A stretch of 64,000 bases of DNA from the NCBI RefSeq assembly GCF_045037415.1, contig NZ_CP173438.1, one strand, 5' to 3'. Of the stretch, positions 1 through 64,000 are shown one piece after another; the first letter of the stretch is position 1, and every line of letters starts with the position of its first letter. The translations under genes were made by a program, and so were the position numbers. The notes under the pieces are model-generated. The model saw only the letters and a program-made list of their open reading frames with translations. It was not told where the DNA came from and made no database searches. Origin of the DNA: Escherichia coli. Its GTDB lineage: Bacteria > Pseudomonadota > Gammaproteobacteria > Enterobacterales > Enterobacteriaceae.

Positions 1-1535
1 ACTTTTATGAAGAACGCCCTGCGAGCGGTTGGGATATTCGTGCCGAAGCCTGGCTTCCCGCTTATCCGCAGCTTGGCGGTAAAATCGTTTTCGAACATTA
101 TTACGGGGATGAAGTTGCGCTATTTGGTACCGACAATCTAGAGAAAGATCCCTTCGCTGTCACGTTAGGCGTGAAATACCAGCCTGTTCCGCTCATTGCT
201 GTAGGAACGGACTTCAAAGCAGGAACCGGTGATAACACCGATACCACGGTCAACGCAACGCTTAACTACCAGTTTGGCGTCCCGCTCAAAGACCAGCTTG
301 ATCCTGACAAAGTGAGCGCGGCTCACTCACTCATGGGCAGCCGTCACGACTTTGTTGAACGTAACAACTTTATTGTTCTGGAATATAAAGAGAAAGATCC
401 CCTCGATGTCACTTTGTGGCTGAAAGCTGATGCGATGAATGAACATCCCGAGTGCGTGATTAAAGATACGCCAGAAGAAGCTATCGGGCTGGAAAAATGT
501 AAATGGACCATTAACGCGCTTGTCAACCACCACTACAAAATTGTCGCTGCGTCATGGCAGGCGAAAAACAATGCCGCCCGCACGCTGGTGATGCCGGTTA
601 TCAAAGAGAATACCCTGACAGAGGGCAACAATAACCACTGGAACCTGGTGCTGCCCGTCTGGCAGTACAGCTCTGACAAAGCCGAACAAGGAAAACTCAA
701 TACCTGGCGGGTTCGCCTGGCGCTGAAAGATGAAAAGGGCAACCGACAGAACTCAGGCGTGGTGGAAATCACCGTTCAGCAGGACCGTAAAATTGAGCTG
801 ATTGTTAATAACATCGCGAACGTGCCGGAAGAGAACAACCACAGCCACGAAGCCAGTGCACAGGCTGATGGTGTAGATGGTGTGGTGATGGATCTCGATA
901 TTACTGATAGCTTTGGCGACAACACTGACCGCAACGGTAATGTCTTGCCGCAGGATAATCTCAACCCGCAGCTGTTTGATGCCAACGATAAAAAAGTGAC
1001 GCTGACGAATAACCCCTGCACTACCGAGACTCCCTGTGTCTTTATCGCCAAACAAGATAAAGAAAAGGGGACCGTTACGCTCTCCAGTACGTTGCCTGGC
1101 ACCTTCCGTTGGAAGGCGAAAGCTGCCCCCTATGATGACAGTAACTATGTTGACGTAACGTTCCTGGGGGCTGACATCGGCGGGCTGAATGCCTTTATCT
1201 ATCGCGTTGGTGCGGCTAAATCCGTGAATCTTATCGGCAATAAAGAACCGTTGCCCCTCAATAGCCGATATCGCTTTGTGTTGTGGCGCGACGCTAACAA
1301 AGACGGTGTGTTCCAGCTATCTGAAAAGCTCACTGACGAAGAGATGAAACAGTATGACTACCAATGGGAATTCACGGGGCATAGCGTAAATGGCAATACT
1401 GGCGCGCAAGCCAATACCACTAACGTCGATATCGAGATCCCGGCAACGAACAAGGAAGCGGCAGCGAAGTTTAGTGCCCAGGTAACCGATGGTGTGCAAG
1501 GGTACGGTTTGCAGGTCAATTACAGCAAGACATAG
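1..1535 (+). CDS. sinH: Intimin/invasin-family inverse autotransporter (SinH-like), 3' portion; 5' end lies outside the window
   Basis: Frame is open from the window edge to the stop at 1533-1535. First residues in window (..GKIVFEHYYGDEVALFGTDNL..VGTDFKAGTGDN..) resemble the end of an intimin beta-barrel followed by passenger domains. Order sinH-sinI-ratA-xseA matches CS54-type island synteny (established knowledge). Confidence 0.6.
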   Translation, partial: FYEERPASGWDIRAEAWLPAYPQLGGKIVFEHYYGDEVALFGTDNLEKDPFAVTLGVKYQPVPLIAVGTDFKAGTGDNTDTTVNATLNYQFGVPLKDQLDPDKVSAAHSLMGSRHDFVERNNFIVLEYKEKDPLDVTLWLKADAMNEHPECVIKDTPEEAIGLEKCKWTINALVNHHYKIVAASWQAKNNAARTLVMPVIKENTLTEGNNNHWNLVLPVWQYSSDKAEQGKLNTWRVRLALKDEKGNRQNSGVVEITVQQDRKIELIVNNIANVPEENNHSHEASAQADGVDGVVMDLDITDSFGDNTDRNGNVLPQDNLNPQLFDANDKKVTLTNNPCTTETPCVFIAKQDKEKGTVTLSSTLPGTFRWKAKAAPYDDSNYVDVTFLGADIGGLNAFIYRVGAAKSVNLIGNKEPLPLNSRYRFVLWRDANKDGVFQLSEKLTDEEMKQYDYQWEFTGHSVNGNTGAQANTTNVDIEIPATNKEAAAKFSAQVTDGVQGYGLQVNYSKT

Positions 1536-1584
1536 GAACAGCGCCATGGCTGATCGGGCCACCGCTGAATGTTAACCAAGGAGA

Positions 1585-2583
1585 GTGTTTATGAAACCTC
1601 ATATGAAACGTGGCCTGACAAAAGTCGCGCTGGCACTGATGCTGGCTGGATACTGTGCCGTACCAGTCGCTATGGCGGAAGATGCTGCCTGGGTCGCCAG
1701 TGGAACGACAGCTGAATTCGAGGGGACCATACCCTGGCTCTATCGCGAAGGGGGGAATGCTACGATTAACTCGGAAGATGCGGATCACATCAAAGTGACA
1801 TCTGATAGTAAAGGTATCCGTCCTGCAGGTAGCGAGTCTGATAAACGCCTTTACTCAGGGGATACCATCACGCTGGGTTGGGATATCGGCGATACCGAAG
1901 GGGATATCGATGATGGTTCCGCAGGCATTGATGCGAAAACGACGGCGACCATCAAATGGTACAGCTACAGTGATAATGCGGGTGGCGGTAAAACGGAGTT
2001 GACTGCGGCGGCAGGAAAAACCAGTTATAAAATCACCGATGGCGATCGTGGACGCTATATCGGTGTTGAAATCCAGCCTATCACTCAGACCGGTAATCCC
2101 TTCCAGGGAACTTCGCTGACTCTGCTGGATATTTCTACGGCCAGCGGTGGCGGCAGCGATACGGATAATGTCGATCCTGGTCCGGTTGTTAACCAGAACC
2201 TGAAAGTTGCCATCTTCGAGAAAGACACCAGTACCAACCTTATCGGTGGTAATACAGCCATTGCGCTTAACAAAACGTATGTGGCCAAACTGTACTCGGA
2301 TGAAAACCAGAACGGTAAATACGACGCGGGTACGGATGTGGACGTTACCGCTAACTACGACTTTGCGTGGGTCTTTAACGGTAACAGTAAACAACTTGCG
2401 GCGGCGGGCGGTATTGCCAACGCCAGCTTCGATAACAATGACATTGTTATTCCGCAAACTAACGAACAAGCAAGAACCAGCCTTAACGGTAGTGACCGTA
2501 ATGGTAAGACCGGCCTTGCAATCCCGGCAAACGGCGACGGCGTTCAGGGCTATACGCTGTCTATCATTTACAAACACCACTAA
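1585..2583 (+). CDS. sinI: SinI-like secreted protein (332 aa) with signal peptide
   Basis: RBS aaggagag upstream; N-terminal signal peptide (MKRGLTKVALALMLAGYCAVPVAMA); C-terminal about 100 aa homologous to the C-terminus of the preceding intimin-like protein (..NGNxxxAxAN..DIxIPxTN..DGVQGYxL..Y). Confidence 0.6.
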   Translation: MFMKPHMKRGLTKVALALMLAGYCAVPVAMAEDAAWVASGTTAEFEGTIPWLYREGGNATINSEDADHIKVTSDSKGIRPAGSESDKRLYSGDTITLGWDIGDTEGDIDDGSAGIDAKTTATIKWYSYSDNAGGGKTELTAAAGKTSYKITDGDRGRYIGVEIQPITQTGNPFQGTSLTLLDISTASGGGSDTDNVDPGPVVNQNLKVAIFEKDTSTNLIGGNTAIALNKTYVAKLYSDENQNGKYDAGTDVDVTANYDFAWVFNGNSKQLAAAGGIANASFDNNDIVIPQTNEQARTSLNGSDRNGKTGLAIPANGDGVQGYTLSIIYKHH

Positions 2584-2590
2584 TGCGCAC

Positions 2591-2621
2591 AACAGCATTC
2601 CCGTATGGGAATGCTGTTTTC
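2591..2621 (+). terminator. Rho-independent terminator after sinI-like gene
   Basis: Hairpin acagcattccc-gtat-gggaatgctgt followed by TTTT. Confidence 0.6.
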
Positions 2622-2692
2622 CGCCTGTTTTGCTTAGCGACGCGTTAAGCAAAACGGGTTGACGTTTTGTTTATCATGCTGGAGTTTTCTAC

Positions 2693-5600
2693 ATGTCGGT
2701 ATGTCTGAAACCAGGAAAAATCATTGTGCTTCTGGGCATGTTGGCAGCCTTTATGCTGTCTGACTTTGCACGGGCAGAGGTGGAATGGCAGACATATCCT
2801 GGTTCTACAGGCGAGTTTAACGGTACAGTTCCTATTGCCGATAGCGCCAGCGTACCCGTTTATCAGGGAAGCGTTCAGCTTGATCCTGCTGCATCTCATG
2901 ATGTGGCGTTTTCTGCTAAACCGAATGAATTTAGCGTTGACGATGACGCTGCTAACCTGATAGTTGCTAATCCTCAGGACAGTGAAGGCGACCAGTTTTC
3001 TACACCACCTGCGCTGCGCTGGGAAAACCAGACGCCGCCGACCGTCAGTCTGGTGTGGGCGGATGCCGCCACGCCGGATACGCCGCTCAATCCACAGCCC
3101 ATCGCCAACCGCAGCTTTTGCGCGCAAGGTCTGGCCGGGCGTTCGCTGGTGGCCTGGCCACAGATTGATGCGCAGCAGACCATTCCACTGCTTTATCTGC
3201 TGACCTCGACCGGTTATCCCTATGAGGGGACGGTGGTGCTGGCTGACCAGAAAGTGACGCTGAATATCGCGCCCGCGCAGGGCGATTTAATTTCGGTGAG
3301 CGCCAGTGGTTATAACGAAACGCTCGGCGCGGCAAAAACCACCGTTGGCGGCACTATCACGCTGACCGTCACCACCAAAGATTGTCAGGGTAACGTCGCG
3401 GGTAATATTCCATTTATTATCAAGCGTAAAGATGCCCAAAACCGTCAGGGCGCGGTAAATAATACCGCGCCGGTGGTGCTGGATAGCACCGAGTTAACGA
3501 CGACGGTAACCGAGTATCGTGGCACATCGGATGCTAACGGTACGGCAACCATCACGGTGACCCAGCCTAACGGCCCCGGTGTTAAAACGCCGCTGGTAGT
3601 CGGCATTTCCGGCATTGCACAAACCAGTGAGGCGGCGGTGATCTTTACCGTGCTCACCAGCCCGGACGTGGCGCAGGCCACGATGTGGGGCCATATGGCG
3701 GAGACGGTGGAAGCCCATGGTTACACGTTCAGTAGACCAAAACTGGCGGCGGAAGTCAGTAACGAAAATGCCACGGTCGTCGATCACAATGAAACCTGGT
3801 CCACCTTTACCTGGAGCGGCGCAGATAGCCATTGCACCGTGCTGCCGGGCATGCGCCACTTCGGCGCACTGGCGACGGTGATTCCCTCCACGGTACAGAC
3901 TGTGCTCGGCTGGCCGATGCAGGGCGATTATTACTGGTCATCGCTGGCGGGGCTTACCGGGCAGCACCATGCGGCAGATGTCTCTAACCGTGGCGAAACG
4001 CAGAAGCCGGACAGCACCACGTTCCTCGTGAGCTGCGTGGATAAGCCCGCGCCTGACGTCGAGCCGAAAATCGTCCTCACGCCAGAAAACTATGATGACA
4101 CGGCGCAGGCGATGAAAGCGAAGGTGGGCGAGGATGCGACGATGCGTCTGGCCATCACCGACACGAAAAACAACGATCAACCGCTGGCGTATTACTACTT
4201 CTCGCTACATCTGGATGATGGCGTCAATCGTAAGAATCAAACCGACACTGCCTGGGAAGCCCATCCGGTACAGATTGCTGGCGGCAGTAATTTTCGCCAG
4301 GTCGACGCACATACCTATGAAGGCATGACCGACGCCAACGGCCAGGCTTCGCTCACCCTGAGCCAGCCCGGCGGCGCGGGGGTGAAAACCCATATCACGG
4401 CAAGAATGCGCAGCGATTTTAACGCCACAGATGCCAAAGATGTGATTTTTACCGTAATCACCAGCCCGGACAGCGACAAAGCGCGGATGTGGGGCCATAT
4501 GCGCGGCATTATTGAGTCCGGCAGTTTGTATAAACGCCCGTTGCTGGCGGATGAAACCGAGCATGAATTGGGAACAGTGCGGGAAAATAACGAAGACTGG
4601 GCGCTCTACGATCAAAACACCAGTATGCAGGCGGAATGCGGCGTCGGTCATATACCGCGCCAGAGCTCACTGGAAAGCCTGTTTTCAGCCCATCCCGGTA
4701 ACGCGATTGGTACTGAATATGGCTGGCCCACTGCACAACAGGGCTATTTAAGCGCGGTGGAGCAAGCCACGCATTCATCGGTGGATCTGGGGAACGGGAG
4801 CGTCGACAGCTATTCCGGCTTTAAGCCGAATTACCTCTCCTGTTCGGGTAATGAGATGGTAGCGAATGTTGAAGTCAGCACCGATCATGATGTGTCTGTT
4901 GGCACCCAAGCGCAAGCCAAAGTGGGTGACACCATTGTGATGACCGTGCGTACGATTAACTCGCTCAATAATATCCCTGTACCCTTTACTGCATTCACCA
5001 TTACCAAAGGTATGGGGTATAACCGAGCGGGGCAGGTGAGCGGGTTTGATGACCCGAGCAGTGGTGCAATCACGATGGATAACACGCAATACGGCACATC
5101 ACAGTCATCGAAGGTTTATGCGGGAATAACCGATGCCCGGGGCGTGGCGACGGTCGAGATTAAGCAACCACAGGGCGTCGGGCTAAAAACGGTGCTGAGC
5201 GTAACGCCGGTAAATTCCTACCTGCCGAATACCGTTAACTACAGCGTTATTTTTACTACCCCAACCAGCCCGGACGTTACCGGCGCGCAGATGTGGGGCC
5301 ATATGGATGAAACGATCACCGTTGATTCATCAACCTTTACCCGGCCTAAACTGGCGTCGGAAGTCGCCAGCCCGGACGGAACCCTGACCGAAAATAACGA
5401 AATCTGGGCGCGCGTGAGCCAGGCCAATACGTCCAGTACCAGTAAAGGTGGCTGCGACACCAATATGTTGCCACGTCGTTCCCAGCTAAGTGCGCTGTAT
5501 AACGCCAACAGTGGTAACGCGGTGCAAACGGCGCACGGTTGGCCAACACAGCGTCAGCCTTACTGGAGCAACTCACCGGCAGATAAAACTCCACACTTTT

Positions 5601-8600
5601 TCACGATAGCGCTGAACGATGGCGCACAAACTATTGGCGGCGATACGCCGGTTTACGTCAGTTGCCTGAAGACGGCGAACAAACCTGCCAGCAGCATTAC
5701 GCTGGAGGTGGTTGATAAAGCGCAATGGAATACCGGGAATAGCGCGGCAACGCTGAAAAAAGGCGAGACGCTACAGGTTAAAGTGACGGTAAAAGACGCA
5801 CAGGGCAACGCGTTAGCGGATATGCCATTTACCCTCAATCGCGGTGATGGCTATACCCGTAGCGGCGAAAAACATGTGGCGGGCAGCGGCGATGCGCTGG
5901 TTGCGCCGGTGGTAGTCAATGGCGGGCTGGCAGATGAAACCACGTTGAACGACACTGCAACGGTGTATACCGCCATGACCGACAATGACGGCAGCAAAAT
6001 TCTCAATATTACCCGCCCGGATACTCACGGCACCAAAACGGCGCTGACGGCAATGCTTTACTCTGATGCGACGAAAAAATCCAGCATCGACACAATCTTT
6101 ACGGTGGTGACCAGCCCGGATAGCCGCCTGGCAAAAATGTGGGGACATATGCCGGAAACGGTGACTGCTGCGGACGGTACGGTATTTAAGCGCCCGCTGT
6201 TGTTGAAGGAACTGGCCTATCAGACTGGGCGAACATCAACGTCTGAAGACAATGAAAACTGGGCGTTGTTTAACATTAATTATGCAAGTTTTTCCACGAC
6301 GTACAGCGGCTGTGGAACCAACTATATTCCGACTCAGGCCGGTCTGACGTCACTGTTTGCTAATAATGCGGGCAACACCATGAAAACCGTGCAGGGCTGG
6401 CCGGTGGCAACGCGCTATTTATCCAACACTTCCGACAACGGCAGCATGGAGCAGCGTAACTACAAGGCGGTAGATCTCAGCAATGGCACGAGTGCGGCAG
6501 TGTCATCAACGACGCTGGAGCTGCTGACCTGCCAGACCGCGCCGATAGCCGCGGTGAGCCAAATCCTGCTGGAAGCGGCAGATCCGGTGACGCTGGATAC
6601 CACCTATAACGTGGTAAAAGCGAAAAAAAGCGAAGAATCCGTGGTGCGCGTCATCACCAAAGATGCGCAAGGCAACCTTGTGGGCAATACGGCATTTATC
6701 CTGACGCGAGCCAACAGTGTAAGTCGGGCTAATTCATCGGCGACGATGAGTGTGGGCGCGCTGACGGTGACGGATGCGTGGGGAAATACGCGAAATAATT
6801 TCCAGTCAACGAGTGAAACCATTTACGGCGTGACCGGTGCCGACGGGTCAACGACATTTACCCTAAAACAGGATAACAGTACCGGGTTAAGAACCGATCT
6901 CACGGCAAAACTGGATACGTCCAGCAGCGTCAAGGCGATGCTACCGGTGGTCTTTACCGTCGTGACCAGCCCGGATTCGCCAAAAGCGAATTTTTGGGGA
7001 CATATGGCCGAAACGGTGACGGCCTCCGATGGTTCGGTTTATAAGCGACCGTTGCTGTTTGGCGAGCTTACCAACAACTATGCACGATATAGCACGTTTG
7101 AGAACGGTGAAAGTTGGGCAAGATTCACCTCGACTCAGTCGGCTGACACCAGCATGAATGGGTGTGGTACAGATTATATGCCAACGCTGGATGGTCTGAA
7201 GTCTTTGTATGACGCCAATAGAGGTAATGCGATGAATACGGTACAGGGATGGCCGGTAAATATGAGTTATCTCACCAATACCCCGAGTAATACACAAACA
7301 GGGAGCCGTTACTACAATGTGGTGCAACTAAATTCTGGCGCAGTTTCGCAAATCGTATCCACCGTGCTGGCGTTACAAACCTGCCGTACAACGCCGTTGA
7401 TGACTGCCAGCCAGATTACGCTGGAAGCCTCAGACCCCGGGCAGTTTGTCAGCATTGACAGCACACTTAGCGCCGTCAAAGCGAAGAAGGGGGATGAGGT
7501 GTCGATCCGCATTTCGACTAAAGATGCGCAGGGGAATTTAGTCGGCAATACGCCGTTTGCCCTGAAACACGCGAACTCGATCAATCGTCAGAATGTGACG
7601 TCATCGCAGAAAGTGTCAGTCACGACTGCGGCGGGTGCGACGGTGGATACCAGTGCAACGACCATCCTGTATGGTGTAACAGGGCCAGATGGAACCACTA
7701 CGATGACGCTCCGACAGGATGCTTCCACTGGGTTAAGAACCGACTTTTATGCTCTATTAAACGATACTGGCGTGTCGTCGGACACCTTGTCGGTGATCTT
7801 TACCGTCACCACCAGCCCGGATACGCCGCTGGCGACCAATTGGGGCCATATGGCGGAAACCTTTACCAGCAGCGAAGGCGTCACCTTCAAACGGCCTTTC
7901 CTCAAAGCCGAACTCTCTGGCGGTACGGCGAAAACGGCCAATAATGAAGTCTGGTCGCTCCTGACCGCGACTGAGAAAGCGGACGTCAGCAAGGCTGGGT
8001 GTGATGAGGCGTATCAACCGCTGACGACTGATATGCAGGGGCTGTATGTCGATTATCCCAATGGTCAACTGGCAACGGTGCTCGGCTTGCCGACTGCTGC
8101 AGGGAACTGGTGGGATTATGACATGATGGCGGTAGCGGGCGGTAGCTGGAGTAACCAGGCGTTTGTTCCGGGAAATGGTCAGTTGATTCAGGCATCGTCC
8201 AGCTATACGGCGATAGTGATGTGTTTGGTAGAGCCTCATACGGAAGCAGTCACAATAGAGCTTACCTCAACGGCGCAGGATGCAGCAAAATCGCTCAGCA
8301 ATGATGGACGACCGAGCGCTGTAGCGAAGAAAGGTGAGCTGATTCCGTTGACGGTGACCGTGCGTGATAGCGCCGGGAACCCGATGCCATATGCCGACTT
8401 TACCCTTTCGCGTGAAACGACGCTGGATCGCGCGAAAGCAACCGTTAACACGAGTGCAGACGATCTTACCGTAACGGCATTGGTTCCGGTGAGTAGGGAT
8501 AGCGTGTTGACAGCAAGTGGAGCAAAAACTCTCGCAACGACGGGCAGTGATGGCACAGCCACCTTTGAGGTTGGGCAGTACTCTACTACCGGGTTGGCGA

Positions 8601-10774
8601 CGCCGTTAACCGTGACGCTGGCGCGTGATACAACGAAAGTCGCCACGCTGGATGTTATCTACACGGTGATTACCAGCCCAGATTCACCGAGTGCTAAATT
8701 CTGGGGGCATATGCCGGACACCTTTACCAGTTCGGCGGGCGTCACCTTCAAACGACCCCTGCTGAAAACCGAAACCAGCTCAGGCTTATCGATTAGTTCT
8801 AACGGCGAAGTTTGGTCGTATATGAGCAACTTGCAAAATTTAACATCTACAGATTGCCCACTCGAGAATCAACCGCGCAGTAAGGAACTGTTGGATTTGT
8901 ATAGTGATCATCCGAACGGCGCAATAATGACTGACCTTGGGTTACCGATGAATGCGGGTAACTGGTGGGCTTATGATATGGCCATACTGGGTACAACAAC
9001 GTGGTCTTATCAGACTGTCAGCCTGAGAACAGGAGCTATCGCGAAGAATTCTGCAACCAACGCACTGATGCTCTGTCTGGCGCAGCCGCATCCGGCAGGC
9101 GTTAGCGTAACATTGACGTCATCCGCACTGGATGACGCCAGAACCCTCAGCAATGGCGGCCGACCTAGCGCGTCAGTGAAAAAAGATAACCCATTGCCAA
9201 TTGTGGTTATGGTCAAAGATCGTGATGGCAACCCGCTGGCGGGCGAAGCGATAACGCTCAGGCGTGATAATGCGATGAGCCGCTCAGGAACCATTGTAAA
9301 CACGGCAGCAAATGTGATGGTATTGACGGAACTGGCACCCGTGTCGGCAACATTCACTCTCGCCTCACACGGCACGCAATGGCTTGGTTTTACCGGCAGC
9401 GATGGTACGGCGATATTCAATGTTGAACAGCCTGATACTGTCGGCCTGGCAACACCGTTTACCGCCATCCTGGCACGTGATACGGAAACCACCACTGTCC
9501 TTGATGCGATCTTCACCGTTGTCACCAGCCCTGATTCCGCAATGGCGGCCTACTGGGGTCATATGCCGGATACGGTAACGGCAGAAAACGGTGTGGTCTT
9601 TGAAAGACCTAAATTGTGGAAAGAGCTGCCGTCGACATCAGGGGTTAGCAAGGTCAATAGTAACAATGAAGTCTGGCCCGTGTTTAACGCAACGCAGAGG
9701 GCTGACAGCAATCTCAGCCCTTGTGAAGCGGCACGTCGGCCATTGAGTGATGATTTAGAATCGCTCTATGCTCGCTATCCGGGGAACACGCTGACGACAC
9801 AAATCGGTTGGTCTACGCAGTATACATGGTGGGCGCTGGATAACTGGCTGGGAGGCAGTAATCCGCAGGTAGTCGGTCTGAATAATGGTTCAGCGTGGGG
9901 GACGGTGAATACCGCGTATCAAGGGTGCCTGGTTAACCCGCGTGCGACTGTCTCCAGCGTCACGTTGACATCGACGGCACTGGATAGCAGTACGCAGGCG
10001 GCGAAGGTGAAAAAAGGCGACGCCGTTCCCGTTGTCGTTACCGTGAAAGACAGTGTCGGGAAACCAGTGCCGAATATTTCGTTTATCCTCAAACGTGGTG
10101 ACGCTACGCCGCGTAATAGCGGGGCGACGTTGTATGGCGATGTGGATACAATGGACGATTTGACTGTACAACCCTCATCCGGTGCGGCAGTCACGTTGGC
10201 TGATAGCGGGAATACAATCGATGGAGTTACTGGAGCAGACGGTACAGCAAGTTTTACCGTTGGTCAGGATAATACGCCAGGATATAAAACGCCGTTGACG
10301 GTGACGCTGACGGATAACGCCACAATAACGGCGACGCTGGACACGATTTTCACCGTGCCGACCAGTCCTAATGTCGCCACGGCGTATTTCTGGGGTCATA
10401 TGGCGGATACCGCCACGGTAAGTGGCAAGATGCTGCATCGCCCGCTATTAAAATCGGAGTTGCCGTCAGGGGTTACCGCAGCAGCAACGCCCAATGTGAA
10501 TAATGAAACCTGGGCGCTGGCACATGTTATAGATTCCACTAAATGGGATGTCGCACGGCAGTGCGGTAGTATGAATAACGTGCCGAGCAGTGCCGAATTA
10601 CAAACATTACACTCCGGCTTTAGCACATTGGGATGGCCGTCATCGATAAGCTTCCCGTATTTATCTACTGATAAGGCTGGATCGTTCTATTGTGGTGTTG
10701 AGGAAGGCTCTGGCAGTCTCAACTGTGGCATTCAGCCTGCGAAAACGCCGGGGTTTGCAACCTGTTTCCAATAA
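2693..10774 (+). CDS. ratA: Giant repetitive Ig-like-domain surface protein (2693 aa), RatA-like
   Basis: Signal peptide at N-terminus; about nine tandem repeats of roughly 280 aa, each ending in a conserved FTVxTSPD..A..WGHM(A/P)(E/D)T motif; adjacent to xseA as in CS54-type islands. Confidence 0.65.
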
Positions 10775-10808
10775 CCTTGCCCACCCTATCAATATGAGGT
10801 TCCGAAAG

Positions 10809-12225
<1,417 letters not shown>

Positions 12226-12307
12226 TTATTCAGTCGATAGTAACCCGCCCTCCGGGGATAGCAAGCATTTTTTGCAAAAAGGGGTAGATGCAATCGGTTA
12301 CGCTCTG

Positions 12308-12313
12308 TATAAT
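12308..12313 (+). promoter_or_regulatory. Candidate -10 hexamer (TATAAT) of guaBA promoter with GC-rich discriminator
   Basis: TATAAT 44 nt upstream of guaB ATG, followed by gccgcgg; -35 element not convincingly identified. Confidence 0.4.
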
Positions 12314-12356
12314 GCCGCGGCAATATTTATTAACCACTCTGGTCGAGATATTGCCC

Positions 12357-13823
12357 ATGCTACGTATCGCTAAAGAAGCTCTGACGTTTGACGACGTTCT
12401 CCTCGTTCCTGCTCATTCTACCGTTCTGCCAAATACTGCTGACCTCAGCACTCAGCTGACGAAAACTATTCGTCTGAATATCCCTATGCTTTCCGCAGCA
12501 ATGGATACCGTAACGGAAGCGCGCCTGGCTATTGCTCTGGCTCAGGAAGGCGGTATCGGCTTTATCCACAAAAACATGTCCATTGAACGCCAGGCAGAAG
12601 AAGTTCGCCGTGTGAAAAAACACGAATCTGGCGTGGTAACCGATCCGCAGACCGTACTGCCAACTACGACGCTGCGTGAAGTGAAAGAACTGACCGAGCG
12701 TAACGGCTTTGCTGGCTACCCGGTTGTTACCGAAGAAAACGAACTGGTCGGCATTATCACCGGTCGTGACGTGCGTTTTGTGACCGACTTGAGCCAGCCG
12801 GTTAGCGTTTACATGACGCCGAAAGAGCGTCTGGTAACCGTGCGTGAAGGCGAAGCCCGTGAAGTGGTGCTGGCAAAAATGCACGAAAAACGCGTTGAAA
12901 AAGCGCTGGTGGTTGATGATGAATTCCACCTGATCGGCATGATCACTGTTAAGGACTTCCAGAAAGCGGAACGTAAACCGAACGCGTGTAAAGACGAACA
13001 AGGCCGTCTGCGTGTAGGTGCAGCGGTTGGCGCGGGCGCTGGTAACGAAGAGCGTGTTGATGCGCTGGTTGCCGCAGGCGTTGACGTTCTGCTGATCGAC
13101 TCCTCTCACGGTCACTCTGAAGGTGTTCTGCAGCGTATCCGTGAAACTCGCGCTAAATATCCTGACCTGCAAATCATCGGCGGCAACGTGGCAACTGCTG
13201 CAGGTGCCCGCGCGCTGGCAGAAGCCGGTTGCAGTGCCGTTAAAGTGGGTATCGGCCCTGGTTCTATCTGTACGACGCGTATCGTGACTGGTGTCGGTGT
13301 TCCGCAGATCACCGCCGTTGCTGATGCAGTAGAAGCCCTGGAAGGTACCGGCATTCCGGTTATCGCTGACGGCGGTATCCGTTTCTCAGGCGATATCGCT
13401 AAAGCTATCGCCGCTGGCGCAAGCGCGGTGATGGTAGGTTCCATGCTGGCAGGTACTGAAGAATCTCCGGGTGAAATCGAACTCTACCAGGGCCGTTCTT
13501 ACAAATCTTACCGTGGTATGGGTTCCCTGGGCGCGATGTCCAAAGGTTCTTCTGACCGTTACTTCCAGAGCGACAACGCTGCCGACAAACTGGTGCCGGA
13601 AGGTATCGAAGGTCGCGTAGCCTATAAAGGTCGCCTGAAAGAGATCATTCACCAGCAGATGGGCGGCCTGCGCTCCTGTATGGGCCTGACCGGCTGTGGT
13701 ACTATCGACGAACTGCGTACTAAAGCGGAGTTTGTACGTATCAGCGGTGCGGGTATTCAGGAAAGCCACGTTCACGACGTGACCATTACTAAAGAGTCCC
13801 CGAACTACCGTCTGGGCTCCTGA
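12357..13823 (+). CDS. guaB: IMP dehydrogenase
   Basis: 488-aa protein starting [21 protein letters not shown] with CBS domains and catalytic [11 protein letters not shown] motif; the ORF-track start at 12288 is an upstream extension. Confidence 0.95.
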
Positions 13824-13891
13824 TTCTCTTCGCCCGACTTCATGTCGGGCGATTTATATTATCTGTTTCACTTGCCTCGGAATAAGCGTCA

Positions 13892-15469
13892 ATGACGGAA
13901 AACATTCATAAGCATCGCATCCTCATTCTGGACTTCGGTTCCCAGTATACTCAACTGGTTGCGCGCCGCGTGCGTGAACTGGGGGTTTACTGCGAACTGT
14001 GGGCGTGGGATGTGACAGAAGCACAAATTCGTGACTTCAATCCAAGCGGCATTATTCTTTCCGGCGGCCCGGAAAGTACTACTGAAGAAAACAGCCCGCG
14101 TGCGCCGCAGTATGTCTTTGAAGCAGGCGTACCGGTATTCGGCGTTTGCTATGGTATGCAGACCATGGCGATGCAGTTGGGCGGTCACGTTGAGGCTTCT
14201 AATGAACGTGAATTTGGCTACGCGCAGGTTGAAGTCGTAAACGACAGCGCACTGGTTCGCGGTATCGAAGATGCTCTGACCGCAGATGGTAAACCGCTGC
14301 TGGACGTCTGGATGAGCCACGGCGATAAAGTTACCGCTATCCCGTCCGACTTCGTCACCGTAGCCAGCACCGAAAGCTGCCCGTTTGCCATCATGGCCAA
14401 CGAAGAAAAACGCTTCTATGGCGTACAGTTCCACCCGGAAGTGACTCACACCCGCCAGGGTATGCGCATGCTGGAGCGTTTTGTGCGTGATATCTGCCAG
14501 TGTGAAGCCCTGTGGACGCCAGCGAAAATTATCGACGACGCTGTAGCCCGCATCCGCGAGCAGGTAGGCGACGATAAAGTCATCCTCGGCCTCTCTGGTG
14601 GCGTGGATTCCTCCGTAACCGCAATGCTGTTGCACCGCGCTATCGGTAAAAACCTGACTTGCGTATTCGTCGACAACGGCCTGCTGCGTCTCAACGAAGC
14701 AGAGCAGGTTCTGGATATGTTTGGCGATCACTTTGGTCTGAACATTGTTCACGTACCGGCAGAAGATCGCTTCTTGTCAGCGCTGGCTGGCGAAAACGAT
14801 CCGGAAGCAAAACGTAAAATCATCGGGCGCGTTTTCGTTGAAGTATTCGATGAAGAAGCGCTGAAACTGGAAGACGTGAAGTGGCTGGCGCAGGGCACCA
14901 TCTACCCTGACGTTATCGAATCTGCTGCTTCTGCAACCGGTAAAGCACACGTCATCAAATCTCACCACAACGTGGGTGGGCTGCCGAAAGAGATGAAGAT
15001 GGGCCTGGTTGAACCGCTGAAAGAGCTGTTCAAAGACGAAGTGCGTAAGATTGGTCTGGAGCTGGGCCTGCCGTATGACATGTTGTACCGTCACCCGTTC
15101 CCGGGACCAGGCCTTGGCGTTCGTGTTCTGGGGGAAGTGAAGAAAGAGTATTGTGACCTGCTGCGCCGTGCTGACGCCATCTTCATTGAAGAACTGCGTA
15201 AAGCGGACCTGTACGACAAAGTCAGCCAGGCGTTCACCGTCTTCCTGCCAGTACGTTCCGTTGGCGTAATGGGCGATGGTCGTAAGTATGACTGGGTTGT
15301 CTCTCTGCGTGCTGTCGAAACCATCGACTTTATGACCGCACACTGGGCACATCTGCCGTACGATTTCCTCGGTCGAGTTTCCAACCGCATTATCAATGAA
15401 GTGAATGGTATTTCCCGCGTGGTGTATGACATCAGCGGCAAGCCACCAGCAACTATTGAGTGGGAATGA
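13892..15469 (+). CDS. guaA: GMP synthase (glutamine-hydrolysing)
   Basis: 525-aa protein [36 protein letters not shown]..; glutamine amidotransferase plus ATP-pyrophosphatase (SGGVDSSV) domains. The last codons (IEWE-stop) lie within the prophage att core. Confidence 0.95.
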
Positions 15470-15471
15470 TT
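15455..15471. repeat. attL core (17-bp direct repeat) overlapping guaA stop codon
   Basis: Identical 17-mer at 55459-55475. Confidence 0.8.
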
Positions 15472-15517
15472 AACAGCTAACTCATAGCAACTCATTCCTA
15501 TTCAGATACTAATTTAA

Positions 15518-15546
15518 CCCTCTGTTTTTACAGAGGGTTTTTGTTT
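15518..15546 (+). terminator. Rho-independent terminator downstream of guaA (phage-supplied copy)
   Basis: ccctctg-ttttta-cagaggg plus T-run; near-identical hairpin with a different loop at 55502-55527. Confidence 0.7.
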
Positions 15547-15604
15547 TTATGTATTCATTTCTATTCACTCTACACCATATTTTTCGTCGGTACAGGTGAC
15601 GGTA

Positions 15605-15619
15605 TTACCTTAAAGGTAT
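15605..15619. promoter_or_regulatory. Imperfect copy of prophage palindromic motif (TTACC-TTAAA-GGTAT) upstream of int
   Basis: One mismatch to TTACC-N5-GGTAA; 43 bp upstream of int start. Confidence 0.4.
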
Positions 15620-15661
15620 ACTCTCATACCGTCATGAAAATGGTTTCTATACGGGTGAATT

Positions 15662-16918
15662 GTGCTTACCGATACAAAATTAAAAAACCTCAAGCCGCAG
15701 GACAAACTGTACAAGGTCTCCGATCGTGACGGGCTGTATGTAGCTGTGCTTACGTCAGGCACGGTCTCGTTTCGCTATGACTACCGTATCAACGGTCGCC
15801 GCGAAACACTGGTAATCGGGCAGTATGGGCGTGACGGTATCAGCCTGGCAGAAGCGCGAGAAGAACTGATTGCTGCAAAGAAGCTGCTTAAAGCAGGCCA
15901 GTCACCGGCTGCGGCTAAACGTGACGGTATTAAAAAGATTCGTGGTGCCGAGACGTTTGCGGTACATACCGACAGTTATATGAAACACGTCATCCTGGCT
16001 GACAGTACCCGCGCAATGAAGCAGGCGGTGATCGACCGTGACATACTTCCGGTTCTTGGCAACAAAATGATGGCTGAAATTACCACATCAATGGTTCGTG
16101 ATTTGTGTGACCGGATTGTCGAACGCGGTGGTCGGGCAACAGCAGTACAGGCCAGGGAGATCATCAGCAGCGTATACCGTCACGCCAATGACCGTGGTCA
16201 TGGTTTGTTTAATCCTGCGGCTGACATTAAACCTTCGTCTATCGCCATATTTAAACCACGAGAGCGAACACTGACACCAGAAGAAATTGGCCTGTTCTTC
16301 CGCACGCTGGATGCCATTGGTGCTATGGGCACTATGAAAATGGCTTTAAAGCTGGTGCTTATCACCATGGTTCGTAAGGGAGAATTCACCAATGCAACGT
16401 GGGATGAAATAGATTTTAAAAAATGGACATGGACAATTCCTTCAGACCGCATGAAGGGAAGTCGGGCGCACGTTATTTACCTGCCTAAACAGGCACAGGA
16501 TATATTAGTCGGGTTGCAGATGTGCGCTGGTGGAAGTGAATATCTGGTTCCTGGTCGTTACAATTTCCGGAAGCCATTATCTAATGCCGCGCTGAACTCT
16601 CTGATCGACAGAACGGTGAAAATAATAAATGAAGATGGTGAGCATATTCAGGATTTTACTGTACATGATATGCGCCGTACAGCCAGTACATTGTTGCATG
16701 AGGCTGGTTATCCTTCAGACTGGATTGAAAAGGCTCTGGCACACGAGCAGAAAGGTGTGCGCGCCGTATATAACAAAGCGGAATACGCCAGACAGCGCGC
16801 CTACATGTTGCAGCAGTGGGCCGATATGATTGATTCCTGGATTAACGGGGAGCATACGGATCTGATTCCGTTCTCCCCGTCGAAGTTTGAGAAGTGGATG
16901 GAAGACAGTAATAAATAA
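15662..16918 (+). CDS. int: Tyrosine integrase (P4-type N-terminal arm-binding domain)
   Basis: GTG start; MLTDTKLKNLKPQDKLYKVSDRDGLYVAV.. typical of P4-like integrases; C-terminal catalytic region with HxxR and terminal Tyr; adjacent to attL. Confidence 0.9.
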   Translation: MLTDTKLKNLKPQDKLYKVSDRDGLYVAVLTSGTVSFRYDYRINGRRETLVIGQYGRDGISLAEAREELIAAKKLLKAGQSPAAAKRDGIKKIRGAETFAVHTDSYMKHVILADSTRAMKQAVIDRDILPVLGNKMMAEITTSMVRDLCDRIVERGGRATAVQAREIISSVYRHANDRGHGLFNPAADIKPSSIAIFKPRERTLTPEEIGLFFRTLDAIGAMGTMKMALKLVLITMVRKGEFTNATWDEIDFKKWTWTIPSDRMKGSRAHVIYLPKQAQDILVGLQMCAGGSEYLVPGRYNFRKPLSNAALNSLIDRTVKIINEDGEHIQDFTVHDMRRTASTLLHEAGYPSDWIEKALAHEQKGVRAVYNKAEYARQRAYMLQQWADMIDSWINGEHTDLIPFSPSKFEKWMEDSNK

Positions 16919-16920
16919 TT

Positions 16921-17580
16921 CTATCCTTCCTGGACTTTGGTAAGCGTCAGATTTCCGCAGAACACTGCGCCGGTGTCGATGTACATTTGGTTTGCATACA
17001 CCAGTGGGTGATGTGCTGGCGTATGACCGAAGATGAACAAATCGGCACCGGTTATCTCCGAGACAATACCGTCCTGCGCGTCGCTAACCCGCTCACGATT
17101 CCATATCACCATTTCTTCCGGTACTGGCTTATCGAATGCGTATTCGTTGTGCGGGTAGTCTGCGTGGCAGATGACGACCTTCTTATTGCCGGTAACCAGT
17201 TCGATAATCATCGGGAGGTTGGTAACCTTTGGCAGAAGGTATTTGAGTTGCACATCCTGCTCAGAATCAAGTTGGTGCCACCATCCACCGCCGTTTGACA
17301 TCCAATGTCCGAAACTTCCGCCGTTGACCAGTGCATCCAGCATCATCTGCTCATGGTTGCCACGAACAGCTCGGAACCACGGCATAGTAATCAAATCCAG
17401 GCATTCGACGTTTTCAGCGCCGCGGTCAACAAGGTCACCAACGGAAATAAGCAAATCGCGCGCCGGGTCGAATGAAACTTTGTCGAGTTCGTTCATCAGC
17501 AGCGTGTAGCACCCATGCAGATCGCCGACGACGAAGATATTGCACCAGTCAGCGCCATTGATGCGTTGATATAGGTTCAT
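16921..17580 (-). CDS. Ser/Thr protein phosphatase (lambda PPase / PrpA-like metallophosphatase)
   Basis: GDLHG, GDLVDRG and GNHE metallophosphatase motifs; start taken at MNLYQRING to avoid overlap with the upstream gene. Confidence 0.8.
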
Positions 17581-18239
17581 GCTGCACGCTCCCGCCCCTG
17601 GTTGTCTGTTGGTGACAGCGGAGCATTGCTGAATGCATTTGTTAATCCGCCGATATCCAACGCGTATCCAGGGTGTAGTTGCACTGCCGGGTCTTCGCAC
17701 TGATTACCCCAAACATCGAAGCCATGAGACGTCTGGCGGGCGAACAGTTCAATGCGAGAAACATCGCCTAATAATTGCACAAGTTTTTCACGAACGATAT
17801 CTGGCTTTCTTGAATGCTCAAGCCGCGGTGCGGTAAATGACTGAACGATCCCTGCATTAATGCGCGTAGGTAGTTTTCCCTTTACCGCAAACAGGCAATC
17901 TTCACTATTGGCGCGAGTCATGTGTCCCATACCCATAACCAGTTTATCTGGTTGTCGACTACCACATTTTATCCACGTGAAGCCCTTCATCGTCATCAGA
18001 CGGAATCCCCAGGCTTCAACAACTTTTAGTGCTTCGAGTGGTTGTGTTGGCACCCACCACATGGCCAACAGACAGTTTTCATCGGCCAAATCCCACACAG
18101 GAAGGCGGCAGATATCCAGCACACTCATAACCGGATATTTAAAACCGGCACCGCGATTACCATCTGCGGCTTTGTCCCGGTATACCCAGGGTGGATCTGC
18201 ATAGATTAGTGTGTATTTCTTAGTCATAAACCACCCCAC
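17577..18239 (-). CDS. DNA N6-adenine methyltransferase (MT-A70-like)
   Basis: DPPW motif (..[12 protein letters not shown]..) near the N-terminus; overlaps the phosphatase start by 4 nt. Confidence 0.75.
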
Positions 18240-18486
18240 AACATCCTATGCCGCTATAGTCGCCACGGCGAAGGCCGTTACCTTTTGTGATACATTGGTC
18301 CCTGCGAACCGCGATCCTTGCACGTTCAACATCACCAGAAGCAACATCCATACACTGAAGCCAAAGGTGAGCGGCAATGCGGAATTGCCCTTTTTTCTCT
18401 CTTTCAATCGCGCGTTTTTCGATCTCTATCGCCGCAGGAGTAACGGCGACAATCTTTGACGGACTGCGCATTGAAACCTTATTCAT
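18220..18486 (-). CDS. Small hypothetical prophage protein (possibly ANR-type regulator)
   Basis: ORF only; start uncertain (M at 18519, 18486 or 18471). Confidence 0.3.
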   Translation of the reverse strand: MNKVSMRSPSKIVAVTPAAIEIEKRAIEREKKGQFRIAAHLWLQCMDVASGDVERARIAVRRDQCITKGNGLRRGDYSGIGCCGVVYD

Positions 18487-18628
18487 GTGATATTTTTCAA
18501 GTCGGCTTAACTTTCTCACTTAATCCAACCCTCTCTGAAAATTAATGCCAGCAGATAAAGCCATGCTGAAACAGAGGCCAGGAATAAGTACCATCCTGAC
18601 CATTTGCTCCAGTGCCTTAGCAGCGCAC

Positions 18629-18877
18629 TCATGCAGCGTTGCTCACGGGACGATATACACGTTGCTGAACAGGAGGCTTTTTACCCTGGAACTCTGCCGG
18701 GCTTGCTGCCTGACGTTCATCAAGCCAACGCTCAACTTCATCACGGTTCCATGCGCAGCGTTTATCGGTGATATACCAGCGTTTAGGAAATTCCCCTGCG
18801 CGCTCCATACGGTCGATAGTGCTCCATGACAGTGGCACCACCGCCAGGAGTTCTTTCTTACCTAATGCACCTTTCAT
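18629..18877 (-). CDS. AlpA-family phage regulatory protein / excisionase-like HTH
   Basis: 82 aa; ..LSWSTIDRMERAGEFPKRWYITDKRCAWNRDEVERWL.. resembles AlpA/Xis-type winged helix; located in the int-proximal early operon. Confidence 0.6.
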   Translation of the reverse strand: MKGALGKKELLAVVPLSWSTIDRMERAGEFPKRWYITDKRCAWNRDEVERWLDERQAASPAEFQGKKPPVQQRVYRPVSNAA

Positions 18878-18926
18878 GAATACCTCTCTTGGTTGCAGTG
18901 CGGCGCACGTGGCGCCGCGGTGGTGG

Positions 18927-19868
18927 TTACATAGATGTTTCGTTTAATTCTTCCCGACGAACGCTGTAAACGTCGGTTGCTTTTGCCAGCAGTTCGTCAT
19001 CATCTGAAAGTTTTTGTGCAATGTATTTGTAAGCCTTATCCAGTTCGGAGACAGTGCTGTAATTCATCGCTGCGCTGGTAAAGGCCATCAGCATTTCTTC
19101 TGGATCACGGCTGTCCGATTTACGCGTTTGCTCATCAGGCTTTTTCGCTGGTTTAGCGTTGATCAGACTGTTCATTCCCGCAGCAGTGGTCGTTTGCGGA
19201 GTAATGTCTCGCTCAACGCGCGGTGCCGTTTCCTGTAATTCGTCTGGGGTGTAGACGCCCATGATTACGTCAGGACAGTGCAGGCGAGACCAGCGTTTTG
19301 TCGCAAGGTATGCGAGTTGTTGTTTCGGATCACTGGCCCAAAGTGTGGAGTTTCTTACCTGTGCTTGAGACAGCATTAACTCAAGCACTCGAGGTTGATC
19401 CTCGCCCTTCATGGTTGCCCATACGCGAACACCGCAGCCTTCTTCGTCTTTTAGAGTCCAGCCTGGTGCGATATATGGATTGCCGTTTTTGGATGTTTTC
19501 TCAACAAACTTACCGATCACGCGTTCCCACGGCCCGAACCACTCGTAGTTGATGCGATCTTTTGTTGGCGACATCGTTGAGATAACTGCGTTTACTAATT
19601 GGGCTTCATAACCTAGCGTGCCGTTCACAACATGGGTTTTCTGAGCCACGGCAAACGGGTTCATTCCCCACTGCGCAGCCTGCATTGCCACGGCCATGCA
19701 ATCAGCTGGTTTCCCGGCGAGGTGCGCCGGTACCGTTACGCGGCTTTGCGCCATTACCTCGGCGAATTTCATCAGTTGGTTCAAGCCGTCTGGGCTGAAA
19801 ATAGTTGCAGCAGTTCCAGCGATTGCTGTGTCTACTGGTGCGTTGATGTTTGCGATGTCGTTGCTCAT
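18927..19868 (-). CDS. RecT-family single-strand annealing recombinase
   Basis: RecT-like sequence; start at MSNDIANI overlapping the stop of the upstream exonuclease gene. Confidence 0.75.
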   Translation of the reverse strand: MSNDIANINAPVDTAIAGTAATIFSPDGLNQLMKFAEVMAQSRVTVPAHLAGKPADCMAVAMQAAQWGMNPFAVAQKTHVVNGTLGYEAQLVNAVISTMSPTKDRINYEWFGPWERVIGKFVEKTSKNGNPYIAPGWTLKDEEGCGVRVWATMKGEDQPRVLELMLSQAQVRNSTLWASDPKQQLAYLATKRWSRLHCPDVIMGVYTPDELQETAPRVERDITPQTTTAAGMNSLINAKPAKKPDEQTRKSDSRDPEEMLMAFTSAAMNYSTVSELDKAYKYIAQKLSDDDELLAKATDVYSVRREELNETSM

Positions 19869-20686
19869 ATGTACATATCCTGTTTGCGTGCCCACTCAGG
19901 GCGTTTAATGATTTCCACACCGCCCCATTCATCATTGATGCGGCATTCGTGATAGGTATTCAGATCCCGGCGGAACAGAGCGTGCCCGGCATCGACATCC
20001 TGCGCATCCAGCTCGAACACGCGTACCGGATACCGACCACAATCAATGCTTTCGCTCACGGCAAGAAAGAAAAAACCATGCGGCTGACCAGTAACCCTCA
20101 TTGCGCCTTCGCGGTACATTGCGTCCTGCACGTGGTAGCGGAATTCCTCGATGTGGCGTGCAAAACGGTCCATATCTGCAACCTTTTTCACGTCGACGAT
20201 CACGTTGTGCTCGTTCAGCCATTTGTCTGGACGAATTCGGCACAACTCCCCCGTCTCTTCATCGTTCCAGTACATTGATGCTTCGCAGTAACCAGGTGCT
20301 TCCAGCATCCAGCGTGCCGCCGGGTGAGCCATTGCGCTATCACGCATCAGCTCCAGTTTCCGCCACTGCTCGGCATCAAGTACCGTAATCCCCATATCCG
20401 CCACATCACGAAGAAATTCCTCTTCGTCAGCTTTACCTTGTTTCGTCCGACGATCGAATTTCGGTGAAACAATGAAGCGTTTGTCGAACTCTCCAGGCTC
20501 CAGAAGCAGACAGTGCAATGCGGTTCCCATATCCAGTGCAGACTTTTTCTCTTCGTCTTCTGGTGCTGCCTGAACCCATTTAAGAAGCGCCGGATTCTTG
20601 GCAACCATGTCCAGTTGCGACTTACTCACGCCGTCACCGGCGTGGTAGTCTTCGTTGCTGATGTCGAAATAAATTCCCGGTTTCAT
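19865..20686 (-). CDS. PD-(D/E)XK exonuclease (phage recombination exonuclease, YqaJ/RecE-like)
   Basis: 273 aa immediately upstream of RecT in the same operon; conserved D..E.K-type nuclease signature region (..VIVDVKKV..). Confidence 0.6.
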   Translation of the reverse strand: MKPGIYFDISNEDYHAGDGVSKSQLDMVAKNPALLKWVQAAPEDEEKKSALDMGTALHCLLLEPGEFDKRFIVSPKFDRRTKQGKADEEEFLRDVADMGITVLDAEQWRKLELMRDSAMAHPAARWMLEAPGYCEASMYWNDEETGELCRIRPDKWLNEHNVIVDVKKVADMDRFARHIEEFRYHVQDAMYREGAMRVTGQPHGFFFLAVSESIDCGRYPVRVFELDAQDVDAGHALFRRDLNTYHECRINDEWGGVEIIKRPEWARKQDMYI

Positions 20687-20982
20687 GCCGCGTCCCTCTG
20701 CCCATCAAGCTGATCAGCCAGATCCCAGCGGGCGATAATTGCCATTGCCTCGCGCCGGTAGGCATCCATTAGTTCTTCGAACTCAGGGCTGTCTTTAGCG
20801 GCCTCCAGTACTTCCTGGCGAACGCCTTTAACTGTTACAACGTCGAAAGTTGATGCCAGTTGATGAAGCCGGATACTCTCAATCAGTTCAACTTGTCGGT
20901 CATATAGCTGTTCTGACAGACGGTAGTCCTTGTCGAATGCCAGCATGATTTTTTGAAGATTTTTCTGCTGATTAACGTTCAT
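20683..20982 (-). CDS. Hypothetical early-left protein
   Basis: ORF MNVNQQKNLQKIMLAF..; tightly coupled to flanking genes. Confidence 0.4.
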   Translation of the reverse strand: MNVNQQKNLQKIMLAFDKDYRLSEQLYDRQVELIESIRLHQLASTFDVVTVKGVRQEVLEAAKDSPEFEELMDAYRREAMAIIARWDLADQLDGQRDAA

Positions 20983-20984
20983 TA

Positions 20985-21137
20985 TCAGCCCTCCCATATC
21001 TCGTTATCGTTGGCCACATCGCGAGCTTCTTTGCTGACGAAAGCCCACTTAATGCCTTCCTGTAAGGTGCGGAACTTCCAGCTCATGAATCCGCATGCAG
21101 TAACGCAGTACCAACCGTTGATGATTTTCCACTGCAT
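20985..21137 (-). CDS. Small hypothetical protein (50 aa), first gene of the leftward early operon
   Basis: Translated by hand: MQWKIINGWYCVTACGFMSWKFRTLQEGIKWAFVSKEARDVANDNEIWEG; SD gaggt 9 nt upstream; below ORF-track size cutoff. Confidence 0.4.
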   Translation of the reverse strand: MQWKIINGWYCVTACGFMSWKFRTLQEGIKWAFVSKEARDVANDNEIWEG

Positions 21138-21156
21138 AACTTGTTACCTCGGTCTG

Positions 21157-21171
21157 TTACCGTTGAGGTAA
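21157..21171. promoter_or_regulatory. Palindromic operator-like motif TTACC-GTTGA-GGTAA at the leftward early promoter
   Basis: Perfect copy; abuts a -10-like element of a minus-strand promoter whose -35 TTGACA is at 21194-21199. Confidence 0.6.
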
Positions 21172-21218
21172 TAATTATGCGTATATGGTTTGATGTCAAT
21201 AGATATGAGTTAAAAAAA

Positions 21219-21233
21219 TTACCCGTTAGGTAA
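21219..21233. promoter_or_regulatory. Palindromic operator-like motif TTACC-CGTTA-GGTAA
   Basis: Perfect copy 62 bp from the copy at 21157; paired arrangement. Confidence 0.6.
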
Positions 21234-21244
21234 TCGAATAGGCA

Positions 21245-21270
21245 ATAAAAAAGCCGCCATAAGGCGGCTT
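21245..21270 (-). terminator. Rho-independent terminator after repressor gene
   Basis: On minus strand aagccgcc-ttat-ggcggctt followed by TTTTTT. Confidence 0.6.
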
Positions 21271-21290
21271 ACTTACTGAAAAATATGGTT

Positions 21291-21875
21291 TTATTGTTTG
21301 TTTTTTTCGTTCTGGTTGATGACAAATTCAATGTAACTTTCGATCTTTGCTTTCTCGGTTTCGGGTAACAATGCGTAGCGTGAGCGGTCATAGTTGATAG
21401 TCGCAGGGTCGTGCGGGTGAATCAGTAGTTCATATCCGTGACGCCCGAATGCGGATGCAACATTCTCCAGGGTGGAAATGGAAACGCTGACCTCATTGTT
21501 TAACAGGCGGCTGATTGTCACCTGGGCGACGCCGGATGCGCGGTGAAGTTTTCCCTGAGTTGAAAGGTCGCGGCTTTCACTCATCCAGCGTTCCAGGTTG
21601 TGAGCTGCCAGCTGACCAATGTCGCTTGGGCCGACAGGCTGAAAACCTTCCTGAGAAAGCGAGCGATCGATATCAAGCCAGTTACGGGGTTTATTGGCGG
21701 CAGCTTCAATTTTTCGCGCAACCTGGTCGCCGATAACCTTCTTGCCAAGAGCCCAGCGGTTTACCAGATTTGCCTGAGTTCCAAGTTTTTCTGCCATCCG
21801 CGTCTGAACACCATTGAATTCACGGTCGATCAAGTCGTTGAGATTTTGCCTGCGGACGTCCTGGATACTTTTCAT
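21291..21875 (-). CDS. Prophage repressor-like regulator with two HTH modules and no peptidase S24 domain
   Basis: 194 aa; two HTH-like segments (..TRMAEKLGTQANLVNRW.. and ..ASGVAQVTISRLLNNE..); divergent from the Cro-like gene; no Ser/Lys autocleavage domain. Confidence 0.6.
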   Translation of the reverse strand: MKSIQDVRRQNLNDLIDREFNGVQTRMAEKLGTQANLVNRWALGKKVIGDQVARKIEAAANKPRNWLDIDRSLSQEGFQPVGPSDIGQLAAHNLERWMSESRDLSTQGKLHRASGVAQVTISRLLNNEVSVSISTLENVASAFGRHGYELLIHPHDPATINYDRSRYALLPETEKAKIESYIEFVINQNEKNKQ

Positions 21876-21930
21876 TTTCTGGAAAATCGCCTCATATATG
21901 AATCAGTAGATGATTCAATTTAAAGCAATA

Positions 21931-21945
21931 TTACCCAACAGGTAA
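21931..21945. promoter_or_regulatory. Palindromic operator-like motif TTACC-CAACA-GGTAA in the repressor/cro intergenic region
   Basis: Perfect copy. Confidence 0.6.
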
Positions 21946-21951
21946 ATGCAC

Positions 21952-21990
21952 CCCATAGGTAACTATCCTTGATTTTTGTTACCTTATGGG
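21952..21990. promoter_or_regulatory. Second inverted repeat in the immunity region (cccataggtaac-N14-gttaccttatggg) overlapping the putative rightward promoter -35
   Basis: Half-sites GGTAAC/GTTACC in outward orientation; candidate rightward promoter -35 TTGTTA 21976-21981 and -10 TATTAT 21999-22004. Confidence 0.45.
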
Positions 21991-22029
21991 TGAATATTTA
22001 TTATCTGAAATAAATATCAGGCAATAGCT

Positions 22030-22260
22030 ATGAGCGATAACGGACATTTCGATTTCAAAAAGCACTGGCTTGCACTTACTCCGGATGAGCGTGAAGCCTT
22101 CGCACAGGAAGCCGGAACGACGAGTCACTATATCCAGACTCACTTAACAGGTAAGCGCAAAATGCCAGGTAAGGTATTGATGAATGGGCTTTTTAAAGCA
22201 TGTAAAACAAGACAATGGCTGCGCTCAAAAGCGGAACTGGCATACTTCTTCTACTCATGA
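22030..22260 (+). CDS. Cro/CII-like small HTH regulator
   Basis: 76 aa, HTH-like ..EAGTTSHYIQTHLTGKRKMP..; divergent from repressor. Confidence 0.5.
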   Translation: MSDNGHFDFKKHWLALTPDEREAFAQEAGTTSHYIQTHLTGKRKMPGKVLMNGLFKACKTRQWLRSKAELAYFFYS

Positions 22261-22282
22261 TATCTGGCAACAACCCTCTGTA

Positions 22283-22304
22283 GACCGCCATCCGGCGGTC
22301 TTTT
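22283..22304 (+). terminator. Rho-independent terminator after cro-like gene (tR1-like)
   Basis: gaccgcc-atcc-ggcggtc followed by TTTT. Confidence 0.55.
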
Positions 22305-22315
22305 CATATCTATTC

Positions 22316-22330
22316 GTACCTCAAAGGTAA
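22316..22330. promoter_or_regulatory. Imperfect palindromic motif GTACC-TCAAA-GGTAA
   Basis: One mismatch to TTACC-N5-GGTAA; just downstream of the tR1-like terminator. Confidence 0.4.
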
Positions 22331-22410
22331 TAAAAAACCAAATCTGGTTGATCTTTTTTTTGTGTCAGCACAAAATAACCGTAATCCCAATACTAATAAC
22401 AGGGCTTACC

Positions 22411-22611
22411 ATGGAAATCATTACACGTATTGATGCCGCAAAGCGCGGACTTAAACGCTACTACACCGGAAAACCATGTAAGCACGGACATGACAGTGAA
22501 CGCTGGGTTTACAACGGACACTGTGTTGAGTGCACCATGGAGTCAAACCGTCGCATCAGGGCAGAGATTAAGCAGATCATGATTAATTCCTCCCCACAAC
22601 ATTCAAGCTGA
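22411..22611 (+). CDS. Small Cys/His-rich (zinc-finger-like) hypothetical protein
   Basis: MEIITRIDAAKRGLKRYYTGKPCKHGHDSERWVYNGHCVEC..; start chosen at ATG 22411. Confidence 0.4.
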   Translation: MEIITRIDAAKRGLKRYYTGKPCKHGHDSERWVYNGHCVECTMESNRRIRAEIKQIMINSSPQHSS

Positions 22612-22626
22612 TAGCGGAGATTAATC

Positions 22627-23442
22627 ATGAGCAGACATGCAACAGATTGGGCTTGGGAGACAGATCCAGGTAGCTCATCATTAAAGCTCATACTGCTCTC
22701 GATGGCTGACAGAGCCGATGAATATAACCTCTGCTACCCCAGCATAGAACGCCTCGTTAAAGACACTTGCCTGAATAAAAAAACCGTGCAGGCCGGGCTT
22801 ATATCGCTCATGAAAATGGGGATTATTTCAGATACCGGAGAGAGAAAGGGAGCGACAAAAAGAGTGCGGGTTTTCTCTCTTAATATAACCAAAAACGGGA
22901 ACATTAAAGGCAACCGGGAGGGGGGCAATGAACCCGAAAACGGGAATATACCCGAAAACGGGAATATACCCAAAAACGGGATGTTGAATGATCCCAAAAA
23001 CGGGATGTTGAATGATCCCAAAAACGGGATCCAGAACCAGTCATATAACCAGTCATTTAACCAAGAGAGGGAGAGCAGGACAAAAAGCGGGGATTCTGTG
23101 CCTCATGACCCCGGAGCAAACAACGCCGTGATGAATAACTTTGTTCCTCCTGGTGGGCCAGGGCAATTAGGCAAATTTGTCATGCATGAACAATGGCAGC
23201 CATCAGATGACTTTCTTCGGAAAAGCTCATTGCAGGGGATCTACCTGGACAGTCTGCCAACGGCACAGGAACTTGCAGAGTTCAGAATTTACTGGATGGC
23301 TGAGGGTAAGGCATACCATCAGGCACAGTGGGAGCAGAAGCTGGCAAGGCGGCTGCAGATTAGCAGACAGAAGCAATCAACATTACCTGATAACAACGTT
23401 CCGCACTGGAACAGCCCTGAAGCATGGGAGGATTTCTTGTGA
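22627..23442 (+). CDS. Replication initiator (O-like: N-terminal HTH, internal repeat linker)
   Basis: N-terminal HTH-type domain; in-frame tandem repeats in the middle (NGNIPENGNIPKNGMLNDPKNGMLNDPKNG); directly precedes the P-like helicase loader as lambda O precedes P. Confidence 0.6.
   Translation: MSRHATDWAWETDPGSSSLKLILLSMADRADEYNLCYPSIERLVKDTCLNKKTVQAGLISLMKMGIISDTGERKGATKRVRVFSLNITKNGNIKGNREGGNEPENGNIPENGNIPKNGMLNDPKNGMLNDPKNGIQNQSYNQSFNQERESRTKSGDSVPHDPGANNAVMNNFVPPGGPGQLGKFVMHEQWQPSDDFLRKSSLQGIYLDSLPTAQELAEFRIYWMAEGKAYHQAQWEQKLARRLQISRQKQSTLPDNNVPHWNSPEAWEDFL
22933..23032. repeat. Iteron-like tandem direct repeats inside the replication initiator gene (candidate phage origin)
   Basis: Five copies of the core CCC(G/A)AAAACGGGA: two 18-bp units (cccgaaaacgggaatata), two 24-bp units (cccaaaaacgggatgttgaatgat) and a partial fifth. 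Confidence 0.55.
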
Positions 23443-24224
23443 ACAACGTTTTTACCGCGATACAAAACCGTGACGGAGAAGCCCTTTCTCGCATGTCAGG
23501 TTATGAGCATCAGTACGTCAACAATGACAATGTGGTGAACATGTCAGCAGAGAGGCTTGTTGATGCCCTTTTTAAACAGCTGAAACAACTGTTTCCGGCG
23601 GCAGTGGTAACCAACCTGAAGACGCCAGAGCAGGAAGTTGCTGCAAAACAGCAGTGGATTGCTGCGTTTGCCGAAGGGGGGATCCGAACCCGTGAACAGG
23701 TTTCTGCTGGTATGCGCCACGCCCGCGCCAGTGAATCTCCGTTCTGGCCGTCTCCAGGGCAATTTATCAAGTGGTGCAAAGACAGCAAGATGGTTCTTGG
23801 CGTCACCATTGACGATGTGATGGCGGAGTTTCACCGGTACAGCAAGGAAAAAAGTTTATATCCTGGTGGTCCCGAAAGATTCCCGTGGCGACATCCGGTT
23901 ATGTACTGGGTCGTATGTGATACCCGCCGTGCAATGTATCAGCGCCAGCTTAGCGAGATTGAGGTTGAGAAACACGCACGCAGGCTGCTCGATGATTGGG
24001 CGAAAAAGGTGGCTTCCGGACAGCAGATACCCGATCCGGTGATCAGCATACAGGCAAAGCCAGAGCCCATGAGTACGCCTCCGGACACAGGGAGAGACGT
24101 TTACCATCCACCAGGGCGAAGTTTCGGGTGCATGCCTAACGCCGCCACCCTTGGGGGAATAACACCGGCGCAGTGGCTGATGGAGGAATACAGGCGGGGA
24201 AAGGCGGCAGGATTTATCAAGTAA
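23424..24224 (+). CDS. Replication protein P-like (DnaB helicase loader)
   Basis: Clear similarity to lambda P central region as recalled (..QWIAAFAEGGIRTREQVSAGMRHARASESPFWPSPGQFIKWCKD.. versus lambda ..QWVLAFRENGITTMEQVNAGMRVARRQNRPFLPSPGQFVAWCRE..). Exact start uncertain (23424 or GTG 23439). Confidence 0.8.
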   Translation: MGGFLVNNVFTAIQNRDGEALSRMSGYEHQYVNNDNVVNMSAERLVDALFKQLKQLFPAAVVTNLKTPEQEVAAKQQWIAAFAEGGIRTREQVSAGMRHARASESPFWPSPGQFIKWCKDSKMVLGVTIDDVMAEFHRYSKEKSLYPGGPERFPWRHPVMYWVVCDTRRAMYQRQLSEIEVEKHARRLLDDWAKKVASGQQIPDPVISIQAKPEPMSTPPDTGRDVYHPPGRSFGCMPNAATLGGITPAQWLMEEYRRGKAAGFIK

Positions 24225-24261
24225 TACCAGCGCGATAGCGCATTTTTTTACGCCTCGACAA

Positions 24262-24276
24262 TTACCTGTTAGGTAA
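24262..24276. promoter_or_regulatory. Palindromic operator-like motif TTACC-TGTTA-GGTAA
   Basis: Perfect copy, upstream partner of the site at 24324. Confidence 0.6.
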
Positions 24277-24296
24277 TAAAATTTTCTAAAATCTAT

Positions 24297-24324
24297 TGAT
24301 TTCGTGTCTTATGTGGTTTTTAAT
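24297..24324 (+). promoter_or_regulatory. Candidate sigma70 promoter (TTGATT-N16-TTTAAT) for the DUF1064/HNH operon
   Basis: -35 24297-24302, -10 24319-24324; the -10 abuts the palindromic motif at 24324-24338. Confidence 0.4.
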
Positions 24325-24338
24325 TACCTCAGAGGTAA
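24324..24338. promoter_or_regulatory. Palindromic operator-like motif TTACC-TCAGA-GGTAA overlapping the promoter -10/+1
   Basis: Perfect copy 4 nt upstream of the ATG at 24342. Confidence 0.6.
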
Positions 24339-24341
24339 ATC

Positions 24342-24695
24342 ATGAGAAAACAGATACAGGCTCTTGGTCGACTCAAAACAGGTCAGATGAACAAAACAGA
24401 ATCTGCGTATTGCCAGCACCTTGAGCTGCGTAAACGTGCAGGGGAAATCGCCTGGTATCGATTCGAGGGTATCAAGCTACGGTTAGCTGACAACTGCTTC
24501 CTGACTGTAGATTTTGCCGTGATGTTGGCTGACGGGCAGTTGGTGATGGTGGACGTTAAGGGAAGTAAGTCAGTCTTTACTGACGATGCGAGAGTCAAGA
24601 TGAAGGTTGCGGCAGACAGCTATCCGTTTGTCTTTCAGGTTGCTTATCCAAAACCTAAAAAGCTCGGTGGTGGATGGGAGGTTGAGGAACTATGA
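24342..24695 (+). CDS. DUF1064-like phage protein
   Basis: 117 aa MRKQIQALGRLKTGQMNKTESAYCQHLELRK..; recalled as a conserved phage family of unknown function. Confidence 0.5.
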   Translation: MRKQIQALGRLKTGQMNKTESAYCQHLELRKRAGEIAWYRFEGIKLRLADNCFLTVDFAVMLADGQLVMVDVKGSKSVFTDDARVKMKVAADSYPFVFQVAYPKPKKLGGGWEVEEL

Positions 24696-25300
24696 GCGAG
24701 AAGCCCAATGCTGCGGGATTGATTGTATCCGGTGATAAAAACCCGAATTGGAAGGGTGGGAAAATCGAAAAGGTTTGCTCCGTATGTGGCAGGCAATATC
24801 AGGTTAAGCGAGCCAACTCATCTTCAAGGTTCTGCTCACTTCAGTGTGTAGGAATTTCACAGCGAGGCAAGACGGTAAATCGGGAACTAAAGCGAGTATT
24901 AAAAATATGCTGCGTATGCGGATCTTCGTTCTCCGTTTTCTTGAGTCATGAGAAGCGTCATAAATGCTGCTCGAAACAGTGTTCCAACATAATGCGTTCT
25001 TCTCTGATGAAGGGGGAAGGAAATCCAAACTGGTCTGGTGGATTATCGAGATTGCCGTATCCGTGGGATTTCCGAGAAACGAGCAAGAGGGTTATTGAGC
25101 GAGATGGTTTTACTTGTCAGAACCCAGGTTGTGATGGAACAGACAAAAGGCTAACAACTCATCACATCAATTACGACAAGCAAGATTGTCGTCAGGAGAA
25201 CCTTATTTGCCTTTGTTCGAGCTGTAACTCGAAGGCTAATTTCGGTCGGCATAAGTGGCAAAAGTTTTATGAATCACTGATGAAAAATAGATCGGCATGA
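24692..25300 (+). CDS. HNH endonuclease
   Basis: C-terminal HNH signature (..TTHHINYDKQDCRQENLICLCSSCNSK..); multiple CxxC pairs; start overlaps previous stop. Confidence 0.75.
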   Translation: MSEKPNAAGLIVSGDKNPNWKGGKIEKVCSVCGRQYQVKRANSSSRFCSLQCVGISQRGKTVNRELKRVLKICCVCGSSFSVFLSHEKRHKCCSKQCSNIMRSSLMKGEGNPNWSGGLSRLPYPWDFRETSKRVIERDGFTCQNPGCDGTDKRLTTHHINYDKQDCRQENLICLCSSCNSKANFGRHKWQKFYESLMKNRSA

Positions 25301-25442
25301 ATCGACGATCTTTTTAGTTATCAATGTAATCAATAAGTTATGTGGATAAGCGAGGGTAAAGATGGAAAGTAATATCAAAGGGTTAGTTGCCGCCGGGCAT
25401 GAGATGGCTTCGTAACTGAAAGCAGAATGTGGTGCCGTTGAT

Positions 25443-25652
25443 ATGCGCAGTGTGGCAAAGTCCCTTGAGCGTGATGCTGAATACACGATGCGAAAAGGTC
25501 TGCTGATATACAAAATCTGGAATGAGAGTTTAACTCGCGGTCCTGATTTTGTGATGTTGCGTTCCGGTGAATTTTCTAAATTACCAGTTCGGGTTTCATT
25601 TTGTCCGTTCTGTGGTGAAAGTCTGAAAACGTGGGAGAACAGAAATGAATGA
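25443..25652 (+). CDS. Hypothetical protein with C-terminal CPFC zinc-ribbon-like motif
   Basis: ORF only. Confidence 0.35.
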   Translation: MRSVAKSLERDAEYTMRKGLLIYKIWNESLTRGPDFVMLRSGEFSKLPVRVSFCPFCGESLKTWENRNE

Positions 25653-25956
25653 AATTAAAGAAATACCAGTAGTACGTGATGAATATGGCTACTGGACGCA
25701 TCCTGAATATGAAAAATTCTGTGACGGTCGGGAATATATTTCAACGGAAGAGTTTAACGCCTGGATGGAGGAAAATAATCTTCAATACGTCCTCTGCTTC
25801 AGAGATGAAGGATGTGCTGACCTTGATGCGTGTGATGCTGATATTTCTGCATGGGAACCGGAACGACCAGAGGGCAATGGATGGTTTATTGGTTCAATAC
25901 ATGACACCGAAGATGGCCCGGTTTGTGTATGGCTGAGAAATAAGGCCGAAGCATAA
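25645..25956 (+). CDS. Hypothetical phage protein
   Basis: ORF only; overlaps previous stop. Confidence 0.4.
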   Translation: MNEIKEIPVVRDEYGYWTHPEYEKFCDGREYISTEEFNAWMEENNLQYVLCFRDEGCADLDACDADISAWEPERPEGNGWFIGSIHDTEDGPVCVWLRNKAEA

Positions 25957-26084
25957 AGGCTATAAACCGACTAACAACTAAATACTGAAGATTTAAATCA
26001 GAAACGATTTTTATTAAATCCTTAACCGGAGGGATTCCTGCACCCTCAGAACATCAGGAGGCCGTCCGAAAGGGCGGTAGTGAA

Positions 26085-26267
26085 ATGCGAAAATTCAAAA
26101 TAATTATTGAAACGGGAATAGCCGGTGGAGATTTCGAGGATGAATTCGAAGTGGATGATGATGCAACACCAGATGAAATACAGGATGAAGCTAAAGATAT
26201 TTTCTTTAACTACTGCAATTACTCATACCACGAAATAAAAGACGAAGAGGAAGAACAAAATGGCTGA
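26085..26267 (+). CDS. Small highly acidic protein (60 aa)
   Basis: About one third D/E residues (..GGDFEDEFEVDDDATPDEIQDEAKD..EIKDEEEEQNG). Confidence 0.45.
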   Translation: MRKFKIIIETGIAGGDFEDEFEVDDDATPDEIQDEAKDIFFNYCNYSYHEIKDEEEEQNG

Positions 26268-26436
26268 TTTTGGTTCAACTAAATATAACGCCAGTTTTGA
26301 AGAATGGCATGAACTGTTAATGGATTATGCAGAGTTACGCGGTGGAAGTGCCGCTGATGCTGAAGCATGGCGTGATGATTATGAAGCAGGGAAAACACCG
26401 GTCGAAGCATATTGTGATGAGTGGGGCGATGAATGA
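26260..26436 (+). CDS. Small acidic protein (58 aa)
   Basis: Translated by hand: MADFGSTKYNASFEEWHELLMDYAELRGGSAADAEAWRDDYEAGKTPVEAYCDEWGDE; ATG overlaps previous stop; below ORF-track cutoff. Confidence 0.4.
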   Translation: MADFGSTKYNASFEEWHELLMDYAELRGGSAADAEAWRDDYEAGKTPVEAYCDEWGDE

Positions 26437-26792
26437 GCGAGATTAATTATCAGGAAGGGCATGAAAAGGCAGGGCAGGCAAAACCAGTTGCATGGCGATA
26501 TCGCTACGTGAAAAAAGACGTTACAGACTTTCAGGGGAAGCCGTGGGCTGGTGACTGGAAATATGTACCGACAAAAGAGGATTGTAACGACAGGCCGAAC
26601 TATGAAATTCAGGCCTTATTCATCGGCCCGCCAGTCCCGGTGACATCAGAAGGACTGGTTAAAGCCGTGCGCTTTTATGAACAGGTAAAGCGTGAGAATC
26701 CGCCAGTCGAAACAGGAGCATGGAAGGATGCTGTTGACTGGGTGCTCAGAGAGGCTTGCCAAGCTGTAAACATTGGCATCAAAGGAGAGTGA
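26433..26792 (+). CDS. Hypothetical phage protein
   Basis: ORF, translationally coupled to neighbours. Confidence 0.4.
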   Translation: MSEINYQEGHEKAGQAKPVAWRYRYVKKDVTDFQGKPWAGDWKYVPTKEDCNDRPNYEIQALFIGPPVPVTSEGLVKAVRFYEQVKRENPPVETGAWKDAVDWVLREACQAVNIGIKGE

Positions 26793-26793
26793 T

Positions 26794-27918
26794 ATGACCA
26801 CTATGACCAAAGAGCGACTACTGACAATCAAGCAGTGGCGCGAAACATACGGACCTGGTAGCAACGTTGTACTGCCAGCAGAAGAAGCGGAAGAACTGGC
26901 ACGAATTGCACTTGCATCGCTGGAAGCAGAACCGGTGGCGTGGATGCGTGATGACGCAGATGGTCGTGAGTATAACGCTCGCAATGAATTTTCTGGTGGA
27001 GGGGGAGGAGTTCCACTCTACGCCACCCCTCCAGTGCCAGTAGTACCGGAAGAAAAACCAATGCCTAATCCTCTTAGCATGTACGCGGTTGATGCTGTTG
27101 CCGCTATTGCAGAGGTGAGAGGCTGGAACGCCTGCCGCGCCGCCATGCTTCATGGTGCCGAACCTGCAAGTAATCATGAAGAGTTGCCACTTGATTATCT
27201 CCAAGGTCAAAAAGATGGTCTTGAATGGGCTGCGCAGCTTGCAGAAGCAAATCACCCACAAACTGGCGACTGGCTTTACGATGACCCGCTGGAGCTGGCT
27301 AAAGCTATCAGAAAAGGTCCTGACATGCCCGAATTCGATGGACCAACTCCGATAACGCCTGAGGCCATTGAAAACGCAATTGAATACATCCGCAGTATCG
27401 CTTTTCACATCGATGAAGACGATTACCACGGCAAACATATTGCGTATTTCATGCGACAAGCATTGGCCTTGCTGGAAGGGCATTCATGCAGCAACGACAG
27501 ACTGGGTAAAGCCGATAATCAACCAGTACGCGGCAACCAGGCTGCCGAATCCAATCGCGGTAATGAGTGGACCGGCAATCCTGATATTGATAACGCCATC
27601 ATCATGCTCGATCGCATAGATACGCTGGAAAGTTGCGATGATGACCGTATTGAGGCGGTTAAGACTGTTTTGCGTAGACTGGCTGGCAACTATCCGGTAA
27701 CTCCGGATGGTTTGATAAGCTGTAGTGAGCGAATGCCGGATACCAAAACAGCCGTTCTTGTTGCCGTGGAGTTTGACAGGAAAGGTGACTGGCGAATGAA
27801 ATGGGCGACTTACATCCCGGGGCATCCTGACGCTAATGATGGGTGGATAATTCCTGGTGCGTCGTGGAAACCGTCACACTGGATGCCGCTACCAGAACCG
27901 CCGCAGGAGGTGAAGTGA
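26794..27918 (+). CDS. Hypothetical phage protein with C-terminal DUF551-like domain
   Basis: SD aaggagag before ATG 26794; C-terminal ..WIIPGASWKPSHWMPLPEPP resembles the DUF551 family (recalled). Confidence 0.45.
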   Translation: MTTMTKERLLTIKQWRETYGPGSNVVLPAEEAEELARIALASLEAEPVAWMRDDADGREYNARNEFSGGGGGVPLYATPPVPVVPEEKPMPNPLSMYAVDAVAAIAEVRGWNACRAAMLHGAEPASNHEELPLDYLQGQKDGLEWAAQLAEANHPQTGDWLYDDPLELAKAIRKGPDMPEFDGPTPITPEAIENAIEYIRSIAFHIDEDDYHGKHIAYFMRQALALLEGHSCSNDRLGKADNQPVRGNQAAESNRGNEWTGNPDIDNAIIMLDRIDTLESCDDDRIEAVKTVLRRLAGNYPVTPDGLISCSERMPDTKTAVLVAVEFDRKGDWRMKWATYIPGHPDANDGWIIPGASWKPSHWMPLPEPPQEVK

Positions 27919-28040
27919 TGAACAAGTGCAACGCTCTGCTTTATGCCATGGTGATTGGTTTCGGCCTGGCTGCTGGTATCCGGGTTTATATTACCTGGGA
28001 GTCATTAATCAATCTGGCGTGGAGTGCGATTCGTGGCTAA
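27918..28040 (+). CDS. Small hydrophobic membrane protein (40 aa)
   Basis: SD aggagg upstream; MNKCNALLYAMVIGFGLAAGIRVYITWESLINLAWSAIRG. Confidence 0.4.
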   Translation: MNKCNALLYAMVIGFGLAAGIRVYITWESLINLAWSAIRG

Positions 28041-28371
28041 ATCCCCCGCAGAACGCAAAGCCGCGCAGCGCGCTCGGCAGTCCGCCGCCGGTGAGCGCAA
28101 AATTGAACTGGTGCTGGATAAGCAGGAGCAGGAAATGCTGGCGCGGAACTGCGCCGCCCGGCGCCCTGGTCGCGATCCCTATGAAATGGCCGAGTACATC
28201 GCGCTGCTGATCCGCCAGGATGATGCACGTGTGCGCGGGCGTATAAAATCGATCAGCAGAAAACGTTGCGGTAAGTGCGGCGAGAGAGTTCCAGTTAATT
28301 CATGCCCGTGTAATGGTGACTCGCAATGCTGGGTGACTAAAGGCTGGCATGAAACGAAATTAATAGTGTGA
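28024..28371 (+). CDS. Hypothetical protein with C-terminal Cys-rich zinc-ribbon-like motif
   Basis: ..RKRCGKCGERVPVNSCPCNGDSQCW..; immediately upstream of the packaging genes. Confidence 0.4.
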   Translation: MRFVAKSPAERKAAQRARQSAAGERKIELVLDKQEQEMLARNCAARRPGRDPYEMAEYIALLIRQDDARVRGRIKSISRKRCGKCGERVPVNSCPCNGDSQCWVTKGWHETKLIV

Positions 28372-28456
28372 CATGTCACGAGTAGATTATGCATGATGAA
28401 TTTGACGGTTTTGGATACTGCCGCCAACTATGGCGGCTTTATTTTGCATGGTACTA

Positions 28457-28471
28457 TTACCACAACGGTAA
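28457..28471. promoter_or_regulatory. Palindromic operator-like motif TTACC-ACAAC-GGTAA upstream of terminase small subunit
   Basis: Perfect copy 18 nt upstream of the TerS ATG at 28489. Confidence 0.55.
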
Positions 28472-28488
28472 CTATTACCACGGTGGTT

Positions 28489-29085
28489 ATGATGCCTGCT
28501 GAACCTAAAACCTATAAACGCAAATCAACGCAATTTAAGCCACTAACAGCAATGCAGGAGGCTTATTGCCAGTCATACATCAAAACGCCTGAAAACCAGA
28601 CTCAGGCAGCGATTAACGCAGGATTCTCTCCAAATACAGCGGCAGTTAAAGCCAGTGTCATGATGCGCGATGAACGCATTCAAAAACGGATTGCCGAGTT
28701 GATGGAGGAGCGCAACAAACGAATGCGCGTCAGTGCTGATTACGTTCTCATGCGCCTGGTGGAGATCGACCAGATGGACGTGATCGACATCCTCAACGAC
28801 GATGGGAGCCTTAAACCAATCCGTGAGTGGCCGAAAATCTGGCGCACTACGCTTAGTGGCTTTGATCTGTCATCGACCATCATGAACATGAACGAGGATT
28901 CGATAGAGACAATCCTCAAAAAAATTAAATGGCCTGACAAGGTGAAGAACCTCGAACTGATTGGTAAGCACGTCGACGTCAACGCATTCAAAGAACGCCT
29001 GGATGTTAATGTGAATGTGACAATTGCTGATCGCATAGCAGCAGCCAGGAAGCGACTCAAAGAACGTCAGGATGGTAATCAGTGA
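28489..29085 (+). CDS. Terminase small subunit
   Basis: MMPAEPKTYKRKSTQFKPLTAMQEAYCQSYIKTPENQTQAAINAGFS.. typical TerS N-terminus; directly precedes TerL. Confidence 0.75.
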   Translation: MMPAEPKTYKRKSTQFKPLTAMQEAYCQSYIKTPENQTQAAINAGFSPNTAAVKASVMMRDERIQKRIAELMEERNKRMRVSADYVLMRLVEIDQMDVIDILNDDGSLKPIREWPKIWRTTLSGFDLSSTIMNMNEDSIETILKKIKWPDKVKNLELIGKHVDVNAFKERLDVNVNVTIADRIAAARKRLKERQDGNQ

Positions 29086-30557
29086 CAGATACAGCGTTAT
29101 CTCCTGAAGAGCAGTTGATCGAGGATATTGCAGGGTTCACTCACGATCCGCTTGGCTATGCCCTCTATGCGTTCCCGTGGGGGGAAGAGGGGACTGAACT
29201 GGCACATGCTACCGGCCCACGTAAGTGGCAGGCTGATGCGTTCCGAGAGATACGTGATCACCTGCAGAATCCAGAGACGCGCTATCAGCCGCTTATGCTG
29301 GCACGTGCTTCGGGTCACGGTATTGGTAAATCCGCATTCATCTCAATGCTGATCAACTGGGGCATGTCCACTTGCGAGGATTGTAAGGTCGTGGTGACCG
29401 CCAACACCGACAACCAGCTACGAACGAAGACCTGGCCGGAAATTATCAAGTGGTCAAACCTTGCTATCACGAAAGACTGGTTTACCTGTACAGCTACCGC
29501 GATGTACAGCAATGACCCTGGACACGACAAGCGGTGGCGAGCTGACGCAATCCCCTGGTCTGAGCACAACACTGAGGCATTCGCCGGACTACACAACGAG
29601 CGCAAACGCATCATCGTGGTATTCGATGAAGCGTCGAATATTGCGGATCTGGTGTGGGAAGTTGCCGAAGGTGCGCTAACGGACGAAGACACTGAGATTA
29701 TCTGGGTGGCGTTCGGAAACCCGACGCGTAATACCGGGCGATTCCGTGAATGTTTCCGCAAATATAAACACCGCTGGAAAACTGCGCAGATTGACAGCCG
29801 GACGGTGGAAGGCACTAACAAACAGCAGTTGCAGAAATGGGTTGATGACTACGGGGAAGACAGCGACTTCGTTAAAATCCGTGTGCGCGGCATATTCCCT
29901 GATGCATCTGAATTGCAGTTTATCCCTACCGGTCTTACTGATGAGGCAATGAAACGGGTGGTAACCGCTGCGCAGGTGGCGCATGCTCCGGTGATAATCG
30001 GTGTTGACCCGGCATATTCAGGCGTTGATGACGCGGTGATATACCTGCGGCAGGGGCTGCACAGTAAGGTGCTATGGACTGGTAACAAGACCACCGACGA
30101 TCTGATTATGGCGAAGCGTATCGCTGACTTTGAAGACCAGTACCAGGCTGACGCGGTGTTCATCGACTTCGGTTACGGAACTGGTCTGAAGTCAATCGGT
30201 GATGGCTGGGGTCGTACATGGCAACTTGTTCCGTTCGGTGGCGCGTCTACTGACCCGCAGATGCTCAACAAGCGTGGGGAGATGTTCAACTCATGCAAGA
30301 CATGGCTGAGGCTGGGCGGCATGCTGGATGACCAGGAAACAGCGGACGACCTGTCTGCGGCAGAGTACAAAGTTCGAGTGGACGGTAAAATCGTTATCGA
30401 ACCGAAGGAAGATATCAAGGAGCGGCTTGGGCGTTCTCCTGGTAAAGGCGATGCGCTACTGCTGACGTTTGCGTTCCCTGTGTCGAAGCGTCTGCGAATT
30501 CCCGGGCAGCAGAACCAGCAAGGCAAGGCCATCACAGATTATGACCCGTATGCTTAA
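29082..30557 (+). CDS. Terminase large subunit
   Basis: 491 aa with Walker A-like ..ARASGHGIGKSAF.. and C-terminal nuclease region. Confidence 0.9.
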   Translation: MTDTALSPEEQLIEDIAGFTHDPLGYALYAFPWGEEGTELAHATGPRKWQADAFREIRDHLQNPETRYQPLMLARASGHGIGKSAFISMLINWGMSTCEDCKVVVTANTDNQLRTKTWPEIIKWSNLAITKDWFTCTATAMYSNDPGHDKRWRADAIPWSEHNTEAFAGLHNERKRIIVVFDEASNIADLVWEVAEGALTDEDTEIIWVAFGNPTRNTGRFRECFRKYKHRWKTAQIDSRTVEGTNKQQLQKWVDDYGEDSDFVKIRVRGIFPDASELQFIPTGLTDEAMKRVVTAAQVAHAPVIIGVDPAYSGVDDAVIYLRQGLHSKVLWTGNKTTDDLIMAKRIADFEDQYQADAVFIDFGYGTGLKSIGDGWGRTWQLVPFGGASTDPQMLNKRGEMFNSCKTWLRLGGMLDDQETADDLSAAEYKVRVDGKIVIEPKEDIKERLGRSPGKGDALLLTFAFPVSKRLRIPGQQNQQGKAITDYDPYA

Positions 30558-30614
30558 TCCGCTGGTGGGGATAATGTCGTTGATATCCTCTGATGAGGAT
30601 AAAACAAAGCCAGC

Positions 30615-31022
30615 TCATCGGCTGGCTGTTTGTGACATGTCACTGTGTTGTTGCTCGCTTAACTTCTGCTTCAGCAAGTAACCTTCAAGCATCCAGATTT
30701 TGTTTACAGCATTCTGCCGGGCAATCTTCCGACCAATTTCTGCATCAAAATTTTCCGGACTTGCACAGGCACTCTCTCCGGTGACAGTGAAGCCATTCTT
30801 CAGCACCAGTACGCAGAAAGTGAGAAGGTGCAGAGCATCAGGGGTGGCTTCGACATAAGGCTCCGGATTATAAATAAGGTCATCTTCTTTAGCCTGGTGA
30901 TCACCCTGCGCAGCAGTGAAAAAATGCTCACTGCAAATGAGGCCTTCAATTTTCTCAGGTGTTACACGCGGTGCCGTTTTGCCTTTCTCAACGATTTCTT
31001 TTTCGATTTGCTGGTCGTTCAT
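30615..31022 (-). CDS. Gp49-like phage protein, accessory gene in opposite orientation
   Basis: 135 aa; family assignment from memory only; inserted between terL and portal on the opposite strand. Confidence 0.45.
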   Translation of the reverse strand: MNDQQIEKEIVEKGKTAPRVTPEKIEGLICSEHFFTAAQGDHQAKEDDLIYNPEPYVEATPDALHLLTFCVLVLKNGFTVTGESACASPENFDAEIGRKIARQNAVNKIWMLEGYLLKQKLSEQQHSDMSQTASR

Positions 31023-31219
31023 AATCTCACCTTAAAAAAATGCCCGGCGAACCGGGCGAACTGGAAGCAATGAGTTATGCCTTCCGTGGCTGTACTGGTT
31101 TACAGCATGAAGTCATCGCAATGGCGTCCTGCTGTAAAAAGGGCGGTGATAGTCCTTCAAGGGAAACCATCACCGCCAAGCCCCTGGAACTTCTGGCATC
31201 ACGGTCCTTAGGCGTGATT

Positions 31220-31296
31220 CTGGCGTGGCATGCAGGATTCGAACCTGCGACCAACCGCTTAGAAGGCGGTTGCTCTGTCCAACTGAGCTAATGCCA
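31220..31296 (-). tRNA. tRNA-Arg (anticodon UCU), phage-encoded
   Basis: Folded by hand: acceptor GTGGCAT/ATGCCAC, D-arm GCTC..GAGC, anticodon stem ACCGC/GCGGT with loop CTTCTAA (anticodon TCT), T-arm GCAGG-TTCGAAT-CCTGC, discriminator G and encoded CCA. Confidence 0.85.
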
Positions 31297-31619
31297 CAAC
31301 GCTGAGAGCACTTAGCCTGTTAAGGCGCCACACTTTGTCGCGGCTCCATAAATGCTCTCATCGTTGTACCCTCGTCTCTTCCGAGGCGTCACACCGAATC
31401 GCCGGGATGGTGAATCCCCGTGCGCGGAATAAAACCGCTCGACTTGCACATTCCGGCTACCTGGTTCGTTTGCCCGAGCAAGGGAGGGTGCCCCTTAAAC
31501 GTATCCAGACCGCTATCGGCGCATGTGCCATACGCCGTACTGCTCAAAATAAAAGCTCACTCCACCTGTTCAATTTAACGACAATCCAGTCAGGTTAGTA
31601 ACCGGAATGAACTCTTTGG

Positions 31620-31634
31620 TTACCTGAAAGGTAA
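31620..31634. promoter_or_regulatory. Palindromic operator-like motif TTACC-TGAAA-GGTAA upstream of the head gene cluster
   Basis: Perfect copy about 90 bp upstream of ORF 31725. Confidence 0.55.
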
Positions 31635-31724
31635 TAATTTGTGCGTTAAATGTCAACTATCTACGATAAATAAATCATATGTGGTTAAATTGGTAATAAT
31701 TTAATTGCGTACGGAGTCATTGAT

Positions 31725-31931
31725 ATGTGCATGGGTAGCTCACCATCAGTGCCTGCAACACCAGAAGTTCAGGCAGCACCACAGGAGCAGGATGCCGCCG
31801 TTGTTGATGCCCGCGACGAAGAAACACGTCGCCGTCGCGCTGCTGCTGGTCGTAGTTCTACGCTGCTTACCGGTTCTCAGGGCGACACATCAACCGCTAA
31901 TACCAGCGGTAAAACGCTGCTTGGTCAGTAA
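31725..31931 (+). CDS. Small hypothetical protein (68 aa) preceding portal
   Basis: SD ggag upstream; the RBS context cggagtcattga is repeated in front of the portal gene. Confidence 0.4.
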   Translation: MCMGSSPSVPATPEVQAAPQEQDAAVVDARDEETRRRRAAAGRSSTLLTGSQGDTSTANTSGKTLLGQ

Positions 31932-31945
31932 CCGGAGTCATTGAA

Positions 31946-33625
31946 ATGGCGGAAACAACTAAAGAGCGATTGAACAAACAGTTCGCACAACTTGAAAGCG
32001 AGCGTCAGTCGTTCGAGCCGCACTGGCGCGAGTTGAGTGATTACATCAACCCGCGTGGTTCCCGCTTTCTGACTTCTGAGGCCAACCGTAACGATCGGCG
32101 CAATACACGCATTATTGATTCGACCGGGACTATGGCGGCGCGCACTCTCGCCAGCGGCATGATGTCAGGCATCACAAGCCCCGCGCGTCCGTGGTTTCGC
32201 CTGGCTACGCCAGATCCTGAAATGATGGATTATGGCCCTGTTAAGTTGTGGCTTGAGGCGGTGCAGAACCGCATGAACGATATGTTCAATAAGTCGAATC
32301 TCTATCAGTCTCTGCCGCAGTTATACGGAAGCCTCGGCACATACAGCACTGGTGCAATGGCAGTGCTGGAGGATGACGAGGACATCATTCGCACAATGCC
32401 ATTCCCGATAGGCAGTTACTACCTGGCTAACTCACCTCGTGGCAGTGTGGACACCTGTTTTCGCAAGTTCTCTATGACTGTTCGTCAGCTTGTTCAGGAG
32501 TTCGGGCTAAATAACGTCAGCGAATCCGTAAAAAGCATGTGGGAAAGCGGCACCTACGAGAAGTGGATTGACGTGATGCATTCGGTTTACCCGAACATTG
32601 ACCGCGATACATCGAAGCTGGATAGCAAGAACAAGCCATTCAAATCGGTTTATTACGAGGTTGGTGGCGATAACGACAAGTTGTTGCGTGAGTCCGGATT
32701 TGATGAGTTTCCAATTATGGCTCCGCGCTGGGAAGTTAACGGCGAAGATGTTTATGGATCATCATGCCCGGGTATGCTGGCGCTTGGACCTGTTAAGGCA
32801 TTGCAGCTTCTCCAGAAGCGCAAGTCGCAGTTGATTGATAAAGCCACCAATCCGCCGATGGTTGCTCCGACTTCCCTCAAGAATCAGCGCGCCTCCCTTC
32901 TTCCTGGCGACATCACGTATATCGATCAGATTACTGGTCAGGATGGCTTCAGGCCTGCTTATCTGGTTAACCCCAGTACAGCAGATTTGGTAGCAGACAT
33001 TCAGGACACTCGTCAAATCATTAACAGCGCCTACTTTGTCGATCTGTTCATGATGTTGCAGAACATCAATACCCGCTCGATGCCTGTTGAAGCGGTGATC
33101 GAAATGAAAGAAGAAAAACTTCTGATGTTGGGGCCGGTTCTGGAGCGCCTGAACGACGAATGTCTTAATCCTCTCATTGACCGCGCTTTCTCGATGATGG
33201 TGCGTAAAAACATGCTGCCGCCACCGCCAGACGTGATGGAAGGTATGCCCCTGAAGGTCGAATACATTTCCGTCATGGCTCAGGCGCAGAAGTCTATCGG
33301 CCTGTCCAGTCTGGCGTCCACGGTTAACTTCATTGGTCAACTTGCGCAAGCGAAACCAGAAGCTCTCGACAAACTCAACGTTGATCAGGCGATCGATGCA
33401 TTCGCTGATATGTCCGGAGTGTCTCCAACCGTCATTGTTCCGCAGGAACAGGTTGAGCAGGCTCGCCAGCAACGGGCACAGCAGCAACAGCAACAACAAA
33501 TGATGGCGGTGGGGATGGCGGCGGCACAGGGTGCCAAGACGCTAAGCGAAGCTAAAACTTCGGATCCGAGTGTTTTGACAGCTATGGCGAATGCAGTTAG
33601 TGGTCAGGGTGGGCAATCACAATGA
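31946..33625 (+). CDS. Portal protein (T7-type head-to-tail connector family)
   Basis: 559 aa; size, position after terminase and Q/A/M-rich C-terminal tail resemble podovirus gp8-type portals. Confidence 0.8.
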   Translation: MAETTKERLNKQFAQLESERQSFEPHWRELSDYINPRGSRFLTSEANRNDRRNTRIIDSTGTMAARTLASGMMSGITSPARPWFRLATPDPEMMDYGPVKLWLEAVQNRMNDMFNKSNLYQSLPQLYGSLGTYSTGAMAVLEDDEDIIRTMPFPIGSYYLANSPRGSVDTCFRKFSMTVRQLVQEFGLNNVSESVKSMWESGTYEKWIDVMHSVYPNIDRDTSKLDSKNKPFKSVYYEVGGDNDKLLRESGFDEFPIMAPRWEVNGEDVYGSSCPGMLALGPVKALQLLQKRKSQLIDKATNPPMVAPTSLKNQRASLLPGDITYIDQITGQDGFRPAYLVNPSTADLVADIQDTRQIINSAYFVDLFMMLQNINTRSMPVEAVIEMKEEKLLMLGPVLERLNDECLNPLIDRAFSMMVRKNMLPPPPDVMEGMPLKVEYISVMAQAQKSIGLSSLASTVNFIGQLAQAKPEALDKLNVDQAIDAFADMSGVSPTVIVPQEQVEQARQQRAQQQQQQQMMAVGMAAAQGAKTLSEAKTSDPSVLTAMANAVSGQGGQSQ

Positions 33626-33918
33626 CAGATTACGAAGACGATCAACTGAAAGAAGAAAACGCCCGTAAGCAACGTGACATGGCGCAGCGTGAAATTGATG
33701 ACATTCGCTTTGTCATGAGCAGTGAACAAGGGCGTCGCGTTGTCTGGTCGGTGCTGGAGAAAGGCCGTGTGTTTTCCGCTATCTCACCGATGGACGCTAT
33801 GGCAATGGCATTTAATGAGGGGCAACGCAATCTGGCGCTGGAACTGTTTCAGCGCGTTATGGCGCATTGCCCTGAACAGTATTTGAAGATGGCCAAAGAG
33901 GCCAGTGAACAGGAGTGA
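33622..33918 (+). CDS. Hypothetical head-module protein
   Basis: ORF coupled to portal. Confidence 0.4.
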   Translation: MTDYEDDQLKEENARKQRDMAQREIDDIRFVMSSEQGRRVVWSVLEKGRVFSAISPMDAMAMAFNEGQRNLALELFQRVMAHCPEQYLKMAKEASEQE

Positions 33919-34616
33919 TCATGAATTTATTTGAGCGTTTGCTGTATCGCCGTCTTTGCAATGAGCAACCAGTCGATGGTGGAGCAGCTCCGGCTGCGTC
34001 AGAACCGTCAGCGCCTGCAGGTGATAACCCTGCTCCAGTTGGTGATCCATCACAACCGGAAGGTGATAAGCCACAACCTGTTGCTGATGGCGATAAACCT
34101 GCTGATGACAAAAAGCCTGAAAACGATAAGCAGGGTGAAAAAAAGGACGGCGATAAACCAGAGGGTGCGCCTGAGAAGTACGAGTTTCAGGCTGCCGAAG
34201 GCGTAGAGCTGGATACAGAAGCGTTGAAGGAATTCGAGCCGGTGGCGCGAGAACTTAACCTGACCAACGAGCAAGCGCAAAAGCTGGTTGATGCTTATCC
34301 GAAGATTCTGGCAGGTGTTCAGCAGCGCCAGGCAGAAGCCTGGCAGAAAACAACCGAGCAGTGGGCTGCGGATGTAAAAGCTGACAAAGAAATCGGTGGC
34401 GGCAAGTTGATTTCTAACCTTAGCGTCGCACAGCGTGCGCTTGACCAGTTCGGGACACCTGAACTCAAAGAATATCTGAACACCACCGGGCTGGGTAATC
34501 ACCCTGATCTGGTCAAAACGTTCGTGAGAATCGGAAAGGCGATGTCTGAAGATGGCATGGTCACCGGTGGTAATGAAGGCCAGCGTAGTGCGGCCGAAGT
34601 GCTCTATGGCAAATAA
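33915..34616 (+). CDS. Scaffolding protein (putative)
   Basis: Acidic, low-complexity N-terminal half (P/D/K-rich) and helical C-terminal half; position between portal and capsid. Confidence 0.55.
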   Translation: MIMNLFERLLYRRLCNEQPVDGGAAPAASEPSAPAGDNPAPVGDPSQPEGDKPQPVADGDKPADDKKPENDKQGEKKDGDKPEGAPEKYEFQAAEGVELDTEALKEFEPVARELNLTNEQAQKLVDAYPKILAGVQQRQAEAWQKTTEQWAADVKADKEIGGGKLISNLSVAQRALDQFGTPELKEYLNTTGLGNHPDLVKTFVRIGKAMSEDGMVTGGNEGQRSAAEVLYGK

Positions 34617-34624
34617 GAGAGGAA

Positions 34625-35617
34625 ATGACAATGGCTGTTAAAGGCTTAACTGCGCTAACGCTGGCTGACTGGGGTAAGCGCGTCGATCCAAACGGGAAAG
34701 TCGATAAGATTATCGAGCTTCTCGGTCAAACAAACCCGATCCTTCAGGATATGCCTTTTGTCGAAGGGAACCTTCCTACCGGACACCGAACCACCATTCG
34801 TTCTGGTTTACCTTCAGCTACCTGGCGTTTGCTGAACTATGGCGTACAGCCAAGCAAATCAACCACAGTGCAGGTAACCGATTACGTTGGCATGCTGGAA
34901 ACCTATGCTGAAGTCGATAAGTCACTGGCTGATCTGAACGGTAATACTGCCGAATTCCGCCTGTCTGAAGACCGCGCATTTATTGAAGCGATGAATCAGC
35001 AGATGGCGCAGACACTGTTTTATGGTGATTCCAGCGTTAACCCTCAGCAGTTTATGGGACTGTCCTCCCGCTATTCCAGCCTGTCTGCGGGTAATGCTCA
35101 GAACATCATTGATGCTGGTGGCACGAGTACAGATAACACCTCAATCTGGTTAGTGGTGTGGGGCGAAAACACCGTGCATGGCATCTTCCCGAAAGGGCAG
35201 AAGGCTGGCATCCAGATGGAAGATAAAGGCCAGGTGACACTGGAAGATGCGAATGGCGGCAAGTACGAAGGCTACCGTACCCATTACAAATGGGACAACG
35301 GACTTGCTCTGCGTGACTGGCGTTATGTTGTTCGCATTGCAAACATCGATGTCAGCAATCTTTCAGAACCTTCCTCTGCCGCAAATATTGCGAAGTTGAT
35401 GGTTAAAGCACTGCATCGCATTCCAAATCGTGGCATGGGTCGCCCGGTGTTCTACATGAACCGCACTGTAGGCCAGGCTCTTGATCTGCAATCTCTGGAG
35501 AAAACATCTCTGGCGATCAGCGTAAAAGAGACAGAAGGCGAGTGGTGGACTTCATTCCGTGGTGTACCAATCCGTGAAACTGATGCGCTTCTGGAAACAG
35601 AAGCCCGCGTGGTGTAA
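34625..35617 (+). CDS. Major capsid protein
   Basis: 330 aa following scaffold; strong RBS; typical position and size. Confidence 0.75.
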   Translation: MTMAVKGLTALTLADWGKRVDPNGKVDKIIELLGQTNPILQDMPFVEGNLPTGHRTTIRSGLPSATWRLLNYGVQPSKSTTVQVTDYVGMLETYAEVDKSLADLNGNTAEFRLSEDRAFIEAMNQQMAQTLFYGDSSVNPQQFMGLSSRYSSLSAGNAQNIIDAGGTSTDNTSIWLVVWGENTVHGIFPKGQKAGIQMEDKGQVTLEDANGGKYEGYRTHYKWDNGLALRDWRYVVRIANIDVSNLSEPSSAANIAKLMVKALHRIPNRGMGRPVFYMNRTVGQALDLQSLEKTSLAISVKETEGEWWTSFRGVPIRETDALLETEARVV

Positions 35618-35668
35618 CGCCTGTTATTAACCTGTGGGTCGTAACAGACCCACTAATGGAGAAAGAAG

Positions 35669-36106
35669 ATGATCACCGACAAACTGTTGATGTTCTCCGA
35701 AGCTCAGGCGGTTACGAATACCGCGGCTTCTACTGACGTAATCGATCTCGGTCCAATTGACGGAAAACGTCGTGATATCGGCGTGGGTTATCCGCTTGAG
35801 TTTTGGGTGCTGGTTAACGAAGCCGCCACGGCAAGTGGTGAGGAAACTGTAAACATCCAGTTGCAGACGAGTGAGAATAACAGCTCATGGTCCACTATTT
35901 ATGATAGTGGCGCACTGGCAAAGGATACCCTGACAGCAGGTAAACGAGTTGTTTCTGCAAAGGTGCCTGCCGGTGTTCAGCGATATCTGCGTGTTAACTA
36001 CTCCGTCGCAACTGGCCCACTAACGGCTGGCGAATTCACTGCTGGTATCAGTCTTGATGTTGATGCCAATACGCCGTATCCGATCCGCTCAAAAGTAACT
36101 GGTTAA
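35669..36106 (+). CDS. Hypothetical virion protein (possibly capsid decoration)
   Basis: ORF with RBS after capsid gene. Confidence 0.4.
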   Translation: MITDKLLMFSEAQAVTNTAASTDVIDLGPIDGKRRDIGVGYPLEFWVLVNEAATASGEETVNIQLQTSENNSSWSTIYDSGALAKDTLTAGKRVVSAKVPAGVQRYLRVNYSVATGPLTAGEFTAGISLDVDANTPYPIRSKVTG

Positions 36107-36116
36107 GGTGATATTT

Positions 36117-36452
36117 ATGTCAGGTGAGAAACCAAGATACCGCGTTCTGCGCCTCTCTCATATCCATAACACTCTGTGGCCGGAGGGGGCAGAAATCGAA
36201 TACGAAGGTGAGCCTGGTAGCGCACTGGAACCTGTTAACGATGCAGCCAGACAGGCAAAAGCAAAGGTAGCAGGAAAGGTGTCTATGGCAGCAACCAGCA
36301 CCAAAATCATCAACGATGTGTCAGATGATGGTGAACTGGATAAGCTCCGTGAAGAGTACGAATTGCTCTTTAACGAGAAGCCACACCATAACGCCAAAGC
36401 AGAAACGCTCCGCGAGAAGATCGCAGATAAGCGTAAAGAACTGGGCGTGTAA
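36117..36452 (+). CDS. Hypothetical virion protein
   Basis: SD aaggtg before ATG 36117. Confidence 0.4.
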   Translation: MSGEKPRYRVLRLSHIHNTLWPEGAEIEYEGEPGSALEPVNDAARQAKAKVAGKVSMAATSTKIINDVSDDGELDKLREEYELLFNEKPHHNAKAETLREKIADKRKELGV

Positions 36453-36502
36453 GCCTCGCGGATGAGACAAGGGGCTTCGGCCCCTTTATTGCAGGAGTGT
36501 AT

Positions 36503-36826
36503 ATGGAACTCGTAAACCTCAAAACCGGCACTGACAGCTACCAGGATGAGAGCGGAGAAACCAGAACTCGCGATGAATACCCGTGGGGGCTGTGCATCAC
36601 GCTGAATAACGACACATTGAATAAGCTGAAGGCGCAACCTCAGGGCGTCGGAACAGAAGTGATGATAACTGCAAAGGCTGTTATCCGAGGCCTGTCTGCC
36701 AGAGAAACTGACGATGGCGTTAATCGCAGCGCCGATCTGCAGATCACTGATATGGCGATCGCTCCTGTTTCCGGGGATGTAGAAAAATCAGCGGCTGAAA
36801 CTCTGTACGGTAACGGAGGTGAGTGA
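36503..36826 (+). CDS. Hypothetical virion protein
   Basis: SD aggagtg before ATG 36503. Confidence 0.4.
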   Translation: MELVNLKTGTDSYQDESGETRTRDEYPWGLCITLNNDTLNKLKAQPQGVGTEVMITAKAVIRGLSARETDDGVNRSADLQITDMAIAPVSGDVEKSAAETLYGNGGE

Positions 36827-37431
36827 TGGCCTCTGTAGTAGAGATCTGTAATCGTGCGCTGTCCAATATTGGCAACAGCCGCAGCATTAACAGCCTGACG
36901 GAAGCCAGCAAGGAAGCGGGGGAATGTTCGCTGCACTTTGAGGCCTGCCGTGATGCTGTGCTTTCTGATTTTGACTGGAACTTTGCTACCAAACGCGTGG
37001 CGCTTGCAGATACGAGCAATCCACCGCCTGACTGGGAATATGCGTACCAGTACCCGTCAGATTGTCTGCGCATTACTGAAATTATGCTTCCTGGTGTACG
37101 CAATCCAACAGCAGCAATGCGCGTTCAGTACGAAGTTGGTGCAGACACCAACGGAACAGGAAAATTGATCTACACAGACCAGCCGCAGGCATGGCTCAAG
37201 TATGTCTCTCGCGTTTCAGATGTAAACATGTTTGATGCCATTTTTATGGAGGCGCTGGCCTGGCGTCTTGCGGCAGCCATTAACATGGCGCTGACTGGGA
37301 ATGCGGATCTCGGTACATTTGCTCTCAATATGTACAATCGCGTGATTCTTAGTGCTGGCTCGCATAGCCAGAATGAATCACAGGAACCACAGCCACCGGT
37401 TGACGAGTTTACCATTGCGAGGTTGTCCTGA
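36823..37431 (+). CDS. Tail/adaptor protein (putative tail tubular protein A-like)
   Basis: 202 aa directly preceding an 823-aa protein, as gp11 precedes gp12 in podoviruses; assignment by gene order. Confidence 0.4.
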   Translation: MMASVVEICNRALSNIGNSRSINSLTEASKEAGECSLHFEACRDAVLSDFDWNFATKRVALADTSNPPPDWEYAYQYPSDCLRITEIMLPGVRNPTAAMRVQYEVGADTNGTGKLIYTDQPQAWLKYVSRVSDVNMFDAIFMEALAWRLAAAINMALTGNADLGTFALNMYNRVILSAGSHSQNESQEPQPPVDEFTIARLS

Positions 37432-39902
37432 TGGCTATCAGTTGGATCCAGCCCAGCTTTGCCGGTGGTGAGATTGGACCGTCGTTGTACGGGCGTATTG
37501 ACATGGCGAAGTACCAGGTGGCATTGCGCAAGTGCGATAACTTTATCGTGCGGCAGTATGGCGGCGTTGAGAATCGACCAGGTACGCGTTTTGTCGGTGC
37601 CGCCAAATACCCAAATCGGAAATGCCGCCTGATCCCGTTCCAGTTCTCGACGGTTCAGACCTATGCTCTGGAGTTCGGACACCAGTACATGCGCGTTATC
37701 AAAGATGGTGCGTTGGTGCTGAACAGCAGCAATGTTATTTATGAAATTGCCACGCCATATACTGAAGCCGATCTGTTCCGAATTAAATTCACGCAAAGCG
37801 CCGACGTGCTTACGCTTGTTCATCCGGCATACCCGCCGAAAGAGTTGCGTCGCTATGCGCATGACAACTGGCAACTGGTTGATGTGGTAACGAAGAACGG
37901 ACCATTTGAAGATATCAATATTGACGAGTCAGTGACGGTTTATGCCAGCGCCAGCACCGGGACAATTACGTTAACGGCAAGCGCCTCTATTTTTGGCGCG
38001 GAGCAGGTAGGCAAATTGTTCTATCTGGAACAGCCTGCAGTGGATTCTGTGCCGGTATGGGAAACCAGTAAGAGTACGTCAATTGGCGATATTCGCCGTG
38101 CAGACAGTAACTACTATCGCGCCGTTACAGTAGGCAAAACAGGCACTTTGCGCCCTTCGCATACAGAAGGCACATCATGGGATGGCTGGGGCGGATCCGG
38201 TGATGATGATACCGGCATTGAGTGGGAGTATCTGCACAGTGGTTTTGGCATTGCCCGTATCTCTGCTGCAAATGGAACTACTGCAACTGCCGAGGTGATT
38301 TCCTATATCCCTTCGCAGGTAGTTGGCGAGGATAATGCCAGCTATAAATGGGCTAAATATGCCTGGAACAGTGTTAATGGTTATCCTGGCACTGTTGTTT
38401 ATTATCAACAACGTCTTTACTTCGCCGCATCGACTGCGTTTCCTCAGACTATCTGGGCCAGCCGTACCGGGGATTATAAGGATTTTGGCAAAAGCAATCC
38501 TACGCAGGATGACGACAGAATTATCTACACCTATGCCGGGCGTCAGGTTAATGAGATCCGCCACCTGATTGATGTTGGTTCGCTGGTGGCGCTGACTTCC
38601 GGAGGTGAGTACGTCATCACTGGCGACCAGAACAAAGTGCTTACCCCATCATCATTTGCATTCAGCTCTCAGGGATCAAATGGCTCGAGCAATGTCCCAC
38701 CAATTGCCGTGGCGAATATTGCTCTGTTCGTCCAAGAGAAAGGCAGTGTTGTCCGTGATCTGGCCTACTCATTCGATGTTGACGGCTATCAGGGGAACGA
38801 CCTGACCATCCTTGCCAATCATCTTTTTCAGAAGCACAGCATTGTTGACTGGTGCTTCTCGATAGTCCCTTACTCCAGCGCCTTCTGCATTCGTGATGAC
38901 GGTAAATTACTGGTGATGACCTATTTGCGTGATCAGCAGGTTTTTGCATGGGCACCACAATCCAGTACCGGAAAATATGAAAGCACATGCAGTATCAGCG
39001 AAGGAAATGAAGATGCGGTGTATTTCGTCGTTAACCGAACCGTTAACGGGCAAACAGTGAGATACATCGAGCGACTGTCCAGCCGTTTATTTACCAGCGA
39101 TGAAGATGCTTTCTTTGTTGATTCTGGCCTTAGCTATGATGGAAGAAATACGTCTGACAGAACGATGATCATCACTGGTGGTTCTGGCGAATGGGATTAC
39201 CGCGAGGAATATACAATCAGTGTTTCTGGTGGTGCGTACTTCACCAGTAGTGATATCGGTGCCCAACTACAGTTCCCTTATACCGGAACTGATCCTGATA
39301 CTGGCGATGAAGTGTCAAAAGAATTACGTTGCGACATTATTTCTGTAACCAGCAATACCGCTGTAGTGGTTCGTGCTAACAGGAACGTCCCGCCATCCCT
39401 CAGGAATGTGGCCACCACGAACTGGCAGATGGCGCGCCGGACATTTGGAGGCCTGTCTCATCTTGAAGGCCAGACCGTAAACATTCTCTCTGATGCGAAC
39501 GTGGAACCACAGAAAGTGGTTTCCGGAGGTGCCGTCACGCTGGAATCTCCGGGGGCTGTAGTGCACATCGGCCTGCCAATAACTGCTGAATTCGAAACAC
39601 TGGATATCAACATTAACGGACAGGAAACGCTGCTGGACAAAAAACAGGTGATCCCCTCCGTTACTCTGGTTGTGAATGCCAGTCGCGGCATCTGGGCGAC
39701 TACGCCCGGCGGTAAATGGTACGAATATCCACAGCGTGAATTCGAGTTCTACGATGATCCTGTTGATGATGCTACCGGAAAAGTAGAAGTGAAACTGGAC
39801 AGTAACTGGGGCAAAAACGGACGTGTAAAAATCCGTCAGCTTGATCCGTTGCCGCTGTCTGTTCTTGCCGTTATTCCTCGCCTTACTGTTGGGGGATTCT
39901 GA
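37431..39902 (+). CDS. Large tail structural protein (putative tail tubular protein B-like)
   Basis: 823 aa, size and position. Confidence 0.45.
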   Translation: MAISWIQPSFAGGEIGPSLYGRIDMAKYQVALRKCDNFIVRQYGGVENRPGTRFVGAAKYPNRKCRLIPFQFSTVQTYALEFGHQYMRVIKDGALVLNSSNVIYEIATPYTEADLFRIKFTQSADVLTLVHPAYPPKELRRYAHDNWQLVDVVTKNGPFEDINIDESVTVYASASTGTITLTASASIFGAEQVGKLFYLEQPAVDSVPVWETSKSTSIGDIRRADSNYYRAVTVGKTGTLRPSHTEGTSWDGWGGSGDDDTGIEWEYLHSGFGIARISAANGTTATAEVISYIPSQVVGEDNASYKWAKYAWNSVNGYPGTVVYYQQRLYFAASTAFPQTIWASRTGDYKDFGKSNPTQDDDRIIYTYAGRQVNEIRHLIDVGSLVALTSGGEYVITGDQNKVLTPSSFAFSSQGSNGSSNVPPIAVANIALFVQEKGSVVRDLAYSFDVDGYQGNDLTILANHLFQKHSIVDWCFSIVPYSSAFCIRDDGKLLVMTYLRDQQVFAWAPQSSTGKYESTCSISEGNEDAVYFVVNRTVNGQTVRYIERLSSRLFTSDEDAFFVDSGLSYDGRNTSDRTMIITGGSGEWDYREEYTISVSGGAYFTSSDIGAQLQFPYTGTDPDTGDEVSKELRCDIISVTSNTAVVVRANRNVPPSLRNVATTNWQMARRTFGGLSHLEGQTVNILSDANVEPQKVVSGGAVTLESPGAVVHIGLPITAEFETLDININGQETLLDKKQVIPSVTLVVNASRGIWATTPGGKWYEYPQREFEFYDDPVDDATGKVEVKLDSNWGKNGRVKIRQLDPLPLSVLAVIPRLTVGGF

Positions 39903-40366
39903 TGATCGATGTTCAAATTATTCCCGCAACCGAAGAGCATCTTCAGATGATTTTGCCGGATGTTCGTCAGGCTGATATTGACGAACTGTATGCGGTATCA
40001 CTGATGACTACCGAAGATGCGCTGCGTGTTGGTCTGCGTACTGCGACTATGGCCTGGTCAGGATTTGCGAACGGAGAACTGGTAACCATGTTTGGCGTAT
40101 CTCCGGCGTCAATGATCGGTGGCAATGGTACGCCATGGCTGGTAGGAACCAGCCGTATTGAAAAATATCAGAAGACATTTCTTCGCCACTGCCGCCCTGT
40201 ATTGCAGCAGATGCTGGCAGTTTATCCGCGTCTGGAAAACTACGTCGACGAGCGAAACCATGTTGCCAAAGCATGGCTCCACTGGCTTGGATTCAGGCTT
40301 GAAGAAGCCGCGCCTTATGGTGCTCTTGGTCTTAATTTCCACAGATTTCACATGGAGAGAAAATAA
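39902..40366 (+). CDS. Hypothetical virion protein
   Basis: ORF, overlapping start/stop with neighbours. Confidence 0.4.
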   Translation: MIDVQIIPATEEHLQMILPDVRQADIDELYAVSLMTTEDALRVGLRTATMAWSGFANGELVTMFGVSPASMIGGNGTPWLVGTSRIEKYQKTFLRHCRPVLQQMLAVYPRLENYVDERNHVAKAWLHWLGFRLEEAAPYGALGLNFHRFHMERK

Positions 40367-40905
40367 TGTGTAACCCAGCCATCGCTTTGGTTGCCGTCAC
40401 AGTGGCATCCACAGCCGCGTCAATGTACAGCCAGAGCAAGCAGGCAAAATACCAGTCAGCCATAGCTGATCGGAATGCTGAAATTGCTGAAGCTCAGGCA
40501 CAGGATTCAATCAATCGTGGGAATATTGAAGCGGATCAGCGTCGTCGTGAAATGCGTCAACGCTCAGGCACTGCGGCGGCCACTATGGGGGCTACCGGTG
40601 CGGAATTAAGTAGCGGAACAGCTCTTGACGTTTTTGCGGATAATGCTCAGTTCGGCGCTCTTGATGCGTTAACGACAGTGAATAATGCTCAGCGTGAGGC
40701 ATATGGGTATCAGGTTCAGGGAATGAATGCTCAGGCACAGGGGGCTGCTGCTCAGTCGGCTGCTAAATCATCGATGACCAGCACTTTGTTAACAGCACCA
40801 CTAAAAGCATACGGTGCATACCAGATGGGCGGAGGAACGTGGAGCCCATTCTCTCAGAAGGCTGCGCCGATTTCTGCTGCTGTTGGCACTCCAACCGGTC
40901 GATAA
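40366..40905 (+). CDS. Internal virion protein (Ala/Gln-rich)
   Basis: 179 aa, low complexity A/Q/G-rich, hydrophobic N-terminus. Confidence 0.4.
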   Translation: MCNPAIALVAVTVASTAASMYSQSKQAKYQSAIADRNAEIAEAQAQDSINRGNIEADQRRREMRQRSGTAAATMGATGAELSSGTALDVFADNAQFGALDALTTVNNAQREAYGYQVQGMNAQAQGAAAQSAAKSSMTSTLLTAPLKAYGAYQMGGGTWSPFSQKAAPISAAVGTPTGR

Positions 40906-40917
40906 GGGGATAATAAG

Positions 40918-43431
40918 ATGCCAGTTGTACCAACAACATCGGGCCGTCAGGTTCAGAGCAGAGGGATTTCGACGCAGGGATTCTCATCGTTTCAGACGCC
41001 AAATGTCGGTGATGTACTTGGCGATGTTGCAGAGCAATATGCAGGTATTATTGCGCAGGCAAAACAGCGTGCGAATGTTGCTATGGCTCAGGATGCTTCT
41101 CTTAGCTTAAGCCAGATAAGCAGCGATCTGCTGAATAACCCTGAAACAGGTTTGCTTAACCTGAAAGGGAAAAATGCTATTGGAAAAGGTCAGGAGTATA
41201 CGCAGCAGTTTGATGCCCAGGTCGAGCAACTGGCTATGTCGCTGCCGGATGAACAGGCTCGTAATGCTTTCATGCAGCAGGCGCAGCAGCAGCGCATTCA
41301 GTTCACTACGCAGGCCGGGCGGCACGAGATAGGGCAAATAAATGCCTACGAAGAAGGCCAGTTTCAGGCGACGCTGCTGAACAATGGTAAAAATGCCGCA
41401 GCATTGTATGGCGACAACGCCGCATACGTATTGGCTAATAAGCAAACTTTCCAGCAAATTGAGGATTACGGCATTGCGCATGGCTGGAGCGACGAGCAAA
41501 TCCAGGCCAAGAAAATCGAGTTTAAAGAGAAGGTTGCTGATGCAGCATTGTCCCAGTGGTCGGCAAACAATGCGACCGCATTCATCCAAAGTAATGGCGA
41601 GTTAAGTGATACTGCTGCTGGAGCTAGCCGTGCTGTAGCAGATAGTGATTCTTCCGAGCGTGCCCGTGGCATACGCAACAATAACCCAGGAAATCTCGAA
41701 TACAGCAAAACCAATCCGTGGGTAGGCCAGACCGGTGATGATGGTCGATTTGCTAAATTCGAAACACCTGAACACGGGATTCGTGCATTAGGGCGGAACC
41801 TGATGTCGTATCAGAGGCAGGGTATTGATACCGTCAGCGAGATAATTAATCGCTGGGCACCGCCTACTGATAAAAATGACACTATGTCGTATATCAAAGC
41901 AGTGTGCGAACAACTTGGCGTTTCTGCTGATGAGCCTCTCGATGCATCTAATCCTGATACCCTGAAGGCGCTTTGTGCAGCCATTATCCATCATGAGAAC
42001 GGTAGCCAGCCATACAGTGATCAGCTGTTAAGTGCTGGTGTCAGTGCAGCACTTGGTTTATCAACAATTCCAACCAACACCAAACGCTATACCGGTAATG
42101 CAGCATTCGATGCGGCATCTCCTGAGGCGCAGGCAAGTTTTATGCGACAGGCGGATCAACTGCGTCGGCAGCAGCAGGCTGAATATAAAACGATGATTGA
42201 CAGCCAAGTTCGCGATGCGACAGCTGCGTATATGCGTGGCGTTGAATTTCCTAACCCACCTGGTGAGGCTGATTTTATTGCAGCTTATGGAGTCAGAGAA
42301 GGAAACCTGCGATATACCGAGTTCAGAAATACGCAAATCGCCGGACAGTATATAGGCTCTTTCCGCAACATGCCGACAAGCAGCATTACAGCATATGTTG
42401 AGCAATTACGCCCGGATACTGGTGAGACAGGGGAGGGTTATGCGGCACGAGCCGCTCTTTATGACAACGTTGTGTCGGCTGCAAGTCAGGTGATAAAGCA
42501 GCGACAGGCTGATCCTGTACAGTTCTCTCTTGCCGCCGGACAGGCAAAGCCTATCGACATGAGCAATAAGGATAACTTTGGACAGAGCGTTGCCTTGCGT
42601 GCTGCTCAGGTCAGTGACCTTGCTAAGTCATATGGCACTCCACTGACGTTCTTTTCCAAAGACGAGGCCAATCAGATCGGTGTTTTCTTTCGTAATGCGC
42701 CCGTTTCCCAACAGGCAGCATATCTCGATACCATCAGGCAGAGCACTGGTGGTGGGCAGGTGTATATGTCAGCACTACAGCAGATCAGTGCCAACGCTCC
42801 ATCTGCTGCCGTTGCCGGGATACTGATGGATAAGCCAGGTGGTATTTTGGCAGAAAAAAACTGGTTTAATCCGGATGTTTCCGTGTCTCCTGAAACCGCT
42901 GCGCAGACAATTCTTGCTGGCGCGGCGGCTCGTAAAGGTACTGATGACGCGAAAGGTATTCCGATGCCTAAAGATGCTGATCTTCGCCTTGAGTTTTCTG
43001 ACATGGTGAAGGATGCATTTGCTGGTGATGCTCAGGGGGCATCAATGGCATACGAGATCGCAAAGGACTATTACGCTGGTGTGATGGCGAAAAAAGGCGT
43101 GGTATCAGGCGAAATTGACAATGATATCTGGAAACAGGCTGTTAACGTAGCTACAGGTGGCGTGCATGACTATAACGGAATGGGGAATGTTCTTTTGCCT
43201 TGGGGAATGTCTGCAGAGCAATTCGATAAGCAGGTTAATCAGGTTTGGAATGAACAAGTTGTTGGCACAGGGATAAAAACACCGCCTGGTCAGTATGGTT
43301 TGCAAAGTTACGGCGATAGTCAGTACCTGGTGAAACTTGGTACTGGTTATCTGCTAAAAGATGATGGTTCTCCCGTTGTTCTTGATCTGACACAGAAGCG
43401 TCAGAGATTCTCCGGAGATATTCCGCAATGA
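40918..43431 (+). CDS. Large internal virion / ejection protein
   Basis: 837 aa; size and position. Confidence 0.5.
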   Translation: MPVVPTTSGRQVQSRGISTQGFSSFQTPNVGDVLGDVAEQYAGIIAQAKQRANVAMAQDASLSLSQISSDLLNNPETGLLNLKGKNAIGKGQEYTQQFDAQVEQLAMSLPDEQARNAFMQQAQQQRIQFTTQAGRHEIGQINAYEEGQFQATLLNNGKNAAALYGDNAAYVLANKQTFQQIEDYGIAHGWSDEQIQAKKIEFKEKVADAALSQWSANNATAFIQSNGELSDTAAGASRAVADSDSSERARGIRNNNPGNLEYSKTNPWVGQTGDDGRFAKFETPEHGIRALGRNLMSYQRQGIDTVSEIINRWAPPTDKNDTMSYIKAVCEQLGVSADEPLDASNPDTLKALCAAIIHHENGSQPYSDQLLSAGVSAALGLSTIPTNTKRYTGNAAFDAASPEAQASFMRQADQLRRQQQAEYKTMIDSQVRDATAAYMRGVEFPNPPGEADFIAAYGVREGNLRYTEFRNTQIAGQYIGSFRNMPTSSITAYVEQLRPDTGETGEGYAARAALYDNVVSAASQVIKQRQADPVQFSLAAGQAKPIDMSNKDNFGQSVALRAAQVSDLAKSYGTPLTFFSKDEANQIGVFFRNAPVSQQAAYLDTIRQSTGGGQVYMSALQQISANAPSAAVAGILMDKPGGILAEKNWFNPDVSVSPETAAQTILAGAAARKGTDDAKGIPMPKDADLRLEFSDMVKDAFAGDAQGASMAYEIAKDYYAGVMAKKGVVSGEIDNDIWKQAVNVATGGVHDYNGMGNVLLPWGMSAEQFDKQVNQVWNEQVVGTGIKTPPGQYGLQSYGDSQYLVKLGTGYLLKDDGSPVVLDLTQKRQRFSGDIPQ

Positions 43432-45230
43432 GTTACTTTGGCCTTAATCCAGTAAACCAGAATCAGCAGCTTGACGAAGCAGCATCAAATCCAGCTGGCT
43501 TTAACAGCGATGTTGGTTTTTTCGACAATGCTGTAGGAGCGGCATTGTCTGGTTTGTACTCCGGGCTGGTGGCAAAGCCAGATCAGTTGCTCTGGGCAGG
43601 GATGGATAAAATCGTATCCCCGATTGCTCAGTTTGTTAACGAAAACACCTCGCTCAATGACACTTCAGTTTCATACATTGCCGAGCAGAGAAAACTAGCA
43701 GAGCAGCAGGTTAAGCGGCTGACGCCTGATGCCGCGACAACCGGAACCGCCGGGCAGGTTCTTTATGGGTTGTTCGATATGGGCGGGCAGGCTGTTGTCG
43801 GTACAACGCTCGGTGGTCCTGTCGGAGGTGCAGCGGCGGTAACTTCGCTACAGGGTTTTTCTGAGTTTGAACGGCTGACAGCACAGGGTGTTGATTTCAG
43901 GACAGCGCAGGAAGCGGGATTAGTGCAGGGCATTACTGCTGGGGCCGGGACATTGATCCCTATGAGCCTCGGGTTACGTGCTGGTGGTGCGCTGGCGGAA
44001 GGTGTGGCGGCTCAGCTCGCGCGGACGGGTGAGAGTTCAGTGCGACGCGCCGCAGCAACAGCAGTACGTGCAACGCCAGATATTGCCTATGCCGCAGGTA
44101 CAAATATTGCGTTCGGTATGGCACAGCGTGGGCTTACTGCAAAAACGCTTCGTGATGGTGGCTATAGCGAAATGGCTAACCAGTATGATGTGTTGGATCG
44201 ACAGGCAATTGCTATTGATGCTGTTCTTGGGGTGGCGTTTGGTGGTGTCGGCAGATTTATTAACTCTCGCGGCGAGTCTACAAGCGCACCAAATTTTTCA
44301 CAAGTTGATGTTGATGCTGCACTGGCGGCGAATGCCGCTCATCATGCTGAAATTGATATTGCGCCCGGCGTGCCGATCAACGTGCTTTCGCGCAATTCTC
44401 ACATTCAGGCTCTGCGAAAAGCTATGTCTGATGTTAGCCAAGGGAGACCTGTAGACGTTGCCAGCATTGTTGAGTCTGCATCTTTCAGTGAAATTCCTGG
44501 GCGCAAGAGTCTGCTGTCTCAGGCAGTTAATGAGGCTCTGTCATCTGTAGATGATGGAGTAACGGCGCGCTCTATAGAAAATCGGTTGCTTGAAGAACAG
44601 GCCGCGCAGCTTTTGCCGCGTGGAGATAGACAGGTTTACCAGTCTGAAATCGCTAATAGCCAACGAATTATTGAAAATCTCACTGAACAGCGTGCACAAA
44701 TTCTTGCAGAAGATCCAACCGGTAGCGGTAAAGCTTTGTCTCGTGCTCGATCAGATAAACAGGCCAGACTTCGCGATATTGATCAACGAATCCGGCAGGC
44801 ACAAGAACGCCTGGAATTTTCCCGTAACGCGTTGGCACCGCACGAGCCTGGCGGTCAGTTTTTTGAAGCTCGAGCAGAACTGGCTCGGAGACAGCAGGCA
44901 GAAAGTGAACTTAATGCTCAGGCTGTTTCATTCTATAAAACAGCAGAGGTCAGGACGCCAGACGAAGTAGCTCCTTTTGAGCCTGATAAAATATTGCAAC
45001 AGGCAGAACAAAAAATGATGGCGGATCAGGCGGGAGATATTGATCTGCGCATAGCTGAAGACTCGCTGCTTGAATCACCTGACATGATAATCACCGTGCT
45101 GGATGATGATGGTAATCCACAATCGCGCAGCGCGCGTGAAGTACTGGATGAAGCGAACAGGGAAAGTGAGCAGGCAATACAGGATTCAAGCCTGTTTGAT
45201 GTAGCTGTGGCGTGTTTCTTGAGAGGTTAA
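43428..45230 (+). CDS. Internal virion / ejection protein
   Basis: 600 aa, Gly/Ala-rich N-terminus, coiled-coil C-terminus. Confidence 0.45.
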   Translation: MSYFGLNPVNQNQQLDEAASNPAGFNSDVGFFDNAVGAALSGLYSGLVAKPDQLLWAGMDKIVSPIAQFVNENTSLNDTSVSYIAEQRKLAEQQVKRLTPDAATTGTAGQVLYGLFDMGGQAVVGTTLGGPVGGAAAVTSLQGFSEFERLTAQGVDFRTAQEAGLVQGITAGAGTLIPMSLGLRAGGALAEGVAAQLARTGESSVRRAAATAVRATPDIAYAAGTNIAFGMAQRGLTAKTLRDGGYSEMANQYDVLDRQAIAIDAVLGVAFGGVGRFINSRGESTSAPNFSQVDVDAALAANAAHHAEIDIAPGVPINVLSRNSHIQALRKAMSDVSQGRPVDVASIVESASFSEIPGRKSLLSQAVNEALSSVDDGVTARSIENRLLEEQAAQLLPRGDRQVYQSEIANSQRIIENLTEQRAQILAEDPTGSGKALSRARSDKQARLRDIDQRIRQAQERLEFSRNALAPHEPGGQFFEARAELARRQQAESELNAQAVSFYKTAEVRTPDEVAPFEPDKILQQAEQKMMADQAGDIDLRIAEDSLLESPDMIITVLDDDGNPQSRSAREVLDEANRESEQAIQDSSLFDVAVACFLRG

Positions 45231-45235
45231 ATTAA

Positions 45236-47710
45236 ATGAGACAGGAATGTATACAAGCGGTCCAGCAGGCGGCGCAGCGCACGTTAACGGCGCGAGAAAT
45301 ACAGAACATTGAAGACCGCATTTATCGAAATATGCGCTCCATTGCTCGTGATGACCCGATGTCGTGGAGACAACTTTCCGAATCAGAGCGGCTATATCGT
45401 GCAGCACAATTGGCATCTGAAGAATTACAGCGAGAAGCGGCATTAAAGAAACGTCGTGTGGCCCTCACTATAGCCGCACGTCAGAGATTGGATAAATTTA
45501 TCAATAGCTATCAAGGGGCTGATGGGAAACTTGGCGCTCTTAACCGTACTATTGCTTTTAATGCAGACGGTAAATCGAATTTCCTCTCTGTTGAGTCCAG
45601 AACAAAAGCCACTCGTGATTATGCATTGAGTCAATTGCAAGAGGCATTTGAAGCAGTTGATCCTCGCTTTTTTGGCCTGTTTGAAGATGAAGCTGGCGTG
45701 CGTGACCTGGTATATGAAATGCGAGGGCAAAATACTGGCAATGCTAAAGCAAGAAAAGGTGCTAAGGCGTGGAGAGAAGTTACAGAGCTGCTGCGCCGCC
45801 GGTTTAATGATGCTGGTGGGGACATTGGCTATCTCGAAAACTGGGGGATCCCTCAACATCATTCTATGGAAAAGGTTGGGGCGGTATCAAAGGATAAGTG
45901 GGTTGGCGATGTTATAGGTAAGCTGGATCGCAAATATTATACCCGAGCCGATGGACAACTGATGAACGATGCCGAGTTGTCTGCATTTCTTGGAGAGGCT
46001 TATAACACGATAGCTACTGGTGGGCTGAATAAGCTTACTGATACCGGAATGCGAATTTCCGGCGCACGTGCTAACCGTGGTAATGCATCACGACAGATAC
46101 ATTTCAAAAATGCAGATTCCTATCTCCAATATCAACAACTTTATGGTGATCGCTCTCTATGGGAAATCATGGTCGGTCACCTGGAAGGTATCAGTAAAGA
46201 TATTGCTCTGGTGGAAACATATGGTCCAAACCCCGATCATGTTTTCCGCTCCCTTCTTGATCAGGTGAAGGCAGAAACGGCAACAGCTAACCCGAGTAAA
46301 ACCGGTAAAGTCGAGCGGCTGGCGAACAACACAGAGAATCTGTACAACTTTATTTCCGGAAAGACACAGCCTGTAGCGAATCCGCACATCGCGCGATGGT
46401 CTGACAATATCCGCAACTGGCTGGTTGCCAGCAGACTCGGATCCGCGTTGCTGTCATCGTTCTCTGATCTTGGAACCATGTATCTGTCTGCGAAGGTTAC
46501 CAACCTTCCAATGAACCAGTTATTCCGCAACCAGCTTGAAGCTATGGACCCAACGAACCGTACAGAACTTGCGCGGGCGCGCCGCGCTGGTCTGGCGATG
46601 GAATCTCTACTTGGCAGCGTTAACCGCTGGGCGATGGATAATATGGGGCCGTCTGTGTCTCGTTGGGCTGCAACGGCGGTAATGCGTGCCAGTGGGCTTA
46701 CAGCATGGTCAGATGCGCACAAGCGCGCCTATGGCGTAACCATGATGGGAAGCCTGGGAGAAGTAGTGTCACGGACACCAGACCTTCGTAGCCTCGATGA
46801 TTCTGATTTTCGTATCCTGAAAAGCAAAGGGATTACTGACACAGACTGGAGCGTATGGAAGCTGGCGCAACAGGAGGACTGGGGGAACGGCAATAATACG
46901 ATGCTGACACCGGAAAGCATTATGCGTATCCCTGATTCAGCAGTTAAACATCTTGGTGAGCCTGAACGCGTGAAATTTGAGGCAATGCGTAAACTGCTCG
47001 GTGCCGTAACTGAAGAAGTTGATATGGCTGTTATTACACCGGGAGCACGTGAGCAACTGATAACCGGTTCTGGTATTCAGCGTGGAACATGGAAAGGTGA
47101 ATTAACGAGAAGTGTTTTCCTGTTTAAATCGTTCCCTATCTCGGTGGTTATGCGTCACTGGTCACGCGCTATGGGTATGCCGTCTGCTGGTGGGCGTGCG
47201 GCATATATTGCGACGTTTATTGCCAGTACGACCATTCTTGGCGCTTTGTCGCAGCAACTTAACGACCTTGCGTCTGGTCGTAATCCTCGCGAGATGACAG
47301 GAGAAGATGCTGCTAAATTTTGGCTTGGTGCTCTACTGAAAGGTGGTGGTCTTGGCCTTTACGGTGACTTTTTATTGTCAGATCACACTAGGTACGGAAG
47401 CGGCGCGCTGGCGTCGATGCTTGGCCCGGTAGCTGGTCTGGTTGATGACGTAGTGAAGATTGCTCAGGGCATACCGTTAAATGCTGTGGAAGGGAAGAGT
47501 GAGCAGACTGGTGGTGATCTGGTGAAGCTGGGGAAAGGTTTGATGCCTGGTGCGAATCTCTGGTACTTGAAGGCGGCTCTCGATCACATGATCTTTAACC
47601 AGATGCAGGAGTATTTTTCACCAGGCTATTTGCGTAAAATGGAGCAACGTTCGAAGAAAGAGTTTAACCAGACATACTGGTGGCGACCACAGGATGTCAC
47701 TCCGCAATAA
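45236..47710 (+). CDS. Large internal virion / ejection protein
   Basis: 824 aa last gene of the tail/core operon. Confidence 0.45.
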   Translation: MRQECIQAVQQAAQRTLTAREIQNIEDRIYRNMRSIARDDPMSWRQLSESERLYRAAQLASEELQREAALKKRRVALTIAARQRLDKFINSYQGADGKLGALNRTIAFNADGKSNFLSVESRTKATRDYALSQLQEAFEAVDPRFFGLFEDEAGVRDLVYEMRGQNTGNAKARKGAKAWREVTELLRRRFNDAGGDIGYLENWGIPQHHSMEKVGAVSKDKWVGDVIGKLDRKYYTRADGQLMNDAELSAFLGEAYNTIATGGLNKLTDTGMRISGARANRGNASRQIHFKNADSYLQYQQLYGDRSLWEIMVGHLEGISKDIALVETYGPNPDHVFRSLLDQVKAETATANPSKTGKVERLANNTENLYNFISGKTQPVANPHIARWSDNIRNWLVASRLGSALLSSFSDLGTMYLSAKVTNLPMNQLFRNQLEAMDPTNRTELARARRAGLAMESLLGSVNRWAMDNMGPSVSRWAATAVMRASGLTAWSDAHKRAYGVTMMGSLGEVVSRTPDLRSLDDSDFRILKSKGITDTDWSVWKLAQQEDWGNGNNTMLTPESIMRIPDSAVKHLGEPERVKFEAMRKLLGAVTEEVDMAVITPGAREQLITGSGIQRGTWKGELTRSVFLFKSFPISVVMRHWSRAMGMPSAGGRAAYIATFIASTTILGALSQQLNDLASGRNPREMTGEDAAKFWLGALLKGGGLGLYGDFLLSDHTRYGSGALASMLGPVAGLVDDVVKIAQGIPLNAVEGKSEQTGGDLVKLGKGLMPGANLWYLKAALDHMIFNQMQEYFSPGYLRKMEQRSKKEFNQTYWWRPQDVTPQ

Positions 47711-47721
47711 AAGGAGATATG

Positions 47722-47844
47722 ATGGTTCAAATAACTTTTATTGTACTAATATGTGCAGCGTTTTTATGCTATTCATACATTTTGATAAAAATGGGTTTCA
47801 ATTGGAATCTCTGTTGCGTGCAGCGGCATGGTTCGGCTTTGTAG
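47722..47844 (+). CDS. Small hydrophobic peptide (40 aa), uncertain
   Basis: SD aaggag 6 nt upstream of ATG 47722; MVQITFIVLICAAFLCYSYILIKMGFNWNLCCVQRHGSAL. The ORF-track alternative 47694-47882 is in another frame. Confidence 0.3.
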   Translation: MVQITFIVLICAAFLCYSYILIKMGFNWNLCCVQRHGSAL

Positions 47845-47929
47845 TATTAGGAATTGTATTGTTCGGAAGAATAATAAAATAACTAGTTAATTTGTGGATT
47901 GGTGCTGTTTTTCCATGATAGGGGTAATT

Positions 47930-48310
47930 ATGAGAAAAGTATTTTTGATTTTTGGATTTATGCTTCTCGTTGGATGCCAGTCAGCTGCACAGTTTGAAAG
48001 AAATATGCTTACGTGGCGCGGGCAGAGTATAGACGCAATGGTTCAGCAGTGGGGGTATCCTCAGGGAGAGCTTACATCTCCAGATGGAAACAGAGTGTAT
48101 GTTTACTCAAGCTCTGGTAGTTATAACGTACCACAAACCACAACGTATAATACTACGTCTAATCTAATTGGTAATACTATATATTCAAACACATACGCAA
48201 CAACTGATGGCGGTTATACACTCCATTTCAGTTGCTCTGTTTACGTTGAGTTTGGTGCTGATAAGATTATTAAAAATGTTACATGGCGCGGTAATAATTG
48301 CGTTGCGTGA
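47930..48310 (+). CDS. Lipoprotein (accessory gene)
   Basis: SD aggggtaa; lipoprotein signal peptide MRKVFLIFGFMLLVGC with lipobox LVGC; Ser/Thr/Tyr/Asn-rich mature part. Confidence 0.6.
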   Translation: MRKVFLIFGFMLLVGCQSAAQFERNMLTWRGQSIDAMVQQWGYPQGELTSPDGNRVYVYSSSGSYNVPQTTTYNTTSNLIGNTIYSNTYATTDGGYTLHFSCSVYVEFGADKIIKNVTWRGNNCVA

Positions 48311-48341
48311 CATGTCACAGGCCGCTTTCGCGGCCTTGTTT

Positions 48342-48503
48342 TTAACGAATGCCACCGCCACCCGGGCGGGAATCCGCAGAACGCCCACCGCAGCGGGAGC
48401 CGTCAGCAGCAGTGTCGCTGTCGTGCTGACAACGACCGGCAAAGGCCTGAGTTGAAGCTACCAGAGACAACAAAACGAACAGTGCAGCAAATGCTTTTTT
48501 CAT
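48342..48503 (-). CDS. Small secreted peptide candidate (53 aa), low confidence
   Basis: MKKAFAALFVLLSLVASTQAFA signal-peptide-like start followed by a Gly/Arg/Asp-rich tail; lies in a short GC-rich segment. Confidence 0.25.
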   Translation of the reverse strand: MKKAFAALFVLLSLVASTQAFAGRCQHDSDTAADGSRCGGRSADSRPGGGGIR

Positions 48504-48574
48504 TGTGAAATTTCCATCTATAAGCCACCTCAATGTGGCGTCAATGAGTGTAGCACTGACTTTTGTTTCGTCCA

Positions 48575-48597
48575 CAAAAAAGCCCGCGCTGCGGGCT
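48575..48597 (-). terminator. Rho-independent terminator after the 210-aa unknown gene
   Basis: On minus strand agcccgc-agc-gcgggct followed by TTTTTT. Confidence 0.6.
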
Positions 48598-48601
48598 TCT
48601 A

Positions 48602-49234
48602 TTAATGCAGTTTATCTTTGCTTATAACCAGTAGTCTGTGGGTATGCACATCTTTATCACTGCCCCAACAGAAATCAGCCCACTGGCTATAGAAATCATC
48701 CCATGATGTCATGAAGCTAAGAGGTCTATCTTCTTCAGAGCCATCTGAAACGTATACATTATATCCTGGGGTGTTTATAGCCCAAGAAATCATTCTTTCC
48801 CAGAATCTTCTCCCATCGATTGTTTGTTGCTCATCAGATACAACGATCGCATATTGCTCTAGGAAGAACTGAAAAAAAATCTGAGGCAAACCATGAACAG
48901 CACGGTCATGAATAACATTAGGCGTACGCCATACCATGATCTGCGTACATGTTCTTTTGGCTTCGACGATATCTTCCCGAAAGATTAACTTAACCGCATA
49001 CACCGTTTCTGGAGTATCGCTGGTAGTAATCATTCTGTAATGATCGCCATTACAAGATTTTACAAGGCGATAACCATAAGGTGTTGTGAATCCCGGAAGA
49101 ACGAAATCAACCACACCTTTCGCTAAGTAGCTTTCGGTGTGACTAGTGTTCTTCTCAGACATGTTCAGTTTTCTATCGAAATCTGCTTCTGGGATAATGT
49201 ATGGCATCGCTTTTCTTGTTGTATTTGTTCTCAT
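48602..49234 (-). CDS. Hypothetical protein (210 aa) of unknown function in the accessory locus
   Basis: SD gggagga before ATG; own promoter region with palindromic motif and own terminator; no recognisable family. Confidence 0.5.
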   Translation of the reverse strand: MRTNTTRKAMPYIIPEADFDRKLNMSEKNTSHTESYLAKGVVDFVLPGFTTPYGYRLVKSCNGDHYRMITTSDTPETVYAVKLIFREDIVEAKRTCTQIMVWRTPNVIHDRAVHGLPQIFFQFFLEQYAIVVSDEQQTIDGRRFWERMISWAINTPGYNVYVSDGSEEDRPLSFMTSWDDFYSQWADFCWGSDKDVHTHRLLVISKDKLH

Positions 49235-49293
49235 TTCGTCCTCCCATGTTTGGCTACAGGACGCGTTTTGAAGGGAAGATTAAAAATGCTTTC

Positions 49294-49308
49294 TTACCCT
49301 TGAGGTAA
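49294..49308. promoter_or_regulatory. Palindromic operator-like motif TTACC-CTTGA-GGTAA
   Basis: Perfect copy 60 bp upstream of the 210-aa gene start. Confidence 0.55.
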
Positions 49309-49380
49309 TAGTACGCTATTCACCCCCAGTCTGCAATCTGTACAGAATTATTTAAAGGCACATCCCTGTGCCGCCGCCCG

Positions 49381-50037
49381 TCAGAAGAACCCTGCCTTGT
49401 CGTTGATGTACTCCGCGTGCGTCTGGATATCACGCAGGCATTTGCTCACACCAACGATGTAGCAGAACATGGTGGTCAGCTCCGCCGCCGCGCCCGATAC
49501 GTCGTGCCCGTCGTCCTGTAACTGGTTCAGCAGATTCATCAGCAGTGAGTTCTCCGTCAGGCCGAGAACACCAGACGGCGAGTGAATCAGGCTGCGGTAG
49601 CCGGGCTTCAGTGGGGCACTGTATTCTTTTTTGTCTTCCAGCTTGATCGCCTCCATAATGGCGGGCATGAAGCCTGACAAGACCTTCTCCACTTTTGTTT
49701 CTTGTTGTCTTAAACGTTTCTCGCATTCAATGAAGTAGCGTCGCACCTGGCGACCTTTTTCGTTACGCTCGACCATCGCCAGCTCTTTGGCTGTATCAAG
49801 GGTGAGGTGGTACTCTTTGCGGTTGTGGCCGCCTCTACCAGATGTTTGCTTTCCCAAATTGGAAAGCAAAATATAGTCTTGATTTTCAATGAATTCGTAT
49901 TCTGATATGCGATTTGTAATCCATGCTGCAAACACCTTTTTAACACCTAAAAAAGCGTGCAGATCGCGGGCATTACAAAGTAGGGCTGTTTCGTTAGATA
50001 TAGTGCCGTTGAATACGGGGATGAGTTGAGCGTTCAT
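49381..50037 (-). CDS. Antirepressor (AntA-like N-terminal domain plus KilAC-like C-terminal domain)
   Basis: N-terminus ..[36 protein letters not shown].. matches the AntA/AntB pattern as recalled; C-terminal about 80 aa homologous to the downstream 85-aa protein. Confidence 0.65.
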
Positions 50038-50310
50038 GATGGCGTCTCCACTTAGCGAATTACATCACCACCGCTGAGAACCAATCAGATGGTGGTGAAC
50101 TGAACGGAGTTGGTCTTACCGGCCTAAGTGGTACCGGCGTCCTTTCGGACCCCCATTCAGCCCACCATAATTCTGGCATGACTGTGCTATACGCATAAAA
50201 AAACCACGTCTGGCGTGGTATGCGCCACTTAGTAATCCGGGAGAACCAATCCCGGCACTGGATTTTGCCAGTGCCCGATTACTATGGCACAAGAGGAGTG
50301 CGATGTAAAT

Positions 50311-50325
50311 TTACCGCAAAGGTAA
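50311..50325. promoter_or_regulatory. Palindromic operator-like motif TTACC-GCAAA-GGTAA nested inside a larger palindrome
   Basis: Perfect copy flanked by ggagtgc (50294-50300) and gcactcc (50332-50338). Confidence 0.55.
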
Positions 50326-50356
50326 ATATAAGCACTCCATTTGGTAATTTCAAACC

Positions 50357-50614
50357 TTATCTGGTTTGTTTTCGTAATTGTTCGGCACAATAGTCGAGAT
50401 GTGTTTGCAGATCCTGCATAGACATCTGTGAGCTGGTGACGTAGTTAATCAGTGCAGTCAGTTCGGCAAGTGGGCCATCGACATTAAATCCATCCTTATC
50501 GAGATCCCGGAGTAATTTCATCAAGTGCGATCCCTCCACCAGTGACCTGACGCCTCCCGGCGTGTGAATCCTTTCGGTAAATCCGTCTTCCAGTGGATAG
50601 TGATACTGCTGCAT
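50357..50614 (-). CDS. Small antirepressor-like protein (KilAC-like domain only, 85 aa)
   Basis: MQQYHYPLEDGF..; about 45 percent identical to the C-terminal domain of the 218-aa antirepressor (shared ..IH(S/T)P.GV..L.E.S.LM.LL..L..DG..V.G..AELT..Y..DxQTH..Y); LexA box 22 bp upstream. Confidence 0.6.
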   Translation of the reverse strand: MQQYHYPLEDGFTERIHTPGGVRSLVEGSHLMKLLRDLDKDGFNVDGPLAELTALINYVTSSQMSMQDLQTHLDYCAEQLRKQTR

Positions 50615-50635
50615 CTTATCTTCTCCATGCAATAA

Positions 50636-50651
50636 CTGTATATTTATACAG
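50636..50651. promoter_or_regulatory. LexA (SOS) box CTGT-N8-ACAG
   Basis: aaCTGTATATTTATACAGta, near-perfect match to the E. coli LexA consensus; overlaps a TATAAA -10-like element of the minus-strand promoter. Confidence 0.75.
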
Positions 50652-50690
50652 TAGCAAATAATTTGTTTGCTATCCAGCACGTTTTGCAAA

Positions 50691-50705
50691 TTACCTGAAA
50701 GGTAA
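50691..50705. promoter_or_regulatory. Palindromic operator-like motif TTACC-TGAAA-GGTAA between antirepressor-like gene and tailspike
   Basis: Perfect copy in the divergent intergenic region. Confidence 0.55.
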
Positions 50706-50809
50706 TATCTATTCGTATTTACAGCCTTTCTATCCATATGTGGTTTTCCAGGTAATAGAATAACCAGATATGCGGCGCAACGGGTGCTGCGACTATCTGG
50801 AGATTTAAC

Positions 50810-53461
50810 ATGACGGTTTCAACCGAAGTTGACCACAACGAATACACCGGTAACGGAGCTACGACATCATTTCCGTATACCTTCCGTATTTTCAAAAAAT
50901 CCGACCTGGTTGTTCAGGTGTCTGACCTGAACGGGAACGTAACAGAATTGGTTCTGGATACTGACTACACAGTAACCAATGCTGGAGGATATAATGGCGG
51001 TAATGTAATTCTGTCGAAGGCGTTGGCTAACGGTTATCATATTTCTATATCACGAGAGCTCCCGGTTACGCAGGATACTGATTTGCGTAATCAGGGTAAG
51101 TTCTTCGCTGAGGTACATGAAGACGCGTTCGATAAACTGACAATGCTTATTCAAAAGTGTTTTTCATGGATGAGGTTAGCACTTATAAAACCAAGCATTC
51201 TGGCTAACTATTATGATGCAAAAAATAATAAGATATCAAATCTAGCAAATGCCACTGACAGAAACGATGCTGTCAATAAAGGTTATGTTGATGATCTTTT
51301 TACTGGAGGTGTAACGCCTACATCTAACAGCGCTAAAAACGATATTTTTACAAATCACCAAAGAAAGATTGTAGCTACGATGCCGCTTCTTTTTCCTGAA
51401 TATGATGCGATTATGGCTGCTAACCCGTCAGCAACTTATATGTATCCTCAAGGATTCTGCGTTAGCGAAGATTTGATATACATCACTTATCCATTTGAGC
51501 CTAAACAGACGAATAATGTCGTCGCAGTATTTAACATATCTGGTATTTATCAAGGTTATTTCTATGTTCAGGCTGGCGGCCCAGGCTTCGCTGCTGAAGG
51601 AATCGTGGTTACGTCAGACTATGGCCCCAAAAAAATGTTTGTTGGTCACACAAACGGAATACTGCGTGAATTTAATATGGAGGGGGCATTATACGGAAGC
51701 AATCTGCCTCTTGTACAAAACCATGATGTTGGATTATTCAACCAGTTCAGCTACAGAAGAGGTATATGGCTCGTTGAGCAGAATGCGCCAGAAGTAGGAC
51801 AGAAAATCACAAGAACTGTACTTGCAGTGTTCGACAGTGGTTTCAATCGCCTGTCAACTATAACGCTGCCGTTACATGATGTTGGGTATGTAACTAAAAG
51901 CACCTCACCTTATGCGCCTTATTTCAACAAGCGTCAGGGTATTGCGGTAGGTGATAACTACTTTGTCTGCGGCTATGGCGGCTTCATAGCTGATGGGGCA
52001 GGAAGCGCAGGATATAACGAATATCAGGGCAGCAAAGTTTTTAACCCTGACGGTACAAAGCGAACTGAATCAATGCTTCATCCTCAGGCCATGATGGATT
52101 TAATGAAAGCCGCAGGATTGAACGTCACTCGCATAGAAAATGAAGGCGTTTGTGTTTCTCAGGATGGAAAATCCATTTATTCACTTTACATTCATCAGGA
52201 AAGAACTGGCTCTGAACCTTACAATTCAGGTTTGGTTATTTTCGAAGATTTCTCCACTGATAAAGATGCTATCGATTTTACACCTGCATCCAGGCTTTAC
52301 CGCGGATTTGATATCGATCACGCGAGCATTGGGGTATATCCCCGTAGTGCGAAGGGGATTGTTAACCCTGTAGATGGTACGTTGTTCACTAACATGACTG
52401 AAATTCTTCGCTATATGCAGGAGATGAGTCAGAAGGCATTTAATTTTTACACAGGGACTGTCAGCATTGCTGATATATCTGGCGTGGCAATCCCTTCCAG
52501 CACATATGTTGAAATACTGAATGCGAATAATCAGACTTTTATAGTCAACTATTATTCATCTGATAGTGGCATTAGTTATTTGGTTGCAACTAATCCTTCT
52601 GGTGACTTTGTATTTGTGCGCCAGCGACCGGCACAGTGGGCATCTAACTTAACCATTCAGCAAAACGCAGATCCTGATACAAACCAATTAAACCGCATCA
52701 CTGCATCATCATATGCCGGTGCAACTACAAACTCTCAGAAAATATTGGTCCTTGACCAGCAGGCTACAGCTAGCGCAAATAGCTTGGTATTGGGCGGTAG
52801 TTCTTCTGTGTTTAGGTCTGCCACCACGGTGGATATTGCATGCAACAGCGACCCGACAGCATTGGGAGGAACCATACGCTGGCGGTTTTATGATACAGGT
52901 CTTCGCCCGTTTGCTGACAATACCTATAATTTTGGTCAGGCATCGTTTCGTATTAAAGACGCCTACTTTGCAAATGCCCCAACCGTTTCATCAGATGCCA
53001 CGCTGAAAACCAATCCCGAGGCAATATCAGATTTAAGTGAAATGCTTTCTTCTGATAGAGACAGCATTCTTGATGCCTGGGGCGATATTTCTGTTGTGGC
53101 GTATCGATGGCTCGACGCTATATCCATGAAGGGCGATGGTGCCAGATGGCATTTTGGCGTCATGGCTCAGCAGGTAAGGGATGTATTCTTGGCGCACGGA
53201 ATTGATGGAACCAGATTTGGCCTTCTTTGCTATGACGAGTGGGATGATATTTTTGAGCCGGTAATCGCGACTAAAGAGATTACCGATACGTCTGGTGAGT
53301 TGGTCACCGTCGAATATGACACCGGAGAACAGAGGCTGGTTAAAAAAGCGGGTAGTTCATGGGGTATACGGCCTGACCAGTGCGCTTGGCTTGAGGCTGC
53401 ATATCAGCGCCGTCGATGCGATCGTATTGAAGAGCGACTCGAACTATTGGAATCAAAATAA
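50810..53461 (+). CDS. Tailspike / tail fiber with C-terminal intramolecular chaperone (peptidase S74-like) domain
   Basis: 883 aa; conserved phage fiber N-terminal anchor (..YTGNGATTSFPYTFRIF..); C-terminal ..DAWGDISVVAYRWLDAI..GDGARWHFGVMAQQVRDVF.. matches auto-cleaving chaperone domains of tailspikes as recalled. Confidence 0.8.
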   Translation: MTVSTEVDHNEYTGNGATTSFPYTFRIFKKSDLVVQVSDLNGNVTELVLDTDYTVTNAGGYNGGNVILSKALANGYHISISRELPVTQDTDLRNQGKFFAEVHEDAFDKLTMLIQKCFSWMRLALIKPSILANYYDAKNNKISNLANATDRNDAVNKGYVDDLFTGGVTPTSNSAKNDIFTNHQRKIVATMPLLFPEYDAIMAANPSATYMYPQGFCVSEDLIYITYPFEPKQTNNVVAVFNISGIYQGYFYVQAGGPGFAAEGIVVTSDYGPKKMFVGHTNGILREFNMEGALYGSNLPLVQNHDVGLFNQFSYRRGIWLVEQNAPEVGQKITRTVLAVFDSGFNRLSTITLPLHDVGYVTKSTSPYAPYFNKRQGIAVGDNYFVCGYGGFIADGAGSAGYNEYQGSKVFNPDGTKRTESMLHPQAMMDLMKAAGLNVTRIENEGVCVSQDGKSIYSLYIHQERTGSEPYNSGLVIFEDFSTDKDAIDFTPASRLYRGFDIDHASIGVYPRSAKGIVNPVDGTLFTNMTEILRYMQEMSQKAFNFYTGTVSIADISGVAIPSSTYVEILNANNQTFIVNYYSSDSGISYLVATNPSGDFVFVRQRPAQWASNLTIQQNADPDTNQLNRITASSYAGATTNSQKILVLDQQATASANSLVLGGSSSVFRSATTVDIACNSDPTALGGTIRWRFYDTGLRPFADNTYNFGQASFRIKDAYFANAPTVSSDATLKTNPEAISDLSEMLSSDRDSILDAWGDISVVAYRWLDAISMKGDGARWHFGVMAQQVRDVFLAHGIDGTRFGLLCYDEWDDIFEPVIATKEITDTSGELVTVEYDTGEQRLVKKAGSSWGIRPDQCAWLEAAYQRRRCDRIEERLELLESK

Positions 53462-53558
53462 GACCAAATTTAGGTAATTATTATCCGTAAATGGTTTATT
53501 GTGTATGATGGACCTCATCTTCTAAGGGGGTTTTTATGCACAATAAACGGTGGTTACC

Positions 53559-53960
53559 ATGAATGGCACGGTTACGGCGGATTCACTGAATCAAGGGTTA
53601 AGCTTGGGTGCGCTGGCCTCTGTCGTCTACGGCGTTCCGCCAGAGGTGGCTCTCGGTGCTCTGGCTGGTGCGGTAATATTTGTTACCTCTGCTGTAGAGT
53701 ATCCTGTTCGTCGTCGTGTACTCTTGTCGATACTCAGCTTTCTTTGTGGTCTTCTCTTTTACAAACCAACAACATCAATTCTTATCGGAATAGCCAGCAT
53801 GATACCTACCATCACGCAGGACTCTTTCGAGAAAGGGATTGTTTTCTCTGCTGGCGCATTCGTGTCAGCAATTGTCGCAGTGCGAATTGGTATATGGCTC
53901 TATCACCGTTCTGATAATCCACGCCAGTTAATTCCTGGGAGAAAAGGCGATGGTAACTAA
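53559..53960 (+). CDS. Holin-like membrane protein
   Basis: Multiple predicted TM segments; first gene of the lysis cassette; short leader ORF upstream. Confidence 0.45.
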   Translation: MNGTVTADSLNQGLSLGALASVVYGVPPEVALGALAGAVIFVTSAVEYPVRRRVLLSILSFLCGLLFYKPTTSILIGIASMIPTITQDSFEKGIVFSAGAFVSAIVAVRIGIWLYHRSDNPRQLIPGRKGDGN

Positions 53961-54258
53961 TGAGCTTGTTTTGCTTATCACCAATGCAATTATTTGTACT
54001 GGCATAGCAATTCGCGTTGTCACATTCCGGCGTAACGGCTCTCAACATCGAAGATGGGGAGGGTGGCTTGCTTATTTCCTTATTGTTGCTGCGGCCAGTA
54101 TTCCTGTTCGTGTCGCCTATGCAATCTGGTTACGTACGCCAATGGCTGTGGATTTATCTGAGGTCATTATCAACGCTGTCATGCTTGCCGCGGTTATTAA
54201 AACACGCGGTAACGTTGTTCAGATTTTCAAAACATCGAGGTCTAAACATGGAGATTAA
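53950..54258 (+). CDS. Holin-like membrane protein 2
   Basis: 102 aa with 2-3 hydrophobic segments and charged C-terminus; immediately upstream of endolysin. Confidence 0.5.
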
Positions 54259-54877
54259 ACAATTCCAGCGAGCTGCTGGTATTAGCGAGGCTCTGGCCGC
54301 ACGCTGGTTCTCGCATATAACTTCTGCGATGAAAGAGTTTGGTATCAGAAAACCCGAAGATCAGGCAATGTTTATTGCTCAGGTCGGGCATGAGTCTGGT
54401 GGCTTCACCAGGTTGCAGGAGAATTTCAATTACAGCGTCACCGGACTGGCTAACTTCGTTCGTGCCGGTCGTCTTACTCAGGGACAGGCTAACGCATTGG
54501 GTCGTCGTGCAGGCGAGCCACCATTGCCACCTGAGCGCCAGCGTGCGATTGCCAATCTGGTGTACAGCAAACGCATGGGGAACAATGCCTCTGGTGATGG
54601 CTGGAATTACCGTGGCCGCGGACTTATCCAGATTACCGGTTTGAATAACTATCGTGATTGCGGAAACGGCCTGAAAGTGGACCTGCTGGAGAATCCTGAA
54701 CTGTTGGCGCAGGACGAATACGCGGCTCGTAGCGCGGCGTGGTTCTTCTCCAGCAAAGGTTGCATGAAGTATACCGGCGATATTGCACGTGTAACTCTGA
54801 TTATCAATGGTGGCAGGAATGGCATCGACGACCGGCGCGTGCGGTACATCACTGCCAGTAAGGTGCTGGCGGTATGA
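54248..54877 (+). CDS. Endolysin, glycoside hydrolase family 19 (chitinase-like)
   Basis: ..[28 protein letters not shown].. GH19 signature; start at MEIKQFQ (the ORF-track 54017 start is an upstream extension). Confidence 0.85.
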
Positions 54878-55371
54878 TCTGGGCATTCGCAAAAGCATAC
54901 CGGAAACAGTTGGTTGTCATGGCGATGCTTGCTGTTCTGGTCATATCAGGAGTTGTTGCCTGGAATGTGCATGGCAGCCGCCAGTACGATGCCGGGTATG
55001 CTCAGGCGAAGGAAGATCAGAAACAGGCTGATGATAAGTTAAGGTCACAGCGTGAGCAGGAGAAAACACAAATTGAACGTGAAGCACAATCCCGTATCGA
55101 TGCGGCGCGTGCTGATGCTGAGTATGCTAATTCCGCTGCTGACAGCATGCGCGCCGAGCTTGACAAAACCAGGCGGCTCGCCGAACACTATACCGGATCT
55201 TTCCCCCCTGGCACGCCAGCCAGCAAGGTCATCGGTGTGCTCGCCGACATGCTTGAAGAAAGCAACCGAGTTTACAACGCAACAGCAGCTGAGGCTGAAA
55301 AGTATCGTATCGCAGGGGAATTCTGCGAGCAGCAATACGATTCACTGAAGAAGCAAAAATCGTGGCACTGA
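54874..55371 (+). CDS. Spanin inner-membrane subunit (Rz-like)
   Basis: N-terminal TM helix followed by charged coiled-coil region; follows endolysin. Confidence 0.65.
55100..55348 (+). CDS. Spanin outer-membrane lipoprotein subunit (Rz1-like), embedded in the +1 frame of Rz
   Basis: Lipobox LLTAC, Pro-rich mature region; start uncertain (55100 or 55115). Confidence 0.5.
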   Translation: MRRVLMLSMLIPLLTACAPSLTKPGGSPNTIPDLSPLARQPARSSVCSPTCLKKATEFTTQQQLRLKSIVSQGNSASSNTIH

Positions 55372-55458
55372 TTTCCGGTGACGGTATATAAAACGGTACG
55401 GTGAAAATCAGGTTACAGAAAGTTGTTACCAGTCAATTGGTTATGCATGCCGTAAATA

Positions 55459-55475
55459 ATTGAGTGGGAATGATT
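55459..55475. repeat. attR core (17-bp direct repeat)
   Basis: Identical to 15455-15471; followed by host-type guaA-distal sequence and terminator. Confidence 0.8.
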
Positions 55476-55501
55476 TGACCCTGCACTATGAATGAACAAA
55501 A

Positions 55502-55527
55502 CCCTCTGTTACTACAGAGGGTTTTTT
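55502..55527 (+). terminator. Rho-independent terminator (native guaA terminator displaced to attR)
   Basis: ccctctg-ttacta-cagaggg plus TTTTTT. Confidence 0.65.
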
Positions 55528-55565
55528 ATCCTAAAGAATTATAGGTTTGAAGTTACTAACATCGT

Positions 55566-56105
55566 TTAGTTAAACCAGCTATCTGATTTATTCTCTTCTG
55601 CTTTACCCACGCTTTTCATCAGATCGCGACCGCCTTCAGTCATATTTCTGTTTGCGTCAGCTTCAGATTGCACCACATCGGTTTGCGCAGCTTTGTGCTT
55701 CAGTTCCTGATCGATAAATTCGTTTTCGCGCTTAACGCGGGCTTCTTCTTTCGCCAGCGCCAGTTTTTGTTTCTGAATCTCTAAGCTACGTAGCTCATCT
55801 TCATAACTTTGATCGCGTTTTTTGTCCGCAGTGGCTTCGGCGTCCAGTTTATCCTGACGAGCTTTCTTATTCGCTGCTGCCGTTGCCGCTCTTTTATTAG
55901 CCGCGGCCTGGGCGTTTGCGCGACGTTGCTTCTCTTGCTGGATTTCCCTGTTGCGCTCCGCGACCCATTCGTCATGCTGCCTTTGCTCTTCATTTTTACC
56001 TTGCTGTTCCGCTTCTGCGACAGCCGAGAGTTGATCCTGCAATGATGAGGCGATAGCCGGATAGCTTAAGGAGGCTAAGATGGCGCAAAGAAAAACTTTC
56101 TTCAT
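55566..56105 (-). CDS. yfgI: YfgI (periplasmic protein, signal peptide, Lys/Ala/Gln-rich)
   Basis: 179 aa MKKVFLCAILASLSYPAIASS..; conserved neighbour of guaA in E. coli. Confidence 0.8.
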   Translation of the reverse strand: MKKVFLCAILASLSYPAIASSLQDQLSAVAEAEQQGKNEEQRQHDEWVAERNREIQQEKQRRANAQAAANKRAATAAANKKARQDKLDAEATADKKRDQSYEDELRSLEIQKQKLALAKEEARVKRENEFIDQELKHKAAQTDVVQSEADANRNMTEGGRDLMKSVGKAEENKSDSWFN

Positions 56106-56120
56106 GACTCCTCCTGATTA

Positions 56121-56639
56121 TTAGCTCTTTTCAGGACATTTGGTATTTGGCTGAATACGCGTTTCGTTATACGTCGTGGTAATAACAACGGCTAAACCTG
56201 TCGTAAACTGGCACTCTTTACCCACTTGGGTGGAGGTATACACTTTGGTGCCTTCCTTATATGTTAAAGAAACACCTTCCACTAAGGTTTTATCATTCAC
56301 CATAGAACCCGCTGCCGCGCCTACAGCTCCGCCGCCAACTGCACCTGCCGTCGTTCCGGAATTGCTGCCAGACCCGACGTTGTGGCCGATAACACCGCCA
56401 GCGACAGCGCCAATAAGCGCGCCGAAGGCTTGTGCGTTCCGTTTATTTTGGGCGTTGTCTACGGCAACTTTTGCGGGAAGAATGGAAATAATATTAACGG
56501 TTTTAGTTTCTTGTTTGGTATTCAGTTGATCGGTTTGATAAACATCGGCGGCATGATCATCAGCATTTGACTGGCATCCTGCCAGAGTGAATGACGCTAA
56601 CATTGCCACAGGCAGAAGACATTTTTTAAATTTCATCAC
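56121..56639 (-). CDS. yfgH: YfgH outer-membrane lipoprotein (glycine-zipper)
   Basis: 172 aa, lipobox LAGC, Gly-rich GxxxG repeats. Confidence 0.8.
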   Translation of the reverse strand: MMKFKKCLLPVAMLASFTLAGCQSNADDHAADVYQTDQLNTKQETKTVNIISILPAKVAVDNAQNKRNAQAFGALIGAVAGGVIGHNVGSGSNSGTTAGAVGGGAVGAAAGSMVNDKTLVEGVSLTYKEGTKVYTSTQVGKECQFTTGLAVVITTTYNETRIQPNTKCPEKS

Positions 56640-56940
56640 TATTCCTTGTTATACACATTACGAAAAATAAGACATTTAAGATCATCAAAAGAGGAAAGTA
56701 AATGTATTGCGTATAAAGGAATAGATTAAATTTATTAAAATTCATGTGGGGAATAATTTATAAAAATACATCATCACAACATATGTATTAATGATGTATT
56801 TATTTCGCAGCCGAACTGCAGTCAGAACAAAGACGTAAAATTTAAGATGAAAGAATATCTGCCGCTTTGATAATCTCAAAGAGCAAAAGCATCCGACAGC
56901 GAGGTGCCGTTATGTTCTGTGAGAGTGGAGAAGGTAACCG

Positions 56941-57132
56941 CTAACGTTGTACCGGTGATTCGACGGAGAGTGTGGATTGCTGAGCTTCTTTTTTGCTCTG
57001 ATGGTGCTGCCAGGCACCGACGGACGAGTAGATAAAACGGCCAAAGAAGAAGATAAAGCTGATGAGCAGTACGATACGGGTCATGCGACTGTTAAATCGG
57101 TGTCGTTTTCGCATACTGGTTGCCTGACTCAC
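56941..57132 (-). CDS. yfgG: YfgG small membrane protein
   Basis: 63 aa MSQATSMRKRHRFNSRMTRIVLLISFIFFFGRF... Confidence 0.75.
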   Translation of the reverse strand: MSQATSMRKRHRFNSRMTRIVLLISFIFFFGRFIYSSVGAWQHHQSKKEAQQSTLSVESPVQR

Positions 57133-57483
57133 AAAAGGTTCCTTGAAGTATGTCCCACGCCGTGGACGGTACTTACATTAAGGCACAACAGGACAAAATG
57201 GTCAATTCTTCGTTATGTAAAGAAGCGTCAGTGAATACATATTTTAATGTTATGGAAGTTAATTTAATTATTTACAATGATGATGTAATAATGATGAGTT
57301 AACATGATAAACGTAATAATTCATTAATCAGGGTTATTTTGTTTGATATATATCAATTGGAACTTTCATATGACACTTAGAATCATTGCTCTCTATAGTG
57401 ATGAATAATCATCATTCGAAGTCAGGTGGGATGCCTGTCTGAATACACCTCCTTCAGGATGTGGGGGATTCTGCTGAGCATCT

Positions 57484-59727
57484 ATGAAACTGAATGCAAC
57501 TTATATAAAAATACGTGATAAATGGTGGGGGCTTCCGCTGTTCCTGCCTTCTTTAATCTTGCCCATTTTCGCCCACATTAATACTTTCGCGCATATTTCT
57601 TCCGGTGAAGTTTTTCTCTTTTATCTGCCACTGGCACTGATGATCAGCATGATGATGTTTTTCAGCTGGGCGGCATTGCCAGGGATCGCCTTAGGGATTT
57701 TTGTCCGCAAATATGCAGAGCTGGGTTTTTACGAAACGCTCTCATTAACGGCTAATTTTATTATCATTATCATTCTCTGTTGGGGCGGTTACAGGGTTTT
57801 TACCCCCCGGCGTAACAACGTTTCACATGGTGATAGCCGTTTAATTTCCCAGCGACTATTCTGGCAGATTGTGTTTCCTGCAACGCTGTTTCTGATACTT
57901 TTCCAGTTTGCTGCGTTTGTAGGGTTACTGGCGAGCAGAGAAAATCTGGTCGGCGTCATGCCCTTTAACCTCGGGACCTTAATCAATTATCAGGCCTTGC
58001 TGGTGGGTAATCTGATTGGTGTCCCGCTGTGCTACTTTATCATTCGGGTGGTGCGAAATCCGTTTTATTTACGTAGCTATTATTCGCAATTAAAACAGCA
58101 GGTTGATGCCAAAGTTACCAAAAAAGAGTTCGCAATCTGGCTACTGGCATTAGGTGCCTTATTGTTGCTGTTATGCATGCCGTTAAATGAAAAAAGCACG
58201 ATTTTTAGCACCAATTACACCTTGTCATTATTGCTGCCCCTGATGATGTGGGGAGCGATGCGCTATGGTTATAAGTTGATTTCATTGCTCTGGGCGGTCG
58301 TGTTGATGATCAGCATCCATAGCTATCAAAATTACATTCCCATTTATCCTGGCTATACCACGCAGCTGACCATAACCTCCTCCAGTTATCTGGTATTCTC
58401 TTTTATTGTCAATTATATGGCTGTACTGGCAACCCGTCAGCGAGCTGTAGTCAGACGCATTCAGCGGCTTGCGTATGTGGACCCGGTGGTTCATCTGCCA
58501 AATGTTCGCGCCCTGAATCGCGCGTTGCGTGATGCCCCCTGGTCTGCGCTATGCTATTTACACATCCCTGGCATGGAAATGCTGGTTAAGAACTATGGCA
58601 TCATGCTGCGGATTCAATACAAGCAAAAACTTTCTCACTGGCTGTCACCATTGCTGGAACCGGGTGAAGATGTTTATCAGCTTTCGGGTAACGATCTCGC
58701 GCTGCGGCTGAATACAGAATCGCACCAGGAGCGCATTACCGCACTGGATAGCCATCTCAAGCAATTTCGTTTCTTTTGGGATGGAATGCCGATGCAACCG
58801 CAGATTGGCGTCAGTTACTGCTATGTGCGCTCGCCAGTGAATCATATCTACCTGCTGCTGGGAGAGCTAAATACGGTGGCCGAACTTTCCATCGTGACCA
58901 ACGTCCCGGAAAATATGCAGCGTCGCGGAGCAATGTATTTGCAACGCGAATTGAAAGATAAAGTCGCGATGATGAATCGACTACAGCAGGCGCTGGAACA
59001 CAACCATTTTTTCCTGATGGCCCAGCCGATTACCGGTATGCGTGGTGATGTTTACCATGAAATTCTTCTGCGCATGAAGGGTGAGAATGATGAGCTGATC
59101 AGCCCCGATAGCTTCTTACCGGTCGCGCACGAATTTGGTTTATCGTCGAGTATCGACATGTGGGTCATTGAGCATACGCTGCAATTTATGGCTGAAAACA
59201 GAGCGAAGATGCCCGCTCACCGTTTTGCTATTAATCTGTCTCCAACCTCGGTATGTCAGGCTCGTTTTCCTGTTGAAGTCAGTCAGCTGCTGGCTAAATA
59301 TCAGATTGAAGCGTGGCAACTTATTTTTGAAGTCACCGAAAGTAATGCTCTGACCAATGTTAAGCAGGCGCAAATCACCTTGCAGCATCTTCAGGAATTA
59401 GGCTGCCAGATTGCGATTGATGATTTCGGCACCGGCTACGCCAGCTATGCGCGGCTTAAAAATGTGAATGCCGATCTGCTTAAAATTGACGGCAGTTTTA
59501 TCCGCAATATTGTGTCAAATAGTCTGGATTATCAGATAGTGGCGTCGATTTGCCACCTGGCGCGAATGAAGAAAATGCGGGTAGTGGCAGAGTACGTTGA
59601 AAACGAAGAGATCCGCGAGGCGGTGCTCTCTTTGGGGATCGATTATATGCAGGGTTATCTTATTGGTAAGCCGCAACCGTTAATTGATACGCTGAATGAA
59701 ATCGAACCCATTCGCGAAAGTGCCTGA
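57484..59727 (+). CDS. pdeF: Cyclic-di-GMP phosphodiesterase PdeF (YfgF), MASE1 membrane domain plus EAL domain
   Basis: 747 aa; N-terminal multi-TM region, C-terminal EAL domain (..QPITGMRGDVYHEILLRM..). Confidence 0.85.
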   Translation: MKLNATYIKIRDKWWGLPLFLPSLILPIFAHINTFAHISSGEVFLFYLPLALMISMMMFFSWAALPGIALGIFVRKYAELGFYETLSLTANFIIIIILCWGGYRVFTPRRNNVSHGDSRLISQRLFWQIVFPATLFLILFQFAAFVGLLASRENLVGVMPFNLGTLINYQALLVGNLIGVPLCYFIIRVVRNPFYLRSYYSQLKQQVDAKVTKKEFAIWLLALGALLLLLCMPLNEKSTIFSTNYTLSLLLPLMMWGAMRYGYKLISLLWAVVLMISIHSYQNYIPIYPGYTTQLTITSSSYLVFSFIVNYMAVLATRQRAVVRRIQRLAYVDPVVHLPNVRALNRALRDAPWSALCYLHIPGMEMLVKNYGIMLRIQYKQKLSHWLSPLLEPGEDVYQLSGNDLALRLNTESHQERITALDSHLKQFRFFWDGMPMQPQIGVSYCYVRSPVNHIYLLLGELNTVAELSIVTNVPENMQRRGAMYLQRELKDKVAMMNRLQQALEHNHFFLMAQPITGMRGDVYHEILLRMKGENDELISPDSFLPVAHEFGLSSSIDMWVIEHTLQFMAENRAKMPAHRFAINLSPTSVCQARFPVEVSQLLAKYQIEAWQLIFEVTESNALTNVKQAQITLQHLQELGCQIAIDDFGTGYASYARLKNVNADLLKIDGSFIRNIVSNSLDYQIVASICHLARMKKMRVVAEYVENEEIREAVLSLGIDYMQGYLIGKPQPLIDTLNEIEPIRESA

Positions 59728-59765
59728 ATAATGCGGGCCGACATTTCTCGTCGGCCCGCAAAGCA

Positions 59766-63378
<3,613 letters not shown>

Positions 63379-63549
63379 TACCACTTTTACTCCGTTTTAT
63401 TCACGGGACACTGCCTGGATATTATGGCGAGCAATATTGGCAGATGTCCAACTATGCCAGAAAAGGGGGAAAAAAACTGCTGGAGCTTGCGATTTACAGG
63501 TGAATTGAAAAACGCCAGCGGCAGAGCTGGCGCTTTAACTACGGGGGCA

Positions 63550-64000
63550 TTACTCGTCGGCAGCGTAGCCCTGCGGCGGCAGACGTTGACCATCCAGCCA
63601 CGCGGCGTTTTCGTGCATTTTCAGACGACCATCGGCAAACCAGCTAATCACCAGTGGATAAATAGCGTGTTCCTGGGTTTGCACGCGGGCGGTGATGTCA
63701 TCTTCCGTATCACCAGCAAATACCGGGACTTTCGCCTGTAAAATAACCGGGCCACCGTCCAGTTCATCGGTGACGAAATGCACCGATGTACCGTGCTCTT
63801 CATCGCCATTTTCCAGCGCCTGACGATGGGTGTGTAATCCGGGATATTTCGGCAGCAGAGAAGGGTGAATGTTCAGCAAACGCCCAGCATAGTGGGAGAC
63901 AAACGCCGGGCTGAGAATGCGCATAAAACCAGCCAGCACGACCACATCGGGTGCGTACATGTCGATTTCATGAATCAACTCCCGGTCATAGGCTTCACGA
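63550..64000 (-). CDS. purN: Phosphoribosylglycinamide formyltransferase, 3' portion (5' end beyond window)
   Basis: C-terminal PurN sequence ..LLNIHPSLLPKYPGLHTH..; ORF continues past the window end. Confidence 0.85.
   Translation of the reverse strand, partial: REAYDRELIHEIDMYAPDVVVLAGFMRILSPAFVSHYAGRLLNIHPSLLPKYPGLHTHRQALENGDEEHGTSVHFVTDELDGGPVILQAKVPVFAGDTEDDITARVQTQEHAIYPLVISWFADGRLKMHENAAWLDGQRLPPQGYAADE

Follow-up and report, generated by a model that had tools for sequence, protein, structure and literature searches.

The question raised by this locus is what a small protein of no assigned function is doing in what looks like its own transcription unit within an Escherichia coli prophage, and when it is made. 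We examined a stretch of 64,000 nucleotides (contig NZ_CP173438.1), called the window below, on which an earlier note made from the sequence alone had reported an open reading frame at 48602-49234. The coding sequence (48602..49234, minus strand, ATG start) is indeed present and encodes a 210-aa protein (WP_001260052.1; PHROG 1349) of 24.6 kDa with a pI of 6.0 and a GRAVY of -0.45. The enrichment of tryptophan and phenylalanine in the C-terminal half that had been remarked on is real, with five of the six Trp residues within residues 106-210 and 8 of 12 Phe residues in that half. No transmembrane segment is expected, as had also been stated, the highest 19-residue Kyte-Doolittle hydropathy being 1.05, and the protein has no signal peptide or other secretion signal. 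The gene has a GC content of 40.8%, versus 49.1% for the prophage.

The window also occurs, without a difference, in the chromosome of E. coli strain 447. The prophage is of the phiV10 type (Uetakevirus), occupies approximately 15600 to 55400, and is inserted downstream of guaA. Its repressor (21291-21875; WP_000836290.1) has two helix-turn-helix regions and is 100% identical to those of phiV10, phiv142-3, and vB_EcoP_ZX5, all of the genus Uetakevirus. A minus-strand block, bounded by the last injection-protein gene (45236-47710) and the tailspike gene (50810-53461), has the following order along transcription: an 85-aa gene, an IsrK/C4 leader, ant, the 210-aa gene, and a 53-aa gene. The upstream neighbor of the 210-aa gene, which lies outside the cassette, is the antirepressor gene ant (49381..50037, minus strand), labeled "phage antirepressor Ant" in RefSeq and matching PHROG 377 ("anti-repressor Ant") with an E value of 2.8e-66. 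The ant leader (50088-50287, minus strand) matches the Rfam family IsrK at 50197-50274 (60.9 bits versus a gathering score of 50) and the C4 antisense RNA family at 50088-50172 (61.2 bits versus 45), besides a subthreshold match to the c4 a1/b1 target family. Because its leader matches both IsrK and C4, ant can be assigned to a P1-type immI (c4-ant) module of a phiV10-type podovirus prophage.

Several other features of this neighborhood were recorded. A terminator-like hairpin lies inside the ant leader at 50219-50203. The 85-aa gene (50357-50614, minus strand), upstream of the leader, shares homology with the C-terminal portion of Ant; PHROG 450 matches the 85-aa protein and Ant residues 135-216 alike, making the former a free-standing "Ant C-domain." Just upstream of the 85-aa gene is a perfect 16-bp palindrome, CTGTATAAATATACAG (50636-50651), which is unlike the main operator and could be bound by a second regulator. 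The 53-aa gene (48342-48503, minus strand; WP_000708858.1) encodes a protein with a hydrophobic N terminus that belongs to PHROG 14503 ("membrane associated protein," moron category). It follows the cargo slot described below in most of the related prophages examined, whatever the cargo, and is missing from phiV10 and from one related prophage, L007. Farther along, a small gene on the opposite strand (47930-48310, plus strand; PHROG 3716) encodes a lipoprotein-like product with a signal peptide and an LLVGC motif, and has a strong terminator of its own (48319-48336; z = -4.28). Its place is taken by other genes in related prophages, so that it looks like a second variable slot. Elsewhere in the prophage, a tRNA-Arg gene (31221-31297, minus strand) lies between the terminase and portal genes, beside a minus-strand gene of the Gp49 family.

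The 210-aa gene has the parts of a complete transcription unit. A Shine-Dalgarno sequence, GGGAGG (49240..49245, minus strand; read from the sequence), lies 5 nt 5' of the ATG, and the 5' untranslated region would be about 57 nt long. Downstream, a Rho-independent terminator (about 48574..48600, minus strand) consists of the core GCCCGC-AGC-GCGGGC, an A-U pair extension, and a T run. It is absent from the output of a simple terminator scan. Folding nonetheless gave -15.3 kcal/mol with a z of -3.26, none of 200 shuffles being its equal, and this hairpin followed by a U run bears out the intrinsic terminator that had been pointed to downstream of the gene. At the other end, a weak hairpin right after the ant stop codon (49357..49372, minus strand; -10.1 kcal/mol; z = -0.33) was equaled by 68 of 200 shuffles and is unconvincing as a terminator. 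Read-through from ant into the 210-aa gene is therefore possible.

The promoter is less straightforward. The consensus scan calls none between ant and the 210-aa gene, and the autonomous promoter claimed earlier is the least secure element of that observation. However, a candidate -35 hexamer, TTGCAG (49331..49336, minus strand), which falls below the threshold of that scan, and a candidate -10 hexamer, TACTAT (49308..49313, minus strand), form a site that agrees with the consensus at 8 of 12 positions and shares its geometry with three other promoter-like sites in the prophage. The palindromic operator that had been placed at 49294 is an exact TTACC-N5-GGTAA palindrome (49294..49308; TTACCTCAAGGGTAA in the minus-strand reading) that begins 22 nt downstream of the -35 hexamer, its first base being the final T of the -10 hexamer. 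The gene lives up to its earlier description as a stand-alone unit: it has a promoter-like site, a ribosome-binding site, and a strong terminator to itself, and homologues in three unrelated backbones likewise bring their own ribosome-binding site and terminator.

The same operator recurs throughout the prophage. Allowing one mismatch, TTACC-N5-GGTAA occurs at 18 sites in the window versus 1.13 expected, and none of 100 shuffles reached 18. Copies include those at 15605, 21157, 21219, 21931, 21979, 22316, 24262, 24324, 28457, 28475, 31620, 49294, 50311, and 50691. Two of these (21157 and 21219) lie between the repressor stop codon and the next leftward gene, and two (21931 and 21979) between the repressor and a cro-like gene; operators on both sides of the repressor gene constitute the classical OL/OR arrangement. 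Three more are in the ant block, and others stand ahead of the integrase gene, of a resolvase-like gene that comes after the replication genes, of the terminase region, and of the structural operon. This distribution suggests that one repressor directly controls many promoters across the phage genome. At four sites, the operator lies exactly 22 nt after a TTG-type -35 hexamer and shares its first T with the end of the -10 hexamer. These are a PL-like promoter (TTGACA...AATTAT at 21199, minus strand), a promoter of the same -35/22-nt/operator geometry (TTGATT...TTTAAT at 24296, plus strand), the promoter of the IsrK/C4-ant leader (TTGAAA...TATATT at 50353, minus strand; 50353-50325), and the promoter-like site before the 210-aa gene (TTGCAG-17-TACTAT, 49336-49308, minus strand).

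An operator that spans -7 to +8 of a sigma-70 promoter is in a repressing position. Since the phage operator takes this position on the promoter of the 210-aa gene, repression in the lysogen is likelier than constitutive expression, and the gene, like ant, is probably held down in the lysogen and made once repression lifts. The earlier statement that it is expressed from the prophage is thus probably wrong here, the general operator beginning at the last base of the -10 hexamer just as it does at the PL-like promoter at 21199. We infer this repression from the layout of the sites, and we likewise infer the timing of expression, the enzymatic activity, and the biological role that are discussed below. 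In vB_EcoP_ZX5, overexpression of the identical repressor lowers the transcripts of the lytic endolysin and holin genes by >99.9% (PMC9782041).

Repression need not be tight. There is one operator at the 210-aa gene versus two at the promoters at 21199 and 24296, and a lone operator may repress only partly. The slot of phiv142-3 contains another gene, orf10, for which qRT-PCR showed transcripts in cultures of the lysogen. In serum, its level went up 2^4.1-fold, along with that of most genes of the prophage (PMC7724020), and the rise may reflect spontaneous induction. Besides, the regulation may differ between backbones. In phage LLS, TACTAT-TTACC-N5-GGTAA travels with the gene, and the rest of the LLS genome has no other exact copy of the operator. 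The cassette may be constitutive in LLS-like phages, in the style of a classic moron.

The position just after ant receives different genes in different phages. In phiV10, the slot is empty, nothing following ant, and the ant region is of the same kind with weaker homology (about 89% identity over part of it), while phiv142-3, with an ant region that is 98.5% identical, has small ORFs there. E. coli prophages with the same backbone hold a YafO-family toxin gene, a DUF4760 gene, or a pair of genes for 62-aa and 110-aa proteins in the slot. When the slot variants are aligned, they are nearly identical between the end of ant and the far edge of the palindrome, the promoter-like site included, and similarity stops immediately beyond the palindrome. 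The combination of TACTAT and TTACC-N5-GGTAA is found in most of the retrieved relatives with cargo in the slot and in phage LLS, and it is absent from phiV10. The flanks, at least, are matched in 340 of 5,426 complete E. coli genomes, and the full cassette is present in 92, the carriers being mainly human extraintestinal and Shiga-toxin-type isolates. The 210-aa gene is an optional low-GC accessory cassette, and our confidence in its anatomy, its optional nature, and its control by the operator is high. Records named "Phi05_2388 B" were considered as Stx phages, and this was rejected; they contain a phiV10-type repressor and are fragments of the same kind of prophage. No match was obtained with PADLOC for the alternative cargoes or their neighbors. 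About 300 nt precede the YafO-family toxin gene in the slot (L005 3001-3302, L007, and L028), and they contain an unannotated small ORF, MRNEKLQMRRAQAAARR..., whose product could be the antitoxin of that toxin, in which case the pair would lie behind the same repressor-controlled promoter.

We next consider the protein family. The 210-aa protein matches PHROG 1349, which has no assigned function, from end to end (E = 3e-113). The earlier opinion that it belongs to no family holds for Pfam, NCBIfam, and PADLOC, yet not for PHROG. Neither the protein itself nor any of 80 family members matched Pfam; NCBIfam gave no match to the protein, and PADLOC-DB v2 no family match at E values of ≤1. Sequence and profile searches of the PDB with close and broad alignments returned chance matches only. 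Close relatives are confined to the Enterobacterales and are all labeled "hypothetical" or "phage protein," and a profile search of a set of 5.8 billion proteins for informative names or domain fusions again retrieved only these two labels. A literature search on the accession, the PHROG number, and DUF4760 found nothing useful, and the prophage-defense proteins GiPD474 and HepS of recent papers proved unrelated to the 210-aa protein.

An exhaustive HMMER search of 1.8 billion representative proteins found 297 clusters (counted at 50% identity) at E values of ≤1e-3. The members are nearly all single-domain proteins of about 200 aa. In one exception, the domain is fused to an MqsA-type zinc ribbon (Pfam PF15731); another is 504 aa long and has an unassigned N-terminal part. 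The 504-aa fusion and the zinc-ribbon fusion come from sequencing runs with adjacent accessions (SRR28157685 and SRR28157683). In a comparison of 80 diverse members, conservation is highest at N29, Y79, Q98, W102, R103, D134, T138, G141, F144, W145, Y161, D164, W190, G191, and S205. A Cys/His catalytic triad of C96, H197, and H199 was considered and rejected; it is conserved among close relatives only, C96 being V, C, or A in the broad family and H197 and H199 varying.

Homologues occur in very different elements. LLS and LLS-like lambdoid prophages of Enterobacter carry one (84% identity) between the lysis genes (Rz) and terS, Serratia prophages carry one (63% identity) between the tail chaperone and tape measure genes and beside an antirepressor/arc pair, and P1-like plasmids of Citrobacter carry one (47% identity) between late operons on the opposite strand. 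All three are preceded by a noncoding leader with GGAGG and have a strong terminator that directly follows the stop codon, and a promoter-like site was seen in two of the three contexts. An operator common to the Serratia homologue and the neighboring ant/arc genes was sought and discarded, no repeated palindrome being found, and no C1 operator was recognizable by eye upstream of the P1-like copy. The family is also found on 48 plasmids of Aeromonas, Shewanella, Pantoea, Photobacterium, and other genera, and the jumbo phages Atu_ph07 and BCSR5 carry distant relatives. On one metagenomic contig (L019), two tandem paralogues (1195-1788 and 1819-2418) stand in a row of co-oriented uncharacterized genes; PHROG annotation of the metagenomic contigs with distant homologues was uninformative. 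On the Shewanella plasmid pHD6416-NDM (L023; 6280-10026), a member is lined up in one orientation with a umuD/umuC-like pair and two uncharacterized genes, each for about 190 aa; the two uncharacterized genes are not family paralogues according to an HMM search.

The predicted structure adds a weak indication of fold. An AlphaFold2 model based on a 35-sequence alignment was confident (pLDDT, 82.3; pTM, 0.79), with residues 1-9 predicted to be disordered and residues 10-210 predicted to form an alpha/beta domain. In Foldseek searches against AFDB50 and BFVD, uncharacterized family members came first, followed by GNAT proteins at E values of about 0.01 with TM-scores of ≤0.38. Structure prediction with a fold search, which the earlier note had proposed among its checks, gave only this weak GNAT resemblance; the description as a protein of unknown function stands, with a weak GNAT-like fold added to it. 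The GNAT fold runs in the order beta1-alpha1-alpha2-beta2-beta3-beta4-alpha3-beta5-alpha4-beta6, and its motif A contains a pyrophosphate loop, Q/R-x-x-G-x-G/A, between beta4 and alpha3. The predicted secondary-structure order of the 210-aa protein can, in our reading, be mapped onto this topology. Residues 112-117, with the family consensus A-[LV]-x-G-[LF]-[AP] and Gly115 in 46 of 80 sequences, would then take the place of the pyrophosphate loop ahead of alpha3, and the counterpart of motif B would be T-x-x-G-x-x-F-W at 138-145. In hhalign, the 112-117 stretch was placed on the motif-A helix of a phage GNAT with a probability of 2.5%; the GNAT profile was built from only two homologues, so that this comparison is nearly uninformative. 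No acetyltransferase family (e.g., PF00583 and PF13508) matched the protein or the 80 members at E values of ≤0.1. We therefore call the protein weakly GNAT-like in predicted fold and do not file it as a GNAT.

A structural role can be set aside. Homology to a virion structural or assembly protein, which the earlier note had named as a finding that would speak against its view, was looked for, and there was none in PHROG, Pfam, or fold searches. The 210-aa protein is not structural, because it is absent from phiV10, varies in position, and is present on plasmids. The cassette looks in every respect like an accessory gene with a part in the conflicts of mobile elements and hosts.

The explanation that we prefer, tentatively and at somewhat less than an even chance, is that this is a repressor-controlled accessory cassette for an early effector that acts on a component of the host or of a rival phage, in counterdefense or host takeover. 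The gene would be an optional "moron" of a phiV10-type temperate podovirus, sitting in a cargo slot just downstream of ant. Its own sigma-70-type promoter would be covered from -10 to about +8 by the operator of the main repressor, and it would have its own ribosome-binding site and terminator. In a resting lysogen, the repressor would keep it mostly off; synthesis would start when the phage infects a naive cell or the antirepressor induces the prophage, perhaps also through read-through from ant. The product would be a soluble, single-domain early effector that binds or acylates its target in favor of the phage. Three things favor an early effector: a repressor operator lies on the promoter, lytic jumbo phages have relatives of the protein, and paralogues occur in tandem. 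The role taken by itself is possible but doubtful. The genes that replace it in the slot resemble toxin or toxin-antitoxin genes, and this is as compatible with defense as with counterdefense.

The alternative that survives best is a defense or superinfection-exclusion gene that works in the lysogen, its promoter being leaky or weakly repressed and its protein blocking incoming phages. We consider this unlikely, though a serious contender. The cassette does have moron features (its own promoter and terminator, low GC, and presence/absence polymorphism), and its slot lies in an accessory region between injection-protein genes and the tailspike gene. P22 has sieA, an exclusion moron, and its immI region at the comparable position. 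The alternative cargoes (YafO-like toxin, DUF4760, and the small two-gene pair), the occurrence of the gene in LLS-like prophages at the lambdoid moron site after the lysis genes without another exact operator copy, and the classic moron position of the homologue in P1-like elements point the same way, as does the transcription of orf10 of phiv142-3 in lysogen cultures (PMC7724020). However, the operator is in a repressing position on the promoter, no PADLOC model matches the protein, and a membrane segment of the kind found in SieA-type exclusion proteins is lacking. The lytic jumbo-phage relatives and the small co-oriented gene arrays with tandem paralogues are also more typical of counterdefense.

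Somewhat less probable is that the GNAT-like scaffold is nonenzymatic and acts by binding alone, so as either to inhibit or sequester a host protein or small molecule or to regulate the antirepressor circuit. The conserved polar residues N29, Y79, Q98, R103, D134, T138, and D164 speak against it, being what a catalytic or ligand pocket would also show, and the link to ant that a circuit regulator would have is missing in the lambdoid, P1-like, and plasmid contexts. The most far-reaching form of the early-effector explanation is a long shot: a widespread, unrecognized family of divergent GNAT-like enzymes would be made at entry or induction, here with the phage repressor governing them directly, to inactivate chemically a component of host immunity, and the slot would be a plug-in site for early "weapons" behind a common promoter-operator adapter.

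A growth-arresting toxin like the GNAT toxins AtaT and TacT, released on derepression for host shutdown in lytic growth or for abortive infection, is very improbable. No antitoxin-like ORF is adjacent, the 57-nt leader contains no ORF, and the downstream 53-aa gene belongs to the backbone with any cargo. Moreover, LLS-like and P1-like elements appear to carry the gene with an unregulated promoter of its own, an arrangement not to be expected for a potent toxin. Least probable of all, by a little, is a modulator of host fitness or virulence (lysogenic conversion) without a role in phage conflicts: the cassette does occur mainly in human extraintestinal and Shiga-toxin-type isolates, and a different slot gene of phiv142-3 has been linked to serum resistance (PMC7724020). 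Against this, the protein lacks a secretion signal, the operator predicts silence in the lysogen, and members of the family also occur on environmental plasmids and in enterobacteria of insects and plants, with distant ones in jumbo phages.

Morons with an uncharacterized protein are familiar as a kind, and the family already existed as an unannotated PHROG. What is new is the evidence for a moron tied to the prophage repressor through a promoter-operator adapter common to interchangeable cargoes, together with the breadth of the family and its weak GNAT-like fold. The case corrects a common shortcut, in that a promoter and terminator of its own do not guarantee expression of a prophage gene in the lysogen, the operator of the prophage itself lying on the promoter here. 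If the prediction is true, it offers a cheap experimental entry into an uncharacterized family that reaches about 2% of complete E. coli genomes, Enterobacter, Klebsiella, Serratia, and Yersinia, P1-like plasmids, and NDM plasmids of Aeromonas and Shewanella, and that may act in phage-host or phage-phage conflict. The conserved adapter can furthermore serve as a marker for mining accessory genes in phiV10-type prophages.

Compared with known systems, the cassette differs from the inner-membrane exclusion proteins SieA and Imm in that its product has no transmembrane segments, and from type II GNAT toxin-antitoxin systems (AtaT, TacT, and KacT) in that no RHH-type antitoxin gene is adjacent. 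The neighboring ant, with its C4/IsrK-matching leader, resembles the immI locus of P1 (c4 antisense RNA-icd-ant) and IsrK of Salmonella Gifsy-1, and the promoter of the ant leader has the same operator in the same position as that of the 210-aa gene. The 210-aa gene, however, stands outside the conserved module, phiV10 having the ant region without it. Lambdoid morons as defined by the Hendrix laboratory (bor and lom of lambda and gp15 of HK97) are classically expressed from the repressed prophage. The cassette is like them in being a single extra gene with its own promoter-like site and terminator, an atypical base composition, and presence or absence among close relatives, but the prophage's own operator overlaps the promoter of the 210-aa gene, predicting the opposite expression. 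Some anti-CRISPR loci in the late region of temperate phages have a repressor-controlled promoter, and AcrVA5 is a GNAT-type anti-CRISPR. Although the 210-aa protein shows no sequence similarity to the known anti-defense proteins with which it was compared, and although the cassette contains no Aca-like regulator gene, so that control would come from the main phage repressor, it shares with such loci a small accessory gene among late genes, an early-type promoter of its own with a repressor site, and swappable cargo at a fixed slot, and AcrVA5 provides a precedent for a GNAT-type fold directed against host immunity.

Follow-up and report, generated by a model that had tools for sequence, protein, structure and literature searches.

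A predicted two-input antirepressor region, with an SOS arm and an RNA-controlled arm, in a phiV10-like prophage of Escherichia coli

The 64-kb window (the whole stretch of Escherichia coli DNA that was analysed) contains an intact 40-kb Uetakevirus prophage of the phiV10/epsilon15-like type, integrated at guaA. Two antirepressor genes, encoding proteins of 85 and 218 amino acids, lie in this prophage together with a LexA box, an isrK/C4 RNA cassette and a set of palindromes (Table 1). The gene of the small protein, ant, lies far from the repressor gene rep, in the interval that separates the last internal virion gene from the tailspike gene, and is divergent from the tailspike gene. Comparison of the ORF map with the SPC32H annotation revealed the same arrangement in that phage. 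The slot between the tail genes and the tailspike gene is ancestral for the genus and not an oddity. An earlier observation that the antirepressor genes sit in this slot, remote from the immunity region, was thus borne out, the distance from ant to rep in the window being 28.5 kb.

The 1.6-kb region around both ant genes was present over at least 80% of its length in 78 of 5,426 complete E. coli genomes, O157-related phages included. In the RefSeq matches listed and in most of the phage matches listed, the small Ant is labelled "hypothetical protein" and the neighbouring large gene "antirepressor". A predicted SOS-responsive antirepressor is therefore hidden by an annotation gap, the name having gone to its large neighbour.

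Table 1. Features of the antirepressor region and of the repressor region of the prophage (window coordinates)
Feature	Coordinates	Strand	Basis
Two palindromes downstream of rep, leftward early promoter region	21157..21233	.	Syntenic with three SPC32H copies at 33528-33680
Prophage repressor Rep, 194 aa, putative non-cleavable type	21291..21875	-	5D50_A match, HTH_3, no S24
Candidate rep/cro intergenic operators: TTACCCAACAGGTAA (21931-21945) and one-mismatch copy (21979-21993)	21931..21993	.	Two tandem copies at the same place in SPC32H
Palindrome TTACCCTTGAGGTAA upstream of 210-aa gene 48602-49234(-)	49294..49308	.	Perfect site
Hairpin GGCACAGGGATGTGCC followed by TTTAAAT, possible terminator (weak), downstream of 218-aa gene	49357..49372	-	Read from sequence; no call in terminator scan
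Large antirepressor, 218 aa: AntA N-domain and Ant-like C-terminal domain	49381..50037	-	PF08346, 5D50_E, phrog_377
a2 target CTAAGTGG, overlapping Shine-Dalgarno of 218-aa gene	50048..50055	-	Exact 8-nt C4-loop complement, ends 10 nt before ATG
b2 target GATTGGTTCTC	50086-50076	-	Leader of 218-aa gene
C4-type antisense RNA	50088..50172	-	Rfam RF01695
isrK sRNA (a1/b1 element of C4 systems) with intrinsic terminator	50197..50274	-	Rfam RF01394
isrK promoter-like site TTTACA-N17-CATAGT with TG extension	50281..50309	-	Promoter scan; predicted start at 5' end of isrK match
Palindrome TTACCGCAAAGGTAA, candidate Rep operator, 1 nt upstream of isrK promoter -35	50311..50325	.	Perfect site
Small antirepressor Ant, 85 aa, SPC32H-type	50357..50614	-	PDB 5D50_E and phrog_450 matches
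LexA (SOS) box AACTGTATATTTATACAGTA	50634..50653	.	Unique near-consensus site; arms conserved among relatives
Candidate ant promoter: -35 TAGCAA (50672-50667), 18-nt spacer, -10 TATAAA (50648-50643) inside LexA box	50643..50672	-	Read by eye; inferred
Palindrome TTACCTGAAAGGTAA, candidate Rep operator, ant/tailspike divergent region	50691..50705	.	Syntenic copy in SPC32H 20013-20027; kept in alignment

Antirepressors, repressor and LexA box

Small Ant is encoded by an ORF with GGAG 8 nt 5' of its ATG. The protein was found to match PDB 5D50 chain E, "Anti-repressor protein" (88% identity over residues 2-84, E 4e-47), the SPC32H ant gene (88.0% in tblastn) and phrog_450. Among the matches listed, identity is 97.6-100% within E. 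coli Uetakevirus and 84-88% to Salmonella phages. A 126-aa reading of the same ORF (ATG at 50737) was rejected, as its start falls upstream of the LexA box and the promoter and the homologues begin MQ(R)QYH. In the literature, experimental work on the small Ant was not found for any E. coli Uetakevirus, the study of phage ZX5 having covered the large protein only (PMC9782041).

The 218-aa protein contains an AntA domain (PF08346, residues 22-92, E 8.2e-26), matches 5D50_E at residues 137-213 (E 8e-14) and matches phrog_377, "anti-repressor Ant". Its residues 140-218 differ at one position from ORF4 of ZX5, over-expression of which was reported to cut lysogens about 1000-fold (PMC9782041). Among relatives, AntA and Bro-N replace each other as the N-domain of the large protein; in phiV10 a frameshift interrupts the Ant-like domain of the large gene, and in a Klebsiella phage this gene is N-terminally shortened. 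The 85-aa protein shares 42% identity over 74 aa (E 6e-16) with the 218-aa protein, aligning to residues 137-210 of the latter, in agreement with the homology to the C-terminal domain of the AntA-type protein claimed in the preliminary description. However, the "KilAC-only" label given there to the small gene is a misnomer, because neither protein matches Pfam KilA-C/ANT (PF03374) at E<=10, and "KilAC" was ruled out as a name for the shared domain. In addition, Pfam did not detect an AntA domain (PF08346) in the 85-aa protein, and no NCBIfam model matches either protein. On these sequence matches, the domain common to both is the SPC32H Ant fold (phrog_450).

Rep matches the repressor of the same crystallised pair along its whole length (5D50 chain A, "Repressor"; residues 1-190, E 4e-42), with a further match of the C-terminal domain to 5D4Z (E 4e-20), an HTH-like and tetramerisation fold. 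In Pfam, an HTH_3 match at residues 106-147 (E 5e-5) and a weaker HTH at about 21-67 were obtained; only HTH families were returned and an S24 peptidase domain was not found, just as had been described for this repressor. Rep is therefore expected not to be cleaved on SOS induction. The protein is 100% identical to the Rep of phiV10 and of ZX5, and 41.8% identical to SPC32H Rep, with which it shares the putative recognition helix NLVNRW. Because identity to SPC32H Rep is just 41.8%, recognition of Rep by Ant in the window pair is inferred by analogy with the crystallised complex.

The LexA box AACTGTATATTTATACAGTA shows two mismatches to the 20-nt E. coli consensus TACTGTATATATATACAGTA and is the sole site in the window at three mismatches or fewer, with none expected (100 shuffles). 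Matches to CTGT-N8-ACAG at 7667, 31090 and 35632 were discarded as LexA boxes, having 8-11 mismatches to the consensus. Within the intergenic region that separates the two divergent genes, the box lies 20 nt from the ant ATG and is 157 bp away from the tailspike ATG, on its upstream side. In an alignment of five phages (the window prophage, phiv142-3, phiV10, TL-2011b and SPC32H), the CTGT and ACAG arms are invariant and the spacer is variable, and the window box lines up at every column with that of SPC32H, TACTGTATGTTTATACAGTG. Binding of LexA at this site would be expected. The near-consensus box thus stands exactly where it had been described. Its proposed overlap with the -10 of the 85-aa gene is plausible from reading the sequence. 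The predicted ant promoter was not called by a generic promoter scan because its -35 matches at only three of six positions; it was therefore placed by eye and by alignment with SPC32H, in which the homologous positions read TAGTCA-N18-TATGTT.

isrK/C4 cassette and candidate Rep operators

The interval from ant to the 218-aa gene was found to hold isrK and C4 antisense RNAs, a cassette of the P1-immI/Gifsy-1 IsrK type that had been missed in the preliminary description. The isrK match to RF01394 scores 60.9 bits (gathering score 50), and c4-a1b1 (RF03163) overlaps it at 36.2 bits, below its gathering score of 46.7 (E 1.5e-7). An intrinsic terminator of isrK was located by the terminator scan at 50219-50203. 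The C4 match covers the full model (RF01695, positions 1-87; 61.2 bits, gathering score 45), and the region folds with z = -6.06. The C4 loop CCACTTAG is complementary both to isrK, which carries CTAAGTGG at 50232-50225, and to the antA leader; CTAAGTGG and GATTGGTTCTC both occur in isrK and again in the leader of the 218-aa gene. A 39-codon ORF (50179-50060) runs across C4 and stops 22 nt short of the 218-aa ATG. As terminator scan and sequence reading revealed no terminator from the ant stop codon to isrK, a LexA-controlled ant transcript would run into isrK.

Complementarity of C4 was computed as a cross-phage matrix and not by structure-pair counting in the MAFFT alignment, because the latter shifted the window C4 loop by one column relative to the other types. 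Four specificity types were distinguished. Cognate C4-loop matches extend over 7-9 nt (leader) and 6-9 nt (isrK), against 3-6 nt for non-cognate pairs, and C4 loop, isrK and leader target show three-way covariation across the four types. With isrK and C4 placed ahead of its gene, the 218-aa AntA-type protein is more than a neighbour of ant: it is a second, P1-immI-like arm under separate control.

The palindrome TTACC-N5-GGTAA occurs at 10 perfect sites in the window, against 0.14 expected, always between ORFs, and has syntenic counterparts in SPC32H. It marks every inter-operon gap, the isrK promoter included, and its juxtaposition with the isrK -35 is kept in phiv142-3, phiV10 and the Klebsiella phage ST512-KPC3phi13.3. 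The arms are identical in all relatives examined (E. coli, Salmonella and Klebsiella), and hence there is no covariation between Rep type and palindrome. Position and the conserved NLVNRW helix suggest that the palindrome is probably the Rep operator, although Cro or another regulator could bind it instead. The 210-aa gene downstream of one palindrome matches phrog_1349, of unknown function.

Because the isrK/C4-controlled 218-aa gene and these Rep-operator-like palindromes accompany the putatively LexA-controlled ant, the locus is a two-input antirepressor region, comprising an SOS arm and an RNA-controlled arm.

Proposed switch and its alternatives

How would such a region act on the repressor? 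The explanation that we consider very probable is an SPC32H-type LexA/Ant/Rep switch with an adjacent second antirepressor arm controlled by C4 and isrK. Lysogeny would be held by Rep, with its N-terminal DNA-binding HTH, its C-terminal HTH-like oligomerisation domain and no autocleavage domain, and in the uninduced cell host LexA would occupy the box over the ant promoter. Upon DNA damage, activated RecA would bring about self-cleavage of LexA and the 85-aa Ant would be made; Ant would then bind Rep and remove it from its operators, leading to lytic development. In the second arm, a promoter with a Rep-operator-like palindrome would drive isrK, the C4 RNA and the 218-aa antirepressor. Pairing of C4 RNA with the ribosome-binding site of the 218-aa gene should block translation, and isrK, bearing the same target sequences, should serve as a decoy for C4, so that this arm would work as P1/P7 immI and Gifsy-1 IsrK-AnrP do. 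Homology to the SPC32H pair, the LexA box, synteny and the lack of S24 together support the original proposal of induction by a LexA-controlled antirepressor rather than by RecA-mediated repressor cleavage.

Whether the two arms are linked is a separate question. They may be independent, the RNA-controlled large antirepressor being an anti-immunity device directed at superinfecting phages or related prophages, as is P1/P7 Ant, with no role in SOS induction of the resident prophage; we regard this as a substantial possibility that falls somewhat short of an even chance. With its own promoter, isrK need not depend on ant transcription, and the P1/P7 C4 systems set heteroimmunity (PMC12197685). 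Four C4 specificity types among relatives with a shared Rep are as expected of an immunity determinant, and the swapping of AntA and Bro-N N-domains points in the same direction. However, with no terminator ahead of isrK, SOS transcripts should enter the cassette, and the palindrome at the isrK promoter suggests derepression after Rep inactivation; both features of the sequence would argue for coupling.

Such coupling could go as far as a single feed-forward circuit acting on Rep, which we put forward tentatively and consider rather unlikely. Read-through from ant into isrK would give Ant together with the C4-titrating decoy, loss of Rep would derepress the cassette, and the second antirepressor, with its paralogous Rep-binding domain, would be translated. 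The palindrome set would moreover provide each operon with an operator and make Rep a global repressor of the P1-C1 kind. If true, this would be a commitment step joining protein-level SOS sensing to P1-like RNA immunity.

It is improbable that the 218-aa AntA-type protein is the working antirepressor and the 85-aa protein an accessory, either a modulator acting in hetero-oligomers or a decaying duplication remnant. The sole E. coli Uetakevirus experiment found did use the large protein, and lysogeny fell (PMC9782041); moreover, the shared domain is reported to be tetrameric in SPC32H Ant (PMC9638917), so that mixed oligomers are conceivable. Strong conservation of the small Ant among the matches listed argues against a remnant. 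In SPC32H, where isrK, C4 and a large Ant are all missing, the small Ant works alone; the large gene, broken in phiV10 and shortened in the Klebsiella phage, is therefore the dispensable partner. An incidental LexA box, or one acting on the divergent tailspike gene, in whose upstream region it also lies, with induction by RecA-dependent inactivation of Rep, is most improbable given the closeness of the box to the ant ATG, its position over the only plausible -10, its conservation across genera, and a Rep that lacks S24 and resembles, in its C-terminal domain, an HTH-like and tetramerisation fold of known structure.

Under the SPC32H-type switch with its second arm, the SOS arm belongs to an already known kind: the proposed mechanism is not new and was solved earlier in the Salmonella phage SPC32H. 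By homology, that switch operates in phiV10-like prophages, and the SOS arm itself adds no new biology. The composite locus pairs two paralogous, putatively Rep-directed domains, one under LexA and the other under C4/isrK with several specificity types, and offers a compact natural system in which to study the integration of DNA damage and RNA-based immunity by a prophage.

Comparison with known antirepressor systems

The closest known system is the Ant/Rep pair of SPC32H, not that of Gifsy prophages, which together with 186 Tum shares the logic only. The primary studies of SPC32H Ant/Rep are reportedly those of Kim & Ryu in J Virol in 2013 and of Kim et al. in PNAS in 2016 (PDB 5D50, 5D4Z). 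The two phages have in common an orthologous Ant, a full-length Rep homologue without S24, an aligned LexA box, the tailspike-divergent slot and the TTACC-N5-GGTAA set. SPC32H has neither the cargo genes that lie here downstream of ant nor the isrK-C4-large Ant cassette, and its Rep is just 41.8% identical; the host here is E. coli and the prophage lies at guaA. In SPC32H, prophage induction is reported in secondary literature to proceed via LexA-controlled Ant (PMC7380047), the Ant tetramer binding to two Rep dimers and disrupting the tetramer that binds DNA (PMC9638917; PMC9986798).

The preliminary description had named Gifsy-type prophages as the source of the mechanism. The logic is indeed common, in that a LexA-repressed antirepressor inactivates a non-cleavable repressor by protein-protein contact (PMC7380047), but the closest relative is SPC32H, with its 88% identical Ant and full-length Rep homologue. 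Gifsy-1/-3 GfoA and GfhA (Lemire et al., 2011; PMC3121763) and 186 Tum (Shearwin et al., 1998) resemble the window system in mechanism only, and no sequence relationship is claimed. Gifsy (lambdoid) and 186 (P2-like) differ from it in phage type, repressor fold and gene position.

For the second arm, P1/P7 immI (a1b1 - c4 - a2b2/icd - ant) offers a C4 RNA, an upstream a1/b1-like element and a C4 loop complementary to the antirepressor ribosome-binding site. Specificity types with compensatory changes are also shared, as is a repressor-type operator at the promoter, here a candidate (PMC12197685). Unlike in immI, the payload in the window is AntA with an SPC32H-Ant-like domain and not P1 Ant, the cassette lies directly behind a putatively SOS-controlled paralogue, and the 39-codon ORF across C4 is an uncertain counterpart of icd as a coupling ORF.

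P22 immI (mnt-arc-ant with sar RNA, between gene 16 and tailspike gene 9) is likewise an antisense-controlled antirepressor region just upstream of the tailspike gene of a short-tailed temperate phage, with other proteins and another RNA (sar instead of C4). P22 ant is not known to be LexA-controlled, and the P22 C2 repressor is RecA-cleavable. An arc/ant/sar set was also seen in TL-2011b, in the very slot occupied here by the ant region.

The Gifsy-1 IsrK - STnc1160/orf45 - AnrP locus (Hershko-Shalev et al., 2016; PMC4825925) is identical in RNA layout: isrK with its terminator, C4 and the antirepressor start follow in the same order, with a'/a2 complementarity at the ribosome-binding site. 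In Gifsy-1, IsrK activates antirepressor translation in trans (PMC4825925). Homology of the 218-aa protein to AnrP was ruled out (E 0.17), so that the RNA cassette alone is in common, and the Gifsy-1 cassette stands behind the Q antiterminator gene, not behind a LexA-controlled ant gene. The window locus thereby helps to recast Gifsy-1 IsrK/STnc1160 as an a1b1/C4 pair.

The LexA box, the small antirepressor and the prophage repressor

Both proteins of the switch of Salmonella phage SPC32H, the antirepressor Ant (small ant, 85 aa) and the repressor Rep, are recognizable by homology in the window, with a LexA box in place. The box, AACTGTATATTTATACAGTA, differs at two positions from TACTGTATATATATACAGTA, the LexA consensus of E. 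coli (20 nt). No other site in the 64-kb window comes within three mismatches, and none did in 100 shuffles; the looser pattern CTGT-N8-ACAG has four matches in the window, the remaining three of which differ from the full consensus at 8-11 positions. The near-consensus box of the preliminary description was found exactly where it had been placed. As for the proposed overlap with the ant −10 region, a TATAAA lies inside the box on the best reading, but the candidate promoter was not called by a generic promoter scan, because its −35 fits just three of six positions. The overlap is thus plausible as a predicted position. In an alignment of ant upstream regions from six phages, the box occupies the same columns; SPC32H and the E. 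coli phages all have the CTGT/ACAG arms around a variable spacer, and the arms of the Klebsiella relative read ATGT...ACAG.

Small Ant matches PDB entry 5D50 chain E ('Anti-repressor protein', SPC32H) over residues 2-84 (E 4e-47, ~88% identity), and is 97.6-100% conserved among the E. coli phage records listed. Rep contains HTH_3 at residues 106-147 and a weaker HTH at ~21-67, and no S24 peptidase domain was found in a domain search of the 194-aa protein, as anticipated in the preliminary description. Residues 1-190 of Rep match 5D50 chain A ('Repressor', E 4e-42), and Rep also matches the C-terminal-domain crystal 5D4Z (E 4e-20). Rep is identical (100%) to the proteins of phiV10 and ZX5. Between the window and SPC32H, the identity of Ant (88%) far exceeds that of Rep, its presumed target (41.8%). 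The relationship of small Ant to the C-terminal part of the 218-aa large antirepressor was borne out (residues 137-210, 42% identity, E 6e-16), as was the AntA type of the latter (PF08346, residues 22-92, E 8e-26). The name 'KilAC-only' is unsupported, because a Pfam KilA-C/ANT match is absent in both proteins.

The primary SPC32H studies reportedly describe a LexA-controlled Ant and breakage of the Rep tetramer. According to secondary literature, SPC32H induction uses LexA-controlled Ant in place of repressor cleavage (PMC7380047), tetrameric Ant binds two Rep dimers, breaking the DNA-binding Rep tetramer (PMC9638917), and the tetramer is broken via its C-terminal tetramerisation domain (PMC9986798). 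SPC32H ant has the last internal virion genes on one side and the tailspike gene, from which it diverges, on the other, and the window arrangement is the same. Owing to the Ant/Rep homology, the shared slot, the conserved LexA box and the SPC32H literature, the earlier proposal of a LexA-controlled antirepressor instead of repressor cleavage is supported: the SOS arm (LexA box plus small ant) appears to be the SPC32H switch, a mechanism already known from a direct orthologue. The window's Ant presumably recognizes its Rep.

PHROGs places small Ant in phrog_450 ('unknown function'), and the protein is annotated as 'hypothetical' in the listed E. coli genome records, in the ZX5 record and, SPC32H/SPC32N and 65FD/66FD apart, in most phage records. 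In the genome and phage records listed, the name 'antirepressor' is carried by the neighbouring large gene. What is gained in practice is that the true SOS antirepressor can be annotated correctly.

The isrK-C4 cassette and the large antirepressor

Two RNAs, isrK and a C4 antisense RNA, overlooked in the preliminary description, were found by Rfam in the 320-bp gap separating both ant genes. The 'a1, b1 targets of C4' model overlaps isrK in E-value mode (E 1.5e-7, under its gathering score). A promoter-like TTTACA-N17-CATAGT with a TG extension stops just 5' of isrK, an intrinsic terminator closes isrK, and the leader as a whole shows strong structure (z = −6.06). The second C4 hairpin loop, CCACTTAG, is the exact complement of the octamer CTAAGTGG, present both in isrK and over the Shine-Dalgarno of the 218-aa gene. 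A second target, GATTGGTTCTC, lies opposite the C4 segment AGACCAA, again in isrK and the leader. Compared with phiv142-3 (GATTGGTCTC), an identical extra T is present in both C4 'b' targets, with AGACCAA unchanged, a concerted change of two targets. A 39-codon ORF spans C4, in the position taken by orf45 in Gifsy-1 and by icd in P1.

The isrK-C4-antirepressor layout recurs in five further elements (phiv142-3, phiV10, ZX5, Klebsiella phage ST512-KPC3phi13.3 and Gifsy-1 of Salmonella). TL-2011b also has the cassette, at ~1 kb from its small ant; the distance from small ant to the large antirepressor gene there is ~1.1 kb, most of it upstream of the cassette. The C4 loop, isrK site and leader site covary, reading respectively CCACTTAG, CTAAGTGG and CTAAGTGG in the window and phiv142-3; CCTTTTAG, CTAAAAGG and CTAAAAGG in phiV10, ZX5 and TL-2011b; CCTTTGTAG, CTACAAAGG and CTACAAAGG in the Klebsiella phage; and CGGTGAT, TCACCG and ATCACCG in Gifsy-1. 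In a cross-phage matrix, cognate complementarity extends over 7-9 nt (loop-leader) or 6-9 nt (loop-isrK), against 3-6 nt for non-cognate pairs. The sequence shows a C4 loop that is antisense to the ribosome-binding site of another antirepressor gene, one with the same domain.

The large antirepressor matches SPC32H Ant (5D50_E) over residues 137-213 (E 8e-14) and belongs to phrog_377, 'anti-repressor Ant'. Among relatives the C-terminal domain is kept and the N-domain swapped; ZX5 ORF4, a Bro-N protein, has one difference from the window protein over residues 140-218. Over-expression of ORF4 lowered lysogens from ~10^9 to 10^6 and rep transcription by 75%, in a study that tested the large gene only and left small Ant unnoticed (PMC9782041). 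In phiV10 (locus L003, 2607-3191), the large Bro-N antirepressor is frameshifted within its Ant-like C-terminal domain (...LLMNRTTGMMYQARRRS-stop), and a small leftover ORF, PhiV10p22, follows; the Klebsiella phage gene is N-terminally short. The large gene therefore looks dispensable, in contrast to the conserved small ant.

The prophage and its dispersed palindromes

Two copies of an att core flank an apparently intact prophage of 40.0 kb at the 3' end of guaA, where phiV10, epsilon15 and ZX5 are also reported to reside (PMC9782041). The 1.6-kb ant region shares 98.5% identity with Escherichia phage phiv142-3 and 90-95% with phiV10, TL-2011b, ZX5 and others; these phages are all Uetakevirus. 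Among 5,426 complete E. coli genomes, 78 contain at least 80% of this region. The host flank upstream of guaBA contains a very long ORF. Cargo genes occupy the stretch from the last virion gene to large ant. TL-2011b (locus L004, 228-2440 and 3321-4409) has further genes in the corresponding slot: an arc-ant pair of P22 type with sar RNA, and a gene for a YafO-family toxin. The stretch preceding the tailspike gene is a hot spot where anti-immunity cargo accumulates.

Coordinates of the features discussed (window positions; palindromes are TTACC-N5-GGTAA, 15 nt)
Feature	Position	Strand	Remarks
Host ORF	2693-10774		2693 aa
att core	15455-15471; 55459-55475		ATTGAGTGGGAATGATT
Integrase-sized ORF	15662-16918		418 aa
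Palindromes	start 21157, 21219		downstream of rep
rep	21291-21875	(-)	194 aa
Palindrome	start 21931		rep/cro gap, plus extra one-mismatch copy
Palindromes	start 24262, 24324		before gene at 24342
Palindrome	start 28457		before terminase genes
Palindrome	start 31620		before portal operon
Cargo genes	47894-49234		138-aa lipoprotein-like ORF; 77-aa ORF, signal-peptide-like start; 210-aa protein, phrog_1349 (unknown function), own palindrome upstream
Palindrome	49294-49308		before 210-aa gene
Large ant	49381-50037	(-)	218 aa
CTAAGTGG, leader	50055-50048		end 10 nt before ATG
39-codon ORF	50179-50060	(-)	ends 22 nt before large ant ATG
GATTGGTTCTC, leader	50086-50076	(-)	
C4 antisense RNA	50172-50088	(-)	Rfam, above gathering score
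isrK	50274-50197	(-)	Rfam, above gathering score
CTAAGTGG, isrK	50232-50225		
GATTGGTTCTC, isrK loop	50250-50241	(-)	
Palindrome	50311-50325		1 nt upstream of isrK promoter −35
Small ant	ATG 50614, end 50357	(-)	85 codons; GGAG 8 nt before ATG; ATG 20 nt downstream of LexA box
LexA box	50634-50653		
Candidate ant promoter	−35 50672-50667; −10 50648-50643	(-)	TAGCAA, 18-nt spacer, TATAAA
Palindrome	50691-50705		ant/tailspike gap

TTACC-N5-GGTAA is the commonest 5+5 palindrome of the window (10 copies versus 0.14 expected). All copies lie inside the prophage, and 10/10 are intergenic as judged by ORF maps. The set takes in both predicted ant promoters, and phiV10 and the Klebsiella phage likewise have a copy next to the isrK promoter. 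SPC32H also has 10, at syntenic places, minus counterparts of 50311-50325 and 49294-49308. Because the copies cluster around rep and the helix NLVNRW in the N-terminal HTH is common to the window and SPC32H Reps, Rep is probably the palindrome-binding protein and the palindrome its candidate operator. The arms are identical in all relatives examined, and covariation is thus unusable for this assignment. In its layout the set resembles the scattered operators of P1 C1.

Relation between the two arms and to known systems

How might the two arms work together? LexA would keep ant off until SOS induction; Ant would then strip Rep from the palindromes, and Rep loss would open the isrK promoter. No terminator between ant and isrK was detected by terminator scan and in the sequence, and ant transcripts may run on into isrK, carrying the isrK decoy. 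With C4 titrated, the large antirepressor would be translated, reinforcing the decision. This coupling, through isrK promoter opening, the decoy on ant transcripts and C4 titration, is proposed with considerable doubt; at least as likely, the RNA arm acts on its own, as an anti-immunity device used on superinfection. We know of no description of an SPC32H-type ant beside a P1-type C4 cassette controlling a paralogous domain; the arrangement combines known parts and is worth a bench test.

The second arm (isrK, C4 RNA and large antirepressor) is built like P1/P7 immI, where heteroimmunity is set by c4 RNA, which blocks the antirepressor operon at its ribosome-binding site (PMC12197685), and like Gifsy-1 IsrK-STnc1160-AnrP, in which IsrK activates antirepressor translation in trans (PMC4825925). 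Gifsy-1 AnrP is unrelated to the 218-aa protein, and the RNA cassette is thus portable with a differing payload. SPC32H is without this cassette, unlike the window. The Gifsy-type mechanism suggested for the SOS arm in the preliminary description is analogous in its logic only, as is that of 186 Tum; the closest system is the direct SPC32H orthologue. Overall, the SOS arm is not new but a further case of a known system, since the orthologous one has already been characterised genetically and crystallised.

Follow-up and report, generated by a model that had tools for sequence, protein, structure and literature searches.

What occupies the 320-bp gap (50038-50356) between two antirepressor genes in the Escherichia coli window studied here (the whole stretch of DNA analysed, 64,000 nucleotides of contig NZ_CP173438.1), and is it an RNA that controls the larger of the two? 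A preliminary description had reported a long imperfect hairpin, a minus-strand intrinsic terminator, a GTCC-tttc-GGAC hairpin and a palindrome nested around an operator, and had proposed that the 218-aa antirepressor is controlled by a small RNA or by a regulatory leader. All four structures were present at or near the places proposed, all of them on the minus strand, and both suggestions gained support: the Rfam families isrK and C4 were matched above their gathering scores, with loops complementary to the ribosome-binding region of ant (the gene for the 218-aa protein) and to IsrK. With a probability of about 0.85, the gap is a P1/P7-type immI antisense-RNA control module, read on the minus strand and working by the mechanism proposed below; IsrK, the c4 antisense RNA, the promoters and an operator for the prophage repressor most likely keep the downstream ant gene untranslated. 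The switch is of a known kind, present here in a well-preserved copy, and both IsrK and c4 are already catalogued. The c4 antisense RNA was reportedly described in the immI region of phages P1 and P7 by Citron & Schuster in 1990 and 1992.

Flanking genes and folding of the gap

The genes on either side had both been taken for antirepressors, and the protein comparisons bore this out.

50357..50651, minus strand: upstream neighbour, a LexA box (CTGTATAAATATACAG, 50651-50636) and the gene for the 85-aa small antirepressor (50614-50357)
49381..50037, minus strand: ant, the putatively regulated gene, encoding a 218-aa antirepressor with an AntA N-terminal domain and an SPC32H Ant-type C-terminal domain

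The 85-aa protein matched the antirepressor chain of PDB 5D50 (5D50_E, “Anti-repressor protein”, E = 4e-47) and its gene lies behind a perfect LexA box (CTGT-N8-ACAG); the 126-aa ORF listed at this position was discarded as an upstream over-extension of the same gene. The 218-aa protein matched Pfam AntA (E = 4e-26) and phrog_377, “anti-repressor Ant” (E = 3e-66), and its C-terminal domain is homologous to the small antirepressor: residues 137-213 matched 5D50_E (E = 8e-14), with 42% identity to the 85-aa neighbour. The ant ORF is intact and its product is identical to that of other E. coli prophages (WP_001555611.1). A homologue of the repressor in the same structure (5D50, chain A) is encoded at 21291-21875 (E = 4e-42). 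The module is carried by an E. coli prophage of the epsilon15/phiV10-like kind (Uetakevirus), whose repressor is of the SPC32H type and whose small antirepressor is LexA-controlled. Epsilon15 has a terminator directly after its gp19 gene and lacks the c4 module. In a related Uetakevirus, overexpression of the antirepressor reduces lysogeny (PMC9782041).

RNA folding and an Rfam scan had both been named as checks in the preliminary description. The minus-strand RNA of 337 nt folded at -134 kcal/mol, against -98 +/- 5.7 for shuffled sequences (z = -6.4), and none of 100 shuffles folded as well; the IsrK segment alone had a z of -3.6 on the minus strand. The isrK and C4 matches lie 24 nt apart, both on the minus strand, and the same tandem was present in 14 of 14 related phage loci examined. 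The gap region is 98-99% conserved across dozens of E. coli genomes. Besides C4, isrK and c4-a1b1, the Rfam scan of 49300-51000 returned no match with E < 2.

Two other contents of the gap were considered and rejected. It holds ORFs of 39, 58, 57 and 53 aa, but their frames vary among relatives and the RNA structure is kept, which argues against small peptides. A P22-type immI region (Mnt/Arc/sar RNA) was set aside in the absence of a sar match in Rfam and of arc- or mnt-like ORFs in the ORF list of the window.

IsrK, promoters and operator

The upstream half of the module comprises the following elements.

50348..50353, minus strand: -35 (TTGAAA) of a candidate distal promoter, putatively repressor-controlled (10/12 matches, 17-bp spacer)
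50325..50330, minus strand: -10 (TATATT) of the distal promoter candidate, its final T being the first base of the operator
50311..50325, no strand assigned: operator of the prophage repressor, TTACCTTTGCGGTAA, pattern TTACC-N5-GGTAA
50295..50338, no strand assigned: outer palindrome GGAGTGC / GCACTCC around the operator, folding at -20.2 kcal/mol as RNA (z = -4.9)
50281..50309, minus strand: candidate proximal, module-intrinsic promoter (-35 TTTACA, 50309-50304; TG, 50289-50288; -10 CATAGT, 50286-50281)
50197..50274, minus strand: IsrK-type small RNA or leader, with hairpin 1 (50274-50255), the a1 hairpin (50254-38) and a terminator
50197..50219, minus strand: intrinsic terminator found by motif scan (ACCACGCCAGACGTGGT; 6-bp stem, 5-nt loop, T7)

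The isrK family (RF01394), described as an Hfq-binding RNA with short and read-through isoforms and built of two 5' hairpins, a terminator hairpin and a U-run, was matched over its whole model (1-77 of 77, 50274-50197) with 60.9 bits against a gathering score of 50. Seven of the 7 pairs of IsrK hairpin 1 showed compensatory changes, with 95% of cells paired (54 distinct loci). The stretch 50226-50280, described earlier as one long imperfect hairpin, does contain the inverted repeat, but as RNA it forms a three-way structure and not a single hairpin: two adjacent hairpins (50274-50255 and 50254-50238) accompany an outer stem that pairs 50287-50277 with 50240-50226. The minus-strand terminator was confirmed at 50219-50197, where the stem-loop is followed by seven T. 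Both structures belong to IsrK. Judged by its sequence, the terminator would end the short IsrK and let fewer transcripts continue into c4 and ant. Of 110 related loci, 109 have six or more T in a row in the 70 nt upstream of c4. A third Rfam family, c4-a1b1 (RF03163), reached 36.2 bits at 50287-50234, below its gathering score of 46.7, on a stretch that overlaps the match of the isrK model; P1 itself scores 51 bits with RF03163.

The nested palindrome also proved to be as described, with GGAGTGC (50338-50332) and GCACTCC (50301-50295) around the operator (50325-50311). The TTACC-N5-GGTAA pattern occurs in 10 copies in the window, against 0 expected, and the homologous operator is the annotated repressor binding site in the epsilon15 GenBank record. 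About half of the operator-bearing relatives retain the outer palindrome; three further variants have different flanks around the operator which are again complementary, and phiV10 has perfect 18-bp palindrome arms.

The operator sits between the two tandem promoter candidates. At the distal position, a -35-like element is kept in 36 operator-bearing variants despite their differing sequences, and a -10 abutting the operator recurs at four other operators of the window (21157(-), 24324(+), 28457(+) and 49294(-)). In 104 of 111 related loci, a sigma-70-type promoter (at least 8/12 matches) stands at one constant distance from the first hairpin of IsrK; this proximal promoter corresponds by position to P1c4 (former P51b) of phage P1. 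The operator adjoins the proximal -35 on its upstream side (centre about -44), and the sequence is compatible with repression, no effect or activation, any of which the repressor may exert there. Between the terminator and c4, inspection by eye suggested no convincing -35/-10 for an internal c4 promoter.

The c4 RNA and its two target pairs

The downstream half comprises c4, its antisense elements and the sites complementary to them, two of which lie in IsrK.

50242..50249, minus strand: a1 site, UUGGUUCU, loop of the second IsrK hairpin
50225..50232, minus strand: b1 site, CUAAGUGG, in IsrK, a perfect 8-nt complement of the b' loop
50088..50172, minus strand: c4 antisense RNA (Rfam match; predicted mature RNA 50166-50091)
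50124..50131, minus strand: b' antisense element, CCACUUAG, loop of c4 hairpin 2
50110..50116, minus strand: a' antisense element, AGACCAA, single-stranded stretch after c4 hairpin 2
50077..50084, minus strand: a2 site, UUGGUUCU, directly 3' of c4
50065..50072, minus strand: conserved box, GGUGGUGA, complementary to the c4 3' arm
50046..50055, minus strand: b2 site, CUAAGUGG, and Shine-Dalgarno sequence, b2 (50055-50048) overlapping the GGAG (50049-50046) of ant

The C4 family (RF01695) was matched over its whole model (1-87 of 87, 50172-50088, minus strand) with 61.2 bits against a gathering score of 45. The minimum-energy fold of the segment (-41.2 kcal/mol) is identical to the family consensus and has the architecture that defines the family, a long closing stem around two hairpins followed by a single-stranded stretch; the GTCC-tttc-GGAC hairpin noted earlier (GUCCGAAAGGAC, 50150-50139, minus strand) is c4 hairpin 1. 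The minus-strand fold had a z of -5.5; the plus-strand RNA, with a z of -1.9, folded no better than chance, and the folding signal of c4 is therefore strand-specific. Over 54 distinct loci, 100% of the cells in the 17-bp closing stem were paired, and at 7 of its pairs both sides had changed. In the controls for stem covariation, 0 of 500 shuffles reached the observed scores, and slid controls dropped to 35-46% paired.

RNAs of the C4 family are excised from a longer precursor (by RNase P at the 5' end; the 3' end is at a CCA) and repress antirepressor synthesis in trans. A stem followed by CCA (CACCACCA) is present here too, and the probable mature ends, 50166-50091, were taken by analogy from the annotated P1 c4 RNA. 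Downstream, the TGGTG of the GGUGGUGA box is invariant in 54 of 54 aligned loci; 96% of cells were paired between the box and CACCACC, with covariation in the inner 3-bp stem. The pairing of the c4 3' arm with a downstream box is also kept in P1, with different letters.

The b' loop pairs with b1 and b2 by 8 of 8 Watson-Crick pairs each (-14.2 and -13.2 kcal/mol respectively), and when a' is set against a1 or a2, 7 positions pair and one U bulges out. As in the C4 family, a' and b' thus match two target pairs, a1/b1 and a2/b2. The b2 site, which overlaps the Shine-Dalgarno GGAG of ant, lies 10 nt before its ATG; the b2 of relatives either stops 7-11 nt short of the start codon or overlaps it. 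The survey of loops and targets covered 110 distinct related loci, with 36 types of b' and 16 types of a'. Downstream, 100 of the 110 loci have a stretch of 7 nt or more that is Watson-Crick complementary to their own b', and upstream 84 do, against an average of 4.2-4.6 nt for b' matched across types; complements of the own a' of at least 6 nt were found upstream in 106 and downstream in 108. The preliminary description had made its proposal depend on covariation in related prophages, and this was found twice over: in the three-way complementarity of loops and targets, which co-varies over the 110 loci, and in the compensatory changes of the stems.

Proposed control and alternatives

Transcription is proposed to start at the module-intrinsic promoter (-10 CATAGT, predicted start near 50274) and, when the repressor is absent, additionally at the upstream promoter whose -10 abuts the operator. 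Most transcripts would end at the intrinsic terminator, giving a 78-nt IsrK that displays a1 and b1; read-through transcripts would include c4, probably cut from this precursor as a tRNA-like RNA of ~76 nt. The b' loop (CCACUUAG) and the a' stretch (AGACCAA) of c4 would pair with b2 and a2 on the ant mRNA and, because b2 overlaps the Shine-Dalgarno sequence, would block ant translation, leaving the prophage repressor active. Since IsrK bears both target sequences of the ant mRNA, it may act as a decoy which titrates c4 and frees ant translation. The specificity of the switch (heteroimmunity) would be set by the a/b sequence type.

The annotated immI region of P1 (NC_005856) has the same order of elements: Oc4, P2c4, P1c4, a1, b1, c4, a2, b2. 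In P1, likewise, b2 lies 10 nt before the first start codon, c4 is tRNA-like, b' is in the loop of hairpin 2 with a' after it, an antirepressor is regulated, and a terminator-like hairpin stands between b1 and c4, the isrK model scoring 35.1 bits there against 60.9 here. The proximal -10 is CATAGT here and TATAGT in P1, at equal distance from the first hairpin. P1 has an icd gene and this locus does not, so that the ribosome-binding site under b2 is here that of ant itself. The antirepressor (AntA plus SPC32H-Ant-like domain) is a different protein from that of P1, the repressor and operator are of the epsilon15/SPC32H type and not C1, the host phage is an integrating podovirus and not a plasmid myovirus, the a/b sequences differ, and the leader terminator is strong and canonical here. 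By its sequence, the locus would work like P1 immI but is probably not an orthologous operon.

Three other systems share parts of this layout. The isrK-orf45-anrP locus of Gifsy-1 (PMC4825925) likewise has a three-hairpin IsrK that ends in an intrinsic terminator. Read-through there leads into the structured STnc1160 segment, after which comes an antirepressor gene; the short IsrK is complementary to the STnc1160 segment, as it is here to c4, and the processed STnc1160 RNA, downstream of IsrK, depends on the isrK promoter. There, supplying short IsrK in trans induces the prophage and activates translation from the read-through mRNA (isrK-...-anrP); the published model explains activation by translation of an upstream “orf45” coupled to anrP, not by relief of c4 repression (PMC4825925). 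Unlike in Gifsy-1, a Uetakevirus repressor operator precedes the promoter here, the neighbouring genes differ and there is no antQ; the Rfam scan gave no isrJ match downstream. The Salmonella podophage SPC32H (Rep/Ant, PDB 5D50; Kim & Ryu 2013, as cited in PMC7380047) shares with this prophage a homologous repressor and a near-identical 85-aa antirepressor behind a LexA box. As far as established, descriptions of the SPC32H-type switch include a LexA-controlled small antirepressor only, whereas here a second, putatively c4-controlled antirepressor with the same C-terminal domain follows immediately downstream. Finally, the CI RNA of satellite phage P4 with seqA/seqC is also a processed small RNA with complementary sites on both sides, detected by the same Rfam profiles (PMC10111431); it causes premature transcription termination on the replication genes, whereas the downstream site of the present locus lies over the ribosome-binding site of an antirepressor gene.

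Carried over to this locus, the Gifsy-1 model would have a read-through mRNA held in an inactive fold until short IsrK unlocks the ribosome-binding site of an “orf45” in the c4 region, coupling would then activate ant, and c4 would be no repressor in trans. Genetic and biochemical evidence speaks for it in Salmonella Gifsy-1 (PMC4825925), and a 39-codon ORF of the window (50179-50060) spans c4 and ends 22 nt before the ATG of ant. This ORF, however, uses another frame and an upstream AUG; the “orf45” frame is not conserved here, and the ORF from the conserved AUG of AUGGUGGG has 3 codons and stops inside c4 in many relatives. A c4-spanning ORF of any kind was found in only 49 of 98 loci, without conservation of frame, and what is conserved is RNA structure and loop-target complementarity; in Gifsy-1, too, a stable processed RNA (STnc1160) was reported at the position of c4 (PMC4825925). 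Coupling is unnecessary to explain control here because b2 directly overlaps the Shine-Dalgarno sequence of ant, and we consider this model unlikely for the present locus. Nor does it seem probable that c4, paired with a1/b1 or a2/b2, acts chiefly on termination or read-through at the IsrK terminator or downstream, as with P4 CI, even though the same Rfam profiles detect P4 CI and seqA (PMC10111431), the Gifsy-1 authors raised the possibility (PMC4825925) and a terminator between b1 and c4 is conserved in 109 of 110 loci. Constitutive STnc1160 left the IsrK effect undiminished in Gifsy-1 (PMC4825925), and the scan found no terminator-like element between c4 and ant. The consistent position of b2 over the Shine-Dalgarno sequence or start codon points instead to translational occlusion as in P1. 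Premature termination and a translational block are not mutually exclusive. In P1, the translational block leads to Rho-dependent polarity.

Control at the DNA level would make the operator, promoters and terminator a regulatory region of the upstream LexA-controlled gene, and the RNA motifs decayed remnants of a recombined module. The module is mosaic and missing from epsilon15, each a-site is mismatched to c4 by one inserted base, and the operator palindrome has a symmetry at the DNA level, all of which would fit; but both RNAs score above curated thresholds, the c4 fold and the ant ORF are intact, the b sites are perfect 8-mers, and 98-99% conservation in dozens of E. coli genomes is unlike decay. 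This explanation is very improbable.

With the immI-type module as the preferred reading, a conspicuous structured gap is explained as a textbook antisense-RNA immunity module in which each hairpin has a putative role, and IsrK and c4, described separately, are linked as parts of one device. Epsilon15-like E. coli prophages would then combine two routes to inactivate the repressor, an SOS-gated small antirepressor and an RNA-gated larger one bearing the same repressor-binding domain. The survey of 110 loci shows compactly how the c4 loops vary in step with both target pairs, and phage heteroimmunity rests on this joint variation. Current understanding is unchanged, and the practical value lies in better annotation: IsrK and c4 are unannotated in the GenBank records of phiV10 and phiv142-3.

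The a-sites hold one peculiarity. Compared with phiv142-3 and AR_0086, a1 and a2 each carry the same extra T/U, which is unmatched by the a' of c4 and costs about 3-4 kcal/mol per a-site in a simple duplex model; the a-interaction may therefore be weakened. The prophage of E. coli strain 447, a close relative, has the a1 insertion alone. A tentative and rather doubtful interpretation is that the locus is a naturally retuned switch, in which a1 and a2 each gained the same U while a' stayed unchanged. Provided that the insertions are genuine mutations, not errors of assembly, they would point to stepwise compensatory evolution balancing decoy and target for c4, and would offer direct evidence from nature of a competition between IsrK and the ant mRNA for one antisense RNA. 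A compensating a' variant (AGAACCAA) had 32 matches in IMG/VR, 0 of them in a c4 context; the a1 variant was not found in IMG/VR, nor the a2 variant in JGI metagenome contigs. A context-specific error at GGTCTC may be the source of the insertions. General assembly noise is unlikely, because the window has almost no other indels against a close relative: over 20 kb, the isolated single-base indels against a 98.4%-identical prophage were only those in a1 and a2 and a third one, in the spacer that separates the ATG of the adjacent small antirepressor gene from its Shine-Dalgarno sequence.

RNAs encoded in the interval between the antirepressor genes

The preliminary description suggested that the interval 50038-50356 encodes a small RNA or a regulatory leader for the 218-aa antirepressor (ant), and this was supported when the whole window was scanned against Rfam. 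Three matches exceeded the curated thresholds; two, C4 and isrK, were in the interval, separated by 24 nt, and the third was a tRNA elsewhere. The c4-a1b1 motif, which overlaps isrK, reached only 36.2 bits in a permissive scan (threshold 46.7). As a minus-strand RNA the interval was more structured than chance (-134 kcal/mol vs. -98 ± 5.7 for shuffles, z = -6.4), and folding of the c4 segment was strand-specific (z = -5.5 for the minus strand vs. -1.9 for the plus strand). The antisense elements of c4 (a' and b'), their targets in IsrK (a1 and b1) and their targets upstream of ant (a2 and b2) were located as follows:

50274-50197, minus strand: isrK (RF01394), full length, 60.9 bits (threshold 50)
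50274-50255, minus strand: IsrK hairpin 1
50254-50238, minus strand: second IsrK hairpin, with a1 in its loop
50249-50242, minus strand: a1, UUGGUUCU
50232-50225, minus strand: b1, CUAAGUGG, in IsrK
50219-50197, minus strand: IsrK terminator, ACCACGCCAGACGTGGT followed by seven T
50172-50088, minus strand: C4 antisense RNA (RF01695), full length, 61.2 bits (threshold 45)
50131-50124, minus strand: b', CCACUUAG, in the loop of c4 hairpin 2
50116-50110, minus strand: a', AGACCAA, single-stranded in c4
50084-50077, minus strand: a2, UUGGUUCU, downstream of c4
50072-50065, minus strand: conserved box after a2, GGUGGUGA
50055-50048, minus strand: b2, CUAAGUGG, overlapping the Shine-Dalgarno GGAG, 10 nt before the ant ATG at 50037
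49381-50037, minus strand: ant (218 aa), the downstream border of the interval

All the structures listed in the preliminary description were on the minus strand, and the positions of the Rfam matches assigned its long hairpin and its intrinsic terminator to IsrK, and its GTCC/GGAC hairpin (GUCCGAAAGGAC, 50150-50139) to hairpin 1 of c4. The terminator and the GTCC/GGAC hairpin were found as described; the “long imperfect hairpin” (50226-50280) was indeed an inverted repeat, but consisted of two adjacent hairpins with an outer closing stem. The nested palindrome, GGAGTGC (50338-50332) and GCACTCC (50301-50295) around TTACCTTTGCGGTAA (50325-50311), was also present; it flanks an operator and belongs to the promoter/operator region.

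The c4 segment comprised a 17-bp closing stem, hairpin 1, hairpin 2 and the single-stranded a'; by homology to the annotated ends of c4 in phage P1, the mature RNA would be 50166-50091. Over 8 nt, b' was perfectly complementary to both b1 and b2 (-14.2 and -13.2 kcal/mol respectively), and a' paired at 7 positions with a1 and a2, leaving one bulged U.

Co-variation of c4 and its targets in related loci

Each of the 14 related phage loci retrieved by similarity had the isrK-c4 tandem, and covariation was found both in the stems, as compensatory changes, and between loops and targets, which changed together. Read side by side, the 14 loci showed c4 loop differences always matched by complementary changes in both target pairs: CCUUUUAG with CUAAAAGG, CCGAUAAC with GUUAUCGG and CCUUGUUAG with CUAACAAGG in the case of b'/b; ACGCCAA with UUGGCGU, GUCUCAA with UUGAGAC and GUUCCAA with UUGGAAC in the case of a'/a.

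A further 120 loci came from an IMG/VR scan for the conserved stem of c4. Among the 110 distinct loci, b' was of 36 types and a' of 16. Watson-Crick complementarity to the locus's own b' extended over 7 nt or more downstream in 100 and upstream in 84, and complementarity to its own a' over 6 nt or more on each side in 106-108, whereas loops taken from other types matched the flanks over a mean of just 4.2-4.6 nt. In relatives, b2 ended 7-11 nt ahead of the downstream start codon or overlapped it, and the T-run of the IsrK terminator was present in 109 of the 110 loci. To score stem covariation, 54 distinct loci were aligned: 100% of the cells of the c4 closing stem were paired, with 7 pairs altered on both sides, and compensatory changes affected all 7 pairs of IsrK hairpin 1. 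No shuffle equalled the observed scores, and slid controls were 35-46% paired; where the terminator and hairpin 1 of c4 scored low, the cause was alignment register, not loss of pairing.

The box after a2, GGUGGUG(A/G), was invariant (TGGTG in all 54 rows) and could pair with the 3' arm of c4. This pairing and a covarying inner stem of 3 bp were predicted to form a hairpin (50065-50100, minus strand) with a2 in the loop, mutually exclusive with the c4 closing stem. In P1 (L139, 3410-3440) this pairing was kept with other letters, CCUGCCACC with GGUAGCAGG.

Both a1 and a2 carried one extra T (50245 and 50080) with respect to the close relatives phiv142-3 and the AR_0086 prophage, with a' unchanged, so that the extra base was unmatched by c4; E. 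coli 447 had the a1 insertion only. In a simple duplex model, each insertion costs the a pairing about 3-4 kcal/mol. Isolated single-base indels with respect to AR_0086 (98.4% identity over 20 kb) were found only at 50080, 50245 and 50618, the last upstream of the ATG of the small antirepressor gene, in the spacer that follows its Shine-Dalgarno sequence. The a1 variant was not found in IMG/VR, nor the a2 variant in JGI metagenome contigs, and IMG/VR yielded no c4 with a compensating a'. The extra U may represent either real retuning or a context-specific assembly error.

Comparison with P1 and proposed mode of action

The annotated P1 immunity region (immI) showed the same layout: the C1 operator Oc4 over the -35 of P2c4, followed by P1c4, a1, b1, c4 (77 nt), a2 and b2, and a distance of 10 nt from b2 to the first start codon. 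In P1, too, a hairpin resembling a terminator separates b1 from c4, and the isrK model matches weakly (35 bits), which makes IsrK the counterpart of the P1 a1b1 leader. Unlike P1, the window has no icd gene, and b2 therefore covers the ant ribosome-binding site directly; the antirepressor, repressor and operator belong to other families, and the host phage type differs.

The P1 mechanism is the best-supported reading of the module, from which we infer transcription, processing, repression and decoy action. The c4 RNA would be processed out of read-through transcripts and would pair with a2 and b2, blocking ant translation, and IsrK, bearing both target sites, could titrate c4. This reading fits the experiments on Gifsy-1, in which short IsrK supplied in trans leads to translation of the read-through isrK-...-anrP mRNA and to prophage induction, and in which the processed RNA STnc1160, at the c4 position, needs the isrK promoter (PMC4825925). 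The same paper attributes activation to the translated “orf45”; such coupling is improbable here, since the ORF from the conserved AUG has just 3 codons in the window, and neither the frame nor the length of “orf45” is conserved across relatives.

Co-occurrence of C4 and isrK had already been noted in APSE phages (record annotation; PMC7313666) and P4-like satellites (PMC10111431), and c4 and c4-a1b1 were catalogued in 2010 (PMC2864571); given this literature, the P1-type locus is a well-preserved example of a known RNA switch type, in a phage group for which it is undescribed in the literature searched. For the Uetakevirus ZX5, the antirepressor was tested by overexpression, and the RNAs and LexA were unmentioned (PMC9782041).

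Promoters, operators and prophage context

By its sequence, the window prophage is assigned to the epsilon15/phiV10-like (Uetakevirus) prophages of E. coli; its best phage match was phiv142-3 (98%). The RNA-ant module was present in phiV10 and many E. coli prophages and absent from epsilon15, which has the small upstream gene. Features outside the RNAs were:

50651-50636, minus strand: perfect LexA box CTGTATAAATATACAG, preceding the small antirepressor gene
50614-50357, minus strand: small antirepressor gene, product matching the 5D50 antirepressor chain (E = 4e-47)
50353-50325, minus strand: distal, stronger promoter candidate (TTGAAA, 17 bp, TATATT), ending exactly at the operator start
Directly upstream of IsrK, minus strand: proximal sigma-70-type promoter candidate (TTTACA, 17 bp, TG-n-CATAGT), predicted start near 50274
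21291-21875: repressor gene, homologous to PDB 5D50 chain A (E = 4e-42), with an HTH_3 domain
21157, 21219, 21931, 24262, 24324, 28457, 31620, 49294, 50311 and 50691: copies of TTACC-N5-GGTAA

The 10 copies of TTACC-N5-GGTAA (0 expected) are predicted epsilon15-type repressor operators, a homologous site being annotated as a repressor binding site in the epsilon15 record. In several copies the initial T of the site is also the last base of a -10-like hexamer; the members of two pairs of sites lie 62 bp from each other, and three sites flank the repressor gene. In the interval, the operator is sandwiched between the promoters: it extends into the start region of the distal one and is directly adjacent to the -35 of the proximal one. 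A proximal promoter with 8 or more of 12 matches lay at a constant distance from IsrK in 104 of the 111 loci, 45 of them with the Uetakevirus operator upstream; loci without this operator represented different phage backgrounds. The distal promoter-operator arrangement was kept in the 36 operator-bearing variants despite differing sequences, and recurred at other operators of the window, including one before a 210-aa ORF (49234-48602, minus strand) directly downstream of ant. This ORF, without a Pfam match, is preceded by a predicted operator (49308-49294) and an abutting promoter (TTGCAG, 17 bp, TACTAT) on the minus strand, and is predicted to be repressor-controlled. Only some relatives retained the outer palindrome (50295-50338) or had exchanged it for different flanks that were likewise complementary, and others had lost it; in phiV10 (L001) its arms were 18 bp long and formed a perfect repeat. 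The palindrome may extend the operator or, as RNA, form a hairpin where the upstream gene ends.

Both flanking genes encode antirepressors, as previously proposed, since both products match the 5D50 antirepressor chain. For the small gene, ATG 50614 is the most likely start (85 aa); a 126-aa ORF from the mechanical list was rejected as an upstream over-extension of it. In the 218-aa protein, the N-terminal domain is of the AntA type, and the C-terminal domain shares 42% identity with the 85-aa protein (E = 8e-14 with 5D50_E). The LexA box and the 5D50 match thus place an SOS-gated antirepressor immediately upstream of an RNA-gated one, with a homologous domain in both. An antirepressor system under LexA control has been reported in SPC32H, an epsilon15-like phage (Kim & Ryu 2013, cited in PMC7380047), and the LexA box and small antirepressor correspond to it.

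A tRNA gene was located within the prophage (31224-31297, minus strand; Rfam tRNA, 73.3 bits), its AR_0086 counterpart being annotated as tRNA-Arg. The distal part of the tail-spike/tail-fibre gene (50810-53461) and about 180 bp beyond it (50976-53643) had no aligned counterpart in the AR_0086 prophage, which is 98% identical elsewhere; this indicates a putative swap of the receptor-binding module.

Follow-up and report, generated by a model that had tools for sequence, protein, structure and literature searches.

A conserved leader with a predicted RNA hairpin and a mini-ORF precedes the first lysis gene of an epsilon15-like Escherichia coli prophage and may gate its translation

The lysis gene of phage MS2 has a poor initiation site of its own and is translated by ribosomes that terminate nearby, and in the type I toxin system hok/mok a small membrane-damaging protein needs an overlapping upstream frame whose ribosome-binding site (RBS) is controlled by folding. 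In phage T4, RBS-masking hairpins are bypassed by internal late promoters at e (lysozyme), soc, 49 and I-TevI (PMC3014915). The early read-through RNA of gene e is untranslatable, and late promoters situated in the 5' strand of the hairpin give a translatable RNA (PMC3014915). Gene S of phage lambda has a dual start, giving S107 and S105, together with the upstream sdi stem-loop (PMC3359269). Coupling to an upstream ORF (uORF) is described for iraD (PMC5574718), uORF coupling and RBS occlusion in bacteria are treated in that paper and in PMC13285730, and the coat/lysis junction of phage GA serves as a model for termination-reinitiation (PMC9955659).

How long a phage infection cycle lasts is set by the control of holin production. 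To our knowledge, few mechanisms of holin control are known beyond the dual start of lambda. The leader described here joins two known devices, namely an RBS-masking hairpin with a putative internal promoter and a mini-ORF that would be coupled to the gene behind it. No description of this leader was found in the literature searched, which did not include the original epsilon15 genome paper. The leader precedes the lysis cassette of an epsilon15/phiV10-like (Uetakevirus) prophage of E. coli, and it was analysed in a stretch of 64,000 nucleotides (NZ_CP173438.1), called the window below, from whose first letter all coordinates are counted. The features that will be discussed are the following, with the basis of each assignment given in brackets.

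53486–53496, + strand: late-promoter-like box CGTAAATGGTT, the window variant of CATATGTGGTT (recurrence at other late operons)
53494–53516, + strand: 5' arm of the hairpin (fold of 53490–53550)
53504–53509, + strand: −10-like hexamer TATGAT inside the 5' arm (fixed distance from the box)
53517–53526, + strand: hairpin loop of 10 nt, holding AAG, the first three bases of the Shine-Dalgarno sequence (SD) of the mini-ORF (fold)
53524–53530, + strand: AAGGGGG, SD of the mini-ORF (pairing energy against the 16S 3' end)
53527–53548, + strand: 3' arm of the hairpin, with most of the leader SD, the spacer, the AUG and mini-ORF codons 2–4 (fold, covariation)
53536–53562, + strand: mini-ORF, MHNKRWLP followed by a stop (read from the sequence)
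53549–53553, + strand: GGTGG, weak SD of the holin-like gene, inside the mini-ORF and containing GTG 53550 (−5.8 kcal/mol)
53559–53960, + strand: first gene of the lysis cassette, a Phage_holin_8 membrane protein homologous to epsilon15 gp23 (Pfam)
53950–54258, + strand: second membrane protein, Phage_holin_3_7 (Pfam; annotated as holin in epsilon15 and phiV10)
54248–54877, + strand: GH19 endolysin (Pfam, PGAP)
54874–55371, + strand: Rz-like i-spanin (DUF2514) with an embedded Rz1-like ORF (Pfam, annotation)

The product of the first gene matches Phage_holin_8 (PF16931) with 45.7 bits against a gathering cut-off of 26.4 (E = 8.7e-12), and its holin activity is putative; the RefSeq name of the epsilon15 homologue is only 'membrane protein'. 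In the E. coli 2/0 chromosome, which is 100% identical, PGAP starts a 'putative holin' at ATG 53559 and annotates nothing upstream of it, and this start aligns in 12 relatives. A 137-codon GTG ORF in the third frame over the gene (53501–53914, + strand) is taken as spurious, since the conserved frame that matches Pfam begins at 53559. The N-terminal ca 12 residues of the holin-like protein (53559–53630) are MNGTVTADSLNQG, compared to the usual MSAQLTSESLNQW, and DNA similarity to many relatives starts only near 53631, which looks like a mosaic joint inside the gene. On the upstream side, the tail-fibre gene of the window prophage is 33 nt away. As to the prophage as a whole, its right end falls within 55371–55566, between the Rz stop and the host gene yfgI (55566–56105, minus strand), and a tRNA-Arg (anticodon TCT; 31221–31297, minus strand) is located inside it, between the terminase region and the structural operon.

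The sequence-only reading had pointed out an eight-codon ORF, MHNKRWLP, with the SD aaggggg and a TGA overlapping the ATG of the holin-like gene, and all of these are confirmed in the sequence. The codons are ATG (53536–53538), CAC AAT AAA CGG TGG TTA CCA and TGA (53560–53562). A 5-nt spacer of five T's separates AAGGGGG from the ATG, and the bases that the stop shares with ATG 53559–53561 are the last two of the latter (ccATGAatg). To place the strength of this SD in context, every ATG of the window was scored on both strands by pairing the 14 nt upstream of it with the 3' end of the 16S rRNA. The predicted SD:anti-SD energy of the mini-ORF is −11.8 kcal/mol, a value that only 2 ATGs of the 64-kb window attain when both strands are counted; −9 kcal/mol is reached by only 17. 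ATGs of short ORFs at −11 kcal/mol or below number only 3 in 128 kb, that is, ca 0.023 per kb per strand. Since such strong SDs are this rare, a chance site within 25 nt of a given gene start is very unlikely.

The leader was then compared among 109 related loci (19 phage records, 7 E. coli chromosomes, 80 IMG/VR contigs and 3 further assemblies) from phages and prophages of Escherichia, Salmonella, Klebsiella and Enterobacter, which correspond to 68 distinct leaders. An SD with an ATG at −22 to −25 from the holin-like gene is kept in 59 of the 68, with an SD of −9 kcal/mol or below in 57 cases and a moderate one in 2, and three further leaders retain the ATG with a weaker SD. In the relatives the SD reads GGGGG, GGAGG or AGGAGG, the spacer to the AUG is 5–7 nt, and the mini-ORF has 6–14 codons. 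The leader is far better conserved than the flanking intergenic DNA, and the lysis genes of the phages that bear it share only ca 75–80% DNA identity. We consider it likely that the leader RBS is under selection. A Uetakevirus-type lysis cassette with the leader is also found in a 138-kb record classified as Vequintavirus (L013, phage BP9, PP488543.1; 125329–126656), which may be a chimeric assembly or a mixed lysate.

The encoded peptide is variable. Codon 2 of the mini-ORF is CAC, CAT, AAC, CGT, CGC or CTC, and codon 3 is AGT, ATT, AAT, GTT or AGC, mostly through changes at the second position; the variation in both codons is non-synonymous. The phiv142-3 clade has a deletion of 1 nt that puts the mini-ORF into another frame, MHINGGKHVSSTNQ followed by a stop, with the SD, the ATG and the nucleotides AAACGGTGG unchanged. 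On account of the frame shift in this clade and the non-synonymous variation, a functional peptide was rejected, and AAA(C/T)GGTGG is nearly invariant as nucleotides in both frames of the mini-ORF. As judged from these comparisons, what is conserved is the architecture, that is, an RBS, a short ORF and an end near the holin AUG, and not the peptide.

The end of the mini-ORF falls into a small number of positions. In all relatives with a mini-ORF, the first base of its stop is at −5, +1, +8, +13 or +20 relative to the holin AUG: at −5 in phiV10, at +1 in the window and L109, at +13 in 47 leaders and at +20 in 8. As a whole, the stop codon never falls outside the range from −5 to +22. The +13 stop is formed by holin codons 5–6, which read CTA, TTA, ATA or CTG followed by ACN (ATG ACG in L115), such that the first base and the amino acid vary and the TAA or TGA stays. 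Lineages with the alternative N-terminus MN... (the window, L109 and L108) have no +13 stop, and there the ATGA overlap supplies one. These patterns are suggestive of selection on the +13 stop, but they are not conclusive, since lineages with no need of NTA ACN retain it as well. The AUG of the mini-ORF precedes the holin-like AUG by 23 nt. The holin SD, which is located immediately 3' of the hairpin stem, is weak but not absent; in ZX5-type leaders it is AGGAG with −7.4 kcal/mol, the strongest, compared to −5.8 kcal/mol for GGTGG elsewhere.

Several relatives can be considered as natural knock-outs. In ZX5-type leaders ATA replaces the ATG, there is no SD and the mini-ORF is lost; in BUCT711 the holin-like gene follows directly after the tailspike stop; the L069 leader reads ATG TGA, that is, a start followed by a stop; and the leader RBS is absent from L024/25 and L026, whose holin SD is weak. 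The leader element is thus common yet dispensable. Distant Phage_holin_8 homologues (37–39% identity; L111, L113, L114 and L116) have other leaders and none of this type, and the architecture is therefore confined to the epsilon15-like group of Enterobacteriaceae phages.

Concerning the RNA structure, the inverted repeat 53494–53506 / 53536–53548 is part of a predicted hairpin (53494–53548) of 22 bp, arranged as 15 + 7 bp with one unpaired base, with an energy of −24.8 kcal/mol. The fold of 53490–53550 has z = −6.96, the shuffled sequences giving −9.1 ± 2.3 kcal/mol with 0/200 as stable, and the 3' arm includes four of the five G's of the SD. The same hairpin is predicted for phiV10 (−30.2 kcal/mol, z = −5.8), for epsilon15 (−35.1 kcal/mol, z = −6.0; 22 + 2 bp) and for a Klebsiella phage (−33.4 kcal/mol, z = −6.3), and also for L023, L109, L108 and the frame-shifted clade, in which both arms are changed. 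Across the window, phiV10, epsilon15, Klebsiella phages and L109, z is between −5 and −7. In an alignment of the 59 distinct leaders that bear the mini-ORF, the 24 stem pairs are formed in 92.4% of the cells, compared to 40–56% when the partner is slid by 1–3 columns, and the double-change cells number 33, compared to 11.3 ± 2.7 in the shuffles (0/500). From the folding and covariation models, a conserved RNA hairpin very probably exists at the leader.

The abundant G·U pairs indicate that the structure belongs to RNA of the + strand, and not to a DNA cruciform or an antisense RNA. A reading of the inverted repeat as a DNA cruciform or operator is disfavoured in the same way, as the many G·U pairs are workable only in + strand RNA. 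A scan of 52500–56500 against Rfam 15 gave no match at E ≤ 1. Another option considered was an intrinsic terminator, made up of the upper stem and the U-run in the window, but it was rejected since relatives have no U-tract. Nor does the leader have the build of a leader-peptide transcription attenuator, with terminator and antiterminator alternatives between ORF and gene: the leader ORF overlaps the gene, no terminator-like site was found on the + strand in 53200–55700, and no U-tract follows the stem. An extension helix between the holin AUG and an upstream CAUA is 81% paired with covariation not above the shuffles, and it is not claimed. In the window only, GGUAAUUAUU (53473–53482) pairs with GGUGGUUACC (53550–53559), which lengthens the stem. 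This pairing would also hide the holin SD; it is not conserved in the relatives and is not claimed either.

The consequences for the accessibility of the two RBSs can be expressed as opening energies. For the leader RBS the energy is 15–23 kcal/mol in most RNAs that contain the 5' arm (7–23 kcal/mol across the 12 tested), compared to mostly 3–4.5 kcal/mol, and up to 11, when the 5' arm is absent. For the holin RBS it is mostly 6–11 kcal/mol in the long RNAs (2.6–11.1 overall) and mostly 4–6.5 kcal/mol in the short ones, with a few outliers. The computation establishes in this way the energetic masking of the leader RBS, alongside the anatomy of the leader, its conservation and the predicted structure with its covariation.

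We now consider the promoter-like sequence of the 5' arm. The exact 11-mer CATATGTGGTT is present in the window only at 31676–31686 and 50735–50745, the former preceding the first structural-operon ORF by 50 nt and the latter the tail-fibre gene by 75 nt. The exact copies in epsilon15 are those of the structural operon and the lysis leader, and phiV10 has 7 sites with at most one mismatch, compared to 0.76 expected, the structural, tail-fibre and lysis positions being among them. After a constant 6 nt, the box is followed by GTAATA or GTATGA, with GTAATA at the two other sites of the window; the hexamer of phiV10 is TATAAT. CATATGTGGTT with GTAATA or GTATGA 6 nt further on is also seen at 2988 and 24751 in L107 and at 3308, 20921 and 24739 in L110, and in three genomes CATATGTGGTT is 50–75 nt upstream of the first structural, tail-fibre and lysis genes. 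At the tail-fibre site of the window, an inverted copy of CATATGTGGTT (50762–50772, minus strand) makes up an inverted repeat around the −10-like sequence.

Two positions of the leader are conserved in a way that goes with this element. The last T of the −10-like hexamer is invariant (58/58), with a pairing partner that is complementary in only 30 of 59 leaders, and G17 of the alignment is outside the hairpin yet invariant. From its recurrence, CATATGTGGTT is probably a late promoter or an activator box of these phages, and a PerC-like activator and an epsilon15 gp49-like regulator are candidates for its regulator. A scan with the sigma-70 consensus found no complete −35/−10 promoter on the + strand near the leader, and no −35 element. 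This means that the promoter, if real, is a putative, activator-dependent and late one. The genes that precede the lysis cassette of epsilon15 and phiV10 are encoded on the opposite strand, and a promoter must therefore lie in the leader spacer. The putative start, ca 7 nt after TATGAT, would be at the top of the 5' arm, which means that such an RNA could not form the hairpin.

These results suggest that the leader is a two-step translational gate on the first lysis gene. Read-through RNAs from upstream, here from the tail-fibre gene 33 nt away, would fold the hairpin, and the folded hairpin would close the leader RBS, such that little holin-like protein is made. RNAs begun at the embedded promoter would start near the top of the 5' arm and would not be able to fold the hairpin, and the strong RBS at the 5' end of these short RNAs would load ribosomes. 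The ribosomes on the mini-ORF would then cross the SD and AUG of the holin-like gene, terminate there (at ATGA in the window) and re-initiate at the holin AUG, helped by GGUGG, with the peptide MHNKRWLP itself playing no role. In this scheme we infer the promoter with its start point, the translation of the mini-ORF on the open RNA and the re-start at the holin AUG. The full chain, from the masked leader RBS through the internal promoter to the coupling of the mini-ORF to the holin, is put forward tentatively, with confidence that falls slightly short of even.

The sequence-only reading had suggested that the mini-ORF may time or tune holin translation. This suggestion stands in part: the strong and conserved RBS, the nearby stop and the weak holin SD fit it, and so does the stronger holin SD of the ZX5 type, in which there is no mini-ORF, while the coupling itself is something we infer only. 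It is important to point out that some observations speak against parts of the proposed chain. In most relatives the stop is 13–22 nt past the holin AUG, and re-initiation would thus need backward movement of the ribosome, which is a known but less efficient process. L024 and L026 combine an absent mini-ORF with a weak holin SD. The tail-fibre gene upstream appears to use the same late box in the window prophage, which makes the biological benefit of distinguishing read-through from promoter-born RNA questionable. Finally, a ribosome on the mini-ORF AUG could occlude the holin RBS 23 nt downstream, such that the net effect would be negative.

One can also speculate on a more far-reaching reading of the same data, in which a three-layer leader, with a promoter in one arm, an RBS in the other and a relaying mini-ORF, times Uetakevirus lysis in place of a dual-start antiholin. 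We regard this reading as possible but doubtful. If it were true, only promoter-born or RNase III-opened RNA would start the lysis clock, and the loss in the ZX5 type, the frame-shifted clade and the start-stop leader of L069 would be evolutionary re-settings of this clock.

A different outcome of the occlusion mentioned above, which we consider unlikely, is that the mini-ORF is translated but with a negative effect. The captured ribosomes would cover the holin SD and AUG, with a fraction of them re-initiating, and as a consequence the first lysis protein would be throttled compared to the products of the downstream genes and lysis would be delayed. The geometry allows for this, as the starts are 23 nt apart and fall under one ribosome footprint, and the strength of the leader SD is twice that of the holin SD; occlusion of RBSs by upstream RBSs is moreover reported for bacteria (PMC13285730). 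However, a weak SD alone would suffice to lower the expression, the conserved position of the stop beside the AUG fits re-initiation better, and the lineage without the mini-ORF has a stronger, not a weaker, holin SD.

Another scenario, to which we also assign a rather low probability, is that the hairpin alone matters, as an RNase III processing site, a 5' stabiliser or some other RNA signal. The G-run and the AUG would then be by-products of a stem that is complementary to the promoter, the mini-ORF AUG being paired with the TAT of TATGAT, and the mini-ORF would rarely or never be translated. The size of the stem, 22–24 bp or about two turns of mostly uninterrupted double-stranded RNA, is that of an RNase III substrate, and the GenBank record of epsilon15 labels the spot 'RNaseIII, mRNA processing', a label that is a prediction and not a mapped cut. 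A hairpin also persists at this place in ZX5-type, L024 and L026 leaders, where there is no mini-ORF, and in lineages with neither leader SD nor ATG, which indicates that it has a role of its own. At the leader position of two of these E. coli prophage lineages (L024:445–535 and L026:410–500) the hairpin is a different and shorter one with no leader RBS, and in L024 a U-rich run comes after it, which gives it the look of a terminator.

What speaks against a role of the hairpin alone is the way in which the RBS has been kept. SD, spacer and AUG are retained jointly in 59 of the 68 leaders, across two frames and several SD variants. Of the three pairs made by the mini-ORF AUG, only the 5' partners vary and the AUG is invariant. 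Its G faces the first T of TATGAT in a G·U wobble, although an A would give the better pair at this position. In ZX5, the SD and the AUG were lost together and the lower stem was retained. On the strength of this sequence variation, the mini-ORF AUG is selected beyond its pairing.

The sequence-only reading had also raised the possibility that GTG 53550 is an alternative start. It would give MVTMNG... beside the MNG... started at ATG 53559, the two proteins having opposing activities as S107 and S105 of lambda. Two in-frame starts within 1–3 codons of each other are indeed present (GTG GTT ACC ATG, with no stop between), the GTG is in frame in the relatives as well, and BP9 and L026 have an ATG at the equivalent place, from which BP9 is annotated. 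However, no separate SD precedes the GTG, which sits inside the GGTGG that serves the ATG, and at a distance of 19 nt AAGGGGG is not a workable SD for it. Its reading frame, shared by all relatives, is a trivial outcome of the fixed spacing of 9 nt. The extensions of two residues (VT, VI, VA, VD and EN) never contain Lys or Arg and some are acidic, whereas a Lys/Arg-bearing N-terminal extension is the defining trait of lambda-type antiholins (PMC3359269). In addition, ZX5-type leaders have no in-frame start, and PGAP and the phage records start at the ATG. A dual-start holin/antiholin pair is thus highly improbable. A programmed frameshift that would carry ribosomes from the mini-ORF into the frame of the holin, with KR added N-terminally, was rejected: epsilon15 has a TAA in the holin frame at −15, no slippery site is present, and the geometry is variable. 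For only eight codons, a fortuitous ATG and stop in the intergenic spacer would be arithmetically plausible, as about half of random sequences should have a stop within 16 codons. This reading is effectively refuted by the strength and rarity of the SD and the conservation over 109 loci, and its probability is negligible.

The leader is found in widespread temperate phages of E. coli (including ST131-type strains), Salmonella, Klebsiella and Enterobacter, and natural variants already serve as the key 'mutants' of the gate. For annotation, the lesson is that a protein-coding gene is not necessarily what the strongest SD of a lysis region serves, and it should be noted that a conserved RBS is situated within the 'RNaseIII site' feature of epsilon15. 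For the genus, the recurring CATATGTGGTT box offers a candidate signature of late promoters.

We finally compare the leader with the known systems. As in T4 gene e, a lysis-related gene is found behind a hairpin that hides an SD and an AUG in long read-through transcripts, and a promoter element, here a putative one, is located in the DNA of the 5' strand, such that promoter-proximal RNAs are without the inhibitory arm. Unlike the case of gene e, the masked RBS is that of the mini-ORF and not that of the lysis gene, which means that a coupling step is interposed. Further differences from gene e are that the proposed promoter is not of the T4 late type, that the phage is temperate, and that the read-through RNA comes from a late tail-fibre gene and not from early genes. 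The leader resembles lambda S in that an RNA structure at the 5' end of a holin gene would govern the choice of initiation and tune lysis (PMC3359269). It differs from it in that there is no in-frame extension with Lys or Arg, the upstream start being in another frame and giving a separate peptide, and in that the stem is far longer (22 bp) and hides a whole upstream RBS.

With the RNase III hairpins of the T7 R sites and the lambda N leader, the hairpin shares a stem of ca 22 bp, a single unpaired base and a position immediately upstream of a gene, but here the predicted stem encloses a complete RBS and overlaps a promoter-like sequence. In common with hok/mok and iraD there is an overlapping upstream frame with its RBS under the control of mRNA folding, on which the downstream gene would depend; however, neither an antisense RNA nor a CsrA site is evident at the leader, and mok overlaps most of hok whereas the leader ORF has only 6–14 codons. 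Like the MS2 and GA lysis genes, the holin-like gene has a weak start that we propose to be served by termination-reinitiation. In those phages the upstream frame is the coat gene, which makes a real protein, whereas its counterpart at the leader is a dedicated mini-ORF, and no other SD of the region is as strong as that of the mini-ORF.
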